Assembly (NCBI GenBank): GCA_902386535.1
Contig: CABMJK010000039.1
Coordinates: 678 to 64,677 of the forward strand
Reading direction: 5' to 3'
DNA from: Candidatus Burarchaeum australiense
GTDB taxonomy: Archaea > Micrarchaeota > Micrarchaeia > Burarchaeales > Burarchaeaceae
DNA: 64,000 nucleotides
Below, piece by piece: positions 1 through 64,000 of this stretch. Made by a program: the position numbers and the translations under genes. Numbering within the stretch: the first letter of the stretch is position 1; each line of letters starts with the position of its first letter. A model generated the notes under the pieces. It was not told where the DNA came from. It did not search any database and saw only the letters and a list, made by a program, of their open reading frames with translations.

Positions 1-2545
1 CGAAAATCGGGTAGGCGCGGTTTATCTGCGGGGCAGTCTTCAGTTGCGAGTAGACATAGAAGTTTCCGGTGGTATCCTTCATGTAGCAGTTGGTGGGCGT
101 GAAGCGCGTGGTGCCGGCCGCATCCGCGTCGTCATAGCCGGCCTGGGGCGCTACAAGGCCCCGTGGATCGGCCACGACTTTCAGGTCCCCGGTCGAAGCG
201 TCCCGCTCGAGCCGCTCATTGCATATCGCGTAGCAGCCGTTTTCCGTGTCCTTGGCGAGGCTGGCGGGCGTGCCGCTGCAGACGTAATTCGGGTCAAAGG
301 CCGCCGTGTCCGGGAAAGGCATGCAGTCGGATGCGCACTTGAACCCGCTGGTGCCGGGCTTCATGGGCAGCTGGTTGGCGGAACTCACGCACTCCAGACC
401 AGTGCCACCCGTGGCTGCGGGGCCGCCGCACACGCGTGCAGTGTCATCGCAGGTTTCCCAGAATGAGCAGGGCGCGCACGTGCAGGCCTTGGGCTCGGAG
501 CGCATGAAGAAGCGGCTCTTGTCGGCAGTGTAATAGTTGCCGCAGAACTTGAAGAAATTGTAGTCGCGTGTCGCGCCTCCCGAGAAGTCGAGCATGTCGT
601 CCGGCTTTAGCAGCGTGTCGATTGTCGCATAGGGAGGCGTGGCGCCCGAGACAGAAGGCACTATCATGCCTATGTAGCCCGCGTTTGCCAGTGCCTCGAA
701 AATCCTCGTGTCCGGCGGCAGGCCCGTGAACGCGGGGTTGGCAAGGCCGGCATAGGCGCAGTCCGGGTTTGGAAGGTAGGCGTAGAGAAGCCAGCCGATG
801 GATTTTTTGCCGGCATATAGGGGGTTTGACTGCACGGCTTTGGCGCGCGCAACGGAATCGGTTATGGCCTGCGTGACTTCAGCCGTGCTTGGGCAAGTGG
901 ATGCGGTGCCGAGCGTCACCTCTCGCACCAGCATGTCGATGTCCGCCAAGTAGGCTTGCGGTATCGGCTGGGAGCTGCCGTCATCCTCGACCGCCACGAG
1001 GCAGGACTGCTTGAAAATCGTGACCATGGTGCCCGTACCATCGTCAATCTGGTCCTGAATCGGCTTGCAGCCGCCGTAGGCCGGATTCGCGTTCTTTATT
1101 TGTGTCGAGTATTGGTAACTAAACTTGTCCAGGACAAAAATCACTGGATAGATTGGGCCGTCGCTGGTTGAGGCGCTCTTGGAAACGGCGTTGGCCACAT
1201 CCTGCAGGTAGGGGTCGAACGACCATCCCTGCACGTTCAGCACGGGCAGGATGTTCATGTCGAGCAGTGTGCGGTAGTTGGGCGCGTTCATCATGTCCGA
1301 CATTTCGAAAGGCGCCAGGTCCATCGTGGGCAGGCAGCTTTCGCACAGACCGTATTCGTCGAGCTCGAGCTTGCCTTCCTTGTTGACCGCGCAGTCGCCG
1401 GTTTTTCCGGGGTTGACCTCCCACTCGACGCAGTAGCGAGTGGTGCCGACATCCTGGTAGGCCTTGCAGGTTGCTTCTACGGGATTTGCCGGCGCGGAGC
1501 ACTTGGCATAAACGGGCAGGTCCGAGGGGTTTGCATAATCGCTCAGGAGGAGCGCGTTCGGATGCGCCGTAAGGTCTGCCCACACCCTGTTCGCAGCGGG
1601 CGAGTGGCACCATTCGGGCATGCTTGGGATGATGGTGGAACTCGGAGGCGGCGTTTCGTCGGGGTCGGACCACGTGAGGCCATAGGTGTCGAAGAAAAGG
1701 TCGCCATCCGGGTCATAGGATCTCACGGTGCGGCACTGGCAGTCAGTCTCGTCAACCGGGAAGCCGTTGCTGTCGATTTCCGCATAGTTCAGCCCGTTTC
1801 CATTCATGTCCTTCCTGCACGCGCTCTGATATGCGCGGCCCTTGTTGCAGTTGCCCGAGGCGCAGAAGAGGGAGTTGGGAGCCTTCTCTGAACCCGGCAC
1901 GAGCGAGGAGGAAAGGGTCTTGGAGCCGGTGAAGAGGCAGAGGTAATCGGATGGCTGGATGCCGGGCGCAAGATTGAGGAATATGTTCCTGTATTGGTCG
2001 ATTGTGGGCTGATTGCCATTCGTGAGCACGTTTTCCTCCAGGAGCTTTTTGCTTGCAAGCCAGCCGTCGCCTCCGCCGAACGAGCGGTAAACGTTCTGCC
2101 ACCGGTCCGTCGTGCCCGGGGAGGCGAAGGCGCAGTATTTGTCGCTCATCGGGCAGTATTTCATAGCGTCCACGAAGCCGCCGCTATCCCAACTTTTCAC
2201 CCCTACGCCGAGCATGAACGGCTTCTGGAACTGGTTCTGATTATCGTTCAGCTGCTTGCTGAGCGCCGCGCCGCAGGGCTGGAACCAGCACCGCCCGCCC
2301 CTGAGGCCAGAACCTGTTTCGGAAAGGAAAGTCGGGCTCATGCCGCCTGGCGCAATCGTATCCGCCGGGTCCTGGCTCGCCCGCTCGCACACCAGGCACG
2401 AGCATCCTTCGCAGCCGTTTGGCGTGACTGTCGGTTGAACCGCGGTGGTCGAAAGATAATCGGGCTTCACTAGGCAGCCCGAAAGCAGGAGCGCGAGCGT
2501 CAGCGCAAGCACGGCAAATGCAAGATACTCGAATTGCTTTTTAAT
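1..2545 (-). CDS. Large secreted Cys-rich lipoprotein, C-terminus beyond left window edge (>848 aa); last gene of the membrane-paralog operon
   Basis: The minus frame with codon first bases at 2545, 2542 and so on has no stop between 2545 and 1. That is why it is absent from the M-to-stop ORF track; the other two minus frames are broken into the short listed ORFs. I hand-translated several stretches. The N-terminus reads (I)KKQFEYLAFAVLALTLALLLSGC, a charged n-region, hydrophobic core and lipobox L-S-G-C. The body is rich in Cys, Asn, Pro, Tyr and Trp. The start codon is unresolved (ATT 2545, GTG 2512, or ATG 2553/2550 if the A5 run 2538-2542 is really A6). Confidence 0.6.
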   Translation of the reverse strand, partial: MKKQFEYLAFAVLALTLALLLSGCLVKPDYLSTTAVQPTVTPNGCEGCSCLVCERASQDPADTIAPGGMSPTFLSETGSGLRGGRCWFQPCGAALSKQLNDNQNQFQKPFMLGVGVKSWDSGGFVDAMKYCPMSDKYCAFASPGTTDRWQNVYRSFGGGDGWLASKKLLEENVLTNGNQPTIDQYRNIFLNLAPGIQPSDYLCLFTGSKTLSSSLVPGSEKAPNSLFCASGNCNKGRAYQSACRKDMNGNGLNYAEIDSNGFPVDETDCQCRTVRSYDPDGDLFFDTYGLTWSDPDETPPPSSTIIPSMPEWCHSPAANRVWADLTAHPNALLLSDYANPSDLPVYAKCSAPANPVEATCKAYQDVGTTRYCVEWEVNPGKTGDCAVNKEGKLELDEYGLCESCLPTMDLAPFEMSDMMNAPNYRTLLDMNILPVLNVQGWSFDPYLQDVANAVSKSASTSDGPIYPVIFVLDKFSYQYSTQIKNANPAYGGCKPIQDQIDDGTGTMVTIFKQSCLVAVEDDGSSQPIPQAYLADIDMLVREVTLGTASTCPSTAEVTQAITDSVARAKAVQSNPLYAGKKSIGWLLYAYLPNPDCAYAGLANPAFTGLPPDTRIFEALANAGYIGMIVPSVSGATPPYATIDTLLKPDDMLDFSGGATRDYNFFKFCGNYYTADKSRFFMRSEPKACTCAPCSFWETCDDTARVCGGPAATGGTGLECVSSANQLPMKPGTSGFKCASDCMPFPDTAAFDPNYVCSGTPASLAKDTENGCYAICNERLERDASTGDLKVVADPRGLVAPQAGYDDADAAGTTRFTPTNCYMKDTTGNFYVYSQLKTAPQINRAYPIF

Positions 2546-2554
2546 CCCATCATC

Positions 2555-3565
2555 TCACAAAATTTTCGACAGGCCTTGCATCACTTCCTGGCTTTCAGCG
2601 CCGAATATCGGCGAGAAGGCCCTTATGAATAACACGGTGGCTGCCAGCGCAATAAGGGGCGTGAGTATTATTTCAAGTATGAGGGTGGCCAGGGTGGCGC
2701 TGATTGTTTGCACCGTGAGCTTGGCCTGCGCGGCCACGGCCAAATCGCCCGCGTAGGTCTGCATGGTGCCCCCCAGGTCGGCATAGACGCACTTGTTCGG
2801 GTCGAGGTCGGCGAACGACGTGTCAGACCTGGCAAGCTGCTGGCTCAGGAGCACGTCGGTCAGCAGGAAGATTATCGGAAAGACGAAGTAGAAGCCCAGG
2901 ACCAGCGCAATTAGCAGGCCTCCGGCGCCCCGCGTGAACGGGATTGCGCGCAGCACTATGCCGATTGGCAGGAAGAGGGGAATGAACCACGTGTCGATGT
3001 AATTAACGAGCAGCAGCGCGGTGTTCAGGCCAACACGGTATTGCACCAGCTTGTAGGCAAGCGCATGCAGGCTCTCGGTGAGCGGGTGGAGGCTCCAGCC
3101 GCACTGCACCTCGGTGCCGAAGAAGATGAAGCAGGTCCACTCGGCGCGCTCGACGCGCAGGTCCATTTTCACCACGTCCGCATAGAGCTTGTCTAGCTGC
3201 TGGTCGATGATGTCGAACCTGTCGTGCACGTACTCGAGCGGGTTGCTTGCAGGCGCGGGCGATATGGTTATGCCCCAGCCGGACGGGGCCGTGACTGCAG
3301 GCACCGTGAGCTGGGTGAAGACCGATGCGATGAAACTGGCAAGCGCAATGAGGCCGAGAATCATTATTGCCGAGGCAAATGTCTGCATGAGCTCGCCCAC
3401 GAGCCAGCGCCGCATGCGCTCGTTCCGCAGGGCCACGGCGACCATGTAGAGCAGGGCCAGCACGAAGATTATGATGAGGATTACCAGGATCGAGACTTGG
3501 AGTCCTGAGGCGCCTATCCCCTGCAGGGGGTTTTCCCAGACGTTTGCAAGCGTGGGCGGGGCCAT
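2555..3565 (-). CDS. Polytopic membrane protein, paralog P1 of the LRxIxFTRxxGG family (336 aa)
   Basis: ORF-track translation shows several hydrophobic segments. Motif B is GIVLRAIPFTRGAGGLLIALVLGFYFVFP; the C-terminal tail is FGAESQEVMQGLSKIL. It lies 2 nt downstream of the P2 stop. Confidence 0.75.
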   Translation of the reverse strand: MAPPTLANVWENPLQGIGASGLQVSILVILIIIFVLALLYMVAVALRNERMRRWLVGELMQTFASAIMILGLIALASFIASVFTQLTVPAVTAPSGWGITISPAPASNPLEYVHDRFDIIDQQLDKLYADVVKMDLRVERAEWTCFIFFGTEVQCGWSLHPLTESLHALAYKLVQYRVGLNTALLLVNYIDTWFIPLFLPIGIVLRAIPFTRGAGGLLIALVLGFYFVFPIIFLLTDVLLSQQLARSDTSFADLDPNKCVYADLGGTMQTYAGDLAVAAQAKLTVQTISATLATLILEIILTPLIALAATVLFIRAFSPIFGAESQEVMQGLSKIL

Positions 3566-3567
3566 AG

Positions 3568-4530
3568 TTACACCAACTGCGACAGGCGCATAAGGTCAAG
3601 CTCGCTGCCGAAAAGGCCTGCGAGCTCTCTGCCGAATGCGGCCAGCAATATGAAGTCAAGCGCGGGCAGGAAGACGGTCACGAAGCCCGCAGTTGCCGCC
3701 ATGAGCGCCATGGGCCCTATGCAGGCACCTTCGCCCGTGGCCAGACATTTGGGAGGCAGCGTAAGCGGCGCGTTGACGAGGGGCCCGTAGGCTATGAGCG
3801 CGTTGAGGAAGAGGAGCAGGGGCAGGCCCAGGTAGAGCACCAGGGCAAGGGCCATGAGCGCGCCGCCAAAGCCCCGCATGTAGGGAATGGAGCGGAAGAT
3901 GGCTCCGAGCGGGAAGAGCAGCAGGAGCGCACCGCTTGACGCGTACTGGAGCATGAAAAGCAGGGAGGAAATCGAGAGCATTGCGACCATCAGCGAGTTG
4001 AGTATGAAATAGCCTGCGCCCATTTTGGAGTAATAACCTGTGCCGGGGTCGATGCTCCAGCCTTGCGGGAGTATGAGGCAGATGCTGGTCAGGCACGAGA
4101 ACTTGCTCACCGATGCCTGCACCTCCCAGTGCTGGAGGACCGTTTGCACGGGCAGATAGTAATTGGCATAGGTGAGATGCTGCAAATCCGCGAGGTAGGT
4201 GGTGCTTGCCTGGAAGAAATCTCCGGCACCCGTGAAACCCGGCGGCAGCATGGGCGCAGGGCCCAGCGCAGGATGGAGGTAATAGTAGAAGAACGAGAGG
4301 TCGACGGCGCAGGCAATTCCTATGATGAAGGCAGCTCCGGCGACGAACATGACCGTTGCCGCGGCCTCGTAGATTTCGATTTTGGCCCAGGCCGTGATGG
4401 TGGGGACGCGGAAGAGCTTGCCCAGCATGTAGAGCAGCGAGACCGTGAGTATGGCGAGGAATGCGCTAAGCCCGATTATCGCAGACCAGGTTGCAAGGCC
4501 GGTGAGGCCTATCGTGCACGACGCCATCAT
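3568..4530 (-). CDS. Polytopic membrane protein, paralog P2 (320 aa)
   Basis: The track ORF 3568..5631 is trimmed to ATG-ATG at 4530/4527 (MMASCTIGL...). Its upstream 367 aa are Arg/Pro/His-rich off-frame sequence overlapping P3. Motif A is SLLYMLGKLFRVPTITAWAKIEIYE, motif B GAIFRSIPYMRGFGGALMALALVLYLGLP, tail FGSELDLMRLSQLV. It overlaps the P3 stop by 4 nt (ATGA). Confidence 0.75.
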   Translation of the reverse strand: MMASCTIGLTGLATWSAIIGLSAFLAILTVSLLYMLGKLFRVPTITAWAKIEIYEAAATVMFVAGAAFIIGIACAVDLSFFYYYLHPALGPAPMLPPGFTGAGDFFQASTTYLADLQHLTYANYYLPVQTVLQHWEVQASVSKFSCLTSICLILPQGWSIDPGTGYYSKMGAGYFILNSLMVAMLSISSLLFMLQYASSGALLLLFPLGAIFRSIPYMRGFGGALMALALVLYLGLPLLLFLNALIAYGPLVNAPLTLPPKCLATGEGACIGPMALMAATAGFVTVFLPALDFILLAAFGRELAGLFGSELDLMRLSQLV

Positions 4531-5273
4531 ACCACTCTCGCGAGTTGCGACACCTCTATCTCGCTTCCAAGGAACGAAGCGAACCATCTTATGAACGTGA
4601 GCGTCACCAGCAGGTTCATCACCGGCAGGAGTATGGAAACTATTATCACCCAGTATGCCATGGGCTCGATGAACTGGTGCCGGTTGGTGAGCATATTGCG
4701 GTATGCGACGTCGCCGCTGCACACGCCGTTGAAGGAGGTGGGGGCTGGTGGAATCGAGATGGTGGCATAGGGCGGCAGGACGGGCGGGTTTGGCGGTTTG
4801 AGGGTGGGAACGAAAATCATTTTGGCCACCATGGAGTAGTCTGCCATCACCATCAGGGGATAGACGATGTAGAGCCCTATGGCCACGGCCATCATTGCCC
4901 CGCCCACGGCGCGCGTGAACTTGATGGTCCTCAGCAGCACCCCGACCGGGAAGAGAAGCACGAAAATCTGCTTTGCTGCCTCGAGCAGCAGCCACTGCGC
5001 CTGCATGGCTATCGTGGCCGATGAGAGGGCCGTAAGCGCAACTCCGAGCGTGCCCTGCGTGGCGCCCAGGTATTTGCACGATGCTATGGAAAAGCCAGCC
5101 GTGCTTCCGAGTATCTGGCAGTAGGTGATTGTCGAGCTCACGGCGCCCACGCCAATCGCCGTTTCCTCCATCCTGCCCGTAAACACCGAGAGGTTGTAGG
5201 CAATCTCGTTCGTGTAGGCCTCGGCAAAGTAGAAGGAATCTATCGAGCCCGTGGTCAGCAGGTTGGTGCGCAC
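4527..5273 (-). CDS. Paralog P3, C-terminal part (248 aa from GTG); same frame as 5304..5738, separated only by a TAA
   Basis: Carries motif B (GVLLRTIKFTRAVGGAMMAVAIGLYIVYP) and tail LGSEIEVSQLARVV but lacks the family N-terminal TM and motif A. These are supplied by the upstream 144-aa ORF in the same reading frame. Confidence 0.6.
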   Translation of the reverse strand: MRTNLLTTGSIDSFYFAEAYTNEIAYNLSVFTGRMEETAIGVGAVSSTITYCQILGSTAGFSIASCKYLGATQGTLGVALTALSSATIAMQAQWLLLEAAKQIFVLLFPVGVLLRTIKFTRAVGGAMMAVAIGLYIVYPLMVMADYSMVAKMIFVPTLKPPNPPVLPPYATISIPPAPTSFNGVCSGDVAYRNMLTNRHQFIEPMAYWVIIVSILLPVMNLLVTLTFIRWFASFLGSEIEVSQLARVV

Positions 5274-5303
5274 TGTGGCAAGGTTGGGCAGGGCCGGGTT
5301 GAC

Positions 5304-5738
5304 TTAAGAGACTGCAGGCAGGTCGTCCGGGGCGAACTTGAAGGTCGAGGCCAGGCCTGGCAGCAGGTAGTTGTGGGCAGTCCACAGGAAGGATGCGAGC
5401 AGGAAGACGAAGACGAAGGAGATTATGGCCTGCACGAATTCGTCCCTCAGCATCACCTGCAGGTAGGGCATTTCCATCGAGGTTGCGATGATGTAGAGCA
5501 GGGCCATCACGAAGATCAGGATTAGGACCAGGAGGACCGATATGGCCTCCCAGCTGTTCCAGTCGTCGGGCACGCAGGCGCACTCGTTGCTGGCCGGCTG
5601 CCTCATACCGAACGGGCACGAGCCTATGCAATTGCCCGAAGCGTCTTTCTGGGCGAGGCCGAGGCAGCCGCTGAGAAGCAGGAGCGAGGCTGCCAAAAAT
5701 GCAAGCAAGCCGAATGCCCAGAGTTTTCCGATTTTCAT
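5304..5738 (-). CDS. Paralog P3, N-terminal part (144 aa): lipobox signal peptide, small Cys-rich segment, motif A
   Basis: MKIGKLWAFGLLAFLAASLLLLSGC is a signal peptide with lipobox. VMALLYIIATSMEMPYLQVMLRDEFVQ aligns with motif A of the other paralogs. The ORF ends at TAA 5304-5306, in frame with 4527..5273. Confidence 0.6.
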   Translation of the reverse strand: MKIGKLWAFGLLAFLAASLLLLSGCLGLAQKDASGNCIGSCPFGMRQPASNECACVPDDWNSWEAISVLLVLILIFVMALLYIIATSMEMPYLQVMLRDEFVQAIISFVFVFLLASFLWTAHNYLLPGLASTFKFAPDDLPAVS

Positions 5739-5775
5739 CTCATATCATCCTCGTGTCTCGCATCAGCCTCGCGCA

Positions 5776-7605
5776 TCATATCAGCCTCATCAGTCCCTCA
5801 ATCTCGATGTCCCCGCCCAGAAGGGGCGAGAAGACCTTGATGAACGTTATCGTTATTATGAAGTTGAAGATCGGCAGGATGAGGCCCGCGACTATCAGCT
5901 GGGCCAGCCCAATTACATCTCCCGTCACGACATAGTTGTTGGAGTCCAGGGCCGGCACCGCGCCCGATGTAAGGGAAGTCTGGTCAGTGCACTTTTTCTG
6001 CACTTCCGGGTCCGGGAGAATCGTGAGGCGCGCAGCATCGGCCGCACTGGTAACGAGGTCGCCCGCAGCCGCGTCATAGCCCGCGCACAGCTTGCAGGCC
6101 TCGGCCACGGACGGGTCCTCCCAGCACGCATTCGGAAGGCCGGGCAGCACCTCGTCGAAATAGTTCGGGTAGCTGGGCGGGCTTATGCCGGCTTTCCTGT
6201 AAGTTATGCGGCAGTCGGCGTTGGCGTTCGAGGGGCAGGTCGAGCACTCGGTTTTGTACGGATCCAAAAGCGGGTTCGAAACCACGTAATCGTTGCACGA
6301 GGCTATGAAAAGATTATTGAGTTGGGCATAGTCCCTGGCCTGCGCCCGGTACTTCGCCGAATCGGCGTCCCCTCCGTTTGCTTTCGCGAAAGCATTGCAG
6401 CCCGCGTCCATCGAGCACGGGAACGCGATGTCCAGGAAGGTGGCGGCGCAGCTGCGGTAGCACAAATCATAACTCGGATAGAGGGCCTTGGGAGGCGTGG
6501 TCGCATCCTTGCAATAGCCTTCGCACGCGTCATTGCACGCGGTTTGCGCGAAAGGCGGCGCGGCAGGATTTGGAGCCGTGCACGCTGCGGCGCACTTCTG
6601 GCCCACGCCCACGGGCACCTCGACGTAGAGGTCATTGCGCGGGCAGCAAGTGGCGAGGTCTATCTTGGAATTCGGGTCTATCAGCGGATCGCCATAATCT
6701 TCGCAGTATTGGATGCCGATTCCTGTGGGCTCGTTGTATTTCACGTTCAGTGAGATGGGGAAGGAGTATTGGAAGAGAAGGTAGGTCAGAGGATAGACCG
6801 TGAAGAGGGCGATGGCAATCGCAATCAGGAGCCCGCCCAGCTTGCGCGTGAAGAAGATGGCGCGCAGCACGACTCCGGCTATCAGCAGGAGCGGTATCAG
6901 GCTCGCCTGCAGGTATTGCAGGAAGAGCTGCTGCGCATTCAGCGAGGCGGCCAGCCGCATGGCCTCGTCCGCTATCTGCATGTCCCGGTCGCTGAAGATG
7001 TCCACGCCGGCGGCATAGCGCATCGAGAAGCCGGAGAAGAATGCGGGAAGCAGGTCAACTGCCACGAGGCTGAACTTGCCGGTGGATTTGCCTATCATCT
7101 TGACCGCGTGGATGGTGGAATCGTGCGTGAGCTTCAAGCTGATGTCGCGCAAGTCGGAAAGGTAGGTCTCGGCCATCAGGAATTGCTGCTCGCCGCTCGT
7201 GCAGGGGAGAGTGGGGGCGAGGGGGTTCGAGAGGTTGACCAGCGAGCACGAAAGCTGGCTGAGGGTTGAAAAGAGAAGGATGAGCATGAAGATTATGAGC
7301 ATGGACATGCCGGCCTGGAAGAACTCGGTGACGGCCCAGGCGTGCAGCTCCTTGCTCTGCGAGAACTCGGCCAGCAGGTAGACCAGCGAGATTATGAGTA
7401 TTGTCACGAACACTATGAGCAGCGAAGTGGTGCCCCAGTTATCCTGCAGCCACGAGGTGGTGACCTGGTTTTCGGAAGGCCCTGGCGCGTTGACGGGAAG
7501 GCCCGCGCACCCGGAGAGGGCCAGCACTAGGAAGATGAAGAGGAGCACGAGCGCAGTCGCCGCAAACGATGCACGGGCTCTCGGGGCCCTGTTTTCATTC
7601 TGCAT
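5776..7605 (-). CDS. Paralog P4 (609 aa) with lipobox signal peptide and an about 270-aa Cys-rich ectodomain insertion
   Basis: LVLALSGC is a lipobox. Motif A is SLVYLLAEFSQSKELHAWAVTEFFQ, motif B GVVLRAIFFTRKLGGLLIAIAIALFTVYP, tail LGGDIEIEGLMRLI. About 20 Cys lie between aa 285 and 560 (nt 5926-6753). Confidence 0.8.
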   Translation of the reverse strand: MQNENRAPRARASFAATALVLLFIFLVLALSGCAGLPVNAPGPSENQVTTSWLQDNWGTTSLLIVFVTILIISLVYLLAEFSQSKELHAWAVTEFFQAGMSMLIIFMLILLFSTLSQLSCSLVNLSNPLAPTLPCTSGEQQFLMAETYLSDLRDISLKLTHDSTIHAVKMIGKSTGKFSLVAVDLLPAFFSGFSMRYAAGVDIFSDRDMQIADEAMRLAASLNAQQLFLQYLQASLIPLLLIAGVVLRAIFFTRKLGGLLIAIAIALFTVYPLTYLLFQYSFPISLNVKYNEPTGIGIQYCEDYGDPLIDPNSKIDLATCCPRNDLYVEVPVGVGQKCAAACTAPNPAAPPFAQTACNDACEGYCKDATTPPKALYPSYDLCYRSCAATFLDIAFPCSMDAGCNAFAKANGGDADSAKYRAQARDYAQLNNLFIASCNDYVVSNPLLDPYKTECSTCPSNANADCRITYRKAGISPPSYPNYFDEVLPGLPNACWEDPSVAEACKLCAGYDAAAGDLVTSAADAARLTILPDPEVQKKCTDQTSLTSGAVPALDSNNYVVTGDVIGLAQLIVAGLILPIFNFIITITFIKVFSPLLGGDIEIEGLMRLI

Positions 7606-8557
7606 TGGGCATCTCCACCTCGAAGCCCCTGGACAGGAGCTTTGAGAAAGCCATTATGAAACTAACGGTTATCACGATTGCCAGGTTGGGCAGGAAAACC
7701 GCCTGCGGGATGAGGGAGGCGGCCTGGGCCAGCGGCAGGTTCGGGTCGCTTGCCACGTCCTTCGAGATGATGCCCGCCAGGTCCGGCGGCGTGGATGTGC
7801 GGTCGATTGAAGACATGTCCACGCCGGGCGCGAGCGGCGGGTTGCCGTTGACGATCACGATGTTCATCACGTAGGTGAGCGGCAGGACCAGCACCAGGCC
7901 CAGCGAGAGCGCTATCAGATAATCGGCCATCGTCCTCGTCTGCGGGAATATGCGGAGCAGGAAGGCAGCGGGCAGGAAAAACGGTATGATGACCATCTCG
8001 ATGGCGCCCAGCAGGGCCTTCTGCGCGGTGAGGCTTGCAATCAGCGGCATGAGCATGTTCATCAGCGCGTCCTGCGCGTTCGCCAGCGTCTTCTTTCCCG
8101 CGCTCTTGGCAGAACCTTCGGCGCCGGTGATGGGATTTGAGTTGAACTGGAAGTCGAGCGAGTCCAGCTGGTTCTGTATGCTGGCGCCTATCAGCGAGTT
8201 CACGAGCGGGTAGCCCTGGCCGTAGGCAAGGTTGTTCAGGTAATTGGTGGATGCGGTGAACATGTTGGCGCCCACGAGCGCCTGCGAGGCGGACGAGCCG
8301 GCAATCAGCATAAGATTCACGCCGAGTATGAGGCCCAGGGAGACCATGACCTGGAAGCCCGAGTTCTTGGCCCACGTTTCCCACTGCGGCCTGTGGAACG
8401 CCTGCGAGGCCATGTAGGCTAGAGCTATTATGAATATGGAAATCATCAGCAGGATGGCGATTGCCGATGCTTCCGCGTCGATGCTCACCAGGAAGTTGTC
8501 CGCGCTCGCTAGGCCGGCGAAAAGCAGGACAATGAAGGCCGCGATTGCAAATTTCAT
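7595..8557 (-). CDS. Paralog P5 (320 aa), most divergent member, Sec-type signal peptide
   Basis: MKFAIAAFIVLLFAGLASA is the signal peptide. Motif A is IALAYMASQAFHRPQWETWAKNS and motif B is the divergent AFLLRIFPQTRTMADYLIALSLGLVLVLP. It overlaps the P4 start by 11 nt. Confidence 0.7.
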   Translation of the reverse strand: MKFAIAAFIVLLFAGLASADNFLVSIDAEASAIAILLMISIFIIALAYMASQAFHRPQWETWAKNSGFQVMVSLGLILGVNLMLIAGSSASQALVGANMFTASTNYLNNLAYGQGYPLVNSLIGASIQNQLDSLDFQFNSNPITGAEGSAKSAGKKTLANAQDALMNMLMPLIASLTAQKALLGAIEMVIIPFFLPAAFLLRIFPQTRTMADYLIALSLGLVLVLPLTYVMNIVIVNGNPPLAPGVDMSSIDRTSTPPDLAGIISKDVASDPNLPLAQAASLIPQAVFLPNLAIVITVSFIMAFSKLLSRGFEVEMPNAE

Positions 8558-8598
8558 TTTTTACCACTCAGTTTTTGTCACTCATTCACGTTTACCAC

Positions 8599-9801
8599 TC
8601 ATATGAGCTTGTAGATCCCGTAGAACTGCGAGTCCCCGCCCAGCTGCTGGGAGAGAGAGCGGGTGGCTGAGAGCGTGATGATGATGCTGAAAACCGCGAG
8701 CGCGGCGGTTATCATGGCGTCGTGCGAAACGGCAGCAAGCGCGCCCTTGTTCGGGTCTGTGCGGTCGACGAGGCCATAGTAAATGTCGTTCACGTTGACG
8801 GCCGCATACTCCTTCAGCGTGGAGGCATACTTTACCAGGAATACGCTGTTTACCTTGCTATAGAGCGAAAGGGCCTTCGGATATTCTTGGAGCATGCAGA
8901 CCCAATAGCCATGCGCGAAGCCGACGCATTTGGGCGTATACCAGATGAACCACCAGGTTATCGAGCCGAGCCATGTGAATTCCTGCACGAACTGGTTGCA
9001 TATCATCGTGTCCTGCAGGTCCGGGGGCTCGTGCGGCAGATTGATTGTTATGTCGCGCATTATGGAGGGCTGGCTGTAAACGCCCGCGGCGAATACGAGG
9101 GTCATGGGATAAACGACGTAGGTGCCTATGGCAATGGCAATGAGGGTCGCGCCGAGCTTCCGCGAGAAGGTGAACGTGCGGAGCACTATGCCGAGAGGCA
9201 GAATCCACCGGAAGGAGTTGTCCCAGAAGAACTGGAGGAGCACGCTCTGGGCAGACTGTATGAAAATTGCGGCAGCCAGCGCGTCGAGGCCGGCGGCAAT
9301 GAGCGAACTCAGGACGTTGAGACCCGCATAGGGCGCGCCCGAGAAGGAGGCGCTGACCAGGAAGAGCGGAATCGCGATGTTGTAATAGAAGCTCGTCATC
9401 TTCGCCACGTAGCGGTCGGCGTCCAGGAGCTTGTTGTAAACCAGCAGCATGTAATCCGCGCTGCCGGCGAGGTAGCATTGGGCGAAATCGTACATGGCGC
9501 TGAAAGTCGGGGTGGGCGCGGGAGTGCACGAGGCTATGGGGGCCGGTGTTCCGCTCACCGTGCCGAATTGCAGATTCAACGGCCCCTGCGCCAGCTGGTT
9601 GACTCCGATGTCGACGAGCCCCATCCCGAGGGCAAGGCCGGCTATCAGAACGGTCGTGACTACGAGCTCGCGGTATTCGACCTTTGACCAGGCCTCGAGC
9701 GCGGGCAGGTGGAAGCCTTTTGAGAGCATGTAGGCCAGGCTAACGATGAGGGCTGAAATGAAGAGCGCGATCGCGGCTATCGGCAGCCAGTCAGAAAACA
9801 T
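8599..9801 (-). CDS. Paralog P6 (400 aa), first gene of the operon
   Basis: Motif A is SLAYMLSKGFHLPALEAWSKVEYRE, motif B GIVLRTFTFSRKLGATLIAIAIGTYVVYP, tail LGGDSQFYGIYKLI. A TATA-like element lies about 30 nt upstream of the ATG. Confidence 0.8.
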   Translation of the reverse strand: MFSDWLPIAAIALFISALIVSLAYMLSKGFHLPALEAWSKVEYRELVVTTVLIAGLALGMGLVDIGVNQLAQGPLNLQFGTVSGTPAPIASCTPAPTPTFSAMYDFAQCYLAGSADYMLLVYNKLLDADRYVAKMTSFYYNIAIPLFLVSASFSGAPYAGLNVLSSLIAAGLDALAAAIFIQSAQSVLLQFFWDNSFRWILPLGIVLRTFTFSRKLGATLIAIAIGTYVVYPMTLVFAAGVYSQPSIMRDITINLPHEPPDLQDTMICNQFVQEFTWLGSITWWFIWYTPKCVGFAHGYWVCMLQEYPKALSLYSKVNSVFLVKYASTLKEYAAVNVNDIYYGLVDRTDPNKGALAAVSHDAMITAALAVFSIIITLSATRSLSQQLGGDSQFYGIYKLI

Positions 9802-9831
9802 TCGTCTACCGCCCGGCTATCGACGAATAGG

Positions 9832-9842
9832 TATTTAAATTT
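9832..9842. promoter_or_regulatory. Palindromic TATA-like element (TATTTAAATT) in the divergent intergenic region between P6 and the GNAT gene
   Basis: This is the only AT-rich box in the 54-nt spacer. It lies about 30 nt from ATG 9801 (minus) and about 15-40 nt from the candidate plus-strand starts (9856/9874/9883). The archaeal TATA consensus is TTTAWATA. Confidence 0.45.
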
Positions 9843-9855
9843 CAAGGGGCGCGGA

Positions 9856-10296
9856 TTGTACGTGGGCTTCCTGGTGCGGCGCATGCGGGCTACGGACATT
9901 CCGGCAATAGCCGGGCTGAGCGAAAAATACTTCCCGCTTGCGCGCATAGACGAGGGCGAGGTGCGCCGGCGCACCTCGGGCGGCGTGGCCTACTTGGTGG
10001 CCGAGGAAGACGGGCAGGTCGTGGGCTTCGTGGGCGGGAAGCTGCGCGGGCGGGACGGCAGGATAAGCGGCATCGCGGTCAGCCCGGCATACGAGAGGCG
10101 CGGCATCGGCTCGGCGCTCCTCGAGCGCGCCACCGCGTTTGCACGGGAGAACGGCAGGGGCTCGCTTTCGCTGCTGGTCAAGGAGTACAACGTGAAAGCC
10201 GTGAGATTTTACACTTCGCACGGCTTCTCGCTGAAGGCCGCCAAGCCTGGCAAGGACGGCGGGGTGCTCCTGCTCTGGCGCGGGATAGAGAATTAG
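9856..10296 (+). CDS. GNAT family N-acetyltransferase (RimI-like)
   Basis: VVGFVGG...ISGIAVSPAYERRGIGSALLERATAFAREN...VKAVRFYTSHGF is a typical acetyl-CoA binding R-x-x-G-x-G motif. The true start is probably GTG 9874 or ATG 9883. Confidence 0.85.
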   Translation: MYVGFLVRRMRATDIPAIAGLSEKYFPLARIDEGEVRRRTSGGVAYLVAEEDGQVVGFVGGKLRGRDGRISGIAVSPAYERRGIGSALLERATAFARENGRGSLSLLVKEYNVKAVRFYTSHGFSLKAAKPGKDGGVLLLWRGIEN

Positions 10297-10302
10297 GATC
10301 AG

Positions 10303-10375
10303 TGGGGCCGCTGAGATTTGAACTCAGGTCACCAGGTCCCAAACCTGGTAGCATACCAGACTGGCCCACGGCCCC
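10303..10375 (-). tRNA. tRNA-Pro (anticodon UGG), no intron, no encoded CCA
   Basis: Hand-folded sequence: GGGGCCG TG GGCC.. anticodon stem CCAGG/CCTGG, loop UUUGGGA, T-arm CTGAG-TTCAAAT-CTCAG, acceptor CGGCCCC, discriminator A. Confidence 0.85.
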
Positions 10376-10434
10376 GGAAATTGCGGTGCAGTCTTTATGC
10401 CAGCACGCCTTTAAATTCCCGTGCCCTCGCTCGT

Positions 10435-10881
10435 CTATTGTTTCTTCTTTCCCCCGAAATTACCTCGGGGCTTGGGTATCTTCAGGTCGGGATAGGCGGC
10501 CATCAGCGATTCGGCGTCTATCCATGCCGCATAGCCGAGGTTCGTGAGCACACGCCTGATGAAGTAGGTCTCGGCCACGGGCACCTTGGCCGCATCGCCA
10601 GCTTCCGTGAGCTTTGCCTTCAGCTCACTGTTGTTTATCTTGCCGAATATCTCGGAAAGGTTTCCGTAGCCCTTGCGCTTTCCCTTCGTGAGATTGTCGG
10701 CGTAAGCATCTATTACTTCGGTCTTGATGCCCGCGAATTCGAAGCCCTTGCGGTCTATTGTGGCAGTTATGCCCGCCAGTATCGCGGCAACCTCCTCCGG
10801 CTTCGTGTTCGCGTCCGCGCCCATCTTCTTTATCGCAACCCAGCCTTTCACGTTAGCTGCAAATGTGACTTCCTCGCCCAT
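10435..10881 (-). CDS. Conserved hypothetical protein (148 aa)
   Basis: The ORF has protein-like composition. The start is moved to ATG 10881 (MGEEVTF...) because the TATA-like box GATTTATAAAAAT (about 10908-10923) would place the transcription start downstream of ATG 10899. Confidence 0.55.
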   Translation of the reverse strand: MGEEVTFAANVKGWVAIKKMGADANTKPEEVAAILAGITATIDRKGFEFAGIKTEVIDAYADNLTKGKRKGYGNLSEIFGKINNSELKAKLTEAGDAAKVPVAETYFIRRVLTNLGYAAWIDAESLMAAYPDLKIPKPRGNFGGKKKQ

Positions 10882-11006
10882 GCAAGCACCCCGCCCCATA
10901 TTCGGGGGTTATTTTTATAAATCAGAAAGCGGGCAAGCACGCAGGAAGGCAGGGGCATAAAAGTTATAAACAGCCGGGCACGAAGAGAAGGAGCATAGAT
11001 GGCGGT

Positions 11007-11807
11007 TTGAAAATGACTGCATTGCTGAGCATCCTGGCAGTAGTCTTGTCGGTGCTTTCAACCATTTTTCTCTGGCTAGCCATCTATATTTTCCGGGACA
11101 TTGTTTTGATGGCCGAGAAGTTTGAGAAAAAGAACCTTGGCTCGTCGGGCATCCTGATTGCCCTGCCATTGCTCCTCGTTACGCCGCTGGTCGGCTCATA
11201 CTACATCGCGACTACAGGAGACTTCCCGCCGCCTCAGATTTTCTTCATTGCCTTTTTCCTGCTGCTCGTCGGCAGCATCCTGCTGCTGAGGCCCATCGCG
11301 GGTCTCGTGCGGATTTTCGGCCGCCGGGGCTTCCCGAAATTCCTCATAGTGGGCTTCATACTCACGTATGGCTTGGCGAACTTGGCGTTCATAGTGCGCC
11401 TTCCCCTGCTGGAAGCGGTCAACCAGCTGCTCCTGGCTTCCGCCGAGATAATCCTGGGCATCTGCTTCCTGCTCCTTTCCGGCTACACGGCCAATTTCAA
11501 GGAAGTCTCGGTCAAGATATACAACAAGACGTTCAGCACGCATTACGAGCTTTCCTCCCTGTTTTTGATAGCCGGCTCGATAGTCCCGGTGGATTCCGTG
11601 CTGCTGACGATGATCATGAGGGAGTCGATCATCAACACTCCTGCGGATGCGATGATGGATGCTTCGGCCCTAAGATTCCTTGCGAAGTTTCTCCTCACAG
11701 TCTGCGGCATGATGGGGCTTCTCGGCATGCTCGTTTTCAGGAAGGCGGTCGAGGACTTCTGCTTCCGCTTCGGCTCGATGTCGGCGCTCATCAGGAAGGA
11801 AAAATAA
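11007..11807 (+). CDS. Hypothetical polytopic membrane protein (266 aa)
   Basis: At least six hydrophobic segments and no recognisable motif. GC looks somewhat lower than in the neighbours. Confidence 0.55.
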   Translation: MKMTALLSILAVVLSVLSTIFLWLAIYIFRDIVLMAEKFEKKNLGSSGILIALPLLLVTPLVGSYYIATTGDFPPPQIFFIAFFLLLVGSILLLRPIAGLVRIFGRRGFPKFLIVGFILTYGLANLAFIVRLPLLEAVNQLLLASAEIILGICFLLLSGYTANFKEVSVKIYNKTFSTHYELSSLFLIAGSIVPVDSVLLTMIMRESIINTPADAMMDASALRFLAKFLLTVCGMMGLLGMLVFRKAVEDFCFRFGSMSALIRKEK

Positions 11808-11899
11808 TTCCGAAGTGAAGCCCCAGACGCTCGTCTTGAGCGGGTCAAGAAGCGCCGCTTTTCGGATTCGCAGCTAGGTGCTTCTTGACACAATCGGAG

Positions 11900-12021
11900 A
11901 GCCCCAGACGAGAATTGAACTCGCTACCTACTGCTTTCTCGTTTCTTTTCCGCCGGCGCTTTTCTTTGGGAAAGAAAAGGGCCGCTACAAGGCAGTCGCT
12001 CTACCGATGAGCTACTGGGGC
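11900..12021 (-). tRNA. tRNA-Thr (anticodon UGU) with 50-nt intron at canonical 37/38 (intron 11936-11985)
   Basis: Hand-folded: GCCCCAG TA GCTC ATCGGTA GAGC G ACTGC CUUGUA|intron|A GCAGT AGGTA GCGAG TTCAATT CTCGT CTGGGGC T. The acceptor, anticodon and T stems all pair. Confidence 0.85.
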
Positions 12022-12025
12022 CGCA

Positions 12026-12042
12026 GGGAACCTACGGTTCCC
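12026..12042. repeat. Hairpin GGGAACC-TAC-GGTTCCC, 4 nt upstream of the tRNA-Thr 5' end
   Basis: A perfect 7-bp inverted repeat. It belongs to a motif also seen at 43252-43272, 58654-58670 and 61271-61285. Confidence 0.7.
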
Positions 12043-12176
12043 TTAAGTCCCGCTTTCTCGGCGCACCGAGAAAGGGGCACCATTCCGCCTCGCGGGCGGA
12101 ATGCGTGTAACCCTCCCTTCAGAAGGTTCACCTCATTTACGCGGGCGGAATTTAAAAACGCGCGGGCCCTGTCCAG

Positions 12177-13259
12177 CTACTTGGCCTTGACTTTCTCGGC
12201 TTCCTTGAGGCCCCTGTCCGCCTCTTCGTAAACCGGCTTCAGCGCCTCTGCGAAGTCTTCGGAAGTCAGGCGCATGCGGCCGCCGGAAAAGTAAACGTCG
12301 TCCAGTGAAAACGTGCTGCCGCCGGATGTGCCGGGCTTGTGATCCATGGAAACGTCGAGGCTGCGCTTTTGCGCCTTCATCGCCGCGTTGTAGTTCCCAA
12401 CCGCGCAATACAGCTTTGCCAGCGTAAGGTAGGCGAGCGGCAGCTGGTTGTCAGGAAGCTTATACAGTATCGTGCCATCACTGCGGAGAAGCGAGGAGCT
12501 GTCAAATGTGGGGTGGTCGTCGCGTTCCAACAGCGCCATTGCGGCTATTACCTCGAACTTCTGCAAAGGCGTCAGGCTTTTGAAGAAGCCCATTGCACCC
12601 GGCGAGTCAGTGTCTACAAAATAAGCGGAGTTCACCGGCGGGTTGTAGGCCGTGAGCGCTCTTTCAAAGGCCGCTATCCTCGCGCCGCTGTACCGCGAAG
12701 CGAATGCCAGCTCTATCGCAAGCTTCAGTGCGAGCACAGGGCCGCCGAGATTTTCTGCTGTGTCGAGCGCGGCAAACTTGCCGCGCGCATCCTGGGCAAG
12801 CACCAGTGCCTCCGATATGTTTGCGAATGATGGGACTGCAAGCGCGACTTCGTAGGCCACATATGCCCCAAGATCTTTCAACTCGTGTTTTACAGAGTCG
12901 GCAAAATCCGGGCCAGCTGCTGCGCGGGCGGCTTCGTAGGCACGCTCAATATTTTCCGGTTTTGGATATGCCACTGCGTGCTCAAAGGCGGCTTCGGCGG
13001 CGAGGTCTAGATGGGCCTGGCGCGCAGATTCTGTGGAATGCGCAGACGGGGAGTATTCTATGCGGGACGCGTGGGCGCGTTCGGGCTGCCTCGGAAGACT
13101 TTTAAGGCGCTCCTGAAGGGCATGATACCTTGCCAACGGATGCTCGTCATTGTGCCGCTTTTGATTTTTTATCGCTGCTCGAATGTTTGCTTTGTGAATG
13201 TCCGCCGTTGTGCCCCTATCAGGCAACTTCAGTAAAGAGTTTCCGCTCATCAAACCCAC
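12177..13259 (-). CDS. Hypothetical protein (360 aa), soluble, Ala/Leu-rich helical
   Basis: A long ORF with balanced composition. I recognise no motif. Confidence 0.5.
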   Translation of the reverse strand: MGLMSGNSLLKLPDRGTTADIHKANIRAAIKNQKRHNDEHPLARYHALQERLKSLPRQPERAHASRIEYSPSAHSTESARQAHLDLAAEAAFEHAVAYPKPENIERAYEAARAAAGPDFADSVKHELKDLGAYVAYEVALAVPSFANISEALVLAQDARGKFAALDTAENLGGPVLALKLAIELAFASRYSGARIAAFERALTAYNPPVNSAYFVDTDSPGAMGFFKSLTPLQKFEVIAAMALLERDDHPTFDSSSLLRSDGTILYKLPDNQLPLAYLTLAKLYCAVGNYNAAMKAQKRSLDVSMDHKPGTSGGSTFSLDDVYFSGGRMRLTSEDFAEALKPVYEEADRGLKEAEKVKAK

Positions 13260-13352
13260 CCCCTAAAACTAGTTGATTTTTATGGCTTTTCAGCTTTTTA
13301 AATGTTCACGACATAAGTAAGGCAGCAAACGAGACGAAATGGTGATTTTGAC

Positions 13353-13505
13353 ATGGGCAAATTTCCACTGGCAGACGCTACTCTGAAGCGCATCTGGATA
13401 TGCAGGAAGTGCAAGGGCCGCAACAAGCGGGGCGTCGAGAAGTGCAGGCGCTGCGGCTACCACTACATGAGGCCGAAGAGAACCGAGATTCGCGCGAAGA
13501 AGTAG
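13353..13505 (+). CDS. rpl40e: 50S ribosomal protein L40e (50 aa)
   Basis: Hand translation gives MGKFPLADATLKRIWICRKCKGRNKRGVEKCRRCGYHYMRPKRTEIRAKK, the CxxC...CxxC zinc ribbon and basic tail typical of L40e. It is below the 60-aa cutoff of the ORF track. A TATA-like GCTTTTTAAATG sits about 50 nt upstream. Confidence 0.85.
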   Translation: MGKFPLADATLKRIWICRKCKGRNKRGVEKCRRCGYHYMRPKRTEIRAKK

Positions 13506-13522
13506 GCGAAAAACGGGTGTGT

Positions 13523-13533
13523 TTTTTAATATT
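13523..13533 (+). promoter_or_regulatory. TATA-like box TTTTTAATATT upstream of mtaD
   Basis: It lies about 20-25 nt upstream of GTG 13552, consistent with a leaderless or short-leader archaeal mRNA. Confidence 0.4.
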
Positions 13534-13551
13534 CCCTCCGAAGCCCTACCC

Positions 13552-14841
13552 GTGGGAATTCTCATACGCAACGCGCTCGTGCTCACCCAGAATGAGCGGC
13601 GCGAGGTCCTGAAGGACTGCGACGTGCTAATCGAGGCTAATCGGATTGCCAAGGTAGGCAAGGGCATGCGCGAGAAGGCGGAGCACGTGCTTGATGGCAG
13701 GGGCAAGCTAGTCATGCCCGGCCTCGTGAACACCCATACGCACCTGGCCATGACCCTGCTGCGCGGCTATGCGGACGACATGAGGCTGGAGGACTGGCTC
13801 GAGAAGAAAATCTGGCCGCGCGAGGCCAAGCTTAAGCCCGCGGACGTGCGCGCGGGCTCCATGCTGGGCTGCCTGGAGATGATAAGGGGCGGCACTACCT
13901 CTTTTGTGGACATGTATTTCATGATGGGCGAGACTGCGGCCGCGGTCGAGAAGTGCGGCCTGCGCGCCAACCTCGCCCATGGCATGATCGATATGGACAA
14001 GCCGGAGAGGAGGAAGAAGGAGCTGGCTGCGGGCGAGGCATTCGTGCGCGAGTGGAACGGAAAGGTCAGAGGCAGGATCATGGCTTCCTTCGGGCCGCAC
14101 GCCATATACACCTGCTCGCGCGAGCTGCTTGAGAAGACGAATGAGCTCGCGCACAAGCACGACGTGAAGATTCACATTCATTTGAGCGAAAGCAGGAAGG
14201 AAGTGGTGGACTGCCTGGCAAAGCACTCGAAGAGGCCCGCAGACTACCTCGAGTCTTTCGGCTTCCTGAGCAAGAGAGTGATAGCCGCGCACTGCGTCTG
14301 GCTGAGGCGCGAGGAGTGCGCGCTCCTGGGCAAGCGCGGCGTGAGCGCCTCCCACGTGCCCGCGAGCAACATGAAGCTGGCGGGCGGGGGCGCGATGCCC
14401 ATTCCGGAGCTCGAGCAGGCAAAGGCGAACATCTGCCTGGGCACCGACGGCGCGGCCTCCAACAACTCGCTCTCGATGTTCGGGGCCATGAAGCTCTGCG
14501 CGCTGCTGCACAAGAATTCCCGGTGGGACGCCACGGTGGCTCCGGCGCAGCAGGTGCTCGACTTCGCCACCCGCAACGGGGCGCGGGCAATGGGCGCGGA
14601 GGCGGGAGCGATTGCGGAGGGCAGGCTGGCCGACCTCATCATGCTTGACCTGAGGAGCCCGAACCTCGTGCCGATGCACAGCGCGGTCTCGAACGTGGTG
14701 TATGCCGCGAGCGCGGGCAACGTCACCGACGTGATTGTCGACGGGAAGATTCTGATGCGGGAGAGGAAAGTGGTTGCCTTTGACGAGGAGAAAGTGATGG
14801 AGGCGGGCGAGAAGGCGGCGTTTGATTTGGTTTCGCGGTGA
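13552..14841 (+). CDS. mtaD: 5'-methylthioadenosine/S-adenosylhomocysteine deaminase (amidohydrolase, MtaD/DadD type)
   Basis: ILIRNALVLT...VMPGLVNTHTHLAMTLLRGYADDMRLEDWL...HLSES...VAAHCVWL...GTDGAASNN is the metal-binding signature of this amidohydrolase subfamily. The start is trimmed from GTG 13519 to GTG 13552, downstream of the TATA box. Confidence 0.85.
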   Translation: MGILIRNALVLTQNERREVLKDCDVLIEANRIAKVGKGMREKAEHVLDGRGKLVMPGLVNTHTHLAMTLLRGYADDMRLEDWLEKKIWPREAKLKPADVRAGSMLGCLEMIRGGTTSFVDMYFMMGETAAAVEKCGLRANLAHGMIDMDKPERRKKELAAGEAFVREWNGKVRGRIMASFGPHAIYTCSRELLEKTNELAHKHDVKIHIHLSESRKEVVDCLAKHSKRPADYLESFGFLSKRVIAAHCVWLRREECALLGKRGVSASHVPASNMKLAGGGAMPIPELEQAKANICLGTDGAASNNSLSMFGAMKLCALLHKNSRWDATVAPAQQVLDFATRNGARAMGAEAGAIAEGRLADLIMLDLRSPNLVPMHSAVSNVVYAASAGNVTDVIVDGKILMRERKVVAFDEEKVMEAGEKAAFDLVSR

Positions 14842-14938
14842 AGGCAGGTTGACGGGGAAAGGAAGCGGAGATGAGGCGAGGAAAGGTCGGGAAAGTTGGC
14901 GGGCTAGTAACAAGGGGCAGGAAAGAAGGCGGCGAGAG

Positions 14939-15664
14939 GTGGTGTGCGTGCTTGGAATAATCGGCGGGAGCGGCTTCTACAAAATTGTGAAGGGCGAGGA
15001 GAGGCACGTGGAGACGCCCTATGGCTGGAGAAAGGTCAGCCTGGGCCGCATTGGCGGAGGAAAGATTGCATTCATAGCAAGGCACGGTGAGTATCACACG
15101 GTCCCGCCGCACAGGATAAATCATCGCGCTAACCTCTACGCACTGCACAAGGTGGGCGCGAAGAGCATCGTGGGCATAAACGCGTGCGGCATAATCTCGA
15201 AGTTCAAGCCCGGCGAGATAATGACCATCGACGACTTCCTCGCGTTCCACATCGGCCCGGTCACGTTCCATGAAAGTTTTGCAGGAGGGGCGAAGCATGA
15301 GGACATGAGCGAGCCCTACAGCAGGAAGCTGAATGCGCTGATTGCACGGGCGGGCGGGAAGGCGAAGATTGCCGTGAAGAGCGGCGGCATTGTGGCGACC
15401 ACGTTCGGGCCGCGCTTCGAGACCCCGGCCGAGATAAGGGCCTTTGGGATGCTGGGCGCGAACTTGGTGAGCATGACGAGCGCCTACGAGGCGATTCTTG
15501 CGCGCGAGCTTGGCGCTAATTACTCGTCGATTGCCATCGGCACGAATTACGCGGCGGGCGTGAGCAAGAACCGGCTGTCGCATGCCGAGGTGATCGGGAT
15601 GATGGAAAAGAACGAGGCACGCGTGATAAAGATAGTGGGCGGGCTGGCAGGAAGCATGGGATAG
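14939..15664 (+). CDS. mtnP: S-methyl-5'-thioadenosine phosphorylase / purine nucleoside phosphorylase (MTAP family)
   Basis: VLGIIGGSGFY...FIARHG..H..PPHRINHRANLYAL...GPRFETPAEIR...LVSMT. The start is set to GTG 14939 because the upstream part of the track ORF is low-complexity and overlaps the end of mtaD. Confidence 0.85.
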   Translation: MVCVLGIIGGSGFYKIVKGEERHVETPYGWRKVSLGRIGGGKIAFIARHGEYHTVPPHRINHRANLYALHKVGAKSIVGINACGIISKFKPGEIMTIDDFLAFHIGPVTFHESFAGGAKHEDMSEPYSRKLNALIARAGGKAKIAVKSGGIVATTFGPRFETPAEIRAFGMLGANLVSMTSAYEAILARELGANYSSIAIGTNYAAGVSKNRLSHAEVIGMMEKNEARVIKIVGGLAGSMG

Positions 15665-15708
15665 AAAGTTGGCGGCAGATTTGCGGAGAGACTTACGGAG
15701 ATGATTGC

Positions 15709-16992
15709 ATGAGCAAAGTGAAGGATTTGGGCTTGAAGGCAGAGGGCGAGGACGAGCTTTCGTGGGCCCGCGAGAACATGCCTGCGCTGGCCAGCATAAG
15801 GAAGAGGTTCGAGAAGGAGAAGCCGTTCAGGGGCATGCGCATAGCCGTGGCCCTGCACCTGGAGAAGAAGACTGGCATATTGCTCGAGACCCTGAAGGCA
15901 GGCGGAGCCGCGGTTGCGGCCGCATCGTGCAACCCGCTCACCACCGACGACAGGGTGGCGGCCGCGCTGGCAGGGCAAATGGAAGTTTACGCGTGGGCGG
16001 GCGAGAATTCCAAGGAGTATGAGTGGTGCCTGGGCAAGGTGCTGGACTCGAAGCCCAACATAGTCATCGATGACGGCTGCGACCTCATACTAATGCTGCA
16101 TGACAAGAGGAAGGAGCTGCTGAAGGACGTGCGGGGCGCGTGCGAGGAGACCACGACGGGCGTGCGCAGGCTGCGGGCCATGGAAACCGATGGAAAGCTG
16201 AAGGTGCCGGTGATAGCCGTGAACGACGCCTATTCGAAGCATCTTTTTGACAACAGGTTCGGGACAGGGCAGAGCGCCGTGGATGCCATAATGCGCGCTA
16301 CCAATGTAGTGCTAGCGGGAAAACGCGTCGTAGTCGTGGGCTTCGGCTGGTGCGGCCGGGGCATTGCCGAGCGCATGCGGGGCATGGGTGCGCGCGTGAT
16401 CGTGGTCGAGGCTGCCGGCGCGCCGCTCAACGGCACGGAAAGCGGCTACCACCGGGCGCTCGAGGCGCTTTACTCGGGCTATGACGTCATGACCATGGAC
16501 GAGGCGGCCCGCGTGGGGGACATATTTGTTACGGCTACCGGCAACAAGCACGTCATAGCGCGCAGGCATTTCGAGCTGATGAAGGACGGCGCCATGGTGG
16601 CCAATGCCGGCCACTTCGACCTCGAGGTCGACGTGCAGGGCCTCAGGCAAATGGCGAAGAAGAGCAGGAAGCTCGGGCCGAACCTGGAGGAATATCTGCT
16701 TGGGAACGGCAGGAGGGTGCGGCTTCTTTCCGAGGGAAGGCTCGTGAACCTGGCGAGGCCGAGCGGCCAGGGCCATCCGGCGGAGATAATGGATGCCTCG
16801 TTTTCGCTGCAGGCGCTGAGTGCCGAACGAATAGCCAAGCAGGGCGGCAGCATGCTGCCCGCGGTCCACGATGTGCCGCCCCAGCTGGACGAGATGGTTG
16901 CGCGGCTCGTGCTCGAGTCGAGGGGCGTGCGGCTTGACAGGCTCACCAAGGAGCAGGAGCACTACGTCAACTCGTGGCGAGAGGGAACCTGA
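15709..16992 (+). CDS. ahcY: Adenosylhomocysteinase
   Basis: SCNPLTTDD, ETTTG, GFGWCGRG (NAD-binding), ATGNKHVI and GHFDLEV motifs over 427 aa. Confidence 0.95.
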   Translation: MSKVKDLGLKAEGEDELSWARENMPALASIRKRFEKEKPFRGMRIAVALHLEKKTGILLETLKAGGAAVAAASCNPLTTDDRVAAALAGQMEVYAWAGENSKEYEWCLGKVLDSKPNIVIDDGCDLILMLHDKRKELLKDVRGACEETTTGVRRLRAMETDGKLKVPVIAVNDAYSKHLFDNRFGTGQSAVDAIMRATNVVLAGKRVVVVGFGWCGRGIAERMRGMGARVIVVEAAGAPLNGTESGYHRALEALYSGYDVMTMDEAARVGDIFVTATGNKHVIARRHFELMKDGAMVANAGHFDLEVDVQGLRQMAKKSRKLGPNLEEYLLGNGRRVRLLSEGRLVNLARPSGQGHPAEIMDASFSLQALSAERIAKQGGSMLPAVHDVPPQLDEMVARLVLESRGVRLDRLTKEQEHYVNSWREGT

Positions 16993-17065
16993 AGTTCGAT
17001 TGGACCGTTTGGCTCCGACAACCGATTACATTTAAATACGGGCCGAGATAAGCTGTGCGATTCGC

Positions 17066-18163
17066 ATGGCAGAAGAAGACGAGTTTTCATCAGTGCCCAG
17101 CGGGCTTAGGAAAAAGCTGGAGGAGGCAAAGGCCAGGGAAAAAAACCCGCAGCCCGAACTCCCAAAGGCGGCTCCGGCACTCAAGAAGGAGGAAAAACCC
17201 GCGCAGTCGCTTCTTTCGCAGCTCATTCCGCCGGCAGCTAAAAAGGAGGAGAAAGCTGCGCAGCCTGCGCCAGAGGCACCCCGGCTTCCCCAGCCGAAAA
17301 GGGAGGAACAGCGGATTGAAAAAATAGCGCCAGCACCCGCCCGCGCACCAGTTCCCGCTGCGCCGGCGAAACCCATAATCTCGAAGAGCGCGGTGGAGGA
17401 AATTCCGGCCCGCAGGCCCGAAGCGCCTCCGGCAAGAAAACTGGAATCTCCCGCCCAAGCTTCGGCGGCCTCAGCAGCTTCACGGTCAGCAGCGCAACCT
17501 ATCAGGCCCACAATAGCAGTTCAGGCCGAGAAACGCCCCACGGTCGCAAGGATGCAAATCCGGGAACCGGCAAAAACCGAAGAGCATGAGCGCCGCGTGC
17601 CCATCAAGCATCTGACATCCATGTCAACGCCCCAGAGCGAGCAGCAGGTGGCCTATGTCGAGGCCGGGACCAACAAGCTGATCTACGTGGCGCTGATCAT
17701 CGCGGTCATCGCGATTTACTTCGCCTACGCCGCAAACAGCCAGGTCGGGATGATGAAGGAGCAGATACGGGGCGTGGCCGCGAGCCTGAAGGATTTCCGG
17801 GCGCGGGAGGTTTCGCTGAACGTGCCGCTTAACGGCAAGGTCATATTGAACAAGGACCTGCCGCTCTCGAACATATTCCCGCCCAACCTGAGGGCAACCG
17901 GCACGCTGACAATCCCCTTCAAGACGACCATCATTGCCAGGAATCCCTCGAGCGGCACGATTTACGAAATACCGCTGGACCAGAACGTGTCGGTGGACTT
18001 CGTCGCGCCGCTGAACTTCTCGAAGACGGGCGCGGGCCAGTCGCTAAGCATAAACGAGCAGATTCCGGTTACCAACCAAGTGACCCTGAGAATCACGGCC
18101 CGCGACGTGTGGGGCCCGGACCTAGATGCGATAATAAACAGCCTTGAAAGCGCCGGCAACTAA
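17066..18163 (+). CDS. Hypothetical single-pass membrane protein with Lys/Pro/Ala/Glu-rich N-terminal region
   Basis: The N-terminal about 190 aa are low-complexity (KKEEKPAQ / KKEEKAAQ repeats). This is followed by a TM segment (LIYVALIIAVIAIYFAYAA) and an about 150-aa C-terminal domain. Confidence 0.6.
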   Translation: MAEEDEFSSVPSGLRKKLEEAKAREKNPQPELPKAAPALKKEEKPAQSLLSQLIPPAAKKEEKAAQPAPEAPRLPQPKREEQRIEKIAPAPARAPVPAAPAKPIISKSAVEEIPARRPEAPPARKLESPAQASAASAASRSAAQPIRPTIAVQAEKRPTVARMQIREPAKTEEHERRVPIKHLTSMSTPQSEQQVAYVEAGTNKLIYVALIIAVIAIYFAYAANSQVGMMKEQIRGVAASLKDFRAREVSLNVPLNGKVILNKDLPLSNIFPPNLRATGTLTIPFKTTIIARNPSSGTIYEIPLDQNVSVDFVAPLNFSKTGAGQSLSINEQIPVTNQVTLRITARDVWGPDLDAIINSLESAGN

Positions 18164-18234
18164 GGACCGGACCGCACGCCTTACTTTTCGGCCAGCCTTG
18201 AAAGCACCCATCCCGAACGCCGGCGGCGCGCCGA

Positions 18235-18897
18235 TTAAGTTTCCGCCAGACGCGCCTTCTTTATTTCTAGCACGCCCGAACCGCCGCTCCACTTTTTCTC
18301 GGCCCGCTCGATGATGATGCGCTGCTTGAAGAAGGGCGCCCAGGTGACAAAAGTCTCGCCCTCGCCACCCTCGAAAATAGGGTGGACGCCTTTCGCCTTC
18401 CGCAGCTGTTCGAGCTCAACTATCGCCTTCTCATCTATTTTCCTGCCCAGCCAGCTAGCATCCATTCCCTCGGCCGCCACGCCGGTAACCAGAATCTCGA
18501 GGCCGCTGGCGACCATCTCGCGCAAATAGGAAATCGGCTCCTTGCGCCAGAGCGGCGCGAAGCTGTGCAGCCCGAGCTCCTCGCAGATTACGTCGATTCT
18601 CTGCTTCTGGTATTCGCTCTCGACCGCGCCGCTCACGACCGCGTCTATTTCCAGCCCTGCGAGAAGCTCCTTCAAATCCTGCAACTCGCGCTCGTTCGTC
18701 GTGCGCCTCAGCGTTTGCGGAATGCCCATTGCCTTTGCCTGCAGGGCGGTCAGTGGGATGTTCGGATGGTGGAACATCAGCGAGTCGGCCTCTGGCTCAA
18801 GCGTGATTAGGCGCTTCGCCTCGTAGCCCTGCTGGAGCGCGCAGAAGAGGGCGTAGGTCGAGTCCTTGCCGCCGGAGAAGAGCGAGGCGATGCGCAT
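18235..18897 (-). CDS. ATP pyrophosphatase of the MJ0570 / diphthine-ammonia ligase (Dph6 N-domain) family
   Basis: MRIASLFSGGKDSTYAL is the PP-loop SGGKDS motif. Size (220 aa) and downstream conservation fit the family. Confidence 0.8.
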   Translation of the reverse strand: MRIASLFSGGKDSTYALFCALQQGYEAKRLITLEPEADSLMFHHPNIPLTALQAKAMGIPQTLRRTTNERELQDLKELLAGLEIDAVVSGAVESEYQKQRIDVICEELGLHSFAPLWRKEPISYLREMVASGLEILVTGVAAEGMDASWLGRKIDEKAIVELEQLRKAKGVHPIFEGGEGETFVTWAPFFKQRIIIERAEKKWSGGSGVLEIKKARLAET

Positions 18898-18912
18898 GGG
18901 AAAATCACATCA

Positions 18913-19671
18913 TCAAACGGTTGCTCTTGGGGGAGGGGTGCGATTCCCGGCGCCGGTTGCGCGGTTGCCCGGCGTTGGGCTGGCAGCGGCCCGGAATTGC
19001 TGAGACCGCTGAACGATCGCTCCCTGAGCAGCGCGAATATTTTTTGGCAGTTCATCTAAAATGAACTCTGAGCAAAAGGGCAGGGTTGCGCGTTCCAAAA
19101 CATGGCGGGTCTTGAACCCGACTTGAAGCACATCCAAGTGGTCCCACATCTTGTCAAGCACTTTGTCCTGCGCCGGCAAGGCAAGCACTTCGGTAATTTT
19201 GACGAATGCTCTTGCAACTGCATCGTCCACACATAATCCGATGGGTGCCTTGACCAGGTAATTCACGATGTCGGCCGCGGTGCTTGAATTCGCCATCGAA
19301 CCGAGCACACATACCAGCGTTTGCGCTATCGACTGGTCTAGCGGTGGTTCTGCAGTCAGTACCGCGCCCGCGCGCGGCATTGCGGCCTCCAATGCAGTTC
19401 GGATGGAAGGATCATCGCCGTGAAATGCTTGACAATCCCAAATCGCGTCTGCCGCGCCTTTACGCACGGAAGGAAGCGGATGTGTTTCCAGAATTTCAAC
19501 CAGGGGCAGCACGGCGCCCGGGCCGCCCTTGTACCCAAGCTCATCTACCGCCAAGGCGCAGAGTTCCTTCCAGTCTCCCGGAGAGTTGTCGCCGCGATTG
19601 ATTATTATTTCGATTAGTTCCGCCCGTGCCTTGTCATCCAGATATGGGGTGCTGTTTTTGACCATAATCAA
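18913..19671 (-). CDS. HEAT/PBS-lyase-like repeat protein (252 aa)
   Basis: GAVLPLVEILETHPLPSVRKGAADAIWD resembles HEAT-like repeats. The C-terminal tail is Pro/Ala-rich. Confidence 0.5.
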   Translation of the reverse strand: MIMVKNSTPYLDDKARAELIEIIINRGDNSPGDWKELCALAVDELGYKGGPGAVLPLVEILETHPLPSVRKGAADAIWDCQAFHGDDPSIRTALEAAMPRAGAVLTAEPPLDQSIAQTLVCVLGSMANSSTAADIVNYLVKAPIGLCVDDAVARAFVKITEVLALPAQDKVLDKMWDHLDVLQVGFKTRHVLERATLPFCSEFILDELPKNIRAAQGAIVQRSQQFRAAASPTPGNRATGAGNRTPPPRATV

Positions 19672-19700
19672 ACCTGGGGCATCCTGATGACTTTGACGAG

Positions 19701-20924
19701 CTACTGCACGGCGCGCACCGCAGGTGTGCGGGATTGCGCTTGCGCGGCAGGAACGGCCTGCACGCCAGACCGCTGACCAACCTCGTTTAAGCGGGCGTTG
19801 ACTGCCCTGAGCGCTTGGCGAACATAACTGAGCGCATAATCCAGGTCTTTGCGAGTATAACGCGTTCCGGGGTCACCGAAGGTAAGGTCGTATTTCTGGA
19901 GTCTTGCATTCTGCTTCTCCAGAAGCCGCAGGTACTGGGCAACGGCCAGGAGTTGTTTGCGTGAAAGGTCTTCGCAGTTTTTCGCAAGCTGTCCGAGGGC
20001 ATCAGCAACGCACTTGTCGACTATGGGATGACGCCGTGCCTTGAAAAGAGGAGCCAACGCGAACTCATCCCCTGCTTTTCCCAGCACGCGCGCCAGGGAG
20101 CCGGCAATGGAAACATCTTTCTCAATGCCCAGCGTTGCGCCCAGATAAAGCTGGTGGGAATTCAGCTTCGCTTTCACGGCAGGATCCGCCGAACCGGCGA
20201 GGGTTTCAAGAGCGCCAGCCATGGCAACGCGCACCGCGTGCGGGACGTCGGGATAGGTGGTGTTGTCCAACCTCAAAACCAGGTCCTCCACTGCGCGAGA
20301 GCCGCCGTTTTCCCCGAGCCAGTTCACTGCGAGCACGATGCCGGGCACCATGCCGGGATGATCGTAATCTAGCTGCTCAAGACAGGAGTTAAACCGGACT
20401 TCGAAATTGCTTATGCGGGTTTCAACCCCGACAATAGCGGCCTGACGCGCAGTTTCGGATAATGCCGGGAGCTCGGACAGACGCGCCTTTATGGCCGTTA
20501 ATTCTGGCAGGGATAGGACGCAATGCGAAGTTTCTGAAGCTTTGACTAGCTGGAGCAAGGCATTGGCGATGTGGTCGTCCAGCATTTGAGAGGGCGTTGC
20601 CTCGAGCAGGTAGGGCAGGGCGCGCTTGTCGGCCAGATTTCCAAAAATAGTCACGATGGCCATGCGAAGTTGCTCGTTTGCCGTTTCGTGGTCGTCGGTT
20701 TTCAGCAATAAGCCAAGGCGGGGTATCCTTTTGGATATTTCTAACCTCGCAACAGTCCTTACGGGAGGTAGTTTTGATGTTGAAAGTTTTTCGAGGCTTT
20801 GGGCTGCATTGCAGCGCGCCGCAGGATTTGGGCCGCTTTCCGTGATTCCTACGAGACGCTCAATCTTTTCTGCAAAATCCTGGGTATACGTTTCAGGGTT
20901 TGGGGGTTCCGCGTGTTGAGACAT
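19701..20924 (-). CDS. HEAT-like repeat protein (407 aa)
   Basis: Repeated helical units such as RALPYLLEATPSQ...ANALLQL and RAVEDLVLRLDNTTYPDVPHAVRVAMAGALETLAG. Confidence 0.5.
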   Translation of the reverse strand: MSQHAEPPNPETYTQDFAEKIERLVGITESGPNPAARCNAAQSLEKLSTSKLPPVRTVARLEISKRIPRLGLLLKTDDHETANEQLRMAIVTIFGNLADKRALPYLLEATPSQMLDDHIANALLQLVKASETSHCVLSLPELTAIKARLSELPALSETARQAAIVGVETRISNFEVRFNSCLEQLDYDHPGMVPGIVLAVNWLGENGGSRAVEDLVLRLDNTTYPDVPHAVRVAMAGALETLAGSADPAVKAKLNSHQLYLGATLGIEKDVSIAGSLARVLGKAGDEFALAPLFKARRHPIVDKCVADALGQLAKNCEDLSRKQLLAVAQYLRLLEKQNARLQKYDLTFGDPGTRYTRKDLDYALSYVRQALRAVNARLNEVGQRSGVQAVPAAQAQSRTPAVRAVQ

Positions 20925-21065
20925 GCCTGGTAATATGCCTTTTTAGATTTTTAAAGGTTTGAGCGGTCGCTGGTGCGGGGGATACGGACAAGACCCGACC
21001 ATCAGTGCGAGTGGTGAGGCGAAGTCTCGACAATCAGTGTGAATTATGCGGCCGGACCTCTGGGC

Positions 21066-23222
21066 TCAGCCGTACATCGTATTCACGGTCTCGGCGAATT
21101 TCCTCATGCCTTCAAGCCTTTCCTTGGTGACCGTGGGCCTGATGGTCTTGTAGGCATGGTCGAAGTTGGCCTTGCTGACCTTCGACGCCTCGGACCGTAT
21201 GGCTTCCATGCCCGCCTCGCGGCAGATTGCCTCGATGTCTGCGCCCGTATAGCCTTCAGTCATGGCTGCGAGCACCTTCACGTCAACGTCCTTGTCAAGC
21301 GGCATCTTCTTCGTGTGCACCTTGAAAATCTCGAGCCGCGTCTTCTCGTCGGGCACGGGTATTTGCAGCACGCGGTCGAACCTGCCGGGCCGCAGGAGCG
21401 CGGGGTCGACGAGCTCAGGCCTGTTGGTCGCGCCCAGCACGACCACATTCTTCAGGTTCAGCAGGCCGTCCATTTCGGTCAGCAGCGTGTTCACGACCCG
21501 CTCGCCCACGTGGGAATCGGACTCGCCGCCCGAGCGCGCGCTCGCTATGGCGTCAATCTCGTCGATGAAGATTATGCAGGGCGAGGCCATCCTCGCCTTC
21601 CGGAAAATCTCGCGTACCATCTTCTCGCTCTCGCCCACCCATTTGCTGAAAACTTCGGGTCCCTTTATCGAGATGAAATTCACCTGGCTCTCGGTGGCCA
21701 CAGCCTTCGCGACCAGCGTCTTGCCGGTGCCGGGCAGTCCCACGAGCAATATTCCCTTCACAGGCCTTATGCCCATCTTGCGGAACACTTCGGGCTTCTT
21801 GAGCGGCAGGTCCACGGCCTCGGCCAGCTCCTTCTTCACGTGCTCGAGCCCGCCCACGTCGCCCCACTTCACGTTCGGTATCTCGACGAACACCTCGCGC
21901 AGGGCGCTGGGGTGGATGTCGCGCAGCGCGGACATGAAGTCCTCGCGCGTCACCTGGAGGCTTTCGAGAATCTTGGGCGGTATGAATTCCTGCTCCAGGT
22001 CAATCTTGGGCAAGATGCGCCTCAGAACGCGCATGGCACCCTCTTTCGTGAGCGAGGAAAGGTCAGCGCCGGTGTATCCGTGGGTGATGCTTGCCAGCTC
22101 GTCGAGCGAGACGTCCTCGGCTATGGGCATGTTGCGCGTGTGTATCTGCAGGATTTCCTTGCGCGCGTTCCTGTCAGGTATGCCGATTTCAATCTCGCGG
22201 TCAAAGCGGCCCGGTCTGCGGAGTGCGGGGTCAATGGCATTCGGCCTGTTGGTCGCGCCTATGACGATCACATGCCCGCGCGCCTTCAGTCCGTCCATCA
22301 AAGTCAGGAGCTGGCTCACCATCCTGCGCTCGACCTCGCCCGTTACCTCCTCGCGCTTGGGCGCAATCGCGTCCAGCTCGTCCATGAATATTATTGTGGG
22401 CGCGTTCTCCTCGGCATCCTTGAACACCTGCCTCAGCTTCTCCTCGCTCTCGCCCACGAACTTGCTCACGAGCTCGGGTCCCGCAATATGAATAAAATTC
22501 GCCTCGCTCTCGCTCGCAACCGCGCGCGCCAGCAGGGTCTTGCCCGTGCCGGGCGAGCCGTAAATAAGCACGCCTTTGGGCGCCTCGATGCCCAGTCTTT
22601 CGAAAAGCTCGGGGTGCCGCATGGGCAGCTCGACCATCTCGCGAATCTTCTGCACCTCCTCCTTCAGTCCGCCGATGTCCTCGTAGGAAATGCTAGACGT
22701 CACTTTGCCCATGTCCTTGATGGGCTCCTCCTTGACCTCGACCTCGGTGCCCTCGCTCACGAGCGCAATGCCCTGGGGCTGCACGACAGCCGCAACCAGC
22801 GGGAAGGAAGTGCCGAAAAGGCCGACGTAGAGCGTGTCGCCGCGCGTGAGCGCCCTGCCCTTGAGCTTGTTCTTTATGAAAGAGCCGAAGTCCGGCGAGA
22901 AACGCATGGGCTGGTTGGGCGCGAGAATGACCTTCTTGGCCTCCTTGAGTTGCGCCTTGCGCACGTAAATCTTGTCGCCTATGGCCACGCCCGCATTCTG
23001 CCTAAGATAACCATCCATCCTGATTACGTTCAGCCCCTCGTCCTGCGGGTGCGCCTGCCACACTACGGCCGCCGTAATCCTTTTTCCTTTCAACTCGACA
23101 ATGTCGCCGCTCGTGACCCCAAGGACCTTGTAGGCCCGGGAATCTATGCGCACGATGCTGCGCCCCACGTCATTCTGCAACGCCTCGACTACCTTGAGTT
23201 CAATGCCATTTGTCTCAGCCAT
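21066..23222 (-). CDS. cdc48: CDC48/VCP-like AAA+ ATPase (two AAA domains plus N-domain)
   Basis: Two Walker A motifs ([22 protein letters not shown]), two Walker B motifs ([16 protein letters not shown]), and the CDC48 N-domain start [21 protein letters not shown]. Confidence 0.95.
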
Positions 23223-23367
23223 GTTATCGTCCTCTTTTGAATTCCAATTTCCGCGAAAGCATTTCGCCGCCAGCCTTTATATAAGTTTAAACTCCGGCGA
23301 TGCTCCGAGGTCATATATTGGACATCAAATATTTAAATTTAATTACCCCCTCCGCCCATCTGAGGGC

Positions 23368-23928
23368 ATGGACGTCCTATTCCACTTCCTTTTCACGCTG
23401 ATGGCACTCTATGCCGCGCGCGTGCACGTGAGGCACCACCACCTCGCGCCGCTCATCTTCGCCTTCGTGGCCACGCTGCCGGACGTGGACCACTTCCTCG
23501 GCCTCGTCGCCCGCGGCACGCTGCACAACATATTCGTCACGTTCTTCTTCCCGCTCATACTCATCGCCCTCGCGTTCAAGTACGAAAAATACGGGGTGTT
23601 CTGGAAGCAGATGAGCATACTGTTCTTCCTCGTGCTGGTCTCGCATCCCATCCTGGACTTCTTCACGTCCTACAGCGTGGTTTACTTCTATCCCGTGAGC
23701 ATGCAGCACGTGGACTTGACGAACTTCGACATACAGTTGAACGTGGAGGGCGAGACCTATCCGATTGTTTCCTCCGCGAGCGCGGGCGTCCTGGTCTATG
23801 CCTTCATCCTGGCCGGCGCCTTCTTCCTAGAGGAACTCGTGGAAATCCAGGACCGCACGCACCGGGGCTTCCGGTATGCGCTGGGCCGCCTTGGCGAGCA
23901 GGTAAGGAGCTGGTTGAGGGAACCCTGA
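23368..23928 (+). CDS. Membrane-bound metal-dependent hydrolase, DUF457/YdjM-like
   Basis: The start is set to ATG 23368 (MDVLFHFLFTL...) because the track ORF N-terminus overlaps the cdc48 start region. LPDVDHFLG and SHPILDFF are His/Asp motifs in TM helices. Confidence 0.6.
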   Translation: MDVLFHFLFTLMALYAARVHVRHHHLAPLIFAFVATLPDVDHFLGLVARGTLHNIFVTFFFPLILIALAFKYEKYGVFWKQMSILFFLVLVSHPILDFFTSYSVVYFYPVSMQHVDLTNFDIQLNVEGETYPIVSSASAGVLVYAFILAGAFFLEELVEIQDRTHRGFRYALGRLGEQVRSWLREP

Positions 23929-23990
23929 AAAAGACATAAATACTTTTCAAGGGGTAATTATGTCGTCTGCGCCGCCTAAGGCTGGGAGGC

Positions 23991-24449
23991 ATGGTGGCGA
24001 AGTTGGGGGAATTAGTGATGACGATTGATAGACCGGGAGGAGACTTGGCGCTTAGGATTGCGAGTGGGAATCAGACGCAACCAGCCGCCAGGCAGAGAAA
24101 ACGCAACGATTTTGAGCTGATGGACGGAATGAAGCGCACGAGCGGACAAAGAATGCTATTCGACATACAATTCGGTACTACGAGCGCTTCCGCAGTCTTG
24201 GTCAACGAGCTTGGCCGCAGCATCTTGGAGGAAATGGATGGAAGCCCGGCAGCCCGCAGCCTTTTGCAAGAGAGATTGGGGGAAGTATCTAAAATTTTGC
24301 AGGGGCTCATAAAAGACGGCTATGTGGAAATCGAGCGCCGCGAAGGCGGGCAGGCTTTGCTTAAGATAACCGAAAGCGGTTTGAAATATATTACTTCAGG
24401 AATGACGAGCGAACATGAGGCAGTCGTGGTTAGCGGCGTGCACAGGTAG
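23991..24449 (+). CDS. Hypothetical winged-helix DNA-binding protein
   Basis: The C-terminal LGEVSKILQGLIKDGYVEIERREGGQALLKITESGLKYI resembles a MarR/ArsR-type wHTH. Confidence 0.45.
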   Translation: MVAKLGELVMTIDRPGGDLALRIASGNQTQPAARQRKRNDFELMDGMKRTSGQRMLFDIQFGTTSASAVLVNELGRSILEEMDGSPAARSLLQERLGEVSKILQGLIKDGYVEIERREGGQALLKITESGLKYITSGMTSEHEAVVVSGVHR

Positions 24450-24451
24450 GC

Positions 24452-25444
24452 CTAATCCAGCCTTGTCTTTTCCAAGAAGATTCCGTGCCTACTCGTGACC
24501 TTGCCGATTCTCCACGCCCTTATTTCATGCCTCTTCGCAATCGAGATGCAGGCATCCGCGTCCTTCTCGGGCAGGACCACGCACATGCCGACGCCCATGT
24601 TGAACGTGCGGTACATCTCGCGCTCGCTTATTTTTGCCGCGCGCCATAAGGCCCTGAAAATTGCCTGGGGCTCGGGCATGTCGTCCAGCTCGATGCCGAC
24701 CCCGGCCCGCTCGGCGATGCGGTTCAGCTTGGAGAATGCGCCTCCGGTTATGTGCGCCAGTCCGTGCACCTCGAGCGAGTTCACCATCTCGAGCACGGGC
24801 CGCACGTAAATGCGCGTTGGCACGAGCAGCTCCTGCAGCCATTTCTTCTCCTTGAGCACCTTGCGCGCAAGAGTCAGCGCGTTGGAATGAATGCCGCTGC
24901 TCTCAAGCCCGATGACCGCGTCGCCGGGCTTCATGGCCTCGCCAGTTATCGGCTTCCCGCTTTCCACCACGCCCAGGCAGGTTGCGGCCAGGTCAAAGCC
25001 AGTGCAGCCCTTCTCGCCCTTTATGACGTCGCGCATGATGGCGGTCTCGCCGCCCACGACGGAAACATCGGCCTCCTTTGCGCCTTCCACGAGCCCCTTC
25101 ATGAGCTCGCGCGTGAGCTTCGCGTCCTCCTTTTCGAGCGCAAGATAATCTACAAGCGCAACGGGCCGCGCGCCCACGCAGATTATGTCATTCACGTTCA
25201 TCGCTATGCAGTCAATGCCAACCGTGTCAAACTTGCGCAGCTTCTGCGCAACGAGAACCTTCGTGCCCACGCCGTCGGCGTGCATCGCGAGTATCTGGTC
25301 GCCCCGCCGCAGGAGGCCCGCGTAATGGCCGTAGATGGGCAGAACGTCTCCGCAATGGGTGGAGCGCAGCAGCGCGTCTATCTCCGCGTGCATGCCCTTC
25401 ACCTTGCGCACGTCAACGCCTGCCTTGGAATAATCGAAAGCCAT
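24452..25444 (-). CDS. purM: Phosphoribosylformylglycinamidine cyclo-ligase (AIR synthase)
   Basis: The start is trimmed to ATG 25444 (MAFDYSKAGVDV...). DGVGTK motif and typical PurM length. The upstream part of the track ORF overlaps purD in another frame. Confidence 0.9.
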   Translation of the reverse strand: MAFDYSKAGVDVRKVKGMHAEIDALLRSTHCGDVLPIYGHYAGLLRRGDQILAMHADGVGTKVLVAQKLRKFDTVGIDCIAMNVNDIICVGARPVALVDYLALEKEDAKLTRELMKGLVEGAKEADVSVVGGETAIMRDVIKGEKGCTGFDLAATCLGVVESGKPITGEAMKPGDAVIGLESSGIHSNALTLARKVLKEKKWLQELLVPTRIYVRPVLEMVNSLEVHGLAHITGGAFSKLNRIAERAGVGIELDDMPEPQAIFRALWRAAKISEREMYRTFNMGVGMCVVLPEKDADACISIAKRHEIRAWRIGKVTSRHGIFLEKTRLD

Positions 25445-25449
25445 TTGGT

Positions 25450-26793
25450 TCACCCGCCGTCCTTGCGCCGCAGCGCATCCATATGCGCGATTCTCTTTTT
25501 TATAAGTTCCGCGGTCCCGATGTCGCGCCTGTGGAATAGCTTGCCGGTCACATGTGAGCACGCGCGCTCGGTCCGACGCTCGGCCTCCTCGATGTTGTCG
25601 CCCTGCCCGACCAGCGCCACCGTGCGCGAGCCCAGCATCAGGAGCTTTCCCTCGCGCTCGTCCACGCTCGCGTAGAAAATCCTGCACCCGCCATTGCGGC
25701 CTATGGCGTCCTCGTTCACCTCGATGGGCTCGCCCTTCAGCGGCTTTTCCGGATAGCCTTCGGGCACGAGATATTTGCAGACGCTCGCCTTCTGAGCGAA
25801 CCGCATCTCGCCGCGCGCGAGCCTGCCCTCGCCTATGCCCGCGGCAATCCCGGCGAAATCGCCCTCGAGCAGGGGCAGCACGTTCATGGCCTCGGGGTCG
25901 CCGAAGCGCGAGTTGAACTCTATCACCTTGACCCCGCGGGCAGTGGCCATGAACTGGCCGTACAAAATTCCGCGGTAGGGCGCGCCCGCCTTTGCGAGCG
26001 CGGAAACTGTTGAACGCATTATGTCGAGCGCCTCGTCGCGCTCGCGCTCCGAGAGGAAGGGCAGGAGGTGGTTTGCGTCGGAATAGCTCCCCATGCCGCC
26101 CGTATTTGCGCCTTTATCGCCTTCCAATGCCAGCTTGTGGTCCTGCACGAGCGGCATGCCCGCGAGCCCGCGGCCGTCGACAAAGGCCTGCAGCGTGAAC
26201 TCCTCGCCCTCCAATTTTTCTTCTACGACAACGCTTCCCAATTTCCCGATGTTGGCCGAGATAACTTCAGCGGCATACCGCTTGGCCTCCTCGCCATCCC
26301 TCAGCTGCTTGCCCGTGACCTTCACACCCTTGCCTCCCGTGAGGCCCGCGGGCTTTATCGCCACTGCGCCGCCCAGCTCGTCAATGAAATCGGCCGCCTC
26401 GCGCGCATCGCCTGTCGCGAGGAACTTCGGGCAGCCGGCAATCTTGTTCTTTCGCATGAGCTCGCGCGCGAAGGACTTGTCCCACTCGATGCGCGCAGCG
26501 GCGCGCGAAGGCCCGCAGACCAGCACCTCGTTTTTTTCGAGCTCATCGACAACCCCTTTCTCAAATGCCGCATCCGGTCCGATTACTGCAACCTCGACCT
26601 TTCGCGTCTGGGCCCATTTGGCAACCGAAACGGCATCACAAATATCGCCCACCGCCCATTCCTCGCTCAACCTCATTATGCCGGGATTGCGGGCGCTCAT
26701 GAAGGAGTAAAGCTCGCAGCCGTCCGCACGCGCAAGCGCGTCGGCCATGGCGTGCTCGCGCCCGCCGCTTCCGACTAACAAGACCCGAACCAT
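25450..26793 (-). CDS. purD: Phosphoribosylamine-glycine ligase
   Basis: MVRVLLVGSGGREHAMA..., ATP-grasp body, 447 aa. Confidence 0.9.
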   Translation of the reverse strand: MVRVLLVGSGGREHAMADALARADGCELYSFMSARNPGIMRLSEEWAVGDICDAVSVAKWAQTRKVEVAVIGPDAAFEKGVVDELEKNEVLVCGPSRAAARIEWDKSFARELMRKNKIAGCPKFLATGDAREAADFIDELGGAVAIKPAGLTGGKGVKVTGKQLRDGEEAKRYAAEVISANIGKLGSVVVEEKLEGEEFTLQAFVDGRGLAGMPLVQDHKLALEGDKGANTGGMGSYSDANHLLPFLSERERDEALDIMRSTVSALAKAGAPYRGILYGQFMATARGVKVIEFNSRFGDPEAMNVLPLLEGDFAGIAAGIGEGRLARGEMRFAQKASVCKYLVPEGYPEKPLKGEPIEVNEDAIGRNGGCRIFYASVDEREGKLLMLGSRTVALVGQGDNIEEAERRTERACSHVTGKLFHRRDIGTAELIKKRIAHMDALRRKDGG

Positions 26794-26821
26794 GGAATCA
26801 TCCTAAATCAGCTGCCTGAAT

Positions 26822-28312
26822 TTAGTGGACCATCGTCGCTTCTTCCCAGTACCTTTTCTCCGAGCTTCCGCCCTTGAGAATCGCATTCACCTTTTTCGCG
26901 AGCGGGGTCGGATAGTCCTCGTGCAGGCAGCCGTTGCACATTTGGTCCGCCTTCAGGCCGATGGCCTCGTTCATCGCGCCTATGGTCTGGTAGGCCAGCG
27001 AGTCCGCGCCCAGCATCTTGCGTATTTCCTCCACGCTGTGGTTTGCGCCTATAAGCTCCTTGTGCGTGGACATGTCGATGCCGTAGAAGCACGGGCCGAC
27101 GATGGGTGGGCAGGTTATGCGCACGTGCACCTCCTTGGCCCCGCCTTCCTTCAGCAGGCGCACGATGATGGAGGTCGTGGTCCCGCGCACTATGCTGTCG
27201 TCTATCAGGACGACGCGCTTGCCCTTGAGCAGGGACCTGAGGGGGTTGAACTTCACCCGCACCGCGGCCTCGCGGTCGCGCTGCTGCGGCATTATGAACG
27301 TGCGGCCCACGTAGCGGTTCTTTATCAGGCCCTCCAGGAAAGGTATGCCGGATTTCCGCGCATAGCCCTCGGCCGCGGGCCGCGCCGTGTCGGGCATGGG
27401 CACCACCACGTCGGCCTTGGCAGGCGCGTCGCGGGCCAGGAGCTCTCCGAGTTTCAGCCTGATCTGGTAAACGTTGCCCGCGTCCAGGTTGGAGTCGGGG
27501 CGCGAGAAGTATACGTACTCGAACATGCAGGTCGCGAACCGCGCATTCACCAGCTGCTTCAGTGTGAGCTTGCCGTCCTTCAGCAGGAGGGCCGAGCCGG
27601 GCGCGACAAAGCCCTTCATCGGAATCTTGTTTATGTCCAGGCACACGCTTTCGCTCGCCACCATGAAAAGCTCGTCGTTCCAGCCGTAGCAAAGGGGCTT
27701 TATGCCGTGCGGGTCGCGGAAGGCGAAGAGCTCTCCCTTGCCCGTCACCAGGCCTTCGCAGTAGGCGCCGTCAAAAGTCTTCATGCAGTATTCGGCGGCC
27801 TTGAAGAAGTCGCCCTTGTTTTTCCTGAGCGCCTCGGCGAAAACGTCCACGATTATCTCGCAGTCGCACTTGGAGCTGAGCGCCCTGCCTTCCTTCTGCA
27901 CCAGCGCGCGCATCTGGTGGTAATTCACGAGGTTGCCGTTGTGCGAGTTCGCCATGCCGCCCCGGATGTCGCTCACGATGAAGGGCTGGGCGTCCTTGGC
28001 GCTGGGCGTGCCCGTGGTAGGATAGCGCACCGAGCCCACTCCGAGCCAGCCGTTCAGACCTGCCACGAACTCCCGGGTTATTGCATCCGTCACCAAGCCC
28101 ATGCCTTTCTGGAGCTCGATTGAATCCCCTTCGACCACCGCAATGCCCGCGCCATCCTGACCCCTGTGCTGCTGGGCCAGAAGGGCGAGATATATGGCGT
28201 TTGCCACAGGCTTGTGCTTGTAGGAGTAGGCAGCCACCACGCCGCAAGCTTCCCGTTTCTCGTAATTGCGAGAACTCATCGGACAGCTTGAACATCCGTT
28301 ACGCCAATTCAT
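26822..28312 (-). CDS. purF: Amidophosphoribosyltransferase
   Basis: N-terminal nucleophile ..EACGVVA, the PRTase motif VVLIDDSIVRGTT, and a C-terminal Cys cluster. The true start may be the internal Met (MSSRNYEK..). Confidence 0.9.
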   Translation of the reverse strand: MNWRNGCSSCPMSSRNYEKREACGVVAAYSYKHKPVANAIYLALLAQQHRGQDGAGIAVVEGDSIELQKGMGLVTDAITREFVAGLNGWLGVGSVRYPTTGTPSAKDAQPFIVSDIRGGMANSHNGNLVNYHQMRALVQKEGRALSSKCDCEIIVDVFAEALRKNKGDFFKAAEYCMKTFDGAYCEGLVTGKGELFAFRDPHGIKPLCYGWNDELFMVASESVCLDINKIPMKGFVAPGSALLLKDGKLTLKQLVNARFATCMFEYVYFSRPDSNLDAGNVYQIRLKLGELLARDAPAKADVVVPMPDTARPAAEGYARKSGIPFLEGLIKNRYVGRTFIMPQQRDREAAVRVKFNPLRSLLKGKRVVLIDDSIVRGTTTSIIVRLLKEGGAKEVHVRITCPPIVGPCFYGIDMSTHKELIGANHSVEEIRKMLGADSLAYQTIGAMNEAIGLKADQMCNGCLHEDYPTPLAKKVNAILKGGSSEKRYWEEATMVH

Positions 28313-28354
28313 ATCAATACCTCAACTGCAAACCTTTTAATCTGATGTTGCGCC

Positions 28355-29194
28355 TTACCGCTTCTCCCTGAAATGCCCAACGATGTTCCTGAACAGCCGC
28401 AGGTTCATGGATTCCGAAGGCAGCGCCTTGCCCGCGCGCTTCAGCAGCTCTTTTTGCAGCGGCCAGTCGTACAGGCCCGTGGATTCCATCGCCCTTTCCG
28501 GGTGGGGCATTAGTCCCAGCACCTTGCCGTCTTCGGAAGTTATGCCGGCTATGTCAGCCAGGGCGCCGTTCGGGTTGTAGGGAAACTCGCCATTGGCCGC
28601 ACTCAAATCCTCCCTGGCATACTGGAAGCAGATCATTTTCTTTTCCTTGAGTTTTCGCAGCACTTCGTCCGTGCAATAGAAATTCCCTTCCCCGTGCGCA
28701 ATCGGGCAGCGGATGCGCTCGATGCCCCGGGTCCACAGATTTTCTGCCGCCGGCTTCAGCGTGACGTACCTGCATTCCAGCACGCCAGTCCTGTTCGGCA
28801 TCAGCGCGATGTTCCTCTCGTATTTCCTGCCGAACGCGGGCAGGAGGCCGAGGTTGGCAAGTATCTGGAAGCCATTGCATATTCCGAGCACCAGATTGTC
28901 GCCATCCAGGAACTCGCCCAGTTCATCCCAAAGATTGTTGCGCACCCGGTTGGCATACGCATTTCCCGCGCCAGTGTCATCCCCATAGGCAAAGCCGCCA
29001 GGGAAGATGACCAGGCGATAATCGGACAGCAGTTTTCTCTTGTCTATCAAGTCGTTTATGTGCACGATGTCCGAGGCCATGCCCGCCCGCTTCAGAGCCT
29101 CCCGCGTTTCCATCTCGGAGTTGATGCCGTAGCCACTCATGATGATGGCCTTCTCGGCAAGTTGAGTTGCGCGGTTTTGTTTTGAAATGCCCAT
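28355..29194 (-). CDS. purQ: FGAM synthase, glutamine amidotransferase subunit
   Basis: The class I GATase catalytic elbow LGICNGFQIL and the HPER motif near the C-terminus. Confidence 0.9.
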   Translation of the reverse strand: MGISKQNRATQLAEKAIIMSGYGINSEMETREALKRAGMASDIVHINDLIDKRKLLSDYRLVIFPGGFAYGDDTGAGNAYANRVRNNLWDELGEFLDGDNLVLGICNGFQILANLGLLPAFGRKYERNIALMPNRTGVLECRYVTLKPAAENLWTRGIERIRCPIAHGEGNFYCTDEVLRKLKEKKMICFQYAREDLSAANGEFPYNPNGALADIAGITSEDGKVLGLMPHPERAMESTGLYDWPLQKELLKRAGKALPSESMNLRLFRNIVGHFREKR

Positions 29195-29195
29195 C

Positions 29196-32100
29196 TCAAT
29201 ACCCCTTGAACGTCGATTTGTAGGCTTCCTCGAGCTGCGCCATTGGAAGGTCGACGATTTTTTTGGCCGCGGTTATCGTGAAGTTGGAACCGCCGACCGT
29301 GCCCAGCAGGTGCGCGGCCTCGCCCAGAATCTTCTCTAACTTTTGCCTGTTTTCCGGGCAGACGGTGACGACAAACCTTCCCTGGGACTCGGAGAAGAGA
29401 TAAAAGTCCGGCCGCATGACCTGCGGGATTGCAAGCTTCATGCCTAGCCGGCCTGCGATGGAGACTTTGGCCAGCGCAATGCCCAGTCCTCCGTGGCTCA
29501 CAGGAAACGCGGAGGCGACCAGTTCCTGCTCGATGGCCGAGCTCAATTTCTCATATCTTGCCTTTGCCGCATTTGCATCGAGTTTCGGAACATTGTTGCC
29601 CGGACTGCCCAAATAGGCAAAATATTCCGAGCCGCCCAGCTCCTCGAGAGTTTCGCCGACGACATAAACCAAATCGCCCGCGCATTTCGCATCCATGGAC
29701 ACTGCCTTTGTAACGTCCGCGTGTATGCCGATTGAGGAAATGAGCAGCGTGGGAGGCACCGACATCTTCACGGGCCTGTTGTCCGCGTCAAAGCCTGAGA
29801 AATCATTGAACATGCTGTCCTTGCCGGAGATGAAGGGCGTGCCGAATGCGGTCGCATAATCATAGCAAGCCTTGGCTGCGCGCTTCAGCTGCCCGAGCCT
29901 CTCGGGCTCGTTCGAGGAGCACCAGCAGAAGTTGTCCAAAAGCGCGAGCCTGTCCAGCGGCACGCCGATGGCGATGAGGCCGCGTATTGCCGTGTCGATG
30001 GCTGCAGCCGCCATGCCATAGGGGTCTATTTCAGAATAGAGAGGATAGAGGCCCTGCGAAAGGCCCACGCCTTTCTTGGAATCGGGCACCACCTTGGTCA
30101 GCGAAGCCATTGCCTGCACTTCGCCCTTGCCCTGCAGGGGCCCGAGCACGTGACCGCCCTGCACAACATAGTCATACTGCGTGGAAATGTATTCCTTCGA
30201 GCACAGGTTCTTCCTGCGCATCATGTCCAGCAAGGTTGGGCCGAGGTCGGACGGGCAGGCCTGCCTTGGCTCCGGATAATTTTTCTGCGAGTAGGCGGTT
30301 TTAAGGTGCTTTTTCGGCAGCCCGTTATGCAGGAATTCCAACTCGACGTCCATCACGGTTTCGCCGTTCCATTCGACCACGCACTTGCCTGAATCGGTGA
30401 ACTTTCCGATCACCGTGGCTTCCACATCCCTTCTTTGCAGCAGCTCCAGGAGGGCGGCGAGCTTGGCCGGCGGCACTGCGAGCGTCATGCGCTCCTGGGA
30501 TTCCGAAACCCATATTTCCCAGGGTGCCATGCCGGGATATTTCAGCGGGACTTTCTCCAATTGGACGTGGCAGCCGCCCGACTCCTTTGCCATTTCCGCC
30601 ACAGAGCAGGAAATCCCGCCCGCGCCGTTGTCAGTTATGCTGGTGTAAAGCTCGAGGCCGCGCGCCTCTTTTACTATGGCATCGCTCAGCTTCTTCTGCG
30701 TGATGGGGTCTCCGATTTGGACCGCAGTCATAGGGCTGCCGGAGTCCAGGGCCTCGGATGAAAAAGTGGCACCATGGATTCCGTCTTTGCCAACGCGGCC
30801 GCCCGCCATGACTATGAGGTCGCCGGGCTGCGCCTTCTTTTCGTAAAGTTTCCTGCCCACTTTCCGTTTCACAGAACGCACATTCTGCTGCTGCAGAATG
30901 GCGCCCCTTTCTCCTGTGGGAGAAAGAGGGAGGGGCCCCTTTCCGCTGCCTGCGGAAAGAGGGCCGTTTTCCTCGCGCGGCATCACGCCCACGGTGCCCA
31001 CGAAAATCAGGGGCTTGCCTGCATAGCGGGCATCGAAATAGCACCAGCCCTGCGGGGTCGGGATGCCGGAGCAGTTCCCTCCGACGGCAACGCCCCGCAC
31101 CACGCCGTCGAGAATCTGTCTGGGCGGGAGAATCGGGTTTGACTTGCCCTTTCCGCGGTACAATTCCGGCGAGGTTTCCGGGTCTGCAACGCAGTAGCCG
31201 TAGTAGTTGATGCACGGCTTTGCGCCGAGCCCGAAGCCGATGGTGTCGCGGTTGACCCCGACTATACCCGTGAGCGCGCCTCCGAAGGGGTCGAGGGCCG
31301 ACGGCGAGTTGTGCGTCTCGACCTTGTGCGTGACAAGATTGGAATCATCGAACTTGATGGCGCCCGAGTTGTCGGTGAACACGCTCACGCAGATGTCGTC
31401 CTTTCCCCTTTCCTTCCTTATGCGGTTCGTGGCTCCCTGAATGTAAGTCTTGTAGAGCCCTTGCGGAACGTCGTCATCCATGGCAGACGCGAATATCGTA
31501 TGCTTGCAGTGCTCGCTCCAGGTCTGCGCCAGCGACTCGAGCTCCACGTCCGTCGGCTTCCTACCTTTTTTGCCGAAGTGGGTGCGTATCGCCTTGAGCT
31601 GACCCAAATCCAGCGCAAGCGGCCCGCGCCGCGCGCCGGTCTTGGCATCCACTATCCCTTCCTTCCCCAGTTTCGCGAGCTCCGCGTCGCCAATGTCAAG
31701 GTCCACGGGTTCGGCCACGGGCATGTCGTTCAGCTGGACGCGCGGCACGACCACACCCATACCCTTCTCGCCATATTCCTGCCGGGTTTTCACGTGCACG
31801 CGGTTGACCAGCGGGTTCGCGAGCGTGGTTGCAAGTTTTTTCACAGATGCAGCGGATAATTTTCCCTTGACCAGGAAAAGCTGGGAGGTGTGGACCGCCT
31901 CGTCCTGCCTGAAGCGCACCTTGAAAAAGTCCTCGATGGTCTGCTTCGCGGTATTTCCGGCATTGTCGGTCACGCCGGGCAGGAAGCCGACCTCGATGGC
32001 AAAATCGAAATCGCCCCTTGTCGCCGCGTCTATCTTGAAATCCTGGACAACCGGGTTGATTAGCTGGGCGGCTATTTTCCCGAGTTCGCCCGCATTGAAG

Positions 32101-32246
32101 TCGCGAGATTCCGTTGAAATCGTGTAAACGTCCACTAGCAGGACTTCCTCCGCGGATGAAAAGCCCAGGGAGCGCAGCCTGTCAGTGCGGGATTTCACCC
32201 GGGGGTCTTGTTTATACTGGACCTCGATCCGGTGAGCAGAAGCCAT
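29196..32246 (-). CDS. purL: FGAM synthase II with an about 200-aa N-terminal PurS-like/linker extension (1016 aa)
   Basis: PurL core motifs are SEHCKHTIF, ETHNSPSALDPFGGA and two AIRS-type domains. The protein is about 250-300 aa longer than small archaeal/bacterial PurL as I remember them. The stop is 1 nt from the purQ start. Confidence 0.9.
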   Translation of the reverse strand: MASAHRIEVQYKQDPRVKSRTDRLRSLGFSSAEEVLLVDVYTISTESRDFNAGELGKIAAQLINPVVQDFKIDAATRGDFDFAIEVGFLPGVTDNAGNTAKQTIEDFFKVRFRQDEAVHTSQLFLVKGKLSAASVKKLATTLANPLVNRVHVKTRQEYGEKGMGVVVPRVQLNDMPVAEPVDLDIGDAELAKLGKEGIVDAKTGARRGPLALDLGQLKAIRTHFGKKGRKPTDVELESLAQTWSEHCKHTIFASAMDDDVPQGLYKTYIQGATNRIRKERGKDDICVSVFTDNSGAIKFDDSNLVTHKVETHNSPSALDPFGGALTGIVGVNRDTIGFGLGAKPCINYYGYCVADPETSPELYRGKGKSNPILPPRQILDGVVRGVAVGGNCSGIPTPQGWCYFDARYAGKPLIFVGTVGVMPREENGPLSAGSGKGPLPLSPTGERGAILQQQNVRSVKRKVGRKLYEKKAQPGDLIVMAGGRVGKDGIHGATFSSEALDSGSPMTAVQIGDPITQKKLSDAIVKEARGLELYTSITDNGAGGISCSVAEMAKESGGCHVQLEKVPLKYPGMAPWEIWVSESQERMTLAVPPAKLAALLELLQRRDVEATVIGKFTDSGKCVVEWNGETVMDVELEFLHNGLPKKHLKTAYSQKNYPEPRQACPSDLGPTLLDMMRRKNLCSKEYISTQYDYVVQGGHVLGPLQGKGEVQAMASLTKVVPDSKKGVGLSQGLYPLYSEIDPYGMAAAAIDTAIRGLIAIGVPLDRLALLDNFCWCSSNEPERLGQLKRAAKACYDYATAFGTPFISGKDSMFNDFSGFDADNRPVKMSVPPTLLISSIGIHADVTKAVSMDAKCAGDLVYVVGETLEELGGSEYFAYLGSPGNNVPKLDANAAKARYEKLSSAIEQELVASAFPVSHGGLGIALAKVSIAGRLGMKLAIPQVMRPDFYLFSESQGRFVVTVCPENRQKLEKILGEAAHLLGTVGGSNFTITAAKKIVDLPMAQLEEAYKSTFKGY

Positions 32247-32332
32247 ACGTTACCAATAAGGCCGAAAAAATAAAAAGCTAGACGCGGGCCGGAGGGGCTG
32301 GAGAGACAAGGTGGGGCGGTGGAGCGGGATAG

Positions 32333-32342
32333 CTATTTAAAC
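32333..32342 (+). promoter_or_regulatory. TATA-like box CTATTTAAAC upstream of the pilin-like operon
   Basis: Its centre is about 25 nt upstream of ATG 32363, suggesting a leaderless transcript. Confidence 0.45.
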
Positions 32343-32362
32343 CGCGCCTGAAAGATTTCCGC

Positions 32363-33124
32363 ATGAGAACGAGGGCGCGGACGAACGAGGGCGGATTGAA
32401 GTGCCCCCTGCGGGCGCAGGCAAGCGTCGAGATTATAATCATACTGGCCTCGCTCCTCCTTGTTTTCGGGCTCATACTCAACGCCGCCGGATTGCGGCTT
32501 GGCGACACGCGCACCTTTGCGGACAACGAGATGACGGGCGCGGGAGTAAGCGGCATTGCGGCAGCGGCCGACGAAGTCTATGCCGAAGGCGTTGGCAGCC
32601 AAAGGCTGGTGAAGCTCAGCCTGCCGGCCTCTGTGGTGCAGGGCAGGAGCTTTGTGGACGGCCACCTGCTCGGCGTGCAGCTGCTGAACGCCCGGGGCCC
32701 GACGGACATCAACGCCCGGGCCGGGGCGCCGATGCAGGGCTCGCTGCCCGACACGCCGGGCGATCACCAGGTGCGCGTGAAGGCTGCGCAGGGATTTGTA
32801 ATAATTGGGGAGACCTCACTGTCTATTGAGCCGACGCTGCTCTATGCATATCTAGGGAAGACCGGCGAGTCTGAAGCAAAACTCACGATAATCAACACGG
32901 GTAATGAGCCGCTCACGCTCTCGCTTTCCCTCGACTGGCCAAATCAGGCCGTCAGCGCAGCGCTGGACCAAACCTCGCTTTCGCTGCAGCCTGGCGAGGC
33001 GCGCACGGTCAGCGTGAAGTTTGCGAGCGGTGAGACTGCAGGCACCTATGCAGGCGAGCTCGTGCTTGATGCCAGCAACGGGGAACAGTTCAACGTCGGG
33101 GTGATGGCAGATGTCCTCGCGTAG
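32363..33124 (+). CDS. Class III signal peptide (archaeal type IV pilin-like) protein A (253 aa)
   Basis: MRTRARTNEGGLKCPLRAQ|ASVEIIIILASLLLVFGLIL has the QxSxE motif followed by a hydrophobic helix, as in archaeal class III signal peptides. The C-terminal part looks beta-rich. Confidence 0.7.
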   Translation: MRTRARTNEGGLKCPLRAQASVEIIIILASLLLVFGLILNAAGLRLGDTRTFADNEMTGAGVSGIAAAADEVYAEGVGSQRLVKLSLPASVVQGRSFVDGHLLGVQLLNARGPTDINARAGAPMQGSLPDTPGDHQVRVKAAQGFVIIGETSLSIEPTLLYAYLGKTGESEAKLTIINTGNEPLTLSLSLDWPNQAVSAALDQTSLSLQPGEARTVSVKFASGETAGTYAGELVLDASNGEQFNVGVMADVLA

Positions 33125-33575
33125 GCAAAGGGCGCAGGCAGGAGAAAGCGGAGCGCCGTGCCCCCTGCGGGCGCAGGCGAGCGTCGAGCTGCTCATAATG
33201 TCCTTTTTCGCAGTCGCCATCATACTCGCGCTTTTCTCAGTCTACACCAACATGCTGAACGTGAATTCCGGCGACTCCCAGCTGAGGCATGCGCAGGCAG
33301 TGGCCGGCCGGCTTGCCGGCGCCATGAACGCGGTCGGGCAGGGCATTGACGGGAGCGAGGCACGCGTGAGCCTGGCCGATGCGTCGGGGCTCGAAGTCTC
33401 GTTCCAGGGCAGGAGCGTGCGGGCCGCGTGGAGTAATTACGGAGGTGGCAGGAGCGAGGCCTCTTCGCCCACGTTCACGGACAACGTTGATTTCAGCGTG
33501 GGCCCGGGCGGGGCTGGCGGCAAGAATCTGATTGTGAAAAAAGACGGGGAAAAAATAGTCGTGAGGCAGGCCTGA
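33111..33575 (+). CDS. Class III signal peptide (pilin-like) protein B (154 aa)
   Basis: ...GAPCPLRAQ|ASVELLIMSFFAVAIILALFSVY. The leader motif CPLRAQASVE is identical to protein A. It overlaps gene A by 14 nt. Confidence 0.7.
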   Translation: MSSRRQRAQAGESGAPCPLRAQASVELLIMSFFAVAIILALFSVYTNMLNVNSGDSQLRHAQAVAGRLAGAMNAVGQGIDGSEARVSLADASGLEVSFQGRSVRAAWSNYGGGRSEASSPTFTDNVDFSVGPGGAGGKNLIVKKDGEKIVVRQA

Positions 33576-33576
33576 C

Positions 33577-34158
33577 ATGGAGATGAAAATGAAGAAGATG
33601 GTGGGCGAGGGCGCAAGGAAAGGGCAGGTCATAAGCTATGACCTGATGCTCGCGACTACCGTAGCAGTGGCACTGCTGGGCGTCGTGCTGCTTGCCTCGA
33701 ACACGATTACGGCCGCGAGCGGGGCAGCGTATGACGAGGGCGCGCTGGTGGCGGATGGGGCATTGGCGCAGCTCGTGCTCACGCCGGGCTCGCCCGCTGA
33801 CTGGGCTGCGGGCGCGGCTGCCGGCACTGCTGCAGGCACCGGAGCAGGCGCAGCCTATGAGGCGCATTCGCTCGGCCTTGCAGAGAGACGCGGCGTGCTC
33901 GACAAGGAAAAGGTGGAGGCGTTTGCGGAACTCGATGGGCTGGCCGACGCGGAAGGCGGCCGCGTGTCTTTGCGCGAGAGGCTCGGGCTTTTGCGCGAGG
34001 GCGCCGCATATGATTTCCGGTTCGAGGTGCGCGGGCTTGACGGCTCGGCACTTTATGCCACGGGCCAGGAGCCAACGGGGAACGTGTTCGCGAGCAGGCG
34101 GCTGGTCGAGCTCGACGGCTCGCCTGTGACTGCGGTGATGATGGTTTGGAAGAAATAG
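33577..34158 (+). CDS. Class III signal peptide (pilin-like) protein C (193 aa)
   Basis: ...GARKGQ|VISYDLMLATTVAVALLGVVLLA. It starts 1 nt after the stop of gene B. Confidence 0.65.
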   Translation: MEMKMKKMVGEGARKGQVISYDLMLATTVAVALLGVVLLASNTITAASGAAYDEGALVADGALAQLVLTPGSPADWAAGAAAGTAAGTGAGAAYEAHSLGLAERRGVLDKEKVEAFAELDGLADAEGGRVSLRERLGLLREGAAYDFRFEVRGLDGSALYATGQEPTGNVFASRRLVELDGSPVTAVMMVWKK

Positions 34159-34213
34159 GAAAGAGTGAAGGGCGGGGAATGTGGCGGATGATGGAAATGC
34201 GAGGGATGGAAGA

Positions 34214-34603
34214 ATGCGCGGAATAATATTCACGGTGGACGCGGTCACTGCGGCAGCTTTCCTAGTCGTGCTCCTGTCAACCGCATTCCTGCTGATAAGC
34301 GCGCTGCCGGCCGGGCAGCCTGCCGAAGACCACTTCGCGCACGACGTGCTGGCAGTGTTGGATGGGAAGGCGGGGGCAGGGCTGAATGACGCGCAAGTGA
34401 GGCAGATGTTCCTGCAGGCCAACAAGTGCGGCTCGATTGTTGTAAGGGACGCGGCTGGTTTCGTCGTAGATTCCGCCTACGCGTGCGGCTGCGGCCAGGG
34501 CACCGAAACAGTTGCTTACAGAAGCCTCGTAAAAGTGGGCGCTGGCGGGGCGCTTGAAATCAATTTGGCAAAGGCAAGCGCGTGCCCGAGAACTGGGAGT
34601 TGA
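34214..34603 (+). CDS. Pilin-like protein D (129 aa from ATG 34214)
   Basis: MRG|IIFTVDAVTAAAFLVVLLSTAFLLI is a short basic leader plus hydrophobic helix. The track ORF starts at GTG 34181. Confidence 0.6.
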   Translation: MRGIIFTVDAVTAAAFLVVLLSTAFLLISALPAGQPAEDHFAHDVLAVLDGKAGAGLNDAQVRQMFLQANKCGSIVVRDAAGFVVDSAYACGCGQGTETVAYRSLVKVGAGGALEINLAKASACPRTGS

Positions 34604-34608
34604 AGGCC

Positions 34609-35415
34609 ATGAAAAAAGGTTTTGCATTCACCCTGCTGTTCGTGCTCATAGCCTCGCTGCTGGTCTTCATGGCGGCCGATGCGCTCAAATGGAAGACGGG
34701 CGAGCCGTCCTTCCGCGGGGTTTCGAAAAGCGCAGACATAGCTGATGACGTGGCACAGGACTTTTTCACGCTCATGAATGTTTCGGTTGGCGCCTCGCGC
34801 AATGCTACGCATGCGACGCTTTCGTTCGGCGACTCGCTGCCCTCGCGCCTCGCGGCACCGGAAGATGCCGTCACCAGCTACGTGCAATTCATCGAGGGCG
34901 AATACGCGAATGCAACGAATGCAAATATCAGCGTGCTTGGAACCAGTCCTGCAATCCGATTCTCGGCGCCAGACTTCAGCTATGAATACGGCAGCTGGAG
35001 CAAGGGCAGCGTCTCGCTCGTGGGCGAGGCTGATGCGTATTTCATCACTGCAAGGCTTGACAAGGAGTGCGGCGCGTGCCAGGCCGAAGGGGCGTGGAAC
35101 TGGACTGACGGGGGCACGTTCGTGATGCTCGACATCCAGGACTCGCAGGGCACGGCCGTGGCGCCCGGAGACAAGTCGAGCGGCTACATCAACCCCCAGC
35201 AGTACAACTATTTTGAAGTCATGCTCGCCGACAACTCTTCTTCGTTCCAGCTTTCAGCATTTGGCAACGAACTCGCGATTGCGCCGGCCAACGTGAAGGC
35301 GACCATCAATTCCAAGGTTTCGATCAGGCATGCTGGAGAGATAAGGGCAGCAATGCCGGTCGACCTCATTGTCGATGGAACCGAGTTTAACGGCGTGCCA
35401 TTGCTCGAAAAGTGA
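34609..35415 (+). CDS. Pilin-like protein E (268 aa from ATG 34609)
   Basis: MKKG|FAFTLLFVLIASLLVFMAA followed by a Ser/Asn/Ala-rich globular part. The track ORF starts at 34582, overlapping gene D. Confidence 0.6.
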   Translation: MKKGFAFTLLFVLIASLLVFMAADALKWKTGEPSFRGVSKSADIADDVAQDFFTLMNVSVGASRNATHATLSFGDSLPSRLAAPEDAVTSYVQFIEGEYANATNANISVLGTSPAIRFSAPDFSYEYGSWSKGSVSLVGEADAYFITARLDKECGACQAEGAWNWTDGGTFVMLDIQDSQGTAVAPGDKSSGYINPQQYNYFEVMLADNSSSFQLSAFGNELAIAPANVKATINSKVSIRHAGEIRAAMPVDLIVDGTEFNGVPLLEK

Positions 35416-35480
35416 CGGGCGGGTTTAAATAGTCCTGGCGCGGAAAGCAATGCAGTAAGGCGAGGGTAACGAGGGAAACC

Positions 35481-36929
35481 ATGCCGCAGGCATTTGCGCC
35501 AAGAGGCGAAACAGCAGCCGCTCATCTTGAGCAGGCCAGGGCCATGTACGACCAGTACATTGGAATGAATCCCACTCTTGCGCGCATAGTAGTCGTGGAT
35601 GTTTTCGAGAACGGACAGCTGCAGGACAGGTTCCTGGGCTTCAAGCTCGGCAACCGGATTTACGATTTCAGGACAGACCAGGCAACGGGCCGCGAGCGCG
35701 GCTGGGTGACCGAGGCAGACCTCAATCCGGCCGGCGGCAGGCAGGTTTACGCGTGGTCGTTCGAGAAGGACCGGCGGCTCGAGGGCCTGGGCAGCGAATT
35801 TCTCAACGCAGACCTCAGGCAGATGGGCGGGCAGACGCTGGTGCAATACGCGATTCATGGAAGGCTCGGGCAGGCAGGCTCGACCAACGCCAACCTTGGA
35901 AGCGTGCCGGTCAGGCAGGAAGGGACCGGAACTGCGGCCAGGCACATGCCAACTTCCGGAGCGCCTAGCAGCGACAGGATGTTTACGCGCATGTCAGACC
36001 ACACGCTCGCCATTGGCGAGGCCTCCCACGCAGTCGTGCGGGGCGAACTGAAAATTCCGGAGTCCACGCTGAGGCTCGGCTCCGCGCAAGTGCAGGACGT
36101 GAAGGATTTACAGACCTTGTTGAACTCGTTGGGGATTAGTGACGCGTCCGGCCACAGGCTCGAGGTCACGGGCGTTTTCGACCAGCAGACGAAGGAGGCC
36201 GTGACTGCCTGGCAAAAATACATCAACGACGCATATCACCGGGAAGGCGAGGGAAAACTGCTTTTGGAGGACGGGGTTTTCGGGCAACACACGAGGCATT
36301 TTACCCGCGTGATAATGGGGCTCGATCGGGAGGAGGGCTATGGCTTCGGGGGCGGCCGCACGATCGCTCCGGAACCACGGGACGTGGAAGGCGTTGGGAG
36401 CAGGGGGCCTGGCGAAGTGGAGAAACTCGAAGAGGCGCCGGGGCAGGCCACGGCAGGCGACGAGCAACCTGCGCCTGAAACTTCCGCGCCCGGTGCGTCG
36501 GCACAGCAACCGGAAGAGCCGGTCCAGCAGCAGGCAAGGAAAGTGAGCTGGCCCATCATGGGCGCGGGCGGGCAACTTCCGATAGAACCGATTGAGAAAT
36601 TCAGGAGTGGACAGCTCCTGAGCCTGCCGGCGGTAGAGGGCACGAGCGTGATCGCGCCGGTTGACGGGACTGTGACCGACATTTCAATAGGCATTTTCAG
36701 CGGCTATGTCAGGATTAGAGGCGATGACTGTCGGGAATATTTCATAGGCCATCTGAGCCCGGTGAGCATAAGGACAGTCTCAGTCAACGGGCATGTTACA
36801 GGAGGCCGCACCGTTCTGGGCCAGGTGGGCGGGCCGGACATAGTGCACGGCTATGCGAGAATAGAATTCAAGATTACCAAAAATGGTGCGGCGCTGGATC
36901 CGAGCAGGGTTGTTGGCAGCGAATACTAG
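35481..36929 (+). CDS. Protein with peptidoglycan-binding (PG_binding_1-like) domain and C-terminal LytM/M23-like domain lacking the catalytic His residues
   Basis: VQDVKDLQTLLNSLGISDASGHRLEVTGVFDQQTKEAVTAWQKYIN matches the PG_binding_1 pattern. EGTSVIAPVDGTVTDI...GYVRIRGDD..YFIGHLS...GHVTGGRTVLGQVGG...YARIEFKITKNGAALDP matches the M23 fold pattern, but HxxxD and HLHFE are replaced. No obvious signal peptide. Confidence 0.65.
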   Translation: MPQAFAPRGETAAAHLEQARAMYDQYIGMNPTLARIVVVDVFENGQLQDRFLGFKLGNRIYDFRTDQATGRERGWVTEADLNPAGGRQVYAWSFEKDRRLEGLGSEFLNADLRQMGGQTLVQYAIHGRLGQAGSTNANLGSVPVRQEGTGTAARHMPTSGAPSSDRMFTRMSDHTLAIGEASHAVVRGELKIPESTLRLGSAQVQDVKDLQTLLNSLGISDASGHRLEVTGVFDQQTKEAVTAWQKYINDAYHREGEGKLLLEDGVFGQHTRHFTRVIMGLDREEGYGFGGGRTIAPEPRDVEGVGSRGPGEVEKLEEAPGQATAGDEQPAPETSAPGASAQQPEEPVQQQARKVSWPIMGAGGQLPIEPIEKFRSGQLLSLPAVEGTSVIAPVDGTVTDISIGIFSGYVRIRGDDCREYFIGHLSPVSIRTVSVNGHVTGGRTVLGQVGGPDIVHGYARIEFKITKNGAALDPSRVVGSEY

Positions 36930-36936
36930 ACTATTT

Positions 36937-37404
36937 TTATCTGCCTTCAGCCATGATAACGATGTCCGCAGTATTCCGCAGGGCAGCCGAGAAGCCGGGC
37001 TGCGCGCCAATCACGATCGTCTCCTTGCCGAGTTCCTTTGCCTTCACGAGCACGGGCCTGAAGTCCGTGTCCCGCGTCATGAGGGCAAGAATCTGGATGG
37101 CCGGGTTGTAGACCTGCTGCATCGCATCCACGGCCATGGTAACGTCCACGTCGCCCGTGGTTATCACCGGCTCGTAGCCCTGGTTGGTCATGGCCTCGAT
37201 GAGCTTGTCGCTCGCGTACTGGTCGAGATACATTTTGCAGACCTTGAGCTTGCCGTACTTGGATAGCTTGCGCTTCACGTCCTCCAGGTCGACGTTTATG
37301 TCCTTGCGTATGACGTTAGGCCCGTCCACTAGAAGAGCAATGTTCTTCGAATGCTCGCGCTCCTTCTTCATTATCGCCCTTATTTTTTCCATCACCGAAG
37401 GCAT
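36937..37404 (-). CDS. NYN/LabA-like (DUF88) domain protein
   Basis: IALLVDGPNV...VITTGDVDVTMAVDAM....ILALMTRDTDFRPVL is the NYN ribonuclease-like acidic motif set. Confidence 0.7.
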   Translation of the reverse strand: MPSVMEKIRAIMKKEREHSKNIALLVDGPNVIRKDINVDLEDVKRKLSKYGKLKVCKMYLDQYASDKLIEAMTNQGYEPVITTGDVDVTMAVDAMQQVYNPAIQILALMTRDTDFRPVLVKAKELGKETIVIGAQPGFSAALRNTADIVIMAEGR

Positions 37405-37436
37405 TCGAACACCACGCAGGCAACTGAATTACGGGC

Positions 37437-38159
37437 TTACAGGCGGAACAGGCGCCGGCAATTCTTTTCCACCAGCCCCTCAACATCTTCGCGCTTCATG
37501 CCGCGCGCTTCCGCGATAATTTCCGCGCCGGCAAAGCAAGCGAGCAAGTCCTTGCCTATGGCAGGCGCATCGCTTTCCGCAAGAAGGTATTCGGGCTCCA
37601 CGCTTTTAACTGCTTCCGTCCGGCTCCGCGACCTGAGCGGCGGCACGGAGACGAACCAGCCCGCATCGGCGGCCCGCTTCGCCAGCTCGGCCGAGCCAGA
37701 GAAGCAGTGCAGCATCACGCGCTCGCACCCGCTTTTCGCCAGCAGCTCGAACCCCTTTTCCTCGGCCTCGCGCAAATGTATCACAACGGGCAGGTTCAGT
37801 TCGTGCGCAAGGGCAAGCTGGGCCTCGAAGGCCCGCACCTGCCGCGCCCGGCCCTCCTCATCCTTGGCCCACTTGTAGTCCAGCCCTATCTCACCCACTG
37901 CCGCCAGCTTGCCGGCCTGACCGCGCACGTAGTCGATCGTGTGCTGTATGACGGTTTCACTCGTGCCCATGGCAATCTGGGGCGCGAGGCCCGCGGCGCA
38001 CCAGACGTAATCCTTGTTGGCCTCTGCCAGCCCGATGTTCCTCTTGCTCGTGGGCAGGTCCGAGCCGCACGTGATGAGCCCGTTCAGCCTGCTTTTGCAA
38101 TGCCCGAGCATCTCCTGCGGCCGCTCGAAGCCCTCGAGGTGGCAGTGCGCGTCAAACAT
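37437..38159 (-). CDS. tatD: TatD family metal-dependent hydrolase
   Basis: MFDAHCHLE..., ..GEIGLDY.., VVIHLREA.., MLHCFSG.., ESDAP. Confidence 0.85.
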   Translation of the reverse strand: MFDAHCHLEGFERPQEMLGHCKSRLNGLITCGSDLPTSKRNIGLAEANKDYVWCAAGLAPQIAMGTSETVIQHTIDYVRGQAGKLAAVGEIGLDYKWAKDEEGRARQVRAFEAQLALAHELNLPVVIHLREAEEKGFELLAKSGCERVMLHCFSGSAELAKRAADAGWFVSVPPLRSRSRTEAVKSVEPEYLLAESDAPAIGKDLLACFAGAEIIAEARGMKREDVEGLVEKNCRRLFRL

Positions 38160-38324
38160 GGCAAATCACGGTCAGACTATGGCGGGTCGGAAATATTAAT
38201 GCGGCTGGTGCCGGCAGCGGGGGCGACGCGCCCGGGCGCGCTGAAACGCTTAATATATTTTACTATGGAATAAGGGCAGGTCTCAAATGCAGAGCCGGGC
38301 AGAATCAAACTTGAGAGGGATTGC

Positions 38325-38720
38325 ATGAGCGGCGAAAAAAACTTCGGTTCAATGAAGGACCTCAAGGTGGGCAAGTACGTCATAATTGACGACGAGCCGT
38401 GCCGCGTGGTGGGCGTTGAGAGCAGCGCGCCGGGAAAGCACGGGGCTGCGAAGATGCGCGTGTCCGCCATAAGCATTTTCACGGGCAGCAAGAAGACGCT
38501 CATGAAGCCCAGCGACGCCGACTGCGAGATACCCGTCATCGAGAGGAAGAACGGGCAGATAGTCTCGATGGTGGAGAACACGGCGCAGATAATGGACTCC
38601 GAGACTTTCGAGACCTTTGAGATGCCGGTGCCCGAGGAGATGAAGGCGGATGCAGCTGCGGGCAAGGAAGTCGATTATATTTTGGCCATGGGCAGGAAGC
38701 TGCTCATGCGCATACACTAG
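38325..38720 (+). CDS. eif5a: Translation initiation factor 5A
   Basis: KVGKYVIIDDEPCRVVGVESSAPGKHGAAKMRV contains the hypusination loop GKHG. Confidence 0.95.
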   Translation: MSGEKNFGSMKDLKVGKYVIIDDEPCRVVGVESSAPGKHGAAKMRVSAISIFTGSKKTLMKPSDADCEIPVIERKNGQIVSMVENTAQIMDSETFETFEMPVPEEMKADAAAGKEVDYILAMGRKLLMRIH

Positions 38721-38728
38721 GTGGTTTT

Positions 38729-39082
38729 GTGGACATTGAGATTATTGAGGACAAGGAGAACCTGCTTCTGGGAAGGCGGGAAGTGAAATTTTTGGTCAAG
38801 TTCATGGGCCCCACGCCCGACAGGAACAAGGTGCGGGAGCTCGTGCGCGCCAAGCTGGGCGTCGACCCGAAGCTCGTGGTCGTGGGCAACATAGCGCAGC
38901 CGTTCGGCGTGCAGGAAGCGCGGGGCGAGGCGCGGGTCTACAAGACCGAGGAAGGCAAGAAGATGGAGCGCGAGTACATACTGGCGCGCGAGAACGGCAC
39001 CAAGGGCAAGAAGAAGGAGGCCGGCGCTGCGCCAGCTGCGAAAGCGCCCGAGAAGAAAGAGGCACCGGCCGAGAAGAAGTAG
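38729..39082 (+). CDS. rps24e: 30S ribosomal protein S24e with Lys/Ala/Pro/Glu-rich C-terminal tail
   Basis: IEIIEDKENLLLGRREVKFLVKFMGPTPDRNKVRELV...GEARVYKTEE. Confidence 0.9.
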   Translation: MDIEIIEDKENLLLGRREVKFLVKFMGPTPDRNKVRELVRAKLGVDPKLVVVGNIAQPFGVQEARGEARVYKTEEGKKMEREYILARENGTKGKKKEAGAAPAAKAPEKKEAPAEKK

Positions 39083-39121
39083 ACTGGGCAGGGCTCGTTG
39101 AAGCTTGTTGAATGACGAGGT

Positions 39122-39319
39122 GTGATGATCATGGCAGACGAAAAAAAGGAAAAACCGGAAAAGCACGCAGAGAAGAAGCCAGACAAGAAAAAGAAGTTCA
39201 AGGCTTACAAGAAGCTCAGGACCTGCCCGAAGTGCGGGTCCAGCAGCAGGCTTGCCGAGCACCCTGACAGGCTCTCGTGCGGCAAGTGCGGCTACATGGA
39301 GCACAAGAACAAAGCTTAA
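39122..39319 (+). CDS. rps27ae: 30S ribosomal protein S27ae
   Basis: A Lys-rich N-terminus followed by the zinc ribbon [24 protein letters not shown]. Confidence 0.9.
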
Positions 39320-39329
39320 GGGCGAGGTT

Positions 39330-40100
39330 TTGTCGACCTATCGGCGCTTCTGGGCCTGCCTCCTGCTTTCCTCGCTGCTTTTTTTCACCATTGTGCTGGG
39401 CCTCAAGGCATTGCCCCAACTTGAACTTCCGGCCTACGCGAGGGCGGGGGAAATCGCCATTGTGGGCCTCGCGCTGCTGGCGTTCGCGCAGAAGGAGGAG
39501 GGCGCGTGGCAGGTGCTTGCCGGCGCAGGAGCGCTCGCCCTTGTTTACGTGGTCGCCTCGCGCGCGGATGCCTACACGGCCACAGCGGTGCTCTCGGTGG
39601 GCTTCGCCTCTTCGCTCTTCTACTATTATGCGCGCACGGGAAAAGACTTCACGGGAACCTTGAGGGAGCTCGGGATAACGAGGAAAAGATTCGTCGGCGA
39701 GGCGCTTTACGGCGTGTTCCTGACCCTGGCCATCTACGGCTGCCTGCTGCTCATGTTCGCCATCTACTCGCGCCTGGGCATAGCGGACTCGGAAAAGGTC
39801 GTGCAGGTGATCGAGGGCGTGCCGCTGAGCGTGCTGCTACTGGCGGTATTCATAAGCCCGATCACCGAGGAGCTTTTCTTCCGCGGCCTGCTCGCCCCGC
39901 GCATCGGCATCCTGGGTTCGAGCATAATCTTCGCGATCTCGCACGTGACCTACGGCTCGGTAATGGAAATCCTGAACGTGTTCATCGTGGGCCTGATATT
40001 CGCCTGGGTCTTCCTCTCGCGCCGCTCGCTCATCTCGCCCATGGTGTCGCATGCGATAATAAATGCTACCGCCGTATATCTCACGCGTTTCGCGCTGTGA
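39330..40100 (+). CDS. CPBP (CAAX) family intramembrane glutamic endopeptidase
   Basis: SPITEELFFRGLL and FAISHVTYG motifs in a polytopic protein. The start is set to in-frame TTG 39330, just after the S27ae stop; track ORF 39252 overlaps S27ae. Confidence 0.75.
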   Translation: MSTYRRFWACLLLSSLLFFTIVLGLKALPQLELPAYARAGEIAIVGLALLAFAQKEEGAWQVLAGAGALALVYVVASRADAYTATAVLSVGFASSLFYYYARTGKDFTGTLRELGITRKRFVGEALYGVFLTLAIYGCLLLMFAIYSRLGIADSEKVVQVIEGVPLSVLLLAVFISPITEELFFRGLLAPRIGILGSSIIFAISHVTYGSVMEILNVFIVGLIFAWVFLSRRSLISPMVSHAIINATAVYLTRFAL

Positions 40101-40152
40101 GCCGCGAGGGCTTGCGGCGGGCGCGGCTAAGCCGATATCCGATGGTGAACTC

Positions 40153-41121
40153 ATGCTGTGCATAGGAATCGAATCAACGGCGCACACGCTGGGCGTGGGG
40201 ATTTTTGACGGCAAGCGGATGCTGGCCAACGAGAAGGACATGTATAGGCCGAAGAAGGGGGGCATACACCCGCGCATGGCCGCAGACCACCACGCCGAGG
40301 TTTTCGGCGAGGTCCTGCGCAGGGCAATCGCAAAGGCGCGCGTTGAGCCAAAGGAAATCGACCTGGTGGCCTATGCGCGCGGGCCGGGGCTCGGGCCCTG
40401 CCTGAAGGTCGGGCTTGCGGGCGCGATGGCGCTGGCCTCCCGGCTCGGAGTGAAACTGGTGCCCGTCAACCACTGCTCTGCGCACGTGGAGATTGGCGCG
40501 CTCTATTGCAAGATGAAGGACCCGCTCGTGCTTTACGTGAGCGGAGGCAACACGCAGATAGTCACTCGCGAGCAGAAAAACCGCACTCGCGGCTATCATG
40601 CGATGGGCGAGACGCTCGACATCGGCGTGGGCAACCTCATAGACGTCTTCGCGCGCTCGCTGGACGGGGAGTTCGCGCACGGTTCGGTTGTCGAGAAGCT
40701 CGCGCTCGGAGGGAAATACCTGCCGATGCCCTACACAGTGAAGGGCATGAACATGACATTCAGCGGCCTGCTCACGGACGCGACCAAGCAGCTCGGCGGC
40801 CACGACAGGAAAGACGTGTGCTTCTCGCTGCAGGAGACCGCATTCTCGATGCTCACCGAAGCCACGGAAAGGGCGCTCACGCTCACCAGGAAGAAGGAGG
40901 TGCTGGCCTGCGGCGGGGTCGCACAAAACAAGAGGCTGTGCGAGATGCTCAAGCTCATGGCAAGGGAGCACGGCGCTCGCTTTGCCACCTCGCCGGCGGA
41001 ATTCAACGCCGACAATGGCGCGATGATAGCCTACACGGGGCTGCTCGCGCGGCGGCACGCGATGGACTGGCGCAGGACGGACGTGAACGCCAAGTGGAGG
41101 CTCGACGAGGCGGTAATTTGA
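40153..41121 (+). CDS. kae1: tRNA N6-adenosine threonylcarbamoyltransferase Kae1
   Basis: MLCIGIESTAHTLGVGI..., ..GGIHPRMAADHH.., VSGGNTQ.. The start is at ATG 40153. Confidence 0.9.
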   Translation: MLCIGIESTAHTLGVGIFDGKRMLANEKDMYRPKKGGIHPRMAADHHAEVFGEVLRRAIAKARVEPKEIDLVAYARGPGLGPCLKVGLAGAMALASRLGVKLVPVNHCSAHVEIGALYCKMKDPLVLYVSGGNTQIVTREQKNRTRGYHAMGETLDIGVGNLIDVFARSLDGEFAHGSVVEKLALGGKYLPMPYTVKGMNMTFSGLLTDATKQLGGHDRKDVCFSLQETAFSMLTEATERALTLTRKKEVLACGGVAQNKRLCEMLKLMAREHGARFATSPAEFNADNGAMIAYTGLLARRHAMDWRRTDVNAKWRLDEAVI

Positions 41122-41729
41122 ACCCACAACGACTAATCGCAAAGGGCGCGGAAGCCGACGTATTCGCGGGCAGCATTGCGGGCCTTCCTGCAGTTTTCAA
41201 GATACGCAAGCCCAAGGCCTACCGTGTGAAGGCGCTCGACGAGTCGCTGAGGCTCGCTAGGACGAAAAAAGAGGCAAGGCTGCTGCACGCTGCAAAAGAG
41301 GCGGGCGCGCGATGCCCGCTCGTGCTCTCGGTGGGCAAGTACGAAATAGCGATGAGCAGGCTGCCTGGCAGGCTGATGAGGAAGCTCTCTGGACGCGACA
41401 TGGCTGCAATCAGCCCTGCCGCAGGCCGTCTCCTGGCCTCGCTGCACGCCGCGGGCATAAGCCATGGGGATTTCACACCTGCCAACATCATGGTCGACGG
41501 CCGCGCAGTCTCGGTCATAGACTTCGGCCTGGGGGAGTTCACGCGCCAGGACGAGGAGCTGGCCACCGATGTGCTGCTCATGAAGAAATCCCTGCCTACG
41601 GAGGCTTACACGGGCTTCCTGCGTGCCTACAAGGGCGCGCGGGGCAGGGGCGCGGCAAATGCTACGCTTGCACGGCTGGAGGAAATAGAAAAACGCGGAA
41701 GGTATGTGGTTCGCGGAGCGTTGGCCTAG
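41118..41729 (+). CDS. bud32: Bud32/PRPK-type small atypical kinase
   Basis: (M)NPQRLIAKGAEADVF..., HGDFTPANIMV, IDFGLG. TTG start 41118 overlaps the kae1 stop (TTGA). The upstream part of track ORF 40506..41729 is an off-frame overlap with kae1. Confidence 0.8.
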   Translation: MNPQRLIAKGAEADVFAGSIAGLPAVFKIRKPKAYRVKALDESLRLARTKKEARLLHAAKEAGARCPLVLSVGKYEIAMSRLPGRLMRKLSGRDMAAISPAAGRLLASLHAAGISHGDFTPANIMVDGRAVSVIDFGLGEFTRQDEELATDVLLMKKSLPTEAYTGFLRAYKGARGRGAANATLARLEEIEKRGRYVVRGALA

Positions 41730-41762
41730 GGGCTAGGCGCCGTCCGACAAGTTGCGCTTGAC

Positions 41763-41876
41763 CTACAACTCGCCGATGCGGCGCTTCACCATTCGCTTCA
41801 GGCGCTTCCTTCTCTTCTTTACCCACTTCCAGCGCATGCGGCCGGCCTTCTTCCATTTGCGCGGTCTAGAACCCAT
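41763..41876 (-). CDS. rpl41e: Small basic protein resembling archaeal ribosomal protein L41e (37 aa)
   Basis: Hand translation gives [38 protein letters not shown] recall the RMRWKW-type Arg/Lys-rich peptide from archaeal L41e entries. It starts 4 nt downstream of the ACT gene stop and is below the track cutoff. Confidence 0.6.
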
Positions 41877-41880
41877 CGGA

Positions 41881-42258
41881 TTACCTCAATGCCCTCGCGG
41901 CATGCTCGATGCTGCTCGGCTTTATTGCGAATTGCAACTTGTCGCCCTCCTTGCCCAGCACGTAGACGCACTCGACGTCCACGCCCGAGTTGGAAAGCTT
42001 TCTCGCGATTTTCGCCAGCTCGCCGGGCCTGTCCGGGACGCTCACTACCAGGATGTCGCTTACTGTCAGACGGAAGCCCGCCTTTTCGAGCACCTTCTTG
42101 GCCGTGGCCTCGTCCTCGGTCACCAGCCGTATTACCCCGTAGTCGCCCTGCCCCTGCGCGTTGATGGACTTTATGTTCACGCCTACATTGCCCAGCTCGG
42201 TGCAGATATCAGCGAGAGCGCCAACCCTATTCTCGGTTAAAATTGTCAGCTGCTTCAT
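41881..42258 (-). CDS. ACT domain-containing protein (two ACT-like halves)
   Basis: [26 protein letters not shown] and [24 protein letters not shown]. Confidence 0.75.
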
Positions 42259-42322
42259 TAGCTCACCTTCGCCCTAATTTGACGGGTAAGCCTTTTAAGC
42301 GTATTTTATGGCTCGGTGGCGC

Positions 42323-43021
42323 TCAACCGCCCCCTATGACCCCTTTGCCCGTCAAATAAGCCATGTAGCTTTCGACATATGCTTTTGCCTGCTCGTCCGA
42401 AAACCTGTCTTTCAAATTGCCCCGCTTCTCTATGTCAATCACCACGGTGACATTATTCCGGGTAAGGGTGCCGAAGTGATAGTTGATGTAATCCGTTGCG
42501 TCTTGGATCGCAGAATCGCTCGCAGACGGAATCTCTTTTTTTAATTCATTTTTATCGAATTTTGTCCGATCGGTTTTGTAGAAGTACTGGGGCTCTCCGA
42601 AAATTTTGACGTCCATCTGCTCAGACGTTGAGGAGTAGTCGAACAGGCGGTTGATGGCCAATCCTGCTAGCAAATATCTGCTGCAGTTAACGCCCACGCA
42701 TTCGGTGACCTGGGTTTGGATGTGAAACGAGAAGGAGTCCGGATACTTGCCGGCCTCATAAACGTAAAATTGCTGCGAGTCTTCAGTCCAATTTGCACCG
42801 GGATTCGCGGTGGGTTTTTCGTCATAGGTCAGCTCGCTCTTTTCGCCAAACGGCACGTTGAGCTGCCGGAAGTTGTCCTCGGAAAAGAACCAGGCCTTCT
42901 TTTCTTCGGGGAGCGGCTTGTAACCCAGCGCCTGATTAAGGACGGGCTCGGTTAAACTGCAACAGCCGTAAAAGACCAGGCTAAGGAAGAGCGCGGCGAC
43001 TACCAGTTTCCGGGATTCCAT
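42323..43021 (-). CDS. Hypothetical lipoprotein (232 aa), lower-GC gene
   Basis: MESRKLVVAALFLSLVFYGC is a signal peptide plus lipobox-like Cys. The gene has AT-rich codon usage relative to its neighbours. Confidence 0.55.
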   Translation of the reverse strand: MESRKLVVAALFLSLVFYGCCSLTEPVLNQALGYKPLPEEKKAWFFSEDNFRQLNVPFGEKSELTYDEKPTANPGANWTEDSQQFYVYEAGKYPDSFSFHIQTQVTECVGVNCSRYLLAGLAINRLFDYSSTSEQMDVKIFGEPQYFYKTDRTKFDKNELKKEIPSASDSAIQDATDYINYHFGTLTRNNVTVVIDIEKRGNLKDRFSDEQAKAYVESYMAYLTGKGVIGGG

Positions 43022-43119
43022 GGCACTCGATTCTCTTTTCGAGCCCGGGTTTATGAAGGTTTGCAGGCAGATTGCGGCCTGCGCGGTCGAGCCCGGGGGC
43101 TCAGGGGCGGTGAAAAAAG

Positions 43120-43251
43120 CGCCGAGAGAGGGATTTTCATTTCTTTTCCGCAGGCGCTTTTCTTTCTAAGAAAAGGGCCTTTTTGAACCCTCAAGGGCTT
43201 TCGCCCGGCAGATTAGCAATCTGCTGCCCGACCAGGTTGGGCGTCCTCGGC
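43120..43251 (-). tRNA. tRNA-Ser (anticodon GCU) with an about 48-nt intron inside the T-loop (about 43134-43181)
   Basis: Hand-folded: GCCGAGG AC GCCC AACCTGGTC GGGC A GCAGA UUGCUAA TCTGC, long variable arm CGGGCGAAAGCCCT, T-stem GAGGG TTCAAA|intron|T CCCTC, acceptor TCTCGGC, discriminator G. An oligo-T run follows the 3' end. Confidence 0.75.
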
Positions 43252-43272
43252 ATAAGAACCTACGGTTCTTAT
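43252..43272. repeat. Hairpin ATAAGAACC-TAC-GGTTCTTAT abutting the tRNA-Ser 5' end
   Basis: A perfect 9-bp inverted repeat with the same GAACC-NNN-GGTTC core as at 12026, 58654 and 61271. Confidence 0.7.
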
Positions 43273-43295
43273 TATCTCCCTTTTTGTTTTTCTAA

Positions 43296-43570
43296 AGTGC
43301 AATGGGATTGCCGAGTTCGATGCGTCCTTCCCCGTAAGATTATCCGCGCCTAGGCTCCACCCCGTTACCCCAAAGCATGGACGCAAATATTTAGGGTTGC
43401 TCCTTTCGGCCTGGCCCGGTTCACATAAGAGCCCATCTCTGGAGGCAGGGCTTCGACGCTTCGGCACGGGTCCCGCGGCAAAGGGCGAACCTTGCCCGGC
43501 CATTCGGTCCCGCCTAAGAGGATTTGCGGTGCAAGGTACCCCTAGCTCCCCGACCTATCCCACTGCGAAG
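43296..43570 (-). ncRNA. Signal recognition particle RNA (7S/SRP RNA)
   Basis: The minus strand contains GGGCCAGGCCGAAAGGAGCAACC, which resembles the conserved helix-8 motif (GNAR tetraloop plus AGCA). 5' GCAGTGGGAT pairs with 3' ATCCCATTGC. There is a 5' GGGGAGCTAGGGG Alu-like start and a TATA box about 25 nt upstream. The ends are approximate. Confidence 0.7.
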
Positions 43571-43587
43571 AATTAGGGTTGTTTGGG

Positions 43588-43597
43588 TTTTATATAC
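43588..43597 (-). promoter_or_regulatory. TATA box (minus strand GTATATAAAA) for the SRP RNA
   Basis: A strong TATA-like element about 20-30 nt upstream of the inferred SRP RNA 5' end. Confidence 0.5.
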
Positions 43598-43628
43598 TTG
43601 ATGCTCGAACTACACGACGGGTGCGAAC

Positions 43629-44636
43629 ATGGCTGAAAATGATGACACTTATCTTCCAAGGATAGTAGTTTCGGGAGTCGGAGGAGCGGGCTGCAACACG
43701 GTAAACCGGCTTGCGCATGTGGGCGTGAAGGGCGCGGAGCTGCTGGCTTTTAACACTGACAGGAAGCACCTGAACGTGATAAGCGACAAGACCAAGAAAT
43801 ACGTCCTGGGCGACAGCGTGACGCACGGCCTGGGCGCGGGCGGCTATCCCGAGGTCGCGCTCAAGGCCGCGGAGCTTTCGCGCGGCGAGATAGAGGCCGT
43901 GCTCGAGGGCACGGATTTGATGTTTCTCGCTGCGGGCATGGGCGGCGGCACGGGCACGGGCGCTGCCCCGGTAATCGCGGACGTGGCGCGCAAGCAGGGC
44001 GCAATCGTCATAGCCATAGTCACCTATCCCTTCCTTCTCGAGCGCGCAAGGCTCAAGCGGGCCGAGGAGGGCATTGAAAACCTCCGAAGGTTCGTGGACA
44101 CCATAGTGGTCATAGACAACAACAGGCTCGTGGAGTTCGTGCCCAACCTGCCAATCGAGCAGGCATTCAACATCGCGGACGAGATCACGGCCCGTGCGGT
44201 GCGCGGCATTGCCGAGACCATCACCACCCCATCGCTCATCAACCTCGACTTTTCGGACGTGAAGACTGTCATGAGCAACGGCGGGGTCTCGATGATTGCG
44301 GTGGGTGAGTCCAAGGGCTCGCAGAGGGGGCGGGACCTGGTGAGCAACACGCTGCACCACAGGCTTCTTGACGTCGATTACAGGGGCTCGACGGGAGTTC
44401 TCCTGCACATCACCGGCTCCGCGGACATGACCCTGGGCGAGGCGAACCAGGCCGGCGAGGAGATAACCGCCGAGGTGGACCCGAACGCCAACGTGATTTG
44501 GGGCGCGCGGCTCGACCCCACTTTTGATAACAAGCTGGAGGCCTTCGCCATCTTCACGGGCATAAAGGCACCCTACATCGTGGGCAAGCACCCTGTGGAG
44601 AAGGAGAAGTTCAGCTTCGAGCTCGAGGGAGTTTAG
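43629..44636 (+). CDS. ftsZ: Cell division GTPase FtsZ
   Basis: GVGGAGCN and the tubulin signature GGGTGTGAAPV, over 335 aa. Confidence 0.95.
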   Translation: MAENDDTYLPRIVVSGVGGAGCNTVNRLAHVGVKGAELLAFNTDRKHLNVISDKTKKYVLGDSVTHGLGAGGYPEVALKAAELSRGEIEAVLEGTDLMFLAAGMGGGTGTGAAPVIADVARKQGAIVIAIVTYPFLLERARLKRAEEGIENLRRFVDTIVVIDNNRLVEFVPNLPIEQAFNIADEITARAVRGIAETITTPSLINLDFSDVKTVMSNGGVSMIAVGESKGSQRGRDLVSNTLHHRLLDVDYRGSTGVLLHITGSADMTLGEANQAGEEITAEVDPNANVIWGARLDPTFDNKLEAFAIFTGIKAPYIVGKHPVEKEKFSFELEGV

Positions 44637-44723
44637 TCCTCCGGCGCGGAGCTATGGGGAAATATAGGTTCCGGGCAAAATATATAGTATATTTTAAAAA
44701 GCCGGAAAGCCAGAATTTGGTGC

Positions 44724-46694
44724 GTGTTAAAGCACGCAAAGATAACCCCCATAGGGAACCGGTTCTATCCTTGGCCTAACGGAGCGGTTGCCAGACCTCG
44801 CGACCCGGCAGACTTCGCCAACGCCGAGCCGAAGGCGGAAAAAAGGACAGGATGGTCGGAGGAGGCGTTGAAAAAACACGAGGCACGTGTGGCGCACCTA
44901 AGGGCACTGAGTGAAGACTACTGGGGAAAACAGGCGCACATTGAAGGCAGTGAAGAGTTACTCGGTAAGGAGGCGGCGAAAAAAAATCAAGAATTTCTTT
45001 TGGAGAGGTATTACAGGGTATGTTCAAGAAAGAAAAAAGGATGGCTGGAGGAAAAGGAAGACCTGGAGAAGAAGCTGTTGTGGGCATATGATCATTTACT
45101 ACGTGAAATTGCAAACCAAACTCAAGGTTTGCGACTTGAGAAATTCGGCAGCACCCTGGACGCGGACGATTTCTTTGTGTGGGGCCAACTGGGCGTGTTG
45201 AAGGCAATCGAAAAATATGTGCCTGAAAAAAAAGGGTATTTCGAGTTCTACCTGAGGACATGCATACGTAACGCGATTCGGGACGGAATCAAGGATGAGC
45301 AAGGCACCATACACATAGCAGAAGACACCGTAAGCGAACTGGGGCAACTTAAAAAAGCGATAGAAAAACTTACGCAACAGAATGAAGCGCGGGTGGCGCG
45401 CCTCGTAGAAGAAAGGAGCTTGGGTGAAAGACAGTTAAGTGATGCAGAACTGCGTTTAATCAGAAACTGCGGCAAGCCCACGGAAGCCGAACTTGCCGCT
45501 GAGATGGAAGTAACGGTGGAAACTATCAAACGGCTTTTCGAGATAGACCGCTTATTTTTCAATGCTTCCCTGGACGCGCCTGTGAACCGGCAATCGCAAG
45601 GCGAAGACGATGACGCACGGATGCAGTTCTGCGCCGGACCTGGGCTTAAACCGGATGAATACGCGATAATTAGCGCGGTGCTGGAAATCGTCAGGCAAGT
45701 CGTTGAAAAATACGTTTCGGCGAAAGGGGTCAGCGCGCAAACCAGAGAACTGATGCTTGCTAAAATTGACGGTCTTCTCCCGGATTTCATCTCGCTCGAA
45801 GAGGTTGCGGAAACCTTCGGTATGAATCCGAACTATGTGCGAAACACGTTCAGCCAATACCTGGCAGGACCTTTGGGCGATGCGCTGACTGCGCTCGAAA
45901 TCGACGCCGTGCCGATATTTGAAGTCAATCTCGACGTAGTGGAGCGCATGCGCGAAATCGGGAATTGCGCTGGAAAAGAAGCTACGAGTGAGACGCGGAG
46001 GCCGCCGGACTATTGGAAAGACCTGGAAAACAACCTAAACTATCTGCGAGATAATGCCGATGGCGTCTATGCCCCGGACAGCAGCTCAGTGGCTGCAAGG
46101 CCAGTCAAACATTCATTGGACTCGGGGTATTTTCCGGACCACACGTATTCAAGTCTCGCCGCACTTGCAGGGCTTAGATTGAGGACGGAGGAGCCGACGA
46201 TTCATGATGATTTTGACGTGTTTGCGCGGGCGCTCCTGCCACACGTGAAAGACGGAATTATGCCGCCTACGGCCCATTTCAAAGGAAATGGCCTTGAAGA
46301 CCTATACTATAGCATCTTGAACAACTGGGGCGGGAAGGAAGCGGTTATGCGGAAGTTGGCAGAGCGCGGCTTGATCCCCCATGTCGAAGATTGCATTGCG
46401 CATTTGTCGAACAAAGGCCGGCCGAACATGCGCAATGATTTCGGCCTTTTCACCGAGGCGCTGCTGCCGCACATTACGGAAGACGGACGAATCCCCTCGT
46501 ATACGTATTTCAAAAATAACGGAATCGCCACCATTTACAGGTACATTATGGACGTCTGGGGCGGACCTGAAGCAGTCCTGCAAAGAATGAATGGCCTGGG
46601 TATGCTTGGACCGACTAATGGAGAAACCGTGCAGCCGCCGGCCGCAGAGGAGAAGGAGCCGGAATACGCGCTTGTTGGTGCTGGAACCAGATAA
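44724..46694 (+). CDS. Sigma-70 family-like protein (regions 2, 3 and 4 recognisable) with C-terminal tandem repeats resembling homing-endonuclease-associated repeats
   Basis: [46 protein letters not shown] aligns with E. coli RpoD [69 protein letters not shown]...SLDAPV resembles region 3, and [21 protein letters not shown] resembles region 4.2. GC is visibly lower than in flanking genes. The GTG start is uncertain. Confidence 0.7.
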   Translation: [656 protein letters not shown]

Positions 46695-46713
46695 ACGGTT
46701 GCTCGGCTCATCA

Positions 46714-46986
46714 TCACTTGTAGAAGTTTCCCAGCCACCAGTCTTTCACGAAAGGCAACGTGAGCGTCGAGAGCGCGTAGGCGGCAGCGGGCACGAGCGC
46801 CGTGAGCCAGGGGTTCGGGGCGGCAATGATTACGAAAAGGATTACTGCGAGGACGTAGGTCATTAGCGTGATCAGGCCCCTCCTTGCGGCGCTAGTCTCC
46901 CAGGCCTTGTCGGCCTCGACGCGTGCATTGCGCTGCTTTATCGAGTGCAGTTCGCGCTTCAGTTCTGCTTGCAGATTCTCGCGCAT
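46714..46986 (-). CDS. Small membrane protein (coiled N-terminus plus 2 TM)
   Basis: 90 aa with two hydrophobic segments. It starts 4 nt downstream of the S2P stop. Confidence 0.5.
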   Translation of the reverse strand: MRENLQAELKRELHSIKQRNARVEADKAWETSAARRGLITLMTYVLAVILFVIIAAPNPWLTALVPAAAYALSTLTLPFVKDWWLGNFYK

Positions 46987-46990
46987 TTGA

Positions 46991-48649
46991 CTACCTCCAC
47001 AGCCACGGCAGCAGATTGATTATGAATGCAAGCGCTATGGCATAGGTTATGAGCTTCAGCCAGAACTTGTCCGGCACGGCAATGGCCATGAGCTTCTGGC
47101 CGTCGAAGACAGGCAGCGGGAAGAGGTTCACAGAGCCTATCAGGAAGTTCAGCACGAAGGTGAGAGCGAGCACGTTGTACACGAAGTTCAGCCAGCCCCA
47201 ACCCGGAGCAAAGGTGTTGGTGTAGATTAGCGTGCCCAGACGCGTGCCCAGGAAGACGAAGGAGCCGCCGTCCGCGTTCGTGAACTGCATGCTCACGAAA
47301 GAGTTGTCTCCCGCCTTCGTTTCGTAAACCGTCTGCATGCACGCGGTGCTTTCGCAGTTTTCGGGCGCCATGCGCAGGAGGCTGATGGAGCCGTTGCTGT
47401 CAAGGCTCACGAGCGCCCGCGAGCCGTTCATCACTCCGAAGCTAATGGTGTCCCCTCCAGTCAGATTGGAAAGGCCGGTCACCACGGAGTCGGGCCCGTC
47501 GACGTGCAAGTCGTTGACCGAAAGGAGCGGCACGGGCGCAATCACGGGCGTATCATTGACATAGGCGCTCACGAGGACTGCGCGGTCCTCGAGTGGCGAG
47601 ACCGCGAGCAGGAAGAGGCAGAGCAGGCCGAAGGCGGCGAACATGGTGACGAAGTTGGATGTCGAGCCCGCGACCAGGACGTCGCGCTGCTTGTTCGGGG
47701 CCGCATTGTCGAGCTGCTTCTCGTCCGGGTCGACGAAAGCGCCGACCGGCAGGATGCCGAAGAGGACCACGCCGGCGGACTTGAGTTTTATGTTGTGCAG
47801 GCGCGCGAGTATGCCGTGCGCCCCCTCATGCACCACGAGGATGATCACGAGTGCAAGTATGCCTTCGAGCAAGGGGATGTTCTTGCCGGGAATGATGGGC
47901 GCAGCGCCCGGGGCCGCGGCCGCCAATGCCGTGCCTCCATGGAGAAGGAATTGCGCCATTGCAAGCAGGATGGCGACTGCATTGGCCACCAGGCCGAGAA
48001 TGCCCGCCATGGTCACGCCGCCGACCAGCAGAAGGCCCAGGACGCCATACTGAAGCAGTTCATTGCCCGAACCCCCGCGCGTGCTGACCGAGCCCATCGG
48101 GAGGTTCGAGATTACCGAATAGGCGACAGGCAGGACTAGCGGCATCACGAGGAGCGATGAAAGCAGCAGGATTGCCAGCGAGACCAGGCACGTGCGCTTG
48201 GAGATGCCTTTGAACATCACTAGCGAGAGGAGGCCGAAGCCGAAGACAAGGCCGAACTCGCAGAAGGCTTTCCAGAACCCGGGCCACGCCTTTGCGAGCG
48301 TCTCGAGCTTCTTGAGGCCGTACTCGGTGCGCAGGAGCATGAGGCCCCACTCGCCTTCAATGCCGAGCAGGCGCCGCAGGGCCTCGCCGCTCAGGCCGAG
48401 CAGGCCGATGATGGCTATGAACTTGAGCACGCCGTTCACGTCGTAGTCCAGAAGCCAGAAGAAGAGCGCCGCTGCCGCCACCACTATCACGAGCGAGAGC
48501 ACGTGGCGCAGAGTCTGATTGGCAATTGCTGATGAGGGCTGCGCGGAACTTTTTTTCGCAGCTGCACGCGAAGGGCGTTTTTCCCCGGCCGCGAGCGCGG
48601 AACTTTTTTTTGCTGCCGCAGCCTTTGCCCTAGCAAGTCTAGACGCCAT
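46991..48649 (-). CDS. Site-2 protease family (M50) intramembrane metalloprotease
   Basis: HEGAHGILAR (HExxH in a TM helix) and NLFPLPVFDGQKL (NxxPxxxxDG motif). Polytopic, with a Lys/Ala-rich N-terminus. Confidence 0.85.
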   Translation of the reverse strand: MASRLARAKAAAAKKSSALAAGEKRPSRAAAKKSSAQPSSAIANQTLRHVLSLVIVVAAAALFFWLLDYDVNGVLKFIAIIGLLGLSGEALRRLLGIEGEWGLMLLRTEYGLKKLETLAKAWPGFWKAFCEFGLVFGFGLLSLVMFKGISKRTCLVSLAILLLSSLLVMPLVLPVAYSVISNLPMGSVSTRGGSGNELLQYGVLGLLLVGGVTMAGILGLVANAVAILLAMAQFLLHGGTALAAAAPGAAPIIPGKNIPLLEGILALVIILVVHEGAHGILARLHNIKLKSAGVVLFGILPVGAFVDPDEKQLDNAAPNKQRDVLVAGSTSNFVTMFAAFGLLCLFLLAVSPLEDRAVLVSAYVNDTPVIAPVPLLSVNDLHVDGPDSVVTGLSNLTGGDTISFGVMNGSRALVSLDSNGSISLLRMAPENCESTACMQTVYETKAGDNSFVSMQFTNADGGSFVFLGTRLGTLIYTNTFAPGWGWLNFVYNVLALTFVLNFLIGSVNLFPLPVFDGQKLMAIAVPDKFWLKLITYAIALAFIINLLPWLWR

Positions 48650-48739
48650 ACCGCACCTTTCTTGCCCAACTATAATAAAGCTTCTGAAATTGCGCGGAAC
48701 GCGCCCATGTATTTAAAGTTTTGGAGGCCTAAGCGCATC

Positions 48740-49246
48740 ATGGCTGATTGCGAGATTTGCGGGCGCGAGGGCGCGGGCTACGTGGTGCAGCTGGAGGGCG
48801 CGAGGATGAGGACCTGCGCCGAGTGCGCCAAAGGCGGAAAGATCCTGGAGCGGCCGGCATACGAGCCGCCGAAGCGCGCACAGGCAGCCGGCGCAGGGCG
48901 GATGGGCGGCGCGGCAATGGCTCCGCAGGTGAGGCGCGGGCCGCAGGAACTCGAGATTGCAACTGATTTCTCCGAGCGCATAGTGGCAGCGAGGCAGCAC
49001 ATGCACATCGAGCGCAAGGTGCTTGCAGAAATGGTAAGCGAGAAGGAATCCTTCCTGGAAAGGGTGGAGCACGGGAACGCCCAGCCCGGCGAAGTGCTCG
49101 CGCGCAAGCTCGAGAAGGCGCTTGGCATCAAGCTGCTAGGGCAGGATGCGGGCGAGTCCTATGGCTCGGCGCCGATGGACAAGAGGAAGGACCTGACGCT
49201 GGGTGACATTGTTTTTGTGAAAAAGAAAAAGAGCGAGGAAGAATAG
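48740..49246 (+). CDS. mbf1: Archaeal multiprotein-bridging factor 1 (Zn-ribbon plus HTH_XRE)
   Basis: MADCEICGREG...CAECAK followed by an XRE-type HTH (IERKVLAEMVSEKESFLERVEHG). The start is trimmed to ATG 48740. Confidence 0.8.
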   Translation: MADCEICGREGAGYVVQLEGARMRTCAECAKGGKILERPAYEPPKRAQAAGAGRMGGAAMAPQVRRGPQELEIATDFSERIVAARQHMHIERKVLAEMVSEKESFLERVEHGNAQPGEVLARKLEKALGIKLLGQDAGESYGSAPMDKRKDLTLGDIVFVKKKKSEEE

Positions 49247-49294
49247 TTTGCGGGCGAGGAAAAGAACGAGAAAAGTCATTGCACAGGCGATTTT

Positions 49295-50323
49295 GTGGGC
49301 GTTCAGCTCGGCGACATTGTAGTGAAGGAAAGGCTCGAGATTTCCGCGCTTTCCGGCAGGCGCGTGGCCATAGACGCCTACAACGCCCTCTACCAGTTTC
49401 TCTCGATAATAAGGCAGCGGGACGGCACGCCGCTCATGGACAGCAAGGGCAGGGTGACGAGCCATCTTTCAGGCATCTTCTACCGCACCGCGCGGCTGCT
49501 CGAGGCGGGCGTGAAGCCGGTCTACATCTTTGACGGCAAGCCGCCGGCGCTGAAAAGGCGCGTGCTGGGCGAGCGGGCAGAGGTGAGACTGGAGGCGAAC
49601 GAGAAATGGCAGAAGGCGCGGGAGGCCGGGGATTTGGAGGGCGCGAGGAAATACGCGCAGGCAAGCTCAAGGCTTACGGGCACGATGGTCACGGAAAGCA
49701 AGGAGCTTTTGCAGGCCATGGGCGTGCCCTTCGTGCAGGCGCCCAGCGAGGGCGAGGCGCAGGCAGCCTGGATGACGCAGGAGCGCAAGGTCGACATATG
49801 CTCATCCCAGGACTATGACGCGCTCCTCTTTGGCGCACCCGAGCTCGCGCGCAACCTCACGATAAGCGGGAGGCGCAAGCTGCCCGGCAAGGACGTTTAT
49901 GTCGAAGTGGAGCCCGAGCTCATAATACTGAAAGACACGCTGGCCGCGCTGGGCATTGAAAGGAAGCAGCTCATCTGGATAGGCATACTCATAGGCACGG
50001 ACTTCAACGAGGGAGTGAAGGGCATCGGGCCCAAGAAGGCGCTGAAAATAGTCAAGGAGGCGGGCAGCTTGACCGAGGCAGTGGAGGCCAGCAAGGGCGA
50101 GTTCGAGGTCGAGCCCGCCGAAGTCGAGGACTTCTTCCTGCATCCGCCGGTTGACGCGAATGCCGCGGTTGAGTTTGGCGAGCCTGACAGGAAAAAGATT
50201 TTGGAATTCCTGTGCAAGGAGCACGACTTCATGGAGGAGCGCGTTTCCGGCGTGGCTGATTCCATCGTGAAGAAAGCGGGCGAGAAGGGCGTGCAGAGCG
50301 GGCTCGGGCAGTGGGTGAAGTAG
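49295..50323 (+). CDS. fen: Flap endonuclease 1
   Basis: MGVQLGDIV...AIDAYNALYQFL...GTPLMDS.G..TSHL.G.FYRT..LLE.G.KPVYIFDG and a C-terminal PIP-like QSGLGQWV. Confidence 0.95.
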   Translation: MGVQLGDIVVKERLEISALSGRRVAIDAYNALYQFLSIIRQRDGTPLMDSKGRVTSHLSGIFYRTARLLEAGVKPVYIFDGKPPALKRRVLGERAEVRLEANEKWQKAREAGDLEGARKYAQASSRLTGTMVTESKELLQAMGVPFVQAPSEGEAQAAWMTQERKVDICSSQDYDALLFGAPELARNLTISGRRKLPGKDVYVEVEPELIILKDTLAALGIERKQLIWIGILIGTDFNEGVKGIGPKKALKIVKEAGSLTEAVEASKGEFEVEPAEVEDFFLHPPVDANAAVEFGEPDRKKILEFLCKEHDFMEERVSGVADSIVKKAGEKGVQSGLGQWVK

Positions 50324-50360
50324 GGGAGCAGTCTGGCAAGCGCGAGCCCATCAAAGGCGA

Positions 50361-51563
50361 CTAATACACCCCCACCTTGCCCTCGACTATCAACTCTGTT
50401 ATCTTAGTCACGTTTGCCAGCCATTCATCCACGACCCCGCGCACCTTGCCCTGCATTTCTGGCAGCTGGGCTTCCTTGCCGTCGCTCAGGAAGAGCTGAA
50501 TGCCTGCGCTCTGCGGCTGGTCGATGGGCTTGCCTATTGCTGAGAGAAGCGAAACGTTGCAGGCCTCGATGTCCGGGTAAAGGTTCACGATGTCCTCGGC
50601 AATCTCGAACGCGAGCACGCTGTAGATTTTGCCCACGTGGTTGACTGGATTCTTCCCGCACGCAGCCTCCATGGTCATGGGCCGGCCCGGCGTGATCAAA
50701 CCATTCACGCGATTCCCGCGGCCGACCTCGCCGTCGTCCCCCATCTCGGCGCTCGTGCCGCTCACGGTCAGGTAGACGCTGCCCTTCTTCACGTCATCGC
50801 CGGTGTTGATTTGCACAGTCACCTGGCGCTCGGTGAACTTCTTCGCGGTCGCAAGCACGTCCTTGGTCACCTGCTCCTTAATTTTCACATACTCGTCAAG
50901 GCTGTTCACGAATCTTGACACGAACGCGATGGCAACCGTAAGGGTGATGTGGTTGCCGGAGCGGAGGCCCATCACCTTTATATCCTCGCCCACGGCCGGC
51001 TGCTTCTTCTTGTATTCCTTCGAATTCAGCATCTGCTCGGCCTCGTAGACTATGCGCTCGGTCTCGCTGAGGGGCGCAAACCCGACGCCGAAGCTGGTGT
51101 CGTTGGCGAAGGGTATCCTGGGCCCTCGCAGGAAAACGTCGACGAGGTCCTTCGAGCCCGGCGAGATTCTTTTTTCGATGCGGGTGTTGGACGAATCGAG
51201 GAAGCGCATGTTTTCCTTCAGGTACTTGAGCGCGGCCTCCTCGGCTATGCCCGCGGCGTCGATTTTCTTCCCCTCTACGTCATCGCACGCCCTTCCGCAC
51301 AGGATGATGTCGATGGGGCGCGTGAACCGGCCGCCGCCGAACTTGACTTCGGTGCCGCCGCCCACGACCAGGCCCTTGTCCACGTTGTGGTGCATTATCT
51401 TTCCGTAGACATGCAGATACTCTTTGCAGAGCGCGCGGCTTGCGTGCTCCATTATGCCGTCAATCAGCGTGTCGGGGTGGCCGACGCCCTTCCGCTCAAC
51501 GTGCTCAAACGGCTTTTCCTCTATCAGGGGGACATTCAGGTTTTCTATGGTGATGTTTCTCAT
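50361..51563 (-). CDS. mat: Archaeal-type S-adenosylmethionine synthetase
   Basis: [15 protein letters not shown], 400 aa, typical archaeal MAT layout. Confidence 0.9.
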
Positions 51564-51694
51564 GGGAATCGATTTACTGTGGGCTCGCGGGAATATAAAT
51601 GTTTGCAGGATATTCTGATTGGAATAAAATATGAATGACTGCTGGAACTACGTCTTGCCTTCAAGAAGCTCCTTGGCCCGGGTCACGCTCGCCG

Positions 51695-52945
51695 CTACTT
51701 CTCACCCAATAATTCTTTCGCCCTCGTGACGCTCACGTTCTTCTCCTTCGCCATGCGCGCGGCAAGCTCGTCAATCTGCGCGCCCTTGGCGCCCGCCATC
51801 ACCGCGATGTTGCGCGCGTGCAGACCCATGTGGCCGCGCTGGATGCCCTCGCCCGCAAGCGCGCGCAGGGCGGCGAAGTTCTGCGCCAAGCCGACGGCTG
51901 CCACGATGCCGCACAGCTCGCGGGCGCTTTTCACGCCGAGAATCTTGACGCACGCCTTTGCCACGGGATGGGTTTTCGTCGCGCCTCCGACCAGCCCGAG
52001 CGCAAGGGGCAACTCAATCTCGCCCACCAAATCGCCGGCCGCGTTTTTGCTGTAGCGCGTGAGAGGTTTGTAAGTGCCGCTGAAGGCAGCATAGGAATGC
52101 GCGCCAGCCTCGACCGCGCGCCAGTCATTCCCGGTCGCAACCACGACCGCGTCTATGCCATTCATGATGCCCTTGTTGTGCGTGGCCGCGCGGTAGGGGT
52201 CGCAGTCCGCGAGCGCCCAGGCATCGAGTATGCACTCTATCAGCTCCTCGCCCAGAACTGCCTTCGGAAATATTGCTTTCGCGCGCGCGAGCCGCTTCAC
52301 CGCGAGGTTTGTCAGGATGCGGAGCCTCACGCTTCCGCTCGTGAGCTTCTCGAACTCGGGCGCCAGGCGCTCGCACATGGTGTTCACGGCGTTCGCACCC
52401 ATGGCATCCCCGCAGTTAACGTGCAGGTGCACGACCAGCATCTTGCCGCGCACGGACTTGAGCTCGCGCACCTCTATTTCCTTGCACCCGCCACCCACCT
52501 TGATGAGCATCGAATCATATGAGTTCGCCTGCTCGATGAGCGCCTTCTTCGCCGCAGCTATCGCCGCCTTGGCCTTCGCGAAATCCTTAACGCCCACCAG
52601 CTGGATCTGGCCTATCATCATGGGATCGTCGGCGCTGGCCTCGAACCCGCCCGCCTCGCGCGCCACCTTCGCGCCGTTGGAGGCCGCGGCCACGACGCTC
52701 GGCTCCTCGATGGCCATCGGCATGAGCACGTCACGGCCGTTGATTTTGAAGTTGGTCGCGATGCCGAGCGGCAGCGGGAAAGTGCCGATTACATTCTCAA
52801 TCATCCTCTCGGCGATGGGCTCGTCAAGGGCGCCAAACTTCTCGAGAAGCGAGACCTCCTCCGCGGCCAGCCCCGCGAACTCGGCTATCTTCTTGCGCCG
52901 CTCGGCCAGGGGGAGCTTGTAGAAGCCCGTAAGCGATGAATCCAT
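51695..52945 (-). CDS. hmgA: Hydroxymethylglutaryl-CoA reductase (archaeal, about 416 aa)
   Basis: EEPSVVAA, DAMGANAVNTMCE, GGATK and ALAGEGIQRGHM motifs. Confidence 0.9.
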   Translation of the reverse strand: MDSSLTGFYKLPLAERRKKIAEFAGLAAEEVSLLEKFGALDEPIAERMIENVIGTFPLPLGIATNFKINGRDVLMPMAIEEPSVVAAASNGAKVAREAGGFEASADDPMMIGQIQLVGVKDFAKAKAAIAAAKKALIEQANSYDSMLIKVGGGCKEIEVRELKSVRGKMLVVHLHVNCGDAMGANAVNTMCERLAPEFEKLTSGSVRLRILTNLAVKRLARAKAIFPKAVLGEELIECILDAWALADCDPYRAATHNKGIMNGIDAVVVATGNDWRAVEAGAHSYAAFSGTYKPLTRYSKNAAGDLVGEIELPLALGLVGGATKTHPVAKACVKILGVKSARELCGIVAAVGLAQNFAALRALAGEGIQRGHMGLHARNIAVMAGAKGAQIDELAARMAKEKNVSVTRAKELLGEK

Positions 52946-52989
52946 GAGCCCCTCTTTCTCGCTACCTTTTTATATTCCTTCATCACCAT

Positions 52990-54198
52990 ATGCGGCACAT
53001 GACGAATGCAGCTCTTCTGGAAAGGCCGGACAACGCGCGAAGCGTATTCAGCCTCACGGGTTCGGGCGCCCCGCCGCAGTTGGCAGAAGGCCAGATTTGG
53101 ATTCTCCTGCGCATCTACGGCGAGAACGGCATCACCCATCAGTTCGCGATTCAGGACGGCAGCCAGTTTCTTGACATGGACAAGAACCCGCTTTCGCTCG
53201 CGCCAGGCACCTATGCGAAATGCTACAATTGGTCTGACCTCTACTCGGTCGACCAGTCGGTGGACGCCTACAACCCCCGCCTGTCATGGATAGACGACGA
53301 TGCGCCGGGCGCCAAGGTGCGGGCAGACTATGTCACGCTCAAGTGGACAAAGGAACTGCTGCCTGACGACAGGCTGGTGCTTTTCCGCCACTGGGAGAAT
53401 GACAGGATCGTGGATTCGGGAGTTGCAAAACAGCGCGGAAATAAGCTTTACCGGGCGGACGGGACCCAAATCACGGAGGCGGTTTCCACAATCGAGATCG
53501 GAAGCTGGTTCAATCAGAAAATAATGGAAGGCACGCTTGACATCAGGGACTCGAGCCTCAACAATATGGGATGGACCAGGCCCATAATGGACGAACTGTG
53601 GGAAGCGCCCCAGACAACGACAGCGCCTGAAACTCCGCACCAGATGCCGCCCCGGCAAAGGCCCGCGGAAAGCCCCCGTGAGACTTCGCAAGCACCAAGC
53701 ACCGATCAGGGGAGCAGGGGCCGGACCGTGAACATAACATTCTACTACATACCGCATGAGAGCGACAGCAGGTTCGCGAGCGGAGCAGTGGACATACTGG
53801 AAGAAGGAAGGCGCAACGGCGCCTACATGGACAGAAATGGGACTTACTGGCGCTATACGGGACCCGAGCCGCATGATTTCTCGCGCGCCAATGCACCCAT
53901 AACGCAGTGGACCGAGGACCGGCCGCGGGCAAACCACACGCTCGCGGTGCCGCATGAATGGCAGGAAAAATGGATCGTCCTGGTGCGGGACGGGCGGGTG
54001 CTGGCGAGCGGCCATGGCGAGGACAGCGGAGGAGCGTTCACTTCAGGCAGCGGAAAGATAGACGTTTACACTGGCGAAGGGCAGGCAGCCTATGAGGCAG
54101 GCTATGACAAGCATTTCAATACGGGAACCGCAACCGCCTATTTCTTCGACAGCCAAGCAGACATGAACTCATTCATAAGCAGAAAGGGCTGGCAATAA
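52990..54198 (+). CDS. Hypothetical protein with C-terminal 3D-domain-like (MltA/DPBB-type) region
   Basis: TLAVPHEWQEKWIVLVRDGRVLASGHGEDSGGAFTSGSGKIDVYTGEG follows the 3D-domain pattern (tiAvd..., DtGgaI.g..iDvy). The N-terminal 300 aa are unassigned. No signal peptide seen. Confidence 0.5.
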   Translation: MRHMTNAALLERPDNARSVFSLTGSGAPPQLAEGQIWILLRIYGENGITHQFAIQDGSQFLDMDKNPLSLAPGTYAKCYNWSDLYSVDQSVDAYNPRLSWIDDDAPGAKVRADYVTLKWTKELLPDDRLVLFRHWENDRIVDSGVAKQRGNKLYRADGTQITEAVSTIEIGSWFNQKIMEGTLDIRDSSLNNMGWTRPIMDELWEAPQTTTAPETPHQMPPRQRPAESPRETSQAPSTDQGSRGRTVNITFYYIPHESDSRFASGAVDILEEGRRNGAYMDRNGTYWRYTGPEPHDFSRANAPITQWTEDRPRANHTLAVPHEWQEKWIVLVRDGRVLASGHGEDSGGAFTSGSGKIDVYTGEGQAAYEAGYDKHFNTGTATAYFFDSQADMNSFISRKGWQ

Positions 54199-54210
54199 TT
54201 CACTGGAAGT

Positions 54211-55629
54211 CTAGCCAGCCCGCGGCTCGCCCATCACATTGCCCACGACCCAGTTGGCATCGAACTCCCGCAAATCGCTTTCCCTTTGCCCGATGCCCAA
54301 GTATAGGATGGGCTTTCCGGTGGCCTTGTAAATAGAAATCGCAGTGCCGCCCTTTGCATCCACGTCCGCCTTGGTGAGCACGACCGCATCCACGCCCACA
54401 TACTTGTCGAACTCGCGCACCTGCTCCACGACCGCGTTTCCCGCAATGGCCTCGCCGACGTAGATTTTGAAGTCCGGCTTAACCACGCGCACAATTTTCG
54501 CCAGCTCCTGCATGAGGTTCTTGCTCGTCTCCTGCCTGCCCGCGCTGTCGATGAGCACCACATCTATTCCCTTGCTCCTCGCGTGCTCGCGCGCATTGAA
54601 GGCGACTGCCGCCGCATCCGAGCCGTAGGCGCCGCCGATGGCCTTCACGCCCAGCCTGTCGGCCCACTGCATGCCCTGCTCCTGCGATGCCGCCCTGAAG
54701 GTGTCGGCCAATGCAATCACGCTCGTCATGCCCTTCTCGCGCATCAGGTTCACGAACTTCGCTATCGTGGTCGTCTTGCCGGCCCCGTTCGGCCCTAGGA
54801 ACAAAATGATGAAAGGCTTCTCGCCCTTGCCGCGCGCCAGGCGCGGGACGTCGGGCTTTTCGCTCTCCATCACCGACAGGAGAGCGGCCTCGATGCTCTT
54901 GCCTATGGCTTCCTTCATGCCATCCTTCCCGATTTTCCTGCCCACGAGCTGCCGCTTTATCTCGTCCTTGAGCGCCTGCGCGACCTCATAGGCCACGTCG
55001 GCCTCGAGCATGTCGAGCTCGAGCTGCTCCAGCAGGTCATCCACGTCCTTTTCCTTGATGGTTATGTTGGAGCTGAAGAGCGAGCGCATCTTGCTTTCGA
55101 TGCTGAGCCGCACGTCGAGCTTCGACTCCTTCTTCGGCTCGGCAAGCCCGGGCTTGCCCAGTGGGGCGGCCTGTGCGGGCGCCGACCTCGCTAGCGCCGC
55201 AGGTGCCGGCCTCGCAGGCGCCAACCTGGCAGGGGCAGTGGGCGCCGCAGAAACATTTTCCCGGGTCTGTTCGGGCTCCGGAGCCCGCGGCTTCGGAAGC
55301 ACAACGGTCTCGGACTTTTTTGTTTCGGCTTTTGGAACGTGCTTCGGAATCTGTGCGACAGGCTTTGACGCAACCTGCTTTGGCTCGGCTTTTCTCGGCT
55401 CAACAGGTTTCGGCAAAGGCTTTTCGACTTTCTTCGGCTCGGGGGCAGGAACTTCCTCAGCCTCCTTCATCAATTCCTGCTTCGGCTCTTCAATTGGCTC
55501 CGCCTTCAGGGCTTCCTTCGGCTCCTCGAGCTTTCCCTCAGCTTCGGGCTTGCCCTCGAGCTTCGCCTCCTCCCGGCCGGTAAGCTTGTCGACAAACGAC
55601 TTCAGCTTGTTCTTGAGGATTCCGAACAT
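54211..55629 (-). CDS. ftsY: Signal recognition particle receptor FtsY with long acidic/Lys-Pro-rich N-terminal region
   Basis: The NG domain has GPNGAGKTTT, DTFRAA and LTKADV motifs. Confidence 0.95.
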   Translation of the reverse strand: MFGILKNKLKSFVDKLTGREEAKLEGKPEAEGKLEEPKEALKAEPIEEPKQELMKEAEEVPAPEPKKVEKPLPKPVEPRKAEPKQVASKPVAQIPKHVPKAETKKSETVVLPKPRAPEPEQTRENVSAAPTAPARLAPARPAPAALARSAPAQAAPLGKPGLAEPKKESKLDVRLSIESKMRSLFSSNITIKEKDVDDLLEQLELDMLEADVAYEVAQALKDEIKRQLVGRKIGKDGMKEAIGKSIEAALLSVMESEKPDVPRLARGKGEKPFIILFLGPNGAGKTTTIAKFVNLMREKGMTSVIALADTFRAASQEQGMQWADRLGVKAIGGAYGSDAAAVAFNAREHARSKGIDVVLIDSAGRQETSKNLMQELAKIVRVVKPDFKIYVGEAIAGNAVVEQVREFDKYVGVDAVVLTKADVDAKGGTAISIYKATGKPILYLGIGQRESDLREFDANWVVGNVMGEPRAG

Positions 55630-55704
55630 CGGAACTCACCGGTAAAGTAGAAATGCGCACAAGCGCCTGAGATTGCGGCTCGCCGTCGCCTCCCCACTAC
55701 CCAC

Positions 55705-56172
55705 TCAGTCGCCTTCTTGCGCCACCTTGCCCTTGTCGATTATGGTCTTGGCGCGCGAGTCTATTTCCGACAGGTGCTCGGCTATCTGCGCTATCGCCGT
55801 CTGCGTCCTGTCGCCCGCCTCTTCGGTGCGCTTCAGCCTGTCCTGCAGGATTTCAACGCCCTCCTTGAGGTCCTTCTCGGCCATGAAACCCGCACCTATG
55901 TCAATCATAACCTTGCCCTCGTTTATGAGCTTGGCCTTCATCATGGCGCCGGCGCCTATGGGCACCATCACGCCCTGGGATGCCTTCTCCAGGCTGCCGA
56001 GAGTTTCAATCGCACTGCGCAGGTCGGCCACGGCCGCCTGGAGCGCCGCAAGCTGCTGCTGCAGGGCGCGCGACTGGTCGTTGTAGCCCTGCGCTTCGTA
56101 GGCCAGCCTGGCTAGCTCTTCCTGATATGCCTGCGCCAATGCGCCCTCCTGCTTAGCGGCCATGAACATCAC
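55705..56172 (-). CDS. pfdA: Prefoldin alpha subunit
   Basis: A coiled coil, beta hairpins (VMVPIGAGAMMKAKL...VMIDIGAGFMAEK) and a second coiled coil. Position upstream of ftsY fits. Confidence 0.85.
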   Translation of the reverse strand: MMFMAAKQEGALAQAYQEELARLAYEAQGYNDQSRALQQQLAALQAAVADLRSAIETLGSLEKASQGVMVPIGAGAMMKAKLINEGKVMIDIGAGFMAEKDLKEGVEILQDRLKRTEEAGDRTQTAIAQIAEHLSEIDSRAKTIIDKGKVAQEGD

Positions 56173-56209
56173 CTGAACTGTTTTTGGGGTGGATGTTTTT
56201 TATATCTAC

Positions 56210-56398
56210 TCATGCCTTTGCGATCGACTCGATCACGAGCGCCCGGCGGTTGAGCCCGCTCTTGCTGCCGAAGAAGGAGTAGGCCAGCTCGCGCGCCCTG
56301 GACTCGCTCGGCGCATCGAACTCGCGCGCAAAAGGTCTCATTTCCAATCGCGCGCCCTTGCCCAGCCTCATGACACCCTTTACCGTGAATTTTGCCAT
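56210..56398 (-). CDS. rplX: 50S ribosomal protein LX (L18Ae/L20A family)
   Basis: MAKFTVKGVMRLGKG...FAREFDAPSESRARELAYSFFGSK. Size and position in the superoperon fit. Confidence 0.8.
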   Translation of the reverse strand: MAKFTVKGVMRLGKGARLEMRPFAREFDAPSESRARELAYSFFGSKSGLNRRALVIESIAKA

Positions 56399-56439
56399 TC
56401 ACATCACCCGCCAAAATCATCATTTCTTTTCTCTCTGAA

Positions 56440-56769
56440 CTACTGCACCTGCGTGCCATCCGAAATCTCGCGGTCAGGCACGACGAGCGCCAGCCGGCCG
56501 TCCTTGTCCATGCCAGCCAGCATCATACCCTGCGACTCGATTCCCTTCACATTACGGGGCTGAAGATTATAAACCATGATTATGCGCTTTCCCGGCAGGG
56601 ACTCGGGCGCGTACTGGTCGCCTATGCCCGCGACTATCTGCCGCTTCTCCTCGCCCAGCCTGAGCGAGAGCTTGAGCAGCTTCGCCGTGCCCTCCACGCG
56701 CTCCGCGGCCTCGACCAGCGCGATTCGCAGGTCCAGCTTCTTGAAATCGTCAAAGGACGCGTATTCCAT
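56440..56769 (-). CDS. tRNA-binding domain protein (CsaA/Trbp111-like OB fold)
   Basis: DFKKLDLRIALVEAAERVEGTAKLLKLSLRLGEEKRQIVAGI...YNLQPRNVKGIESQGMMLA. Confidence 0.8.
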   Translation of the reverse strand: MEYASFDDFKKLDLRIALVEAAERVEGTAKLLKLSLRLGEEKRQIVAGIGDQYAPESLPGKRIIMVYNLQPRNVKGIESQGMMLAGMDKDGRLALVVPDREISDGTQVQ

Positions 56770-56796
56770 GCTCCCACTCCAAAAACAGGTCTTCTT

Positions 56797-57474
56797 TCAG
56801 CCTATGAAATCCAGGGCCTCTTCAAGCCTGCCCATCTCGAACCCGGTCGTGCTCTCGCCCACCACATAGCCCTTGCTGTTGACCAGCGCGCAGAGCCGCA
56901 CGAAAGGCATGCCGACGTTCAGCGAGCCTATCGCGCCCTTGACCTTCAGCGCGCCTTCGAGCATCTCGAGCTCGGCCGCGCTCGTCTTCGTGTGGGCCAG
57001 GAAACCCTTGTTGGTGGCCATGCACGCGGCGCCCACGGTCGGATAGCCGGCGATGCGCGTCGACACCAGCTCGATGCCGAGGCACTCGCCAATCTTCTTC
57101 AGCTCGGCCGCGGGAACCTCGGGGTTCGCCACCCCGCCCTTGTCGTTTATGACCAGGTTGTTGCCGCACGCGCTCAGCCTGCCCTTCAGCACGTGCACGT
57201 TCAGCCCGAGTTTCTTGAACGCGGCCTTCTCCGAGGTTGAAGCCTGCTCGGGCACTATTATGCCGTTCGAGTTCATGGCGCAGAAGATGCCCAGCAGGCC
57301 CGATCCGTCGACGGTCATGCGGTGGACCTCGACGTCCAGCGCCTCGCGGCAGGCATTCTCGAGCTTGGACGAGCAGGGTGTTCCCAGAAGCAGCTTGTGC
57401 TCTCCGCACACGCCGTAGATGCCTATGAACTGATTACCGTAATCACTCGTCTTAGCGCGGCCCACAAAAATCAC
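56797..57474 (-). CDS. eif6: Translation initiation factor 6
   Basis: Pentein-like repeats (GNNLVINDKGGVANPE, ..GYPTVGAACMATNKGFLAH). Position between L31e and LX fits. Confidence 0.85.
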   Translation of the reverse strand: MIFVGRAKTSDYGNQFIGIYGVCGEHKLLLGTPCSSKLENACREALDVEVHRMTVDGSGLLGIFCAMNSNGIIVPEQASTSEKAAFKKLGLNVHVLKGRLSACGNNLVINDKGGVANPEVPAAELKKIGECLGIELVSTRIAGYPTVGAACMATNKGFLAHTKTSAAELEMLEGALKVKGAIGSLNVGMPFVRLCALVNSKGYVVGESTTGFEMGRLEEALDFIG

Positions 57475-57564
57475 TATAAAGTTTATTAGTCTCGGCCTTC
57501 GCGCTCGCGCCCGGGACCGCCCGCTTCTTCGAACCGGCCCGCAAGCGCTACAGGCGCAATCCGC

Positions 57565-57987
57565 TCACTTCTTCATTTCGGCCTTGACGGCTTCCTTTGC
57601 GGCCTTCTGCTCGGCGTCGCTGAGCACTTTCTTGGAAACCGGGGCCTCGGCCTTGGGCTCCTCCTTCTTCTCCGCCGCCTTCGCAGGCGCAGCGGCCTTG
57701 CCCTTGGCTCCGAGCTTCGCATCGTCCGGCCTTGAGCCGAATAGATTTAGCCTGACAACGCCGTCCTCGTCCTTGATGGCGGTGACCTTCACGCTCCGGG
57801 GCGGGCTCATGCAGGCCTGCGAGGAAATGAACTCGTTCAGGCTGGTGCCTATGCGCACGTCGTTGCTTTTCATGTGCCTTTTCCCAAAAGCCTTTATCTC
57901 ACGTATTGCGTATTTCGAGCGCCTCACGTGGGGCATGGAAAATATGCAGCCCAGCGGAATCGTATAAACCCGTTCAATGTTTGCCAT
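57565..57987 (-). CDS. rpl31e: 50S ribosomal protein L31e with an about 55-aa Lys/Ala-rich C-terminal extension
   Basis: ERVYTIPL....P...R...AIREIKAFGKRHMKSNDVRIGTSLNEFI. Confidence 0.9.
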   Translation of the reverse strand: MANIERVYTIPLGCIFSMPHVRRSKYAIREIKAFGKRHMKSNDVRIGTSLNEFISSQACMSPPRSVKVTAIKDEDGVVRLNLFGSRPDDAKLGAKGKAAAPAKAAEKKEEPKAEAPVSKKVLSDAEQKAAKEAVKAEMKK

Positions 57988-58007
57988 TCAATTCACCTTT
58001 CGTCAAC

Positions 58008-58235
58008 CTACTTGCTCCTAGTATTCGCCCTGCCCTTCAAAGCCACGTCGTAGCGCTCATGCATGTTGAAATTCCTTTCCTTGAGCTTGAGCTTCCTCGT
58101 CCTCCAGTGCCTGCGCTTCAGGTTCTGCGTCACGCGCCGGGCGGTCTTCGCCATCACGAACAGCGGCACGCGCCTGTTGGATTTTGCGGCCTTGCCGAGC
58201 CGCGATTTCATCAACGAACTCTTGTTCCTGCTCAT
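58008..58235 (-). CDS. rpl39e: 50S ribosomal protein L39e (75 aa, about 24-aa C-terminal extension)
   Basis: MSRNKSSLMKSRLGKAAKSNRRVPLFVMAKTARRVTQNLKRRHWRTRKLKL. The start is set to ATG 58235. Confidence 0.85.
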   Translation of the reverse strand: MSRNKSSLMKSRLGKAAKSNRRVPLFVMAKTARRVTQNLKRRHWRTRKLKLKERNFNMHERYDVALKGRANTRSK

Positions 58236-58318
58236 AATTTCACATCCGATTTTTCCATCCGCCAAACGAACATTACTTCCGCCGTATTTCCAGCGCCCTC
58301 ATCGGCCGCGCGACCCGC

Positions 58319-58645
58319 CTATTTCCGCCGTATTTCCAGGCTTCCACCCTTCTTCTCGGTCAGCTTCTCGAGCAGCCCGACGAGCTGCTCATCCGAGACC
58401 TTCGCGCCGAGCTGCTTGTTACTGTAGAGCGTGACAATCACGCGCGCGACCTGCATATAGAGGTCGGACGCGGAGAGGCGCACGTTCATCAGCCGCTCGT
58501 ACGCGGCCGGCTCCATCGCGGCCCGCAGGACCGAACGCAGCTGGGATTCGGCCTCCTGCATCTTCTGCATCTCGGCCAGCTTCTTCCTTATCAGCTTCTC
58601 GCGCCGGGCGCCGGATTCGTCTTCGCCTTCTTCCACCAAATTCAC
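58319..58645 (-). CDS. PDCD5/TFAR19-like dsDNA-binding protein
   Basis: ...RKKLAEMQKMQEAESQLRSVLRAAMEPAAYERLMNVRL......VTLYSNKQLGAKVSDEQLVGLL. Conserved position next to S19e. Confidence 0.8.
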   Translation of the reverse strand: MNLVEEGEDESGARREKLIRKKLAEMQKMQEAESQLRSVLRAAMEPAAYERLMNVRLSASDLYMQVARVIVTLYSNKQLGAKVSDEQLVGLLEKLTEKKGGSLEIRRK

Positions 58646-58653
58646 CCTACGCA

Positions 58654-58670
58654 GGGAACCGTAGGTTCCC
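58654..58670. repeat. Hairpin GGGAACC-GTA-GGTTCCC between the S19e stop and the PDCD5-like start
   Basis: A perfect 7-bp inverted repeat. Flanks CGCA...T are shared with the copy at 12026, and the neighbouring motif TAACCCTCCCTTC (58677-58689) is also present at 12108-12120. Confidence 0.7.
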
Positions 58671-58689
58671 TCACGTTAACCCTCCCTTC

Positions 58690-59115
58690 CTAAACTGCTC
58701 CGCCCTTCACATCCTTTGCAACGGAATCCATGAATGCCCGGCCCTTCGCCGTGAGCACGCGGCCCTCCTTCTTGACCTTGGTGACCAGGCCCGCCTTCTC
58801 GAGCTGCTGCAGGCCCTTCCTTATTATCGAGCCGCCGGCCTTTGAGAAGTGCCTCCTGCTGACGCCCGTCCTCTTCTTCGAGCCGTAGGCAGTCCTGAGC
58901 CTGCTCACGCCCTTGTTGCCGTCAACGTAAAGCTTGCGCAGCATCGAGGCGCACCTGAGCTGCCAGAAGTTCTTCTGCGCCGGCGCTCTCTGCCTGCCGG
59001 CGCCGCTCTTCACAAAAGTCATCCACGCGGGCGCCTTGATGGCCTCGAAATCCTTCAGCTTCTCGGCTGCCCGCTCGACGACCTTCCGCGCTTCCACATC
59101 GTACACTGTGACCAT
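58690..59115 (-). CDS. rps19e: 30S ribosomal protein S19e
   Basis: MVTVYDVEARKVVERAAEKLK....APAWMTFVKSGAGRQRAP...NFWQLRCASMLRKLY. Confidence 0.9.
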   Translation of the reverse strand: MVTVYDVEARKVVERAAEKLKDFEAIKAPAWMTFVKSGAGRQRAPAQKNFWQLRCASMLRKLYVDGNKGVSRLRTAYGSKKRTGVSRRHFSKAGGSIIRKGLQQLEKAGLVTKVKKEGRVLTAKGRAFMDSVAKDVKGGAV

Positions 59116-59119
59116 TTAC

Positions 59120-59437
59120 TCACCTTTTATACCGAAAACGCCTTTCAGCACCGCAACTGCATTTGTAAACCACGCATCGAGAATGCGGATCGAGCCGCAC
59201 CTTGACACTGCGGCCCGGAACCCAAGGCGTGTTGCACTTTTTACAATAGCTTCTTTTTAACCCTTTCGACGGTCTCGCGCGGTATCTTGTGGCGAGCCTT
59301 TTCGCGAGCTGCACGTACCTTCTAGCCCTCTCGGGATTGCCCGCCAACTCGGTCTGCGCCCTCGCCAGCAGGAGCTCGATGCGCTCGAGCGCGATTTGCT
59401 TGATGCCGAGTTGGGGCTGGGTTCGCTGGCTTCGCAT
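59120..59437 (-). CDS. rnp4: RNase P protein component 4 (Rpp21/Rnp4)
   Basis: IALERIELLLARA...ARRYVQLAKRLATRY.....LKRSYCKKCNTPWVPG.....RL......VVYKCSCG is a zinc ribbon. The start is set to ATG 59437. Confidence 0.8.
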   Translation of the reverse strand: MRSQRTQPQLGIKQIALERIELLLARAQTELAGNPERARRYVQLAKRLATRYRARPSKGLKRSYCKKCNTPWVPGRSVKVRLDPHSRCVVYKCSCGAERRFRYKR

Positions 59438-59487
59438 GGAATTATGAGGGAATAAAAGATTATTAATGGCTGATTCGTACAGCAAGC

Positions 59488-60027
59488 ATGCCGAAGAAGG
59501 AAGCTAAGAAAAAGAATGTTGTATCCAGTTTGCTGACGTTCCCGCTTCTTGCGTGGTTTGCCTGGGTTTTCGCGTATTCTGTGATACGCCTGCTCTACGA
59601 TTTGACTGGACCGGCTCAACATCAACTGAATGAGGCTGTCAATCTCTTTGCATTCACTGAAACGCTGGGGATTTTCACATATATCATGTCCGGAGTCTCG
59701 ATTCTGATCATAGCATACATACTGCTTTCAATCGGCTGGAAAGCAAGGGCAAAGTATGGGCTGAGTTGGCAAAAGAGCGCCATCTACGGTGCAATTGCAG
59801 GCGTGGCTGGCTTTGGAATATGGCTGGCTGTAGCCCTTGTGTTCATGATTGCCGAAGCGTCATTGTATCTGCTGTACGGGGCGCCAGGGCGCATGAGTTA
59901 TGTTATTGCATACCTAGGCGCATCAATCCTGCCGGCTGCAATAGGTCTTATTTTCTGGGCACTTACGGGCGCAGCCGGATCTGTCTTGGGCAATGTTCTG
60001 TCTGAGAAGAAAAATGAATGGGCCTGA
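59488..60027 (+). CDS. Hypothetical membrane protein (179 aa, 4-5 TM), lower GC
   Basis: Hydrophobic segments throughout and no motif recognised. Confidence 0.5.
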   Translation: MPKKEAKKKNVVSSLLTFPLLAWFAWVFAYSVIRLLYDLTGPAQHQLNEAVNLFAFTETLGIFTYIMSGVSILIIAYILLSIGWKARAKYGLSWQKSAIYGAIAGVAGFGIWLAVALVFMIAEASLYLLYGAPGRMSYVIAYLGASILPAAIGLIFWALTGAAGSVLGNVLSEKKNEWA

Positions 60028-60088
60028 GTGATTTGTTAAGCAGAGGCGATGAGTAAACTATTTAAACAGTTGAGTATATTATTTACTC

Positions 60089-60667
60089 ATGCTCGAAGAA
60101 CTCGTCACGTCAAAGGTCAAGAGAAAGCTGCTGGTCCTCTTTCTCACCAATCCGGACAGGAAGTTCTACGTGCGGGAGATGGCGCGGAAGACGGGCGAGC
60201 AGACGAACGCAGTAAGGCGCGAGCTGGACAAGCTGGAGCGGCTCGGCCTGGTTGCGAAGGAGAGGACTGCGAACCTACTTTACTACCGCACGGACAGGCG
60301 CTGTCCCATCTACGAGGAGCTCAAGCACATAATAATGAAAACCGAGGGGATCGGAACTGTGCTGAAGCAAGGGCTGGAAGGCGCGGAAAAGGTGCGATTT
60401 GCATTCATCTACGGTTCGTTCGCGAGCGGTGAGGAGCGGGCCGGCAGCGACATTGACGTGATGGTTGTGGGAGGCATCTCGCCGGAGGAGCTGGGGCCGA
60501 AAATAAGGACCGTGGAGAGGCAAATAGGCCGGGAGATAAACCAGGTTGTATTTCCTGAAACCGAGTTCTTAAAAAGGAGGCGTGAGGGGTTTATAGCGAA
60601 TGTAATGAAAGGGAAGAAAATAATGCTGGTGGGCGACGAGGATGAACTTAAGCGATTTACTGGCTGA
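60089..60667 (+). CDS. wHTH plus minimal nucleotidyltransferase (MNT-type antitoxin-like) protein
   Basis: An N-terminal ArsR-like wHTH (FYVREMARKTGEQTNAVRRELDKLERLGLV) followed by the NTase motif YGSFASGEERAGSDIDVMVV. Confidence 0.75.
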   Translation: MLEELVTSKVKRKLLVLFLTNPDRKFYVREMARKTGEQTNAVRRELDKLERLGLVAKERTANLLYYRTDRRCPIYEELKHIIMKTEGIGTVLKQGLEGAEKVRFAFIYGSFASGEERAGSDIDVMVVGGISPEELGPKIRTVERQIGREINQVVFPETEFLKRRREGFIANVMKGKKIMLVGDEDELKRFTG

Positions 60668-61073
60668 GGACCGCGTGAAAAAAGTGCAGCCGGACAGGCT
60701 GCAGGCGCAGGAATGCCTGAAGGCCGCCGGGCGCGACGTGAGGGTCGCAAAGAAGATGCTGGCTGAAGATTTTGACTGGGCGTTTTCCGTTGCGTACAAT
60801 GCCATGCTGCAGTCCGCCAGGGCGCTGATGTTTGCGGACGGTTACGCGCCGGTTGGGGAAAACCACCACAAGATAGCAGTAGACTATGCAGACGTGAAGC
60901 TCGGCACAAAGTTCAAGGAAAAAGTCGAACTGTTTGATGATATGCGGAAAAAGCGCCACAAGGCAGTTTACGAGAAGGTCGGCGCCATCTCGGAATACGA
61001 GGCCAGGCACGCGATAGAAACTGCCGATGATTTCCTGCGGAAAGTAAGGGAGAAGCTAGGGGCTGAAAAATAA
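60642..61073 (+). CDS. HEPN domain protein (toxin-like partner of MNT)
   Basis: A helical protein with AFSVAYNAMLQSARALM and RKKRHKAVYE (an Rx4-6H-like motif). It overlaps the upstream NTase gene by 26 nt. Confidence 0.7.
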   Translation: MNLSDLLAEDRVKKVQPDRLQAQECLKAAGRDVRVAKKMLAEDFDWAFSVAYNAMLQSARALMFADGYAPVGENHHKIAVDYADVKLGTKFKEKVELFDDMRKKRHKAVYEKVGAISEYEARHAIETADDFLRKVREKLGAEK

Positions 61074-61075
61074 GA

Positions 61076-61265
61076 TGGGCCTGAGGAGATTTGTTCGGCC
61101 CCGTTTGCATCGGGGTTTAGAAAGGGGGCGCGGAGCGTGCCCCCTTCTTTGAACTCCTGACCTACGGCTCTCCCAGACGGGAACCGGGTGCTCACAGCCG
61201 CTTTGAGATTATATCAAAGCGCGTCATATAAGACCGCCGCTCTGACCGGACTGAGCTACAGGCCC
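61076..61265 (-). tRNA. tRNA-Ile-like with anticodon UAU and two introns (57 nt at 37/38, 61170-61226; about 58 nt in T-loop, about 61090-61147)
   Basis: Hand-folded: GGGCCTG TA GCTC AGTCCGGTCA GAGC G GCGGT CUUAUA|intron1|A GCCGT AGGTC AGGAG TTCAAA|intron2|T CTCCT CAGGCCC A. The anticodon stem has two G-U pairs. Identity is inferred from the anticodon, the 5-nt variable loop and the GGGCC.. acceptor. Confidence 0.65.
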
Positions 61266-61270
61266 AATCA

Positions 61271-61285
61271 GGAACCCCTGGTTCC
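61271..61285. repeat. Hairpin GGAACC-CCT-GGTTCC, 5 nt upstream of the tRNA-Ile 5' end
   Basis: A 6-bp inverted repeat with the same core as the other three copies. Confidence 0.6.
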
Positions 61286-61349
61286 CGATACCTTCCTCCC
61301 TTTAGGCGTGCAAATTTAAATTAACTTAACCCGTGCCTGGCGCCCAGAA

Positions 61350-62570
61350 TTAGTAGCGCACGATTACCTTCTCGCCCACGTTCACGATGTTGTCGAGCGC
61401 GAGCGTGAGGCGCTGGCCCAGCGCGGTCTGGATAACGAGCATGCCCTTGCGCCTGTCCACGCCAATAATTTTGCCTATGTAGGCGCCAATCTCGCTCAGC
61501 ACCTCCTTGTTCTCGAGCTTCATCGAGCTGACTACGCTCATGCGGATTAGCTTGAGCGCCCATATCGAGACGAACGCCATGGCGATGCTCGCCACTATGC
61601 TTATCACGAATTCGGAGAAGGTGGCATCGGCCAGCACCCAGTCCGCGGCCGAGGAGAATAGCAGCCAGAGGATCATTATCATGATGAGGTACATTCCCTG
61701 GCGCGCGACCTCGAACTTCCTGCCCTCCTGCAGCAGGTCCACTATCCTGCCGAGAACCACGAGCACGGCCGCCCAGGGCAGCAGTATGAGCAGGCTGCGT
61801 ATGACCAGCGCCGAGGTTTTCACCACGTCGGTGCCCGCATGGGCTGCGCTGGAATAGGCCTGCACGCCGAGCCAGAGCGAGATTACGAAGAAGGGCAGGG
61901 CGGCCAGGTAGGCTATGAGCGAAATTTTCTCGACCGAGATGTGGAGGTCCAGCAGACCCGTGAGCCGGTAGTCTATGCCAAAGCCCTTGATGAGCAGGTA
62001 AATTCCGAGCAGGGCGGCGAGCAGCTTCCAGCCCACACCCAGGTAATCGCCAATCACGAGCGCGAGCAGCAGGAGCGCGGGAATGCCGAAGACCAGTTGG
62101 GCGTAATAGGGCTCGCGCAGCTTTTCCAGAAGCACGAAATAGGTTTTCTCCAGCTCCTGCGCCTGCTTCATCACCACGTTCTTCTTCGAGTCTATCTTCA
62201 CGCGGGACTGGATGATGGGCAGCACTTCCTCGTCGCTCGCGCCGTCGCTCACGAACACGCAACTGTCGGCCTTGAACTGGCTCAGCACGCGCTCAAGCTG
62301 GCCGCTGATTTCCTTGTCCGCCTGGTAGCCGAGCTTCGGGCTGCCCGTGAGCGTGACCACCTCGACCTCCTCCTCCTTGGAGAGCTCGTCGTAGGTCCTG
62401 ATCGCCTCGAAAATCGTATTGGCGTCCGGCTCCTCGGGGTCCGCGAGCGCCAGCTTGGTGGCCGCCTCGAGGTTGGCCTTCCTGCCGATGACAGGCCCGC
62501 TGATCTTGACCTTCTCGGACAGGTCGCTGTCCCGGTCTATGCAGAGCACGAGCACCTTGCGCTTGAGCAT
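61350..62570 (-). CDS. DUF373 family archaeal membrane protein
   Basis: An N-terminal soluble domain (VLVLCIDRDSDL...DANTIFEA....FVSDGASDE) followed by about 7 TM and a C-terminal small beta domain. I recognise the layout as DUF373. Confidence 0.65.
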   Translation of the reverse strand: MLKRKVLVLCIDRDSDLSEKVKISGPVIGRKANLEAATKLALADPEEPDANTIFEAIRTYDELSKEEEVEVVTLTGSPKLGYQADKEISGQLERVLSQFKADSCVFVSDGASDEEVLPIIQSRVKIDSKKNVVMKQAQELEKTYFVLLEKLREPYYAQLVFGIPALLLLALVIGDYLGVGWKLLAALLGIYLLIKGFGIDYRLTGLLDLHISVEKISLIAYLAALPFFVISLWLGVQAYSSAAHAGTDVVKTSALVIRSLLILLPWAAVLVVLGRIVDLLQEGRKFEVARQGMYLIMIMILWLLFSSAADWVLADATFSEFVISIVASIAMAFVSIWALKLIRMSVVSSMKLENKEVLSEIGAYIGKIIGVDRRKGMLVIQTALGQRLTLALDNIVNVGEKVIVRY

Positions 62571-62709
62571 GGAGGGATATGTGAAATTAGGGATTTAAAT
62601 AGGGAAATGGTTTACGAGGATGAGGGGGAGGACGGGCACCGTATCGCCCGGATGCGAATAACGCTTTTAAAACTGCACGTCTCCAATTACTCCATTCTAC
62701 TCAGGTGAA

Positions 62710-63246
62710 ATGATGAAAGTGGTACCAGGCCAGTTGCTCGGAACGGAAGAGGAAGTCATGCCGGGAGCGAACGCGGTGCTCGAGGGCAGCGACATAGTTG
62801 CCAGCGCCGTGGGCGAGGCCGAAGTGAAGAACAAGGTCGTGACCGTGCGCGCCCAGGGCATACCCGTGATGGTAAAGCCCGGCGACATCGTGGTGGGCAG
62901 GGTGGAGGCGGTTTTCGAGCCCGTGGCGCTCGTCAACCTCGGCCTGGACAGGACGAAGGACGGCCGCCAGGTCACTCTGCCGGGCTATGCGGTGCTCCAC
63001 GCCTCGCACGTGCGCAGCGGCTTCGTGAAGAACGTGCACGACGAGGTGAAGATAGGCGACATTTTGAAGGCACGGGTCGAGGAGATAAAGAGGGAGGACG
63101 TGGGCCTCACGATAAAGGAGAAGGGCCTTGGAGTGATAATCGCGTTCTGCACGAATTGCAGGACGAAAATGGAAAGGCGCGGGCCGGACTTCTACTGCGG
63201 AGTCTGCGACCGCGTTGAGAAAAGAAAAACGGCCGAGATAGATTAG
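62710..63246 (+). CDS. csl4: Exosome complex RNA-binding protein Csl4
   Basis: N-terminal domain, an S1 domain (PGDIVVGRVEAV...HVRSGFVKNVHDEVKIGDILKARV) and a zinc ribbon (CTNCRTKM....FYCGVC). Confidence 0.85.
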   Translation: MMKVVPGQLLGTEEEVMPGANAVLEGSDIVASAVGEAEVKNKVVTVRAQGIPVMVKPGDIVVGRVEAVFEPVALVNLGLDRTKDGRQVTLPGYAVLHASHVRSGFVKNVHDEVKIGDILKARVEEIKREDVGLTIKEKGLGVIIAFCTNCRTKMERRGPDFYCGVCDRVEKRKTAEID

Positions 63247-63266
63247 CCGGGTTTGGAGGGATTGAG

Positions 63267-63539
63267 ATGAAACTTGAATTCCTGAAGGACGAGAAGAATC
63301 ACATCGAGCTCATACTGCACGGCGAGGACCACTCCTTCCCGAACGCTCTGCGCGAGAAGATTCTCGAGGAGAAGGGCGTGGAGTTCGTCTCGGTCACGAG
63401 GGAGCACCCGACAGCAGCATTCCCGAAGCTGGTTCTCAAGACCAAGGGCAGGAGCGCGCGCGACGTGCTCGCCGAAGCGGTAAAGGCGCTGCAGAAGGAC
63501 ACGAAGGAATTCCTTGGGCCGATGAAGAGGAATGTCTGA
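63267..63539 (+). CDS. rpoL: DNA-directed RNA polymerase subunit L (Rpo11)
   Basis: MKLEFLKDEKNHIELILHGEDHSFPNALREKILEEKGVEFVSVTREHP. Confidence 0.9.
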   Translation: MKLEFLKDEKNHIELILHGEDHSFPNALREKILEEKGVEFVSVTREHPTAAFPKLVLKTKGRSARDVLAEAVKALQKDTKEFLGPMKRNV

Positions 63540-64000
63540 GTGAAAAACTTCCGCGTAATCGGAATCGATGACTCTTCTTTTACTCATGGGCAGCGCGAAT
63601 GCATGCTCGTGGGGGTCGTTTGCAGGCGCGGCGAGGTGGAAGGCATACTGACCTCCCGCGTGACGGTTGACGGCACTGATGCCACCGACAGGATTGCGGA
63701 AATGGTGCGCTCGTCGCGCTTCGCGCCGCAGCTCAGGTGCGTGCTGCTGAACAGCATCATGATGGGCGGCTTCAACGTTGTGAACATCCGGAAGCTGAGC
63801 GACGAGCTGGGCATGCCGGTGATAGCGATTACGCGGAAGAGGCCGGACAGGCTTGCGGCAGGGCGCGCCATAAAAAAACATTTCGCGGACTGGAAGCAAA
63901 GGCTGGCAATCGTCCGGCGTGCGGGCCGGGCGCGGGAATGCGGTCACAAATATAAAGTCTACCTGCAAATAGCAGGCACAGGTCTGGCGCAGGCAGAGGA
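63540..64000 (+). CDS. DUF99/UPF0215 family protein, C-terminus beyond right window edge
   Basis: Hand translation from GTG 63540 gives MKNFRVIGIDDSSF....LVGVVCRRGEVEGILTSRVTVDGTDATDRIAEMVRSSRF..QLRCVLLNSIMMGGFNVVNIRKLSDELGMPVIAITRKRPD. The frame is open to position 64000, so it is absent from the track. Confidence 0.7.
   Translation, partial: MKNFRVIGIDDSSFTHGQRECMLVGVVCRRGEVEGILTSRVTVDGTDATDRIAEMVRSSRFAPQLRCVLLNSIMMGGFNVVNIRKLSDELGMPVIAITRKRPDRLAAGRAIKKHFADWKQRLAIVRRAGRARECGHKYKVYLQIAGTGLAQAE

Follow-up and report, generated by a model that had tools for sequence, protein, structure and literature searches.

An array of six ancient membrane protein paralogs in Candidatus Burarchaeum australiense is probably the core of a cell-to-cell contact or transfer apparatus

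We analyzed a 64-kb stretch of DNA, hereafter the window, from Ca. Burarchaeum australiense, a very small symbiotic archaeon (Micrarchaeia, DPANN). Its positions 1-9801 hold a minus-strand operon composed of six collinear paralogs with 23-28% identity and one Cys-rich lipoprotein. Re-reading the sequence reproduced the open reading frames (ORFs), coordinates and junctions of the first-pass annotation: P6 (8599-9801), P5 (7595-8557), P4 (5776-7605), a 144-aa ORF (5304-5738), P3 (4527-5273), P2 (3568-4530), P1 (2555-3565) and a last open frame running from 2548 down to 1. The junctions comprise a 2-nt spacer, an ATGA overlap, an 11-nt overlap and gaps of 30, 37 and 41 nt. A TATA-like box (TTTAAATA), previously placed at about 9835, is present on the same strand at 9838-9831, approximately 30 nt upstream of the ATG of P6, and is the putative operon promoter.

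While these coordinates hold, the count of eight ORFs treated as separate two fragments of one gene. The 144-aa ORF and P3 form a single frame of 403 codons (4527-5738), broken by an in-frame TAA at 5304-5306 inside the variable outer loop, and the ortholog in a sister species is intact (392 aa; locus L001, 12060-13238). Motif A, the N-terminal one of the motifs shared by the paralogs, is absent from the 248-aa P3 but is carried by the 144-aa ORF. The seven ORFs therefore correspond to six paralog genes, here called g1 (P6), g2 (P5), g3 (P4), g4 (the interrupted gene), g5 (P2) and g6 (P1), followed by the lipoprotein gene g7. The protein of g1 (400 aa) has no signal peptide, that of g2 (320 aa) carries one of the Sec type, and lipoboxes are found in g3 (609 aa; LALSGC), at the N terminus of g4 (LLLSGC) and in g7 (LLLSGC). 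Direct reading thus bears out the signal peptides assigned earlier to three paralogs and the terminal protein. The set is completed by g5 (320 aa), whose start overlaps the stop of g4 within the ATGA, and g6 (336 aa). An NCBI protein of Ca. Burarchaeum australiense matches that of g3 with 100% identity.

The window contains 849 codons of g7 (1-2548), with 39 Cys. Residues 37-849 align with residues 47-854 of a complete ortholog of 890 aa (g7 of locus L089; 34% identity), and the identity to g7 of the sister species is 30%. Since about 36 residues are thus missing beyond the window, the full length is approximately 885 aa, and the lipoprotein is mid-sized rather than giant, as it had been called. 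No canonical in-frame start codon was found upstream of the KK n-region. The candidate starts are ATT at 2545, GTG at 2512 and, if an A5 run (2538-2542) lost one A, ATGATG at 2553-2548. A Pfam domain search of g7 returned no match and no Ig-like repeats were detected. At the equivalent position, around 20 other loci encode proteins of 1000-2345 aa that have a lipobox, 40-100 Cys and a common N-terminal module. In a relative whose contig spans 742 kb, g7 is the last gene of the operon.

The paralogy of the six genes, proposed from their collinear motifs, is far beyond chance: pairwise BLASTP alignments have E-values from 6e-16 to 2e-4 and are collinear over most of each protein. Five residues are invariant in the alignment of the six paralogs (Y76, R248, R254, A262 and P272). 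The family has 3147 matching representative proteins. Searches of Pfam, NCBIfam, PHROG and PDB gave no match passing the cut-offs, the subfamily consensus sequences matched nothing in family-model searches, and no high-probability match to VirB6/TrbL, FtsX or GspF emerged. These results agree with the earlier statement that the motifs belong to no named family.

The six window genes are positional orthologs of six ancient subfamilies, one each, and the HMM of a gene's own subfamily outscores every other by more than 100 bits. The scores, followed by the next best, are 282 and 175 bits for g1, 294 and 111 for g2, 306 and 168 for g3, 283 and 164 for g4, 248 and 121 for g5, and 284 and 153 for g6. 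Positional best matches hold down to a locus that is only about 25% identical, and identity to the sister species reaches 54% for g1 and 57% for g6. The subfamilies have distinctive features. The tail of g1 ends with GGDSQFYGIYKLI; g3 represents the best conserved of the six (LRxxFFTRKLGG; tail GGDIEIEGLMRLI); g2 has a divergent motif B (TRTMADYL) and a divergent tail (SRGFEVEMPNAE), and since the consensus of its orthogroup has the same deviations, they are typical of subfamily 2 in other genomes as well. In all 51 Micrarchaeota loci with enough flanking DNA, namely those with over 1.2 kb between the array and either end of the locus, the number of family genes on the same strand is exactly six. 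The array is found across the whole phylum, is vertically conserved in at least 80 species genomes and frequently occurs twice per genome; it is therefore not peculiar to Ca. Burarchaeum australiense. The genes g1 to g6 are thus six ancient paralogs whose order is fixed across the phylum. The constant presence of six genes, one per ancient subfamily, implies an obligate six-subunit hetero-complex, and strongly supports the earlier proposal that duplicated subunits form a hetero-oligomeric envelope complex.

All paralogs have five hydrophobic segments, and the AlphaFold2 models of g5 (pLDDT 81.9, pTM 0.78) and g3 (pLDDT 79.8) show six long helices, with g5 made entirely of long helices. Cleavable signal peptides before TM1 in three members place the N terminus outside, and each paralog is predicted to have five TM helices and the C terminus inside. 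With this topology the conserved motifs, among them the TM3-TM4 loop with the invariant Arg residues and the tail at the extreme C terminus, which hardly varies, fall on the predicted cytoplasmic side. The variable loops rich in Cys are predicted to be external, as anticipated for diversified ectodomains; the 278-aa loop between TM4 and TM5 of g3 alone contains 20 of its 23 Cys. The concentration of conserved elements in the cytoplasm, tail included, suggests a cytoplasmic partner.

Candidate partners lie beside the array in relatives. The window contains no pilin, ATPase or 270-aa partner, so that the reported lack of an ATPase or partner is correct for this DNA but not for one clade of eight loci (L004-L011, with L010 in the complete genome CP058998). 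In these loci, two to three small pilin-type genes lie directly upstream of the array. Fourteen of the 16 small genes match PF18895 (T4SS_pilin; best E-value 1.5e-7), six match PF04956 (TrbC/VirB2; best E-value 1.4e-7), and their best PDB match is TrwL, the VirB2 of R388. Directly downstream, with gaps from 0 to about 10 nt, follow two 2-TM proteins and a 512-aa ATPase. The best NCBIfam matches of the ATPase are CedD (5e-19), CedB (5e-18) and the VirB4-like CD1110 (3e-15), and its whole P-loop domain aligns with the VirB4 C-terminal domain 4AG5 (E-value 2e-10). Two looser cases were also found: in Gugararchaeum a pilin-like gene is placed with the ATPase module instead, and in locus L003 a distance of 4 kb separates the ATPase module from an array of the A type, to which that of the window belongs. 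Together with the clade of eight out of about 85 loci, they amount to few independent events. In the g6 tree, pilin/ATPase-linked arrays and A-type arrays fall in the same half. The remaining neighbors of the arrays are housekeeping genes in plain conserved synteny (LeuRS, two FtsZ genes and DUF2070). Across the phylum, ATPase identity is 60-90%, which is unusually high for a secretion ATPase and could point to a different, housekeeping role.

In profile alignments, the pilins match the N-terminal hairpin (TM1-loop-TM2) of each of the six subfamilies (P-values from 1e-4 to 6e-3, against 0.05 to 0.5 for reversed controls). A similar resemblance between a pilin and the hairpin of a polytopic protein has been reported for CedA1/CedA and VirB2/VirB6 (PMC9905601). 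Direct comparisons with VirB6 and CedA gave weaker signals. The CedA model is matched weakly by g5 (E-value 1.3e-4, 21.6 bits) and touched by two out of 56 family members. When the g5 model was searched with Foldseek, TrwI/VirB6 chains ranked third and fifth (probability 0.51, E-value 0.41, TM score 0.3), and with the g3 model VirB6 was absent from the top 50. The six subfamily profiles aligned to a VirB6 profile, a narrow one of 19 Agrobacterium-type sequences, no better than reversed controls (hhalign, P-values 0.13-0.72). Homology of the paralogs to VirB6 or CedA is not demonstrated by these comparisons.

The array probably forms the membrane core of a so far undescribed apparatus for contact or transfer between cells. 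Since in relatives it forms an operon with pilins and a VirB4/CedB-like ATPase, this apparatus is most likely a derivative of the type IV secretion (T4SS) or Ced/Ted systems. Our leading interpretation, with a probability of about 0.45, is that this operon supplies the membrane core of a Micrarchaeota-wide, T4SS-related envelope apparatus, and that the array is a hexaplicated VirB6/CedA-like platform of a chromosomal T4SS-derived system, of which g7 would be the variable outer part. The claim that the system is undescribed stands, as no description of a six-paralog array was found in the literature searched; the idea that it has no relatives most likely does not. In the proposed arrangement, a single copy of every paralog would contribute to a ring with pseudo-six-fold symmetry. 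On the cytoplasmic side, the loop following TM1 (YM..F....AWAK.E), the LRxFxFTRxxGG loop and the GGD-E-I-x-G-L tail at the extreme C terminus may together form the docking face for a hexameric VirB4/CedB-like ATPase encoded elsewhere in the genome. Long helices and variable loops would project outward as a stalk base, like VirB6 in bacterial T4SS. In lineages with VirB2-type pilins, these may be recruited via a helical hairpin of the kind that forms the N terminus of each paralog. In A-type operons, the Cys-rich, fast-evolving g7 would sit on or beside the stalk base and, much like VirB5 or adhesins, serve as the module that contacts or recognizes the host cell.

Other readings of the operon deserve consideration. 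A new, stand-alone hetero-hexameric surface complex unrelated to T4SS is rather unlikely, although it would account for the lack of any sequence or fold match to known families. Such a complex would serve both as membrane anchor and as platform for assembly, displaying g7 and the large outer loops of g3 and other members for host adhesion or as an envelope scaffold. That pilins and ATPase lie nearby in one clade would then reflect nothing more than synteny at the level of the phylum. The self-contained operon of the window, the homologous Cys-rich lipoproteins encoded as seventh gene in the 20 or so other loci and the housekeeping neighbors at most arrays fit this picture. It nevertheless leaves unexplained the cytoplasmic conservation, the near-gapless operons with pilins and ATPase and the pilin-like hairpin, and arrays without any g7 are common. 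DPANN (Nanobdellati) lineages are host-dependent, and the six paralogs, polytopic helical proteins kept as a fixed stoichiometric set across the phylum, often in two copies per genome, may instead line the pore of a host-contact channel that scavenges lipids, nucleotides or metabolites with or without an ATPase. We regard this as improbable because there is no similarity to transporter families, no substrate-binding protein or signature of ABC or secondary transporters is evident in the models, and the EAAT/ASCT matches of g3 in Foldseek have E-values above 0.2 and TM scores of about 0.1.

The tRNA-Pro at 10302-10375, 500 nt upstream of the operon, and the T4SS-like parts in relatives might indicate the conjugation module of an integrated mobile element. 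The chances of this are very slim: the neighboring GNAT, DUF2666 and amidohydrolase genes are syntenic in three Burarchaeales genomes, GC content is uniform, inspection showed no integrase, relaxase or coupling protein, the array is inherited vertically, and IMG/VR holds no relatives. A further possibility concerns only this copy, which may be decaying and non-functional, or marred by assembly errors, so that the family is real but the operon is not expressed as seven proteins. The TAA in g4, the missing start of g7 next to the A5 run with its out-of-frame ATGATG, and the origin of the sequence from a short-read metagenome-assembled genome with 76 contigs and 5.4% redundancy (PMC8561730) speak for it. 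Still, we consider it unlikely, as every invariant residue is kept in all six genes, subfamily scores are 248-306 bits, gene junctions are intact, there are no further stops or frameshifts, and the two single-base anomalies could equally easily be consensus errors as real mutations.

The closest counterparts of the array are the Ced (Sulfolobales) and Ted (Thermoproteales) DNA-import systems, with a VirB2-like pilin (CedA1/TedC), a VirB6-like polytopic protein (CedA/TedA) and a VirB4-like ATPase (CedB/TedB). They too are chromosomal, domesticated T4SS-like parts in archaea, and in related Micrarchaeota the array is flanked by VirB2/TrbC-type pilins on one side and, on the other, by an ATPase that best fits the CedD and CedB models. 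Paralogous channel proteins also occur in Ced, as Sulfolobales have the pairs CedA/CedE and CedB/CedD (PMC11868833), and, as in the comparison of Ced with Ted, divergence puts the components beyond the reach of ordinary searches. The array departs from these systems in several respects: where they have one or two such proteins, it has an obligate set of six paralogs in fixed order; five TM helices are predicted per paralog, against six or seven in CedA; the C-terminal GGD-E-I-x-G-L tail is universal; and a Cys-rich lipoprotein is associated with the array. Pilin and ATPase are unlinked to it in this genome, and it belongs to a DPANN lineage where it is phylum-wide and often present twice per genome.

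Bacterial VirB6/TrbL proteins (PF04610), such as TrwI of R388, form a pentameric stalk base with a VirB5 tip. Like the paralogs, they are polytopic, with long, mostly hydrophobic helices and a large extracytoplasmic part. Jakubowski et al. (2004) reportedly found that VirB6 of A. tumefaciens has its N terminus out, five TM helices and its C terminus in, which is the topology predicted here. In the pilin/ATPase-linked clade the array occupies the place of VirB6 between pilin and VirB4 genes. The outer protein g7, whose gene adjoins the array, could take the role of VirB5. By contrast, sequence-profile and profile-profile similarity is absent, the fold match lacks significance and did not recur with g3, and the complex would be hetero-hexameric rather than homo-pentameric. 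Tandem multiplication of VirB6 has a precedent in the rvh T4SS of Rickettsiales, with four to five highly divergent copies (RvhB6a-e, 674-1154 aa); Rickettsia has five, which are about 80% divergent (PMC2653234). Obligate host association, ancestral tandem multiplication of a channel protein with a similar divergence between copies, large variable extensions and T4SS genes scattered over separate loci are common to both. The array paralogs differ from the Rickettsia copies in having no recognizable TrbL/VirB6 domain, and their number, six, and order are invariant across a whole phylum. Other DPANN/CPR contact machineries are the giant 'SPEARE' proteins of nanohaloarchaea, which have a VirB4/TraG ATPase domain, and the chromosomal T4SS of Patescibacteria. 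Both belong to ultrasmall episymbionts, in which chromosomal VirB4-family ATPases are tied to large surface proteins and an action on the host has been proposed. Patescibacteria have recognizable MPF-FATA components, and for neither machinery is an array of six paralogs described. In SPEARE proteins adhesin and ATPase are fused, whereas g7 is encoded separately, as a lipoprotein of about 885 aa.

All ORFs and junctions of the operon (window 1-9801, minus strand) reported in the first-pass annotation were present on re-inspection, and a TTTAAATA box was found at window 9838-9831. The proposed kinship of the six membrane proteins, here called g1 to g6 by their position in the array, was also borne out: pairwise BLASTP alignments are collinear, with E-values of 6e-16 to 2e-4 and 23-28% identity, so that the six are true paralogs. 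Five residues (Y76, R248, R254, A262 and P272) are invariant across all of them. Two ORFs that had been counted as separate genes, of 144 and 248 aa, proved to be a single frame, g4, split into these two pieces by an in-frame TAA at 5304-5306 (minus strand). The 144-aa piece comprises the lipobox and the TM1-TM2 hairpin, and the ortholog in Burarchaeum sp., the sister species, is unbroken (L001 12060-13238). Either a genuine nonsense mutation or an error in the MAG consensus may account for the TAA. Recoding of the stop was rejected because the codon is TAA and not TGA or TAG.

The beginning of g7, the terminal Cys-rich lipoprotein, is irregular as well. No ATG, GTG or TTG lies in frame upstream of its KK n-region, and the gene shares its frame with g6, beginning directly after the g6 TGA (window 2536-2557, minus strand). 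Since an ATGATG at 2553-2548 is out of the g7 frame and is followed by an A5 run at 2538-2542, a one-base error or a frameshift is suggested here. A sixth A in the run would yield MMGLKKQFEYLAF...LLLSGC; the irregularity may stem from an error in the homopolymer, from an ATT serving as the start codon at 2545, or from a frameshift. The description of g7 as a giant protein has to be revised for this genome, because only about 36 residues are missing when it is judged by a complete 890-aa ortholog. The contig carrying the window (64,824 bp) ends within about 0.8 kb of it, and that of the sister species ends inside g7 (L001 15303-17761); this variable gene may be prone to assembly breaks.

To define the family, we searched with a profile of the window paralogs and their first homologs, which matched 3147 representative proteins (E ≤1e-3), 638 of them at E ≤1e-30. 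The extreme C-terminal tail, LSPLLGGD(I/V)EI(P/A)GLxRLI, is nearly identical in almost all proteins among the matches listed. Pfam, NCBIfam and PHROGs recognised no family in the paralogs and g7 of the window, in 56 members or in six subfamily consensus sequences. A sequence-profile search of the family against the PDB gave nothing at E up to 10, and Foldseek comparison of two confident AF2 models (pLDDT 81.9 and 79.8) with PDB and BFVD returned no significant match.

Absence from related genomes, which the first-pass annotation had considered, does not apply: a neighbourhood survey found the array phylum-wide, with six genes in the same order. We scanned GTDB, taking one genome per species, with motif patterns that returned 156 relatives; Burarchaeum australiense itself was not returned, its motifs differing. 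The best 80 loci are labelled almost entirely Micrarchaeota/Micrarchaeia, and HMM annotation showed that their arrays are tandem and on the same strand. Wherever the array lies more than 1.2 kb from both ends, it contains exactly six family genes (51 out of 51 loci). We then built position-specific HMMs 1-6 from 66 loci. For each window gene, the HMM of its own position beats every other by more than 100 bits, and reciprocal best matches stay positional even to a locus at approximately 25% identity. The variants of motif B (the charged loop between two helices) and of the tail are likewise fixed within each of the six positional subfamilies, with subfamily 2 devoid of GG and GGD in every lineage. 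The fixed number of copies and their positional orthology indicate that the sixfold duplication is older than the radiation of the phylum and that the gene order has been kept since. As far as sequence can tell, retention of all six in order marks them as an obligate hetero-oligomer to which each subunit contributes a single copy.

At least seven genomes bear two complete arrays (L012/L026, L030/L041, L014/L078, L017/L020, L019/L021, L040/L075 and L051/L069), one of them A-like, with a Cys-rich giant protein, and the other D-like, according to the three recurrent classes of array neighbourhood (A, B and C/D). The presence of two complete arrays in these Micrarchaeota genomes suggests that the whole hexad was duplicated en bloc early. 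The tree of subfamily 6 is divided into an 'A+B' half and a 'C/D' half. The neighbours of C/D-type arrays are housekeeping genes (LeuRS, two FtsZ genes and DUF2070), which we treated as synteny only.

In A-type loci, the window among them, a lipobox protein with 40-100 Cys is encoded after the array; it is 1000-2345 aa long in most lineages and approximately 890 aa in Burarchaeales. These proteins have an N-terminal module and a C-terminal region in common, and the remainder diverges fast. Between the window and the sister species, identity is 41-57% for g1-g6 and 30% for g7. No Pfam domain was found in the giant proteins at the g7 position. In a relative on a 742-kb contig from a metagenome scan (L089), the operon stops after g7. 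Convergent with its end lies a gene whose 965-aa product looks secreted and contains no Pfam domain (L089 13740-16637, minus strand).

Signal peptides precede TM1 in g2, g3 and g4, which places the N-terminus outside. The paralogs have five hydrophobic segments, with invariant Arg residues in the short TM3-TM4 loop, and 20 of the 23 Cys of g3 fall in the 278-aa TM4-TM5 loop. We infer from these sequence features that the loop of motif A (the N-terminal TM helix and adjoining stretch), the motif B loop and the tail are cytoplasmic, and that the variable parts lie outside. The predicted topology would thus have the layout of VirB6 and CedA, namely N-terminus out, a large outer loop and a cytoplasmic C-terminus. 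Six long helices make up the AF2 models; at 33-50 residues each, they exceed a membrane span. In the translations, LLLSGC in g7, LALSGC in g3 and LLLSGC in g4 match the lipobox [LVI][ASTVI][GAS]C, and all three are predicted prokaryotic lipoproteins; of 20 other g7-position proteins listed, most show an N-terminus of lipobox type.

The first-pass annotation had seen no ATPase or partner gene in the operon. For the window this stands, as tblastn detected neither the ATPase nor the pilin nor the 270-aa partner described below in its 64 kb, which are part of a 1.2-Mb MAG. For relatives it does not, because B-type arrays (L004-L011, one of them in Ca. Fermentimicrarchaeum limneticum, whose genome is complete) cluster with pilins and an ATPase. 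Each B-type locus is a single co-directional, nearly gapless cluster composed of two or three small genes upstream, the array, two paralogous 2-TM proteins of approximately 270 aa, a 512-aa ATPase, a 99-aa protein and further conserved genes. Among the 16 small upstream proteins, 14 match PF18895 (T4SS pilin; best E 1.5e-7) and 6 match PF04956 (TrbC/VirB2; best E 1.4e-7); in the PDB, the R388 VirB2 protein TrwL comes out on top (E 0.12). A relaxed HMM search beside other arrays retrieved no additional pilin-like genes. In 13 of the 16 VirB2-type pilins (for example, at 5531-6287 in L010, the complete genome CP058998), one Cys closely follows the signal peptide and a second lies at the extreme C-terminus or close to it; the pair may be disulfide-bonded or may join head to tail in the manner of cyclised TrbC.

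Among Pfam models, the B-type ATPase matches AAA_10, DUF87 and the TraG P-loop domain, and its top NCBIfam models are CedD, CedB and VirB4-like CD1110. It aligns over the whole P-loop domain to the VirB4 C-terminal domain 4AG5 (E 2e-10), and only partially to HerA structures. Searches of PDB and Pfam with its 270-aa partner found nothing that resembles VirB3, VirB8 or the N-terminal domain of VirB4. The profile matches thus identify the B-type partners as predicted parts of type IV secretion. The ATPase belongs to a conserved module (L010 14183-21385, L085 1943-8272 and L086 9181-15390) that also stands alone in other genomes. Its products are a 2-TM protein of approximately 270 aa, the VirB4/CedB-like ATPase, a protein of 99-154 aa with homology to the C-terminal domain of the ATPase, an approximately 250-aa coiled-coil protein with a faint CdvB_HTH match, and an N-terminally anchored protein of approximately 850 aa. 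The last was considered as a relative of g7 and found unrelated on comparison. Identity of the ATPase is 60-90% over the whole phylum, and homologs are widespread among Micrarchaeota, the sister genus Gugararchaeum being one case; there, a pilin-like gene adjoins the module. The array lies beside a VirB4-family ATPase and a VirB2-type pilin in L004-L011, loosely so in L085 and in L003, where the module is 4 kb from an A-type array, and not in the window and its closest relatives. Operonic linkage of array, pilin and ATPase is restricted to one clade.

The array is real and strongly conserved. Origin from a mobile element or virus is unlikely because GC content is uniform, the flanking genes are syntenic, IMG/VR holds no relatives and the array is vertically inherited across the phylum. 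The best-supported reading, to which we assign a probability of about 0.45, takes g1-g6 to be a pseudo-hexameric membrane platform in the role of VirB6/CedA, within a chromosomal T4SS-derived apparatus of Micrarchaeota. The cytoplasmic motifs of g1-g6 would face a hexameric VirB4/CedB-like ATPase, and in A-type operons g7 would act as a fast-evolving outer contact module, perhaps comparable to the VirB5 tip that sits on the VirB6 base in R388 (PMC9259494). Parallels are known: Rickettsia has five tandem divergent VirB6 paralogs (PMC2653234), CedA/CedE and CedB/CedD are paralog pairs (PMC11868833), giant surface proteins with a VirB4 domain occur in nanohaloarchaea (PMC10266531), and Patescibacteria carry a chromosomal T4SS (PMC12102498). 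A further link is that the pilin profile aligns to the TM1-loop-TM2 hairpin of all six subfamilies (hhalign P 1e-4 to 6e-3, probability 6-57%), a weak signal; reversed controls gave P 0.05-0.5. N-terminal pilin likeness has been reported for CedA1/CedA and VirB2/VirB6 (PMC9905601).

The main rival, somewhat less probable, is a new surface machine with no T4SS ancestry, which would not account for the B-type partners. No test that we ran on sequences or models demonstrated direct homology of g1-g6 to VirB6 or CedA, and the weak CedA match and the insignificant TrwI fold match given below are all that hints at it. In agreement with the first-pass annotation, no match was found to models of TrbL/VirB6, FtsX-type permeases or GspF/TadC. 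TrbL (PF04610) was detected in none of the window paralogs, 56 members and six subfamily consensus sequences, and CedA (NF041796) weakly in only 2 of the 56 members (E 1.3e-4, 21.6 bits against a cut-off of 330). The six subfamily profiles aligned to a narrow, 19-sequence VirB6 profile with hhalign P of 0.13-0.72, like reversed controls. The g5 model retrieved TrwI (7O3V, chain 7o3v_F) at rank 3 with an insignificant E of 0.41 (probability 0.51, TM score 0.29-0.33), a monomer comparison that is perhaps not appropriate if the protein forms rings, and VirB6 was not in the top 50 for g3. Ced and Ted components are themselves mutually unrecognisable without HHpred (PMC9905601). Other membrane families fared no better: T2SSF (PF00482; GspF/PilC/TadC/ArlJ platform proteins) gave nothing at E up to 1, and permeases (FtsX/MacB-type and others) gave no Pfam or NCBIfam match and Foldseek transporter matches only at E >0.2 and TM score of approximately 0.1. 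There is a substantial chance that the array is categorically new. Somewhat less probable than the main rival is that the six paralogs, not being VirB6, build a new hetero-hexameric envelope conduit that arose in Micrarchaeota, coupled to a hexameric HerA/VirB4-like motor and forming a pilus- or nanotube-like bridge to the host; host specificity would lie in the hypervariable g7 or the giant g3 loops.

In Micrarchaeota, no machinery has so far been assigned to the attachment of DPANN archaea to their hosts or to exchange with them. The locus offers a concrete phylum-wide candidate with seven proteins here, to which relatives add pilins, a VirB4-like ATPase and no fewer than four partner proteins. 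Its family, with more than 3000 representative sequences, is wholly missed by current domain libraries. If the T4SS link is true, the six fixed paralogs would surpass every other known multiplication of a channel subunit, and domesticated conjugation-type machinery would reach a third archaeal lineage. A non-VirB6 conduit, if true, would provide the long-sought molecular basis of cytoplasmic contact between DPANN archaea and hosts. No account of the array turned up in searches of the literature on T4SS, CedA or VirB6 in DPANN and Micrarchaeota, and the locus is unmentioned in the paper describing Ca. Burarchaeum australiense (PMC8561730).

The 609-aa g3 protein (5776-7605) shows 100% identity to a protein of this organism, which is placed in the class Micrarchaeia of the phylum 'Microcaldota' (kingdom Nanobdellati, DPANN); the window, with SRP RNA and tRNAs, is archaeal. 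A tRNA-Pro(TGG) lies at 10302-10375. At 11900-12021 (minus strand), Rfam predicts a 122-nt tRNA (54.8 bits) that is absent from the ARAGORN output and is probably an intron-containing archaeal tRNA. Two plus-strand ORFs are unexpected in an archaeon, one of 482 aa with the peptidoglycan-binding domain PG_binding_1 (35481-36929; E 4.6e-8) and the other of 656 aa with a weak Sigma70_r2 match (44724-46694; E 2.9e-7); both may relate to bacterial interaction or gene transfer. A purine biosynthesis cluster at 25450-32246 (minus strand), encoding PurD, PurF-like and PurL proteins, agrees with the retention of de novo nucleotide synthesis reported for this DPANN lineage (PMC8561730).

Follow-up and report, generated by a model that had tools for sequence, protein, structure and literature searches.

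The window, i.e. the whole 64,000-nucleotide stretch of DNA analysed here, possesses two short introns, one in tRNA-Thr(UGU) and one in tRNA-Ser(GCU), which are very probably homologous bulge-helix-bulge (BHB) introns of a pan-DPANN family. The evidence as a whole is best explained by endonuclease-spliced BHB introns that are built on one conserved, portable RNA module and inherited in a Burarchaeum-like micrarchaeon, and this explanation is likely to be right. The module has a structured core of about 40 nt that is shared near letter-for-letter across several DPANN phyla. It consists of a hairpin and a downstream purine tail, the latter a mirror of the purine arm of the hairpin.

Two related introns in the window

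The two genes and the parts of their introns are located as follows:

11900..12021, minus strand: tRNA-Thr(UGU) gene including its intron (G1 = 12021, discriminator = 11900)
11936..11985 (11985->11936), minus strand: Thr intron, 50 nt, position 37/38 (sequence and fold)
11954..11984, minus strand: Thr hairpin HP1, intron nt 2-32 (folds)
11979->11971 and 11967->11959, minus strand: arms CUUUUCUUU and AAAGAAAAG of Thr HP1 (folds)
11942..11950, minus strand: Thr purine tail R2, GAAAAGAAA, mirror of AAAGAAAAG (9/9)
11936..11941, minus strand: site-specific 3' end of the Thr intron (CGAG with exon C32-G35 as central helix, H = 4/4)
43120..43251, minus strand: tRNA-Ser(GCU) gene including its intron, with long variable arm (G1 = 43251, discriminator = 43120)
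43134..43181 (43181->43134), minus strand: Ser intron, 48 nt, T-loop position 59/60 (sequence and BHB-constrained fold)
43152..43180, minus strand: Ser hairpin HP1, intron nt 2-30 (folds)
43175->43168 and 43164->43157, minus strand: arms CUUUUCUU and AAGAAAAG of Ser HP1 (folds)
43140..43148, minus strand: Ser purine tail R2, GAAAAGAAA, mirror of AAGAAAAG (8/8)
43134..43139, minus strand: site-specific 3' end of the Ser intron (UGAA pairing with exon U54-A57)

The tRNA-Thr(UGU) gene matches Rfam RF00005 (54.8 bits, full model 1-71) with the insertion inside, and ARAGORN calls a tRNA-Thr(tgt) of 73 nt once the 50 nt are cut out in silico. The tRNA-Ser(GCU) gene with its insertion receives no call from ARAGORN or Rfam. 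After in silico removal of the 48 nt, ARAGORN returns an intact tRNA-Ser(gct) of 85 nt with the junction in the T-loop, the T-loop sequence TTCAAAT is restored and all four tRNA-Ser stems are intact. A T-run terminator is present 3' of this gene, and its upstream palindrome is the same as in other tRNAs.

Both introns had been reported in a first-pass annotation, and its coordinates, its anticodons (UGU and GCU) and its intron positions are correct, with the intron sequences present exactly as quoted there. The near end-to-end alignment it described is likewise reproduced, with about 40 identical positions of 48-50 (~80% identity). Identical in the two introns are the 12-mers GGCCCTTTTCTT, AAGAAAAGCGCC and GCGGAAAAGAAA and the GA..AA at the 3' end; the two differ at the first two nucleotides, in the loop of the hairpin, at a single base of the spacer and at two bases close to the 3' end. 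From Thr to Ser, the changes C45->U and G48->A and those at nt 2 and the spacer base each restore pairing with the exon or within the closing pair. The 25-nt pattern AAGAAAAGCGCCNGCGGAAAAGAAA has exactly two matches in the window with up to three mismatches, against 0.00 expected from 100 shuffles. A third copy was found in the window neither with this 25-mer at three mismatches nor with a general hairpin-plus-mirror scan.

Splice geometry and proposed excision

Both introns present two 3-nt bulges and a 4-bp helix (H = 4/4), namely UA|G, AA|A and CUUG:CGAG in Thr and AA|A, AA|U and UUCA:UGAA in Ser. A check for BHB motifs, proposed with the first-pass annotation, thus comes out positive, a splice motif being able to form at both sites. 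The minimum-free-energy fold of pre-tRNA-Thr (z = -2.69) is BHB-like and contains the anticodon stem, the central helix C32UUG35:CGAG, the intron hairpin and the 3' bulge AA|A, which is made of the AA at the intron 3' end and A38. For tRNA-Ser, the BHB-constrained fold has the T-stem, the helix U54UCA57:UGAA and two bulges, AA|A on the 5' side and AA|U on the 3' side, the latter formed by the AA at the intron 3' end and U60. This conformer has -55.1 kcal/mol, 0.6 kcal/mol above the minimum free energy (-55.7 kcal/mol), at which U54-C56 are paired with the start of the tail and not with UGAA. Both introns deviate from the strict hBHBh' form by 12 unpaired nucleotides (GCGGAAAAGAAA) opposite the 5' bulge. 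These unpaired nucleotides on the opposite strand make the motif a relaxed BHB, for which an enzyme of broad specificity is needed. Among the 20-odd tRNA-hosted members that were scored, with the 5' cut placed 1-2 nt before the GGCC clamp, most possess a 4/4 central helix and an intact spliced tRNA, and four reach only 3/4.

The hairpin probably acts as the 5' outer helix. The first or the first two intron nucleotides would be left unpaired, followed by the hairpin, which would frame the 5' splice-site bulge with an outer helix whatever the insertion site. Since it starts 1-2 nt after the 5' cut, the hairpin would supply this helix at any site. The site-specific part would then be confined to the last six intron nucleotides: four of them would form the 4-bp central helix with the exon bases just 5' of the 5' bulge, and the other two, joined by the first base of the exon, would make up the 3' bulge. 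Removal of the intron would be carried out by a broad-specificity splicing endonuclease and an RtcB-type ligase. A tblastn probe of the window for EndA, with an approximate query sequence, gave no credible match, the best E being 1.3. A role of the tail as the outer helix of a strict BHB was rejected, as nt 2 would face nt -7, which means C with A in Thr.

The tRNA-Trp intron of Euryarchaeota carries a box C/D guide RNA; neither window intron has a C box (RUGAUGA) or a D box (CUGA). Neither window intron contains a LAGLIDADG-type ORF, for which a length of only 48 and 50 nt leaves no room.

Architecture of the module

The hairpin stem is composed of a closing pair, a 3-bp GC clamp, a C-C mismatch and then a U-rich arm (C U^a C U^b) opposite an A-rich arm (A^b G A^a G). 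An 8-nt spacer lies between the purine arm and the tail, its first five nucleotides being the 3' strand of mismatch, clamp and closing pair, and the tail has the form G A^a G A^b. The Thr hairpin possesses the closing pair C2:G32, the clamp GGC/GCC, the conserved C-C mismatch and the loop CCC, and the tail GAAAAGAAA starts 8 nt 3' of the purine arm AAAGAAAAG as its exact mirror. In the Ser hairpin the closing pair is A2:U30 and the loop AGA, with the clamp GGC/GCC and the C-C mismatch as in Thr. In all 35 distinct members the closing pair N':N is Watson-Crick (11 A:U, 10 C:G, 10 G:C and 4 U:A). Contig L017 possesses the alternative clamps CAGC/GCUG and AAGC/GCUU. Counts for the family were taken by position from the stem base; MAFFT misaligned the variable loops.

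A second hairpin, GCGG:CCGC, that closes the tail was considered as a universal feature and dismissed, as it occurs in only 10 of 36 members and in neither window copy. No Rfam family corresponds to the module in the window (gathering threshold and E<=1) or in 20 loci (gathering threshold), and Rfam matches on the window up to E = 1 are confined to tRNA and SRP RNA. A search of mainly open-access literature returned no earlier description of the module. The fixed distance from hairpin to 5' splice site and the compensatory 3' ends are features beyond those of the first-pass annotation.

Covariation of the mirror tail with the hairpin

Tail and stem correspond level by level, with A in the tail at U-A and G at C-G in 282 of 289 stem levels, and the mirror is perfect in 32 of 35 members. 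The position of the internal G agrees in 31 of 34 members, compared with a mean of 16.7 and a maximum of 25 in 5000 permutations, figures that overstate independence since the family members are related. Tail length correlates with the paired stem length (Spearman 0.77) more strongly than with the total purine run (0.52). Twelve distinct pyrimidine-tract sequences occur, each with its own mirrored tail; CTTCTTTCTTT/GAAGAAAGAAA and TTTTTCTTTCT/AAAAAGAAAGA are both mirrored at 11/11, with clamps and spacers unrelated. In orthologous tRNA-Gly(GCC) introns all three strands have changed together between L023 (T4CT2/A2GA4G/GA4GA2) and L035 (T3CT3/A3GA3G/GA3GA3), and L090 is a hybrid. Exceptions to the mirror are found in L039/L077, L090 and L147, mostly where the tail is the exon-pairing strand too.

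In all DNA scanned, 156 pyrimidine/purine hairpins reach 7 bp or more, and 36 of them have a perfect downstream mirror; as controls, an upstream mirror is present in two and a downstream direct copy in one. The spacer measures 8 nt in 32 of the 36 downstream-mirror hairpins, a set scanned separately. A Watson-Crick role of the tail was rejected as the main explanation, pairing with the pyrimidine arm amounting to only a+2 bp. Selection for alternative pairing predicts direct copies, and this reading is likewise rejected because a single direct copy stands against 36 mirrors. Judged by this covariation, the tail is under selection to mirror the purine arm of the hairpin.

Distribution and inheritance

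Among 185,579 species genomes scanned for exact 20-mers, the core is present in MAGs of Micrarchaeota, Burarchaeum, Iainarchaeum (Iainarchaeota), Aenigmatarchaeota and Altiarchaeota, and a metagenome scan in which the purine tract of the tail was left unconstrained adds about 25 members. Host sites are the D-arm, the D-loop, the anticodon loop (37/38) and the T-loop of tRNAs as well as 16S and 23S rRNA. At least five module-bearing insertions are present in the single 16S rRNA gene of L017, and 23S rRNA insertions with the module occur in L033 and L075. About 90% of the copies found are located in tRNA or rRNA genes. In the related contigs L082 and L105 the copies start at the secY stop codon (Pfam SecY, 4e-60), and those of L029 and L122 are without a recognised host RNA. 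The secY-adjacent copies were considered as mRNA introns and, with no 3' partner for the central helix recognised by eye, are treated as non-intronic. Such copies (secY in L082 and L105, L029, L122) imply that the module is more than a device for splicing. Copies in rRNA and outside introns, like the co-varying mirror tail GAAAAGAAA, had no place in the first-pass annotation.

The window is syntenic with the Candidatus Burarchaeum (Micrarchaeota) contig L009, in which the Thr intron is orthologous and its flanks are 77-85% identical. The intron is also orthologous in the metagenome contig L095 (89%), so it is inherited and not newly gained. The Ser copy shares 97.5% identity over 40 nt with an Aenigmatarchaeota 16S rRNA intron and is at least as close to copies of other phyla as to the Thr copy. 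A search of 2.9 million viral contigs with two patterns gave no match, and spread by viruses was rejected on that result.

A possible RNA triple helix

Watson-Crick pairing is unable to explain the co-varying mirror of tail and arm, which is what the sequence of a purine-motif triplex would look like. The module combines a homopurine/homopyrimidine duplex with a purine strand that mirrors the purine strand of the duplex and could fold back antiparallel, as in an H-palindrome, and the third strand co-varies with the duplex at each level. A three-stranded interaction is the reading that fits best so far; the odds that a direct contact of the three strands underlies the mirror tail are close to even, with some leaning against it. 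The tail would fold back antiparallel to the purine arm and form A*A-U and G*G-C triples of the purine-motif type, most likely in the free or excised intron. That state is favoured because the short window introns anchor both ends of the tail at the splice junction; triplex and BHB would be unable to coexist in them because the 3' end of the tail abuts the central helix. In the 10 of 36 members with GCGG:CCGC-type pairing, the tail is closed into a loop of 7-8 nt, and a triplex over the full length is impossible in that conformer.

According to a review, natural RNA triplexes are of the pyrimidine motif, and the evidence on purine motifs that contain RNA is mixed (PMC7583470). Triplexes of the purine motif are well documented for DNA, disputed for RNA and, in all-RNA form, poorly backed by experiment (PMC7583470). 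Only tentatively can the core be proposed as a natural purine-motif RNA triple helix in pan-DPANN portable BHB introns that would give the excised intron, or any transcript end bearing it, a specific property. Under this reading the property may be resistance to exonucleases, the recruitment of proteins or a capacity for re-insertion. More generally, the module may stabilise the RNA after excision, provide a site for a protein or serve propagation.

Alternative explanations

That the resemblance is due to chance or low complexity, or that the interrupted tRNA-Ser is a pseudogene, is hardly credible. The arms are indeed A/T-rich simple tracts and the Ser gene is uncalled by ARAGORN and Rfam, but zero matches are expected by chance, and the four intact stems, the restored TTCAAAT, a BHB conformer within 0.6 kcal/mol, the upstream palindrome common to other tRNAs and the T-run terminator all speak against this reading. 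The first-pass annotation had envisaged an intron family actively spreading in this genome, and what stands of this is the presence of homologous introns at non-homologous sites (Thr 37/38 vs Ser 59/60). Active transposition, by which the T-loop copy in Ser would recently have been gained from the one in Thr or vice versa, is quite improbable: the Thr intron has orthologs in L009 and L095, the Ser copy is no nearer to the Thr copy than to those of other phyla, and the window holds two copies only. Introns of ~80% identity at different positions of different tRNAs would agree with such transposition, and a similar pattern has been read in that way in Thermoproteales (PMC4090602); the similarity does not date the event, however, because structural constraint explains the conservation of the core. 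Nor is the family particular to this genome, as its core is common to other DPANN phyla at 90-97% identity.

Alternatively, the module might be above all an autonomous element with a structure of its own that any transcript may host, whether it serves RNA stability or a 3' end, binds a protein or moves as a small piece of DNA; its tRNA and rRNA copies would then persist where the flanks happen to form a BHB. Copies at the secY stop codon (L082, L105), hostless copies (L029, L122) and a core conservation far in excess of what splice-site helices need make this a possibility, albeit on the unlikely side, given that ~90% of copies reside in tRNA or rRNA with the 5' cut fixed 1-2 nt from the clamp, that the copies showed neither terminal inverted repeats nor target duplications and that 2.9 million viral contigs yielded 0 matches. 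This explanation overlaps that of portable BHB introns and does not exclude it. Homopurine/homopyrimidine mirror repeats are the defining sequence requirement of H-DNA, and the mirror could act in DNA, where the H-palindrome AAGAAAAG-N8-GAAAAGAA would form H-DNA or an intramolecular triplex of single-stranded DNA. The antisense strand would give a classical pyrimidine-motif Y*R-Y fold, and recombination or gene conversion, hence intron spread, could be promoted. The match of the mirror repeat to H-DNA, the documentation of purine-motif triplexes in DNA (PMC7583470) and the nearly constant 8-nt spacer agree with an action in DNA, which is nevertheless improbable. Arms of 6-12 nt are short for H-DNA, the paired RNA stem length predicts the tail better than the purine run does (Spearman 0.77 vs 0.52), and the pyrimidine arm co-varies with the tail although H-DNA does not require this arm. 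A single three-strand RNA fold is also more economical than separate RNA and DNA constraints sharing one arm.

Comparison with known systems

Archaeal tRNA mini-introns are usually regarded as sequence-free spacers defined by their terminal BHB. The family described here possesses a conserved intron core of ~40 nt across DPANN phyla, in tRNA, rRNA and occasionally mRNA flanks. A built-in 5' outer helix and an adaptable 6-nt 3' end would explain why a single cassette can be spliced out at many different sites, and this architecture makes the old question of BHB intron spread concretely testable.

In Thermoproteales, the transposed intron groups of Fujishima et al. (2010) comprise highly similar BHB introns in evolutionarily distinct tRNA genes and at distinct positions (PMC4090602, PMC3239211). 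The two window introns (~80% identity) resemble these groups in exceeding 70% similarity, in lying in evolutionarily distinct tRNA genes and in occupying different positions. Short similar BHB introns at different positions and insertion only where a BHB can form are common to both. Unlike the Thermoproteales groups, the module occurs in DPANN (Micrarchaeota and at least three further phyla), retains one near letter-for-letter core across phyla, extends to rRNA and non-intronic sites and carries a co-varying mirror-repeat tail. We know of no description of the mirror-tail feature for the Thermoproteales groups.

Small ORF-less BHB introns are known in Thermoproteales rRNA genes. BHB introns co-occur with group I introns in DPANN rRNA (PMC6125680). 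The module likewise interrupts 16S (L017) and 23S rRNA (L033, L075); unlike in known rRNA BHB introns, rRNA and tRNA introns form one sequence family here, and no homing endonuclease ORF is present.

Candidatus Micrarchaeum acidiphilum ARMAN-2 is described as possessing many non-canonical tRNA introns, including at 59/60, with relaxed BHB, and a broad-specificity epsilon2 splicing endonuclease that cuts relaxed BHB in vitro (PMC3239211, PMC3488258, PMC12397907). The Micrarchaeota lineage, the non-canonical intron sites and the relaxed BHB are shared with the window. In contrast to the window introns, the ARMAN-2 substrates described are introns of 13 and 25 nt, and a conserved hairpin-plus-tail module is not known from these papers (PMC3239211, PMC3488258, PMC12397907).

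RNA triple helices include the ENE/MALAT1 3'-end triplex and pseudoknot triplexes (PMC7583470). As in H-DNA and RNA triplexes, the duplex of the module dictates the sequence of the third strand level by level, over a comparable 6-12 levels, and the tail is 3'-proximal as in triplexes that protect 3' ends. In known natural RNA triplexes the third strand is rich in U/C and runs parallel to the purine strand (PMC7583470), whereas that of the module would be a purine strand in antiparallel orientation, a type unestablished for natural RNA and suggested here by covariation only. The mirror covariation is rare sequence-only evidence for a three-stranded structure of such a type. If real, this structure would represent the first natural RNA triplex of the purine-motif class and a new class among RNA tertiary motifs. 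It would also give archaeal mini-introns their first conserved core with a function, and it may explain the tolerance of DPANN for many introns.

Two of the four tRNAs in the window were missed by standard tools, and a model of the module would improve the annotation of tRNA and rRNA genes in DPANN genomes.

Near-identical introns in two tRNA genes

The first-pass annotation had claimed near-identical insertions in two different tRNAs of the window, and this is confirmed. The introns of tRNA-Thr(UGU) and tRNA-Ser(GCU) have the blocks GGCCCTTTTCTT, AAGAAAAGCGCC and GCGGAAAAGAAA in common and are equal at ~40 of 48-50 positions. A 25-nt pattern over the last two blocks occurs in exactly two copies in the window with up to 3 mismatches (chance expectation 0.00).

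Interrupted tRNA-Thr and tRNA-Ser genes and adjoining RNA gene
12021->11900, minus strand: tRNA-Thr(UGU) gene (Rfam and sequence)
11985->11936, minus strand: tRNA-Thr intron, 50 nt, between A37 and A38
43251->43120, minus strand: tRNA-Ser(GCU) gene (sequence; ARAGORN after excision)
43181->43134, minus strand: tRNA-Ser intron, 48 nt, in the T-loop between A59 and U60
43300-43565, minus strand: archaeal SRP RNA (Rfam RF01857, 100.6 bits, barely over the 96.5 gathering score)

Neither ARAGORN nor Rfam calls tRNA-Ser(GCU) in the unedited window; after in-silico deletion of the 48 nt, ARAGORN calls an intact 85-nt tRNA-Ser(gct). The SRP RNA is located directly upstream of this tRNA, and the pair looks like a linked arrangement.

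A structure compatible with the bulge-helix-bulge (BHB) splice motif is found at both sites. For Thr it is present in the minimum-free-energy fold of the pre-tRNA (z = -2.69), which possesses the anticodon stem, a 3-nt bulge AA/A at the 3' junction, a central helix of exon C32-U-U-G35 with intron C45-G-A-G48, a 5' junction UA/G and the intron hairpin from intron nt 2. The Ser BHB fold (-55.1 vs -55.7 for the minimum free energy, a gap of 0.6 kcal/mol) combines the T-stem, U54-U-C-A57 paired with intron U43-G-A-A46, and bulges AA/A and AA/U; in the minimum-free-energy fold, U54-C56 pair with the start of the purine tail instead. The intron 3' ends are C45/G48 in Thr vs U/A in Ser, each matching its own exon bases, and intron nt 2 (C in Thr, A in Ser) pairs with the sole variable spacer base (G vs U). 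The differences between the intron ends are just those needed for pairing. Opposite the 5' bulge lie 12 unpaired nt, GCGGAAAAGAAA, so a broad-specificity endonuclease would be needed; both splice motifs are predicted to be relaxed BHBs. Such an endonuclease has been described in Micrarchaeon ARMAN-2 (PMC3239211). A search of the window with a weak probe gave no splicing endonuclease match. As judged from sequence, the two introns are homologous and BHB-compatible, with a fixed distance between hairpin and splice site.

Distribution and host RNAs

An exact scan with GAAAAGCGCCNGCGGAAAAG across one genome per species (185,579 species) returned 29 loci. Some 13 are scattered chance matches, mostly bacterial, and ~16 are archaeal, nearly all with the whole upstream hairpin. 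Carriers belong to Micrarchaeota (including two contigs of Candidatus Burarchaeum sp. E19), Candidatus Iainarchaeum, Aenigmatarchaeota, Altiarchaeota and unclassified archaea. A metagenome scan, in which only the clamps and the pyrimidine/purine nature of the arms were fixed, added ~25 further members amid GC-rich chance matches. Two patterns gave no match in 2.9 million viral contigs.

Insertion positions of the module (L-numbers, compared loci)
D-arm, nt 14-16: L027, L147
D-loop, ~nt 23: L022, L133
Position 37/38: tRNA-Thr (UGU and GGU), Gly (GCC), Leu (GAG), Met, Arg, Ala (UGC, in the rRNA spacer)
T-loop: window Ser, L011 (Tyr), L018 (Ala), L067/L048/L103, L072, L024
23S rRNA: L033, L075
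16S rRNA (Aenigmatarchaeota): L017, 1858-4009, minus strand, 2152-nt gene vs 1478-nt model

The L017 16S rRNA gene contains at least five hairpin-plus-tail insertions with alternative clamps (CAGC/GCUG or AAGC/GCUU), and tRNA-Ala(UGC) in the rRNA spacer carries a sixth. When the 5' cut is set 1 or 2 nt before the GGCC clamp, most scored tRNA-hosted members show a central helix of 4 bp and yield an intact tRNA; four such members form only 3 of the 4 central-helix pairs. No host RNA was recognised for the module in L029 and L122. In two related metagenome contigs, L082 (11208-11250) and L105 (~992-1035), the module starts where a complete secY (Pfam 4e-60) ends, at its stop codon (TAG/TAA), and lies in the mRNA 3' flank; these copies are non-intronic, which argues for a function, or mobility, of the module independent of splicing.

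The Burarchaeum contig L009 aligns with the window across several kb at 77-85% identity. It possesses tRNA-Thr(UGU) with the same intron, as does metagenome contig L095, and the Thr intron is therefore inherited. The first-pass annotation had suggested an intron family actively spreading in this genome. Homologous introns at non-homologous sites are borne out; activity is not, given the inherited Thr intron and a core found across DPANN. The family is ancient and pan-DPANN, and not demonstrably active in this genome. Its main interest lies in the conserved three-strand module rather than in what the first-pass annotation claimed.

The L009 ortholog of the Thr intron (7925-7975) lacks 7 nt, ACGAGAA; its purine tail would itself have to be the exon-pairing strand, with 3 bp only. 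In L008 (Altiarchaeota, ~990-1300, minus strand) a 38-nt direct duplication, comprising 20 nt of upstream sequence and the first 18 nt of a tRNA, surrounds the module and ~140 nt. A very long D-arm intron might account for this, as might a half-gene or an insertion scar.

Thermoproteales are known to have similar introns at different tRNA positions (PMC4090602), as in the window, and the heavily disrupted tRNAs of ARMAN-2 likewise include introns at 59/60, the position of the window Ser intron. Rfam and the literature searched, with few subscription journals, hold no description of a single core kept across DPANN phyla, of one family in both tRNA and rRNA genes, or of mirror-tail covariation.

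Hairpin and mirrored tail

Covariation was scored in 35 distinct members, with L029 left out. Intron nt 2 and the spacer base form the closing pair, which is Watson-Crick in 35/35 and occurs as all four pair types. Above it follow a 3-bp GC clamp and a conserved C-C mismatch, replaced by C-U in one of the 35 and by C-A in L029; the L017 clamps are again complementary. The stem then reads C U^a C U^b / A^b G A^a G. A tail G A^a G A^b begins 8 nt past the purine arm in 32/36 cases, and is the reversed purine arm, neither its complement nor its copy.

Counted from the stem base, tail A stands opposite U-A and tail G opposite C-G in 282/289 cells, with a perfect level-by-level match in 32/35 members. 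The internal G position is concordant in 31/34 members; 5000 permutations gave a mean of 16.7 and at most 25. Longer paired stems go with longer tails (Spearman 0.77), the distal A's of the tail varying from 0 to 6. Twelve different tract sequences each possess their own mirror, including CTTCTTTCTTT/GAAGAAAGAAA and TTTTTCTTTCT/AAAAAGAAAGA with unrelated spacers. Between the orthologous tRNA-Gly(GCC) introns of L023 and L035 all three strands changed together; L090 is a hybrid. Exceptions (L039/L077, L090, L147) occur mostly where the exon-pairing strand is the tail. In a clamp-independent search of all DNA compared, 156 distinct pyrimidine/purine hairpins reached 7 bp or more, 36 with a perfect mirror downstream, two with a mirror upstream and one with a direct copy downstream; no chance bacterial locus has a mirrored tail. 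Sequence comparison of the loci shows site-specific 3' ends, three-strand covariation and a wide DPANN distribution.

Interpretation of the mirrored tail

To our knowledge, mirror repeats are the product of no copying process and are not demanded by Watson-Crick pairing. Selection for an alternative pairing of the tail with the pyrimidine arm is rejected as the main explanation, as it would make the tail a duplicate of the purine arm. The only nucleic-acid structure known to us with this sequence rule is the purine-motif triplex (A·A-T/U, G·G-C), and the mirror repeats that form H-DNA are defined by the same rule. Support for the rule comes from PMC7583470, beside established knowledge. A groove-entry point would fit the conserved mismatch, which lies right under the first triple, and the return linker with its fixed length of 3 nt. 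Known natural RNA triplexes are of the pyrimidine motif, and the evidence that RNA can take part in purine motifs is mixed (PMC7583470).

Against a full-length triplex, GCGG:CCGC-type pairs close the tail into a hairpin loop in 10/36 members, and in the short window introns the splice junction anchors both tail ends, so that such a triplex could form only before the central helix or after excision. The tail may instead lie in a minor-groove arrangement, like the A-rich loop 3 of pseudoknots. The mirror repeat might also act in DNA, by forming H-DNA or through a Y·R-Y fold in the antisense strand, but this leaves the tail's tracking of the paired RNA stem unexplained. That the module is a natural RNA triplex of a new class is a tentative and rather doubtful reading.

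At the 5' splice site the intron hairpin would itself provide the outer helix and make the cassette portable: for removal from a new site, the 3' end of the cassette would have to contribute no more than a 4-nt match and two bulged bases, which would explain the many insertion positions. Excision would proceed by the splicing endonuclease EndA and the ligase RtcB, and in the free intron tail and hairpin would be in contact. The module could protect the excised RNA from 3' exonucleases, in the manner of ENE-type triplexes; it could also bind a protein or serve propagation.

Other features of the window

61076-61265, minus strand: tRNA-Ile(UAU)-like gene, the fourth tRNA gene (read by eye)
12026-12042, 43254-43270, ~61272-61287 (minus strand) and 58654-58670: near-palindrome
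13519-16992, plus strand: methylthioadenosine/S-adenosylhomocysteine salvage-like cluster, three consecutive ORFs (translations judged by eye)

With the tRNA-Ile(UAU)-like gene, which neither ARAGORN nor Rfam calls, three of the four tRNA genes are interrupted. By eye, it contains one intron of ~58 nt after CTTATA near 37/38 and another of ~57 nt in the T-loop after TTCAAA, ending in GGCCGAACAA as does the T-loop intron of L011. The hairpin-plus-mirror-tail module is in neither.

A near-palindrome, (G/A)GAACC-N3-4-GGTTC(C/T), ends 2-5 nt upstream of the tRNA-Thr, tRNA-Ser and tRNA-Ile 5' ends, downstream of TATA-like A/T boxes, and occurs once ~15 nt ahead of the start of a minus-strand ORF. 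It is absent at tRNA-Pro (10302-10375), and precedes tRNA genes in L009, L011, L023, L035, L048, L090, L095, L103 and L138. Its possible roles at Micrarchaeota tRNA genes are those of an operator, an initiator-region element or a leader hairpin.

The salvage-like cluster comprises amidohydrolase/deaminase-like, MTA-phosphorylase-like and SAH-hydrolase-like ORFs (by eye), an order also kept in L009.

Follow-up and report, generated by a model that had tools for sequence, protein, structure and literature searches.

A five-gene pilin-like operon of Candidatus Burarchaeum: probable minor subunits of an Epd/Tad-like type IV pilus system widespread in DPANN archaea

Host-cell contact is essential to DPANN archaea, and the structures most often suspected of establishing it are type IV pili. 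DPANN pilus genes have been reported as scattered and hard to assign (PMC13705601). The window analysed here, a stretch of 64,000 nt on contig C39 of Candidatus Burarchaeum, a very small groundwater archaeon, raises this problem directly. It contains five tightly packed pilin-like genes on the plus strand (32363-35415) with no pilus assembly genes nearby. Which filament, if any, do these proteins belong to, which part of it would they form, and where is the machine that would assemble them?

Genes, promoter and N-terminal signals of the operon

The five genes (P1 to P5) and the promoter element in front of them are listed below; the arrow in a motif marks the predicted cut.

32334-32341, plus strand: TATA-like box TATTTAAA, read from the sequence and conserved in a second genome of the genus (G001)
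32363-33124, plus strand: P1, open reading frame of 253 aa; predicted cut RA↓QASVE (Q1, E5); C-terminal Ig-like domain at about 167-250
33111-33575, plus strand: P2, open reading frame of 154 aa; leader of 21 aa; predicted cut RA↓QASVE (Q1, E5)
33577-34158, plus strand: P3, open reading frame of 193 aa; predicted cut KG↓QVISYD (Q1, D6)
34181-34603, plus strand: P4, open reading frame of 140 aa from GTG 34181 or 129 aa from ATG 34214; predicted cut RG↓IIFTVDA (D6)
34609-35415, plus strand: P5, open reading frame of 268 aa from ATG 34609; predicted cut KG↓FAFTLLFV

All five open reading frames were recovered at the positions given by a first-pass annotation of this DNA, and each begins with a basic leader and a hydrophobic stretch of at least 20 residues, in agreement with its description of class III signal, type IV pilin-like proteins. 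P1 and P2 overlap by 14 nt, an overlap that is also kept in G001, and P2 and P3 are separated by 1 nt. The gap between P3 and P4 is 22 or 55 nt, depending on the start codon of P4 (GTG 34181 or ATG 34214), and 5 nt separate P4 from P5, the frame of which is already open from GTG 34582. The TATA-like box lies 21 nt 5' of ATG 32363. A block consisting of GATAGCTATTTAAACC, 21 nt and the ATG is common to the Burarchaeum genome and G001, so that box, spacing and start codon are all kept. P1 to P5 appear to form one operon, and the placement of the conserved box is consistent with the leaderless mRNA that had been suggested for it.

In all five proteins (5/5) the basic leader is short, ends in [KR]-[GAS] and passes into a hydrophobic helix some 20 residues long. 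When orthologs from about 20 relatives and from 40 named loci are aligned, the predicted cut falls at [KR][GA]↓Q in P1 to P3 and at [KR]G↓[IF] in P4 and P5, and the [KR][GA] boundary is kept in orthologs across phyla. For P4 and P5 this coincides with the sites proposed earlier, RG↓IIFTVDA and KG↓FAFTLL. The cuts proposed for P1 to P3 (RAQ↓A and KGQ↓V) lie one residue too late, and the alignment gives RA↓QASVE for P1 and P2 and KG↓QVISYD for P3. Each family carries its own mature N-terminal signature: Q1 and E/D5 in P1 and P2, Q1 and D6 in P3, F1 and D6 in P4, and no acidic residue in P5. E5 is present in 45 of 45 P1-family members, an acidic residue (E/D) at +5 in all 34 members of the P2 family and an acidic residue (D/E) at +6 in 44 of 45 members of the P3 family. 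The P4 family, with the N-terminus F-x-F-T-x-D-A in 20 relatives, has D6 in 27 of 34 members and an acidic residue within +1 to +10 in 34 of 34. In the P5 family, 35 of the 36 members from the loci have no D/E at +1 to +10, and the same is true of 136 among 137 library representatives.

Pfam and NCBIfam scans of the five pilins and of the protein encoded downstream gave sub-threshold matches only, and a Pfam scan of the P4 and P5 family alignments returned no match. The gathering score of Class_IIIsignal (PF04021; 23.7 bits) was reached by none of P1 to P5, the sole match being P2 with 13.0 bits (E 0.1). The C-terminal region of P1 gave sub-threshold Ig-like matches (Cep192_D3/D4, ASH and choice-of-anchor D; E about 1e-5). 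Among the P3 family, 11 of 27 members match Pfam DUF7287 (PF23958), all below the cut-off (best E 2.4e-5), and Burarchaeum P3 itself reaches 12.8 bits where 27 are required. Above its cut-off DUF7287 was detected in 0 of 31 DPANN genomes and, among 14 control genomes, in Haloferax volcanii only; a literature search on DUF7287-DUF7289 found no papers. The likeness to this haloarchaeal pilin-like family consists of sub-threshold matches of P3-family members, and P3 may be at most a remote relative of it. HHalign paired P1 with P2 (97.8% probability) and P3 with P4 (94.4% probability).

P4 contains four Cys. P5, the largest conserved pilin-like protein of the operon, possesses a CxxC pair and six N-X-S/T sequons. 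A protein homology search with its sequence found four close Burarchaeum-type relatives only, and the P5 family comprises 937 uncharacterised cluster representatives. P5 has a single match in the Burarchaeum genome, which indicates one-to-one orthology. The AlphaFold2 model of P3 (pLDDT 86) shows an N-terminal helix of 53 residues (16-68) with a sheet of four strands, and that of P5 (pLDDT 90.3, pTM 0.79) has helices at 2-30 and 35-56 and a beta-rich domain. Both confident models predict a pilin-type architecture, with a long N-terminal helix packed on an antiparallel beta-sheet. Foldseek found no fold match in the PDB for the P5 model (best E 0.027, TM at most 0.18), and for neither P3 nor P5 did it return a pilin or minor pilin of solved structure; PDB sequence-profile searches with both gave nothing meaningful.

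Curated pilin profiles that all stay below threshold, and the lack of a structural match to solved pilins, would also suit ordinary uncleaved signal-anchors, that is, unrelated membrane proteins that merely resemble pilins at their N-termini. This explanation is highly improbable, because it does not account for a [KR][GA] boundary kept across phyla, for an acidic residue that four families keep at +5 or +6, for a P3 model in which the long helix is followed by a beta-sheet, or for the strict linkage of these genes in relatives to a T4P ATPase, TadC genes and a pilin, which is described below.

Assembly machinery and gene order in relatives

According to the first-pass annotation the window holds no assembly ATPase, platform or peptidase gene, and this extends to the whole of contig C39, on which T2SSE, T2SSF and Peptidase_A24 gave no match. 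Genome-wide, we identified five T2SSE ATPases, seven T2SSF platform matches and one Peptidase_A24. The genome thus encodes both the prepilin peptidase and the assembly ATPases on which the pilus interpretation had been made to depend. The genes relevant here are as follows.

C59:10527-11432: A24 prepilin peptidase, the only A24 in the genome, away from the pilus loci
C33:4139-7402, continuing onto C10: ATPase, TadC1 and TadC2 (T2SSE/T2SSF matches)
C33:5869-6741: TadC1 (T2SSF match)
C33:6738 onwards, rest on C10: TadC2, split by the contig ends, with the C10 pilin next to it
C10:32952-33413: conserved small pilin of 153 aa (candidate major pilin), beside the TadC genes

ATPase, TadC1, TadC2 and the small pilin remain grouped across the C33/C10 contig break. 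Against NCBIfam, the C33 ATPase scores 271 bits with FlaI (cut-off 550), followed by the TadA family as second-best, both below threshold. All five ATPases fall far under the FlaI equivalog cut-off, and an archaellum motor identity was rejected for each of them. The C10 pilin scores 16.9 bits with Class_IIIsignal (PF04021), under the 23.7 cut-off.

The P1-P5 operon of Burarchaeum is unlinked to any ATPase gene, and besides the C33 ATPase the genome encodes four more, as well as two or more further P-type modules (C16, C66). Therefore, it is by orthology to the loci of relatives that P1 to P5 are paired with the C33 machine. At least 12 genomes of the order have P1 to P5, arranged as in Burarchaeum, directly adjoining an ortholog of the C33 ATPase (49-66% identity), together with two T2SSF genes and a pilin whose N-terminus reads QAATEYLIILAVVVIIAL. 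Among 80 named DPANN loci that were collected by ATPase profile, with family membership assigned by gene order, all five families are colinear in 13 and four families in 10 (23 loci together); these include Micrarchaeota, Iainarchaeum/AR10, Parvarchaeota, Aenigmatarchaeota, Woesearchaeota and Nanobdellota. Every module has one of each family in fixed order. Such a pattern of five families, repeated with unchanged gene order throughout an archaeal order and in several DPANN phyla, is not a product of chance. The absence of neighbouring assembly genes is no trait of the system. Judging from gene order, it is a lineage-specific split, a local rearrangement of a locus that is contiguous in relatives, which carry the machinery beside P1 to P5. 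For the Burarchaeaceae we infer that an ancestral super-locus was broken into three parts, one with the regulators, one with P1 to P5 and one with the motor and the major pilin, and that the operon kept its leaderless promoter.

The first-pass annotation had further proposed that the operon encodes one major and several minor subunits. Minor pilins are retained in our interpretation, but the major subunit is likely to be sought elsewhere. None of P1 to P5 looks like a major subunit; all five look like minor pilins of distinct conserved families, and the far more conserved C10 pilin beside the TadC genes is likely the major pilin. Alternatively, one of the five, for example P1, could be the major pilin of a filament of its own, the rest being minor, with any ATPase of the genome able to assemble it. 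P1 is encoded by the first gene, is closest to ordinary QxxxE pilins and belongs to the most widespread family (orthologs in 54 of 61 related genomes). We consider this possibility unlikely, however, since Burarchaeum and almost all related loci have, next to TadC2, a further small pilin whose N-terminal helix is nearly invariant, and the five families occur once each per module. In addition, P1-family members range from 135 to about 1200 aa and carry extra domains, which is typical of decorated minor pilins.

The gene directly 3' of P5 codes for a PG-binding protein in which the M23 domain is degenerate (dLytM). It is missing at the same site in G001 and in a genome of the same family (G003), where P5 abuts an NYN-domain gene. 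Because it is missing at this site in the sister genome, we regard the murein-binding gene as an insertion and not as a conserved partner, and a functional link between it and the operon was rejected. Such a link would have been in line with a further interpretation, in which P1 to P5 build a short pseudopilus or a membrane-anchored platform, comparable to the type II secretion pseudopilus or the Sulfolobus bindosome, that exports or displays proteins, possibly including the murein-binding neighbour. The number of subunits and the acid-less member do parallel the T2SS set GspH-I-J-K, and a secreted protein of 500-1300 aa is often encoded between P1 and P2 in related loci. Still, a pseudopilus of this kind is improbable: the neighbour that would be its cargo is not kept in G001 and G003, a conserved major-type pilin is part of the locus, and the locus has no conserved secretin-like or cargo gene.

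Comparison with known filament systems

Characteristic of clade 1 or system 1 pili are an ATPase, two TadC genes, major pilins encoded as stand-alone genes, and five or more minor pilins (PMC4858521; PMC13705601). At least five minor pilin-like proteins are encoded in most clade 1 loci (Makarova et al. 2016, PMC4858521), and T4F system 1 (PLoS Genet 2026) occurs in DPANN (PMC13705601). The P1-P5 system shares this content, with two TadC-like genes beside the ATPase, five minor pilin families and a stand-alone pilin. It resembles the Epd pilus and the Tad pilus, the likeness to Epd being one of gene content and arrangement. The Epd pilus of Methanococcus maripaludis, itself of clade 1 / system 1, has an ATPase and two separate TadC-like genes, as found on C33 and C10 of Burarchaeum, and encodes several minor pilin-like proteins in one operon with the major pilin apart, as do P1 to P5 and the C10 pilin. 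The mature Epd pilins start with Q at +1, which also holds for P1 to P3 of Burarchaeum, whereas the P4 and P5 families have F instead. In contrast to the P1-P5 system, in which neither the loci of Burarchaeum nor those of its relatives contain an EppA-type peptidase or a DUF2341 adhesin, the Epd system has a dedicated EppA-type peptidase and a DUF2341/PilY-like adhesin. The Epd major pilin is about 70 aa long compared to about 150 aa for the candidate C10 pilin, and in Burarchaeum the minor-pilin operon is separated from the motor.

The bacterial Tad pilus has a split platform (TadB and TadC), the TadA ATPase and extra pseudopilins, to which the two TadC-like genes and the FlaI/TadA-type ATPase of Burarchaeum correspond. 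However, it uses two pseudopilins (TadE/TadF), a very small Flp and outer-membrane components, whereas the archaeal system has five pilin-like proteins. A third parallel concerns the bacterial core minor pilins (GspH-I-J-K / FimU-PilVWX), which like P1 to P5 are a small set of distinct pilins in fixed order. They include a larger acid-less member, PilX or GspK, with P5 as its counterpart in Burarchaeum, and form a priming complex that ends at the tip (PMC13759059), the role that we propose for P1 to P5. The bacterial set comprises four families and the archaeal one five, and in P3 and P4 the acidic residue is found at +6. Neither sequence profiles nor Foldseek detected similarity of P3 or P5 to the solved GspI/J/K and PilV/W/X structures in the PDB. 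The likeness is thus organisational only, in set size, order and acid-less member, and it may be convergent.

Proposed function and significance

Taken together, we think it probable that P1 to P5 are five minor pilin-like subunits of one Epd/Tad-like type IV pilus system that is widespread in DPANN, and that they form its priming and tip complex. By analogy with bacteria, priming and tip placement is the most likely role of the set. The preproteins would be inserted into the membrane via their N-terminal helix, and the single A24 peptidase encoded on C59 would cut the leader after [KR][GA]. Mature P1 to P5 could then form a staggered complex on the ATPase/TadC1/TadC2 platform, which would prime polymerisation of the C10 major pilin and end up at the pilus tip. 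Since P5 has no acidic residue with which the N-terminus of a next subunit could pair, it may be the distal cap, like PilX or GspK; a bacterial cap pilin without Glu5 is known in PilX (PMC13759059). P5 and P1 are the likely exposed or adhesive parts, because P5 carries six glycosylation sequons and P1 an Ig-like domain.

This interpretation accounts for the seemingly odd presence of pilin genes in a window that has no machine for them, and it uncouples the operon from its murein-binding neighbour. It ties a fixed set of five pilin families to one ATPase/TadC/pilin machine across many DPANN lineages. Neither Pfam nor NCBIfam recognises these families, whose members are listed as hypothetical proteins. 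P5, as the putative cap, and P1, with its variable domains, become candidates for the pilus tip or adhesin, and the parallel to the bacterial priming complex is testable.

It is tempting to speculate further that the P1-P5 module, of which a genome contains several paralogous copies, corresponds in archaea to the priming complex of bacterial core minor pilins with its Glu5-less cap, perhaps through true homology, and that in ultra-small symbionts it may start pili and present host-binding tips. We put this forward tentatively and hold it for possible but doubtful. If it is true, type IV filaments would have possessed a capped priming complex of several pilins from their ancestor onwards, so that it would be no bacterial invention, and the T4P loci of DPANN would be ordered, seeming scattered because arCOG- and Pfam-based models miss the P families.

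The operon and its five pilin-like families

The archaeal metagenome-assembled genome (1.2 Mb, 68 contigs, about 60% GC) carries five consecutive pilin-like genes, P1-P5, in the window (contig C39), between a divergent purL and a downstream gene encoding a murein-binding protein. Each product begins with a basic leader followed by a hydrophobic helix, and the coordinates are exactly those of the first-pass annotation, which had recognized these N-termini as pilin-type.

Genes of the operon and mature N-termini of their families
32363-33124, + strand: P1; Q-x-x-[VI]-E, E5 in 45/45
33111-33575, + strand: P2, 14-nt overlap with P1; Q-x-S-x-[ED]-F, acid at +5 in 34/34
33577-34158, + strand: P3, 1-nt gap after P2; Q-x-F-S-x-D, acid at +6 in 44/45
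34181-34603, + strand: P4, alternative ATG at 34214; F-x-F-T-x-D-A, D6 in 27/34, some acid within +10 in all
34609-35415, + strand: P5, ATG at 34609; F-x-F-T-Φ, no acid in +1 to +10 in 35/36

Family membership was assigned by gene order, and the P1-P3 cleavage site was chosen by Q at +1, leaving the acidic positions as the only independent observations. The family N-termini place the predicted cut after [KR][GA], one residue earlier than previously proposed for P1-P3. None of the five proteins reached the cut-off of a Pfam or NCBIfam model; below it, P1 matched an Ig-like C-terminal domain (E about 1e-5), P2 Class_IIIsignal (E 0.1) and P3 DUF7287 (E 0.18). HHalign detected homology between P1 and P2 (about 130 columns, 97.8%) and between P3 and P4 (about 127 columns, 94.4%). 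A P5 profile run against 1.84 billion representatives yielded 937 clusters (573 at E ≤ 1e-10) of uniform length, about 280 aa; the sampled members all come from DPANN archaea and carry the annotation hypothetical protein. The N-terminal acidic residue was absent from 136 of the 137 P5 representatives with a recognisable site. P5 also contains a CxxC pair and is the only one of the five with N-X-S/T sequons, of which it has six.

AlphaFold2 modelled P5 with confidence (pLDDT 90.3, pTM 0.79) as an N-terminal helix followed by a beta-rich domain; Foldseek found no match for the model in the PDB (best E 0.027, TM ≤ 0.18). P3 (pLDDT 86) is predicted to have the general pilin architecture, combining an N-terminal helix of 53 residues with short helices and a sheet of four strands; no solved pilin was among its Foldseek matches. 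The modelled folds are compatible with pilins, without a demonstrated structural match.

The same-genus genome G001 retains the GATAGCTATTTAAACC block, the 21 nt after it and the ATG seen here, which supports the earlier proposal of a leaderless operon mRNA. In G001, the P1 leader is MRA followed by Q, while here it is extended by a 16-codon insertion. In this region (window 32366-32433), the 3' end of the insertion and the following ~23 nt, including the cleavage-site codons, agree with the P2 leader (33158-33190) in 31 of 33 positions, suggesting local gene conversion between the 5' ends of the two genes.

Assembly machinery and gene order in relatives

The whole-genome search identified five T2SSE ATPases (contigs C33, C54, C24, C56 and C50), seven T2SSF matches and a single Peptidase_A24 (C59:10527-11432), and none of these on C39, in agreement with the earlier remark that the window lacks assembly genes. 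Thus, the genome does possess the prepilin peptidase and assembly ATPases whose absence had been named as refuting the pilin reading.

Twenty P1/P5-bearing regions of related genomes were annotated, and P1 and P5 homologs showed a fixed spacing where both occur. In same-order genomes the order P1-P2-P3-P4-P5 is retained and directly adjoins an ATPase, two T2SSF/TadC-like genes (TadC1, TadC2) and a small pilin with a nearly invariant N-terminus (QAATEYLIILAVVVIIALIVVGVLGG). This ATPase is the ortholog of the C33 ATPase (49-66% identity). P5 has only one match in the own genome and is therefore a one-to-one ortholog. An ATPase profile retrieved 80 named loci, all labelled DPANN or unassigned archaea; family HMMs found the five P families colinear in 13 and four families in 10 more, the remaining loci being mostly short contigs. 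The most frequent layout was P1-P2-P3-P4-P5-ATPase-TadC1-TadC2-pilin. Module-bearing loci include archaeon GW2011_AR10 (complete genome), Iainarchaeum, Parvarchaeota, Aenigmatarchaeota, Woesearchaeota, Nanobdellota and Anstonellaceae.

KaiC-like, Roadblock/LC7 and KaiC-small-GTPase genes often lie 5' of the same-order loci. In relatives such as G007 (contig C5; L040:12099-15418), P1 is preceded by KaiC-like ATPases, a Roadblock/LC7 protein and a KaiC domain fused to a Ras/Arf-like small GTPase, an MglA/MglB-like pair adjoining a type IV pilus locus. A second locus subtype carries a large secreted protein (526-1312 aa) between P1 and P2, a candidate adhesin or tip-associated protein:

L047:7319-9439
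L049:10712-14650
L050:9948-11528
L056:10304-12775

In L092, L095, L102, L114, L120 and L134 (Woesearchaeota, Nanoarchaeota) a large modular pilin of about 830-930 aa takes the place of the small P4 and shares its F-x-F-T-x-D N-terminus. The own genome harbors further regions with P-type families or pilins:

C16:14020-18471, rotated order: P4, a 665-aa P5-like protein, P1, P2, P3
C66:1-4116, P1-P2-P3-P4, truncated at the contig end
C42:2550-6249, P-type/pilin region
C48:552-6697, nine tandem paralogous pilins (QAAMEYLMTYGWAIL), like the pilin adjoining the C56 ATPase
C56:105-602, P-type/pilin region

A split locus in Burarchaeaceae

Contig C33 ends with the 5' part of TadC2 (C33:6738-7402), and the end of C10 carries its last ~60 codons (61-aa ORF; C10:33469-33654) and the conserved pilin (C10:32952-33413). 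Since TadC2 is split over both ends, C33 joins C10, read in reverse complement, across a chromosomal gap of about 40 codons; ATPase, TadC1, TadC2 and major pilin are therefore still together. Regulator orthologs are found on two contigs, which seem to be neighbours:

C36:7226-8528
C6:6517-7760

The P1-P5 operon is located away from the motor genes, beside purL/purQ; purB lies on C10 past the pilin. Placement next to purL is shared with G001 and the same-family genome G003, so the split predates the family, and judged by gene order the own-genome arrangement is derived. In both relatives P5 adjoins a convergent NYN-domain gene (≤32 nt apart), while here one gene lies between them (window 35416-36936):

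35481-36929: PG-binding/degenerate-M23 gene

It is absent from this site in G001 and G003 and is thus an insertion specific to this genome, which rules it out as a conserved operon partner. A TATA-like box of its own, TTTAAATA, precedes it at 35424-35431.

Relation to known type IV pili

Archaeal clade 1/system 1 (Epd-like) pili, which occur in DPANN, comprise an ATPase, two TadC genes, stand-alone major pilins and at least five minor pilins (PMC4858521; PMC13705601). The P1-P5/ATPase locus fits this description in its ATPase, two TadC genes, stand-alone major pilin, five minor pilins and occurrence in DPANN. However, EppA and DUF2341 adhesins are missing from it, the pilin proposed as its major subunit is larger, and its P families are unrecognised by current models. 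In bacteria, core minor pilins form a priming complex capped by PilX/GspK, which lacks Glu5 (PMC13759059); P1-P5 are likewise distinct pilin-like proteins that keep a fixed order and include a larger one, P5, without the helix acid. The pilin nature of P1-P5 and their assignment to the C33 machine are well supported, and the system is read as an Epd/Tad-like archaeal type IV pilus. Because of the Epd-like locus and the bacterial parallel, we infer that P1-P5 are minor pilins with, by analogy, a role in priming and at the tip. The first-pass view of a pilin-type operon with a leaderless promoter stands, but its proposed major subunit within the operon is not supported, as all five are read as minor and the C10 pilin as major. 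On this reading, the single A24 peptidase (C59) would process P1-P5, the five proteins would prime the assembly of C10 pilin by the C33 machine, and they would be located at the pilus tip, where P5 would cap the complex and P5 and P1 would be the exposed parts.

A 2026 survey reported that DPANN T4F genes seldom occur in one locus and raised the question whether genome reduction split a once-contiguous cluster (PMC13705601). In many DPANN genomes the cluster is contiguous when the P families, which lack annotation, are taken into account, and Burarchaeaceae provide a concrete case of its splitting.
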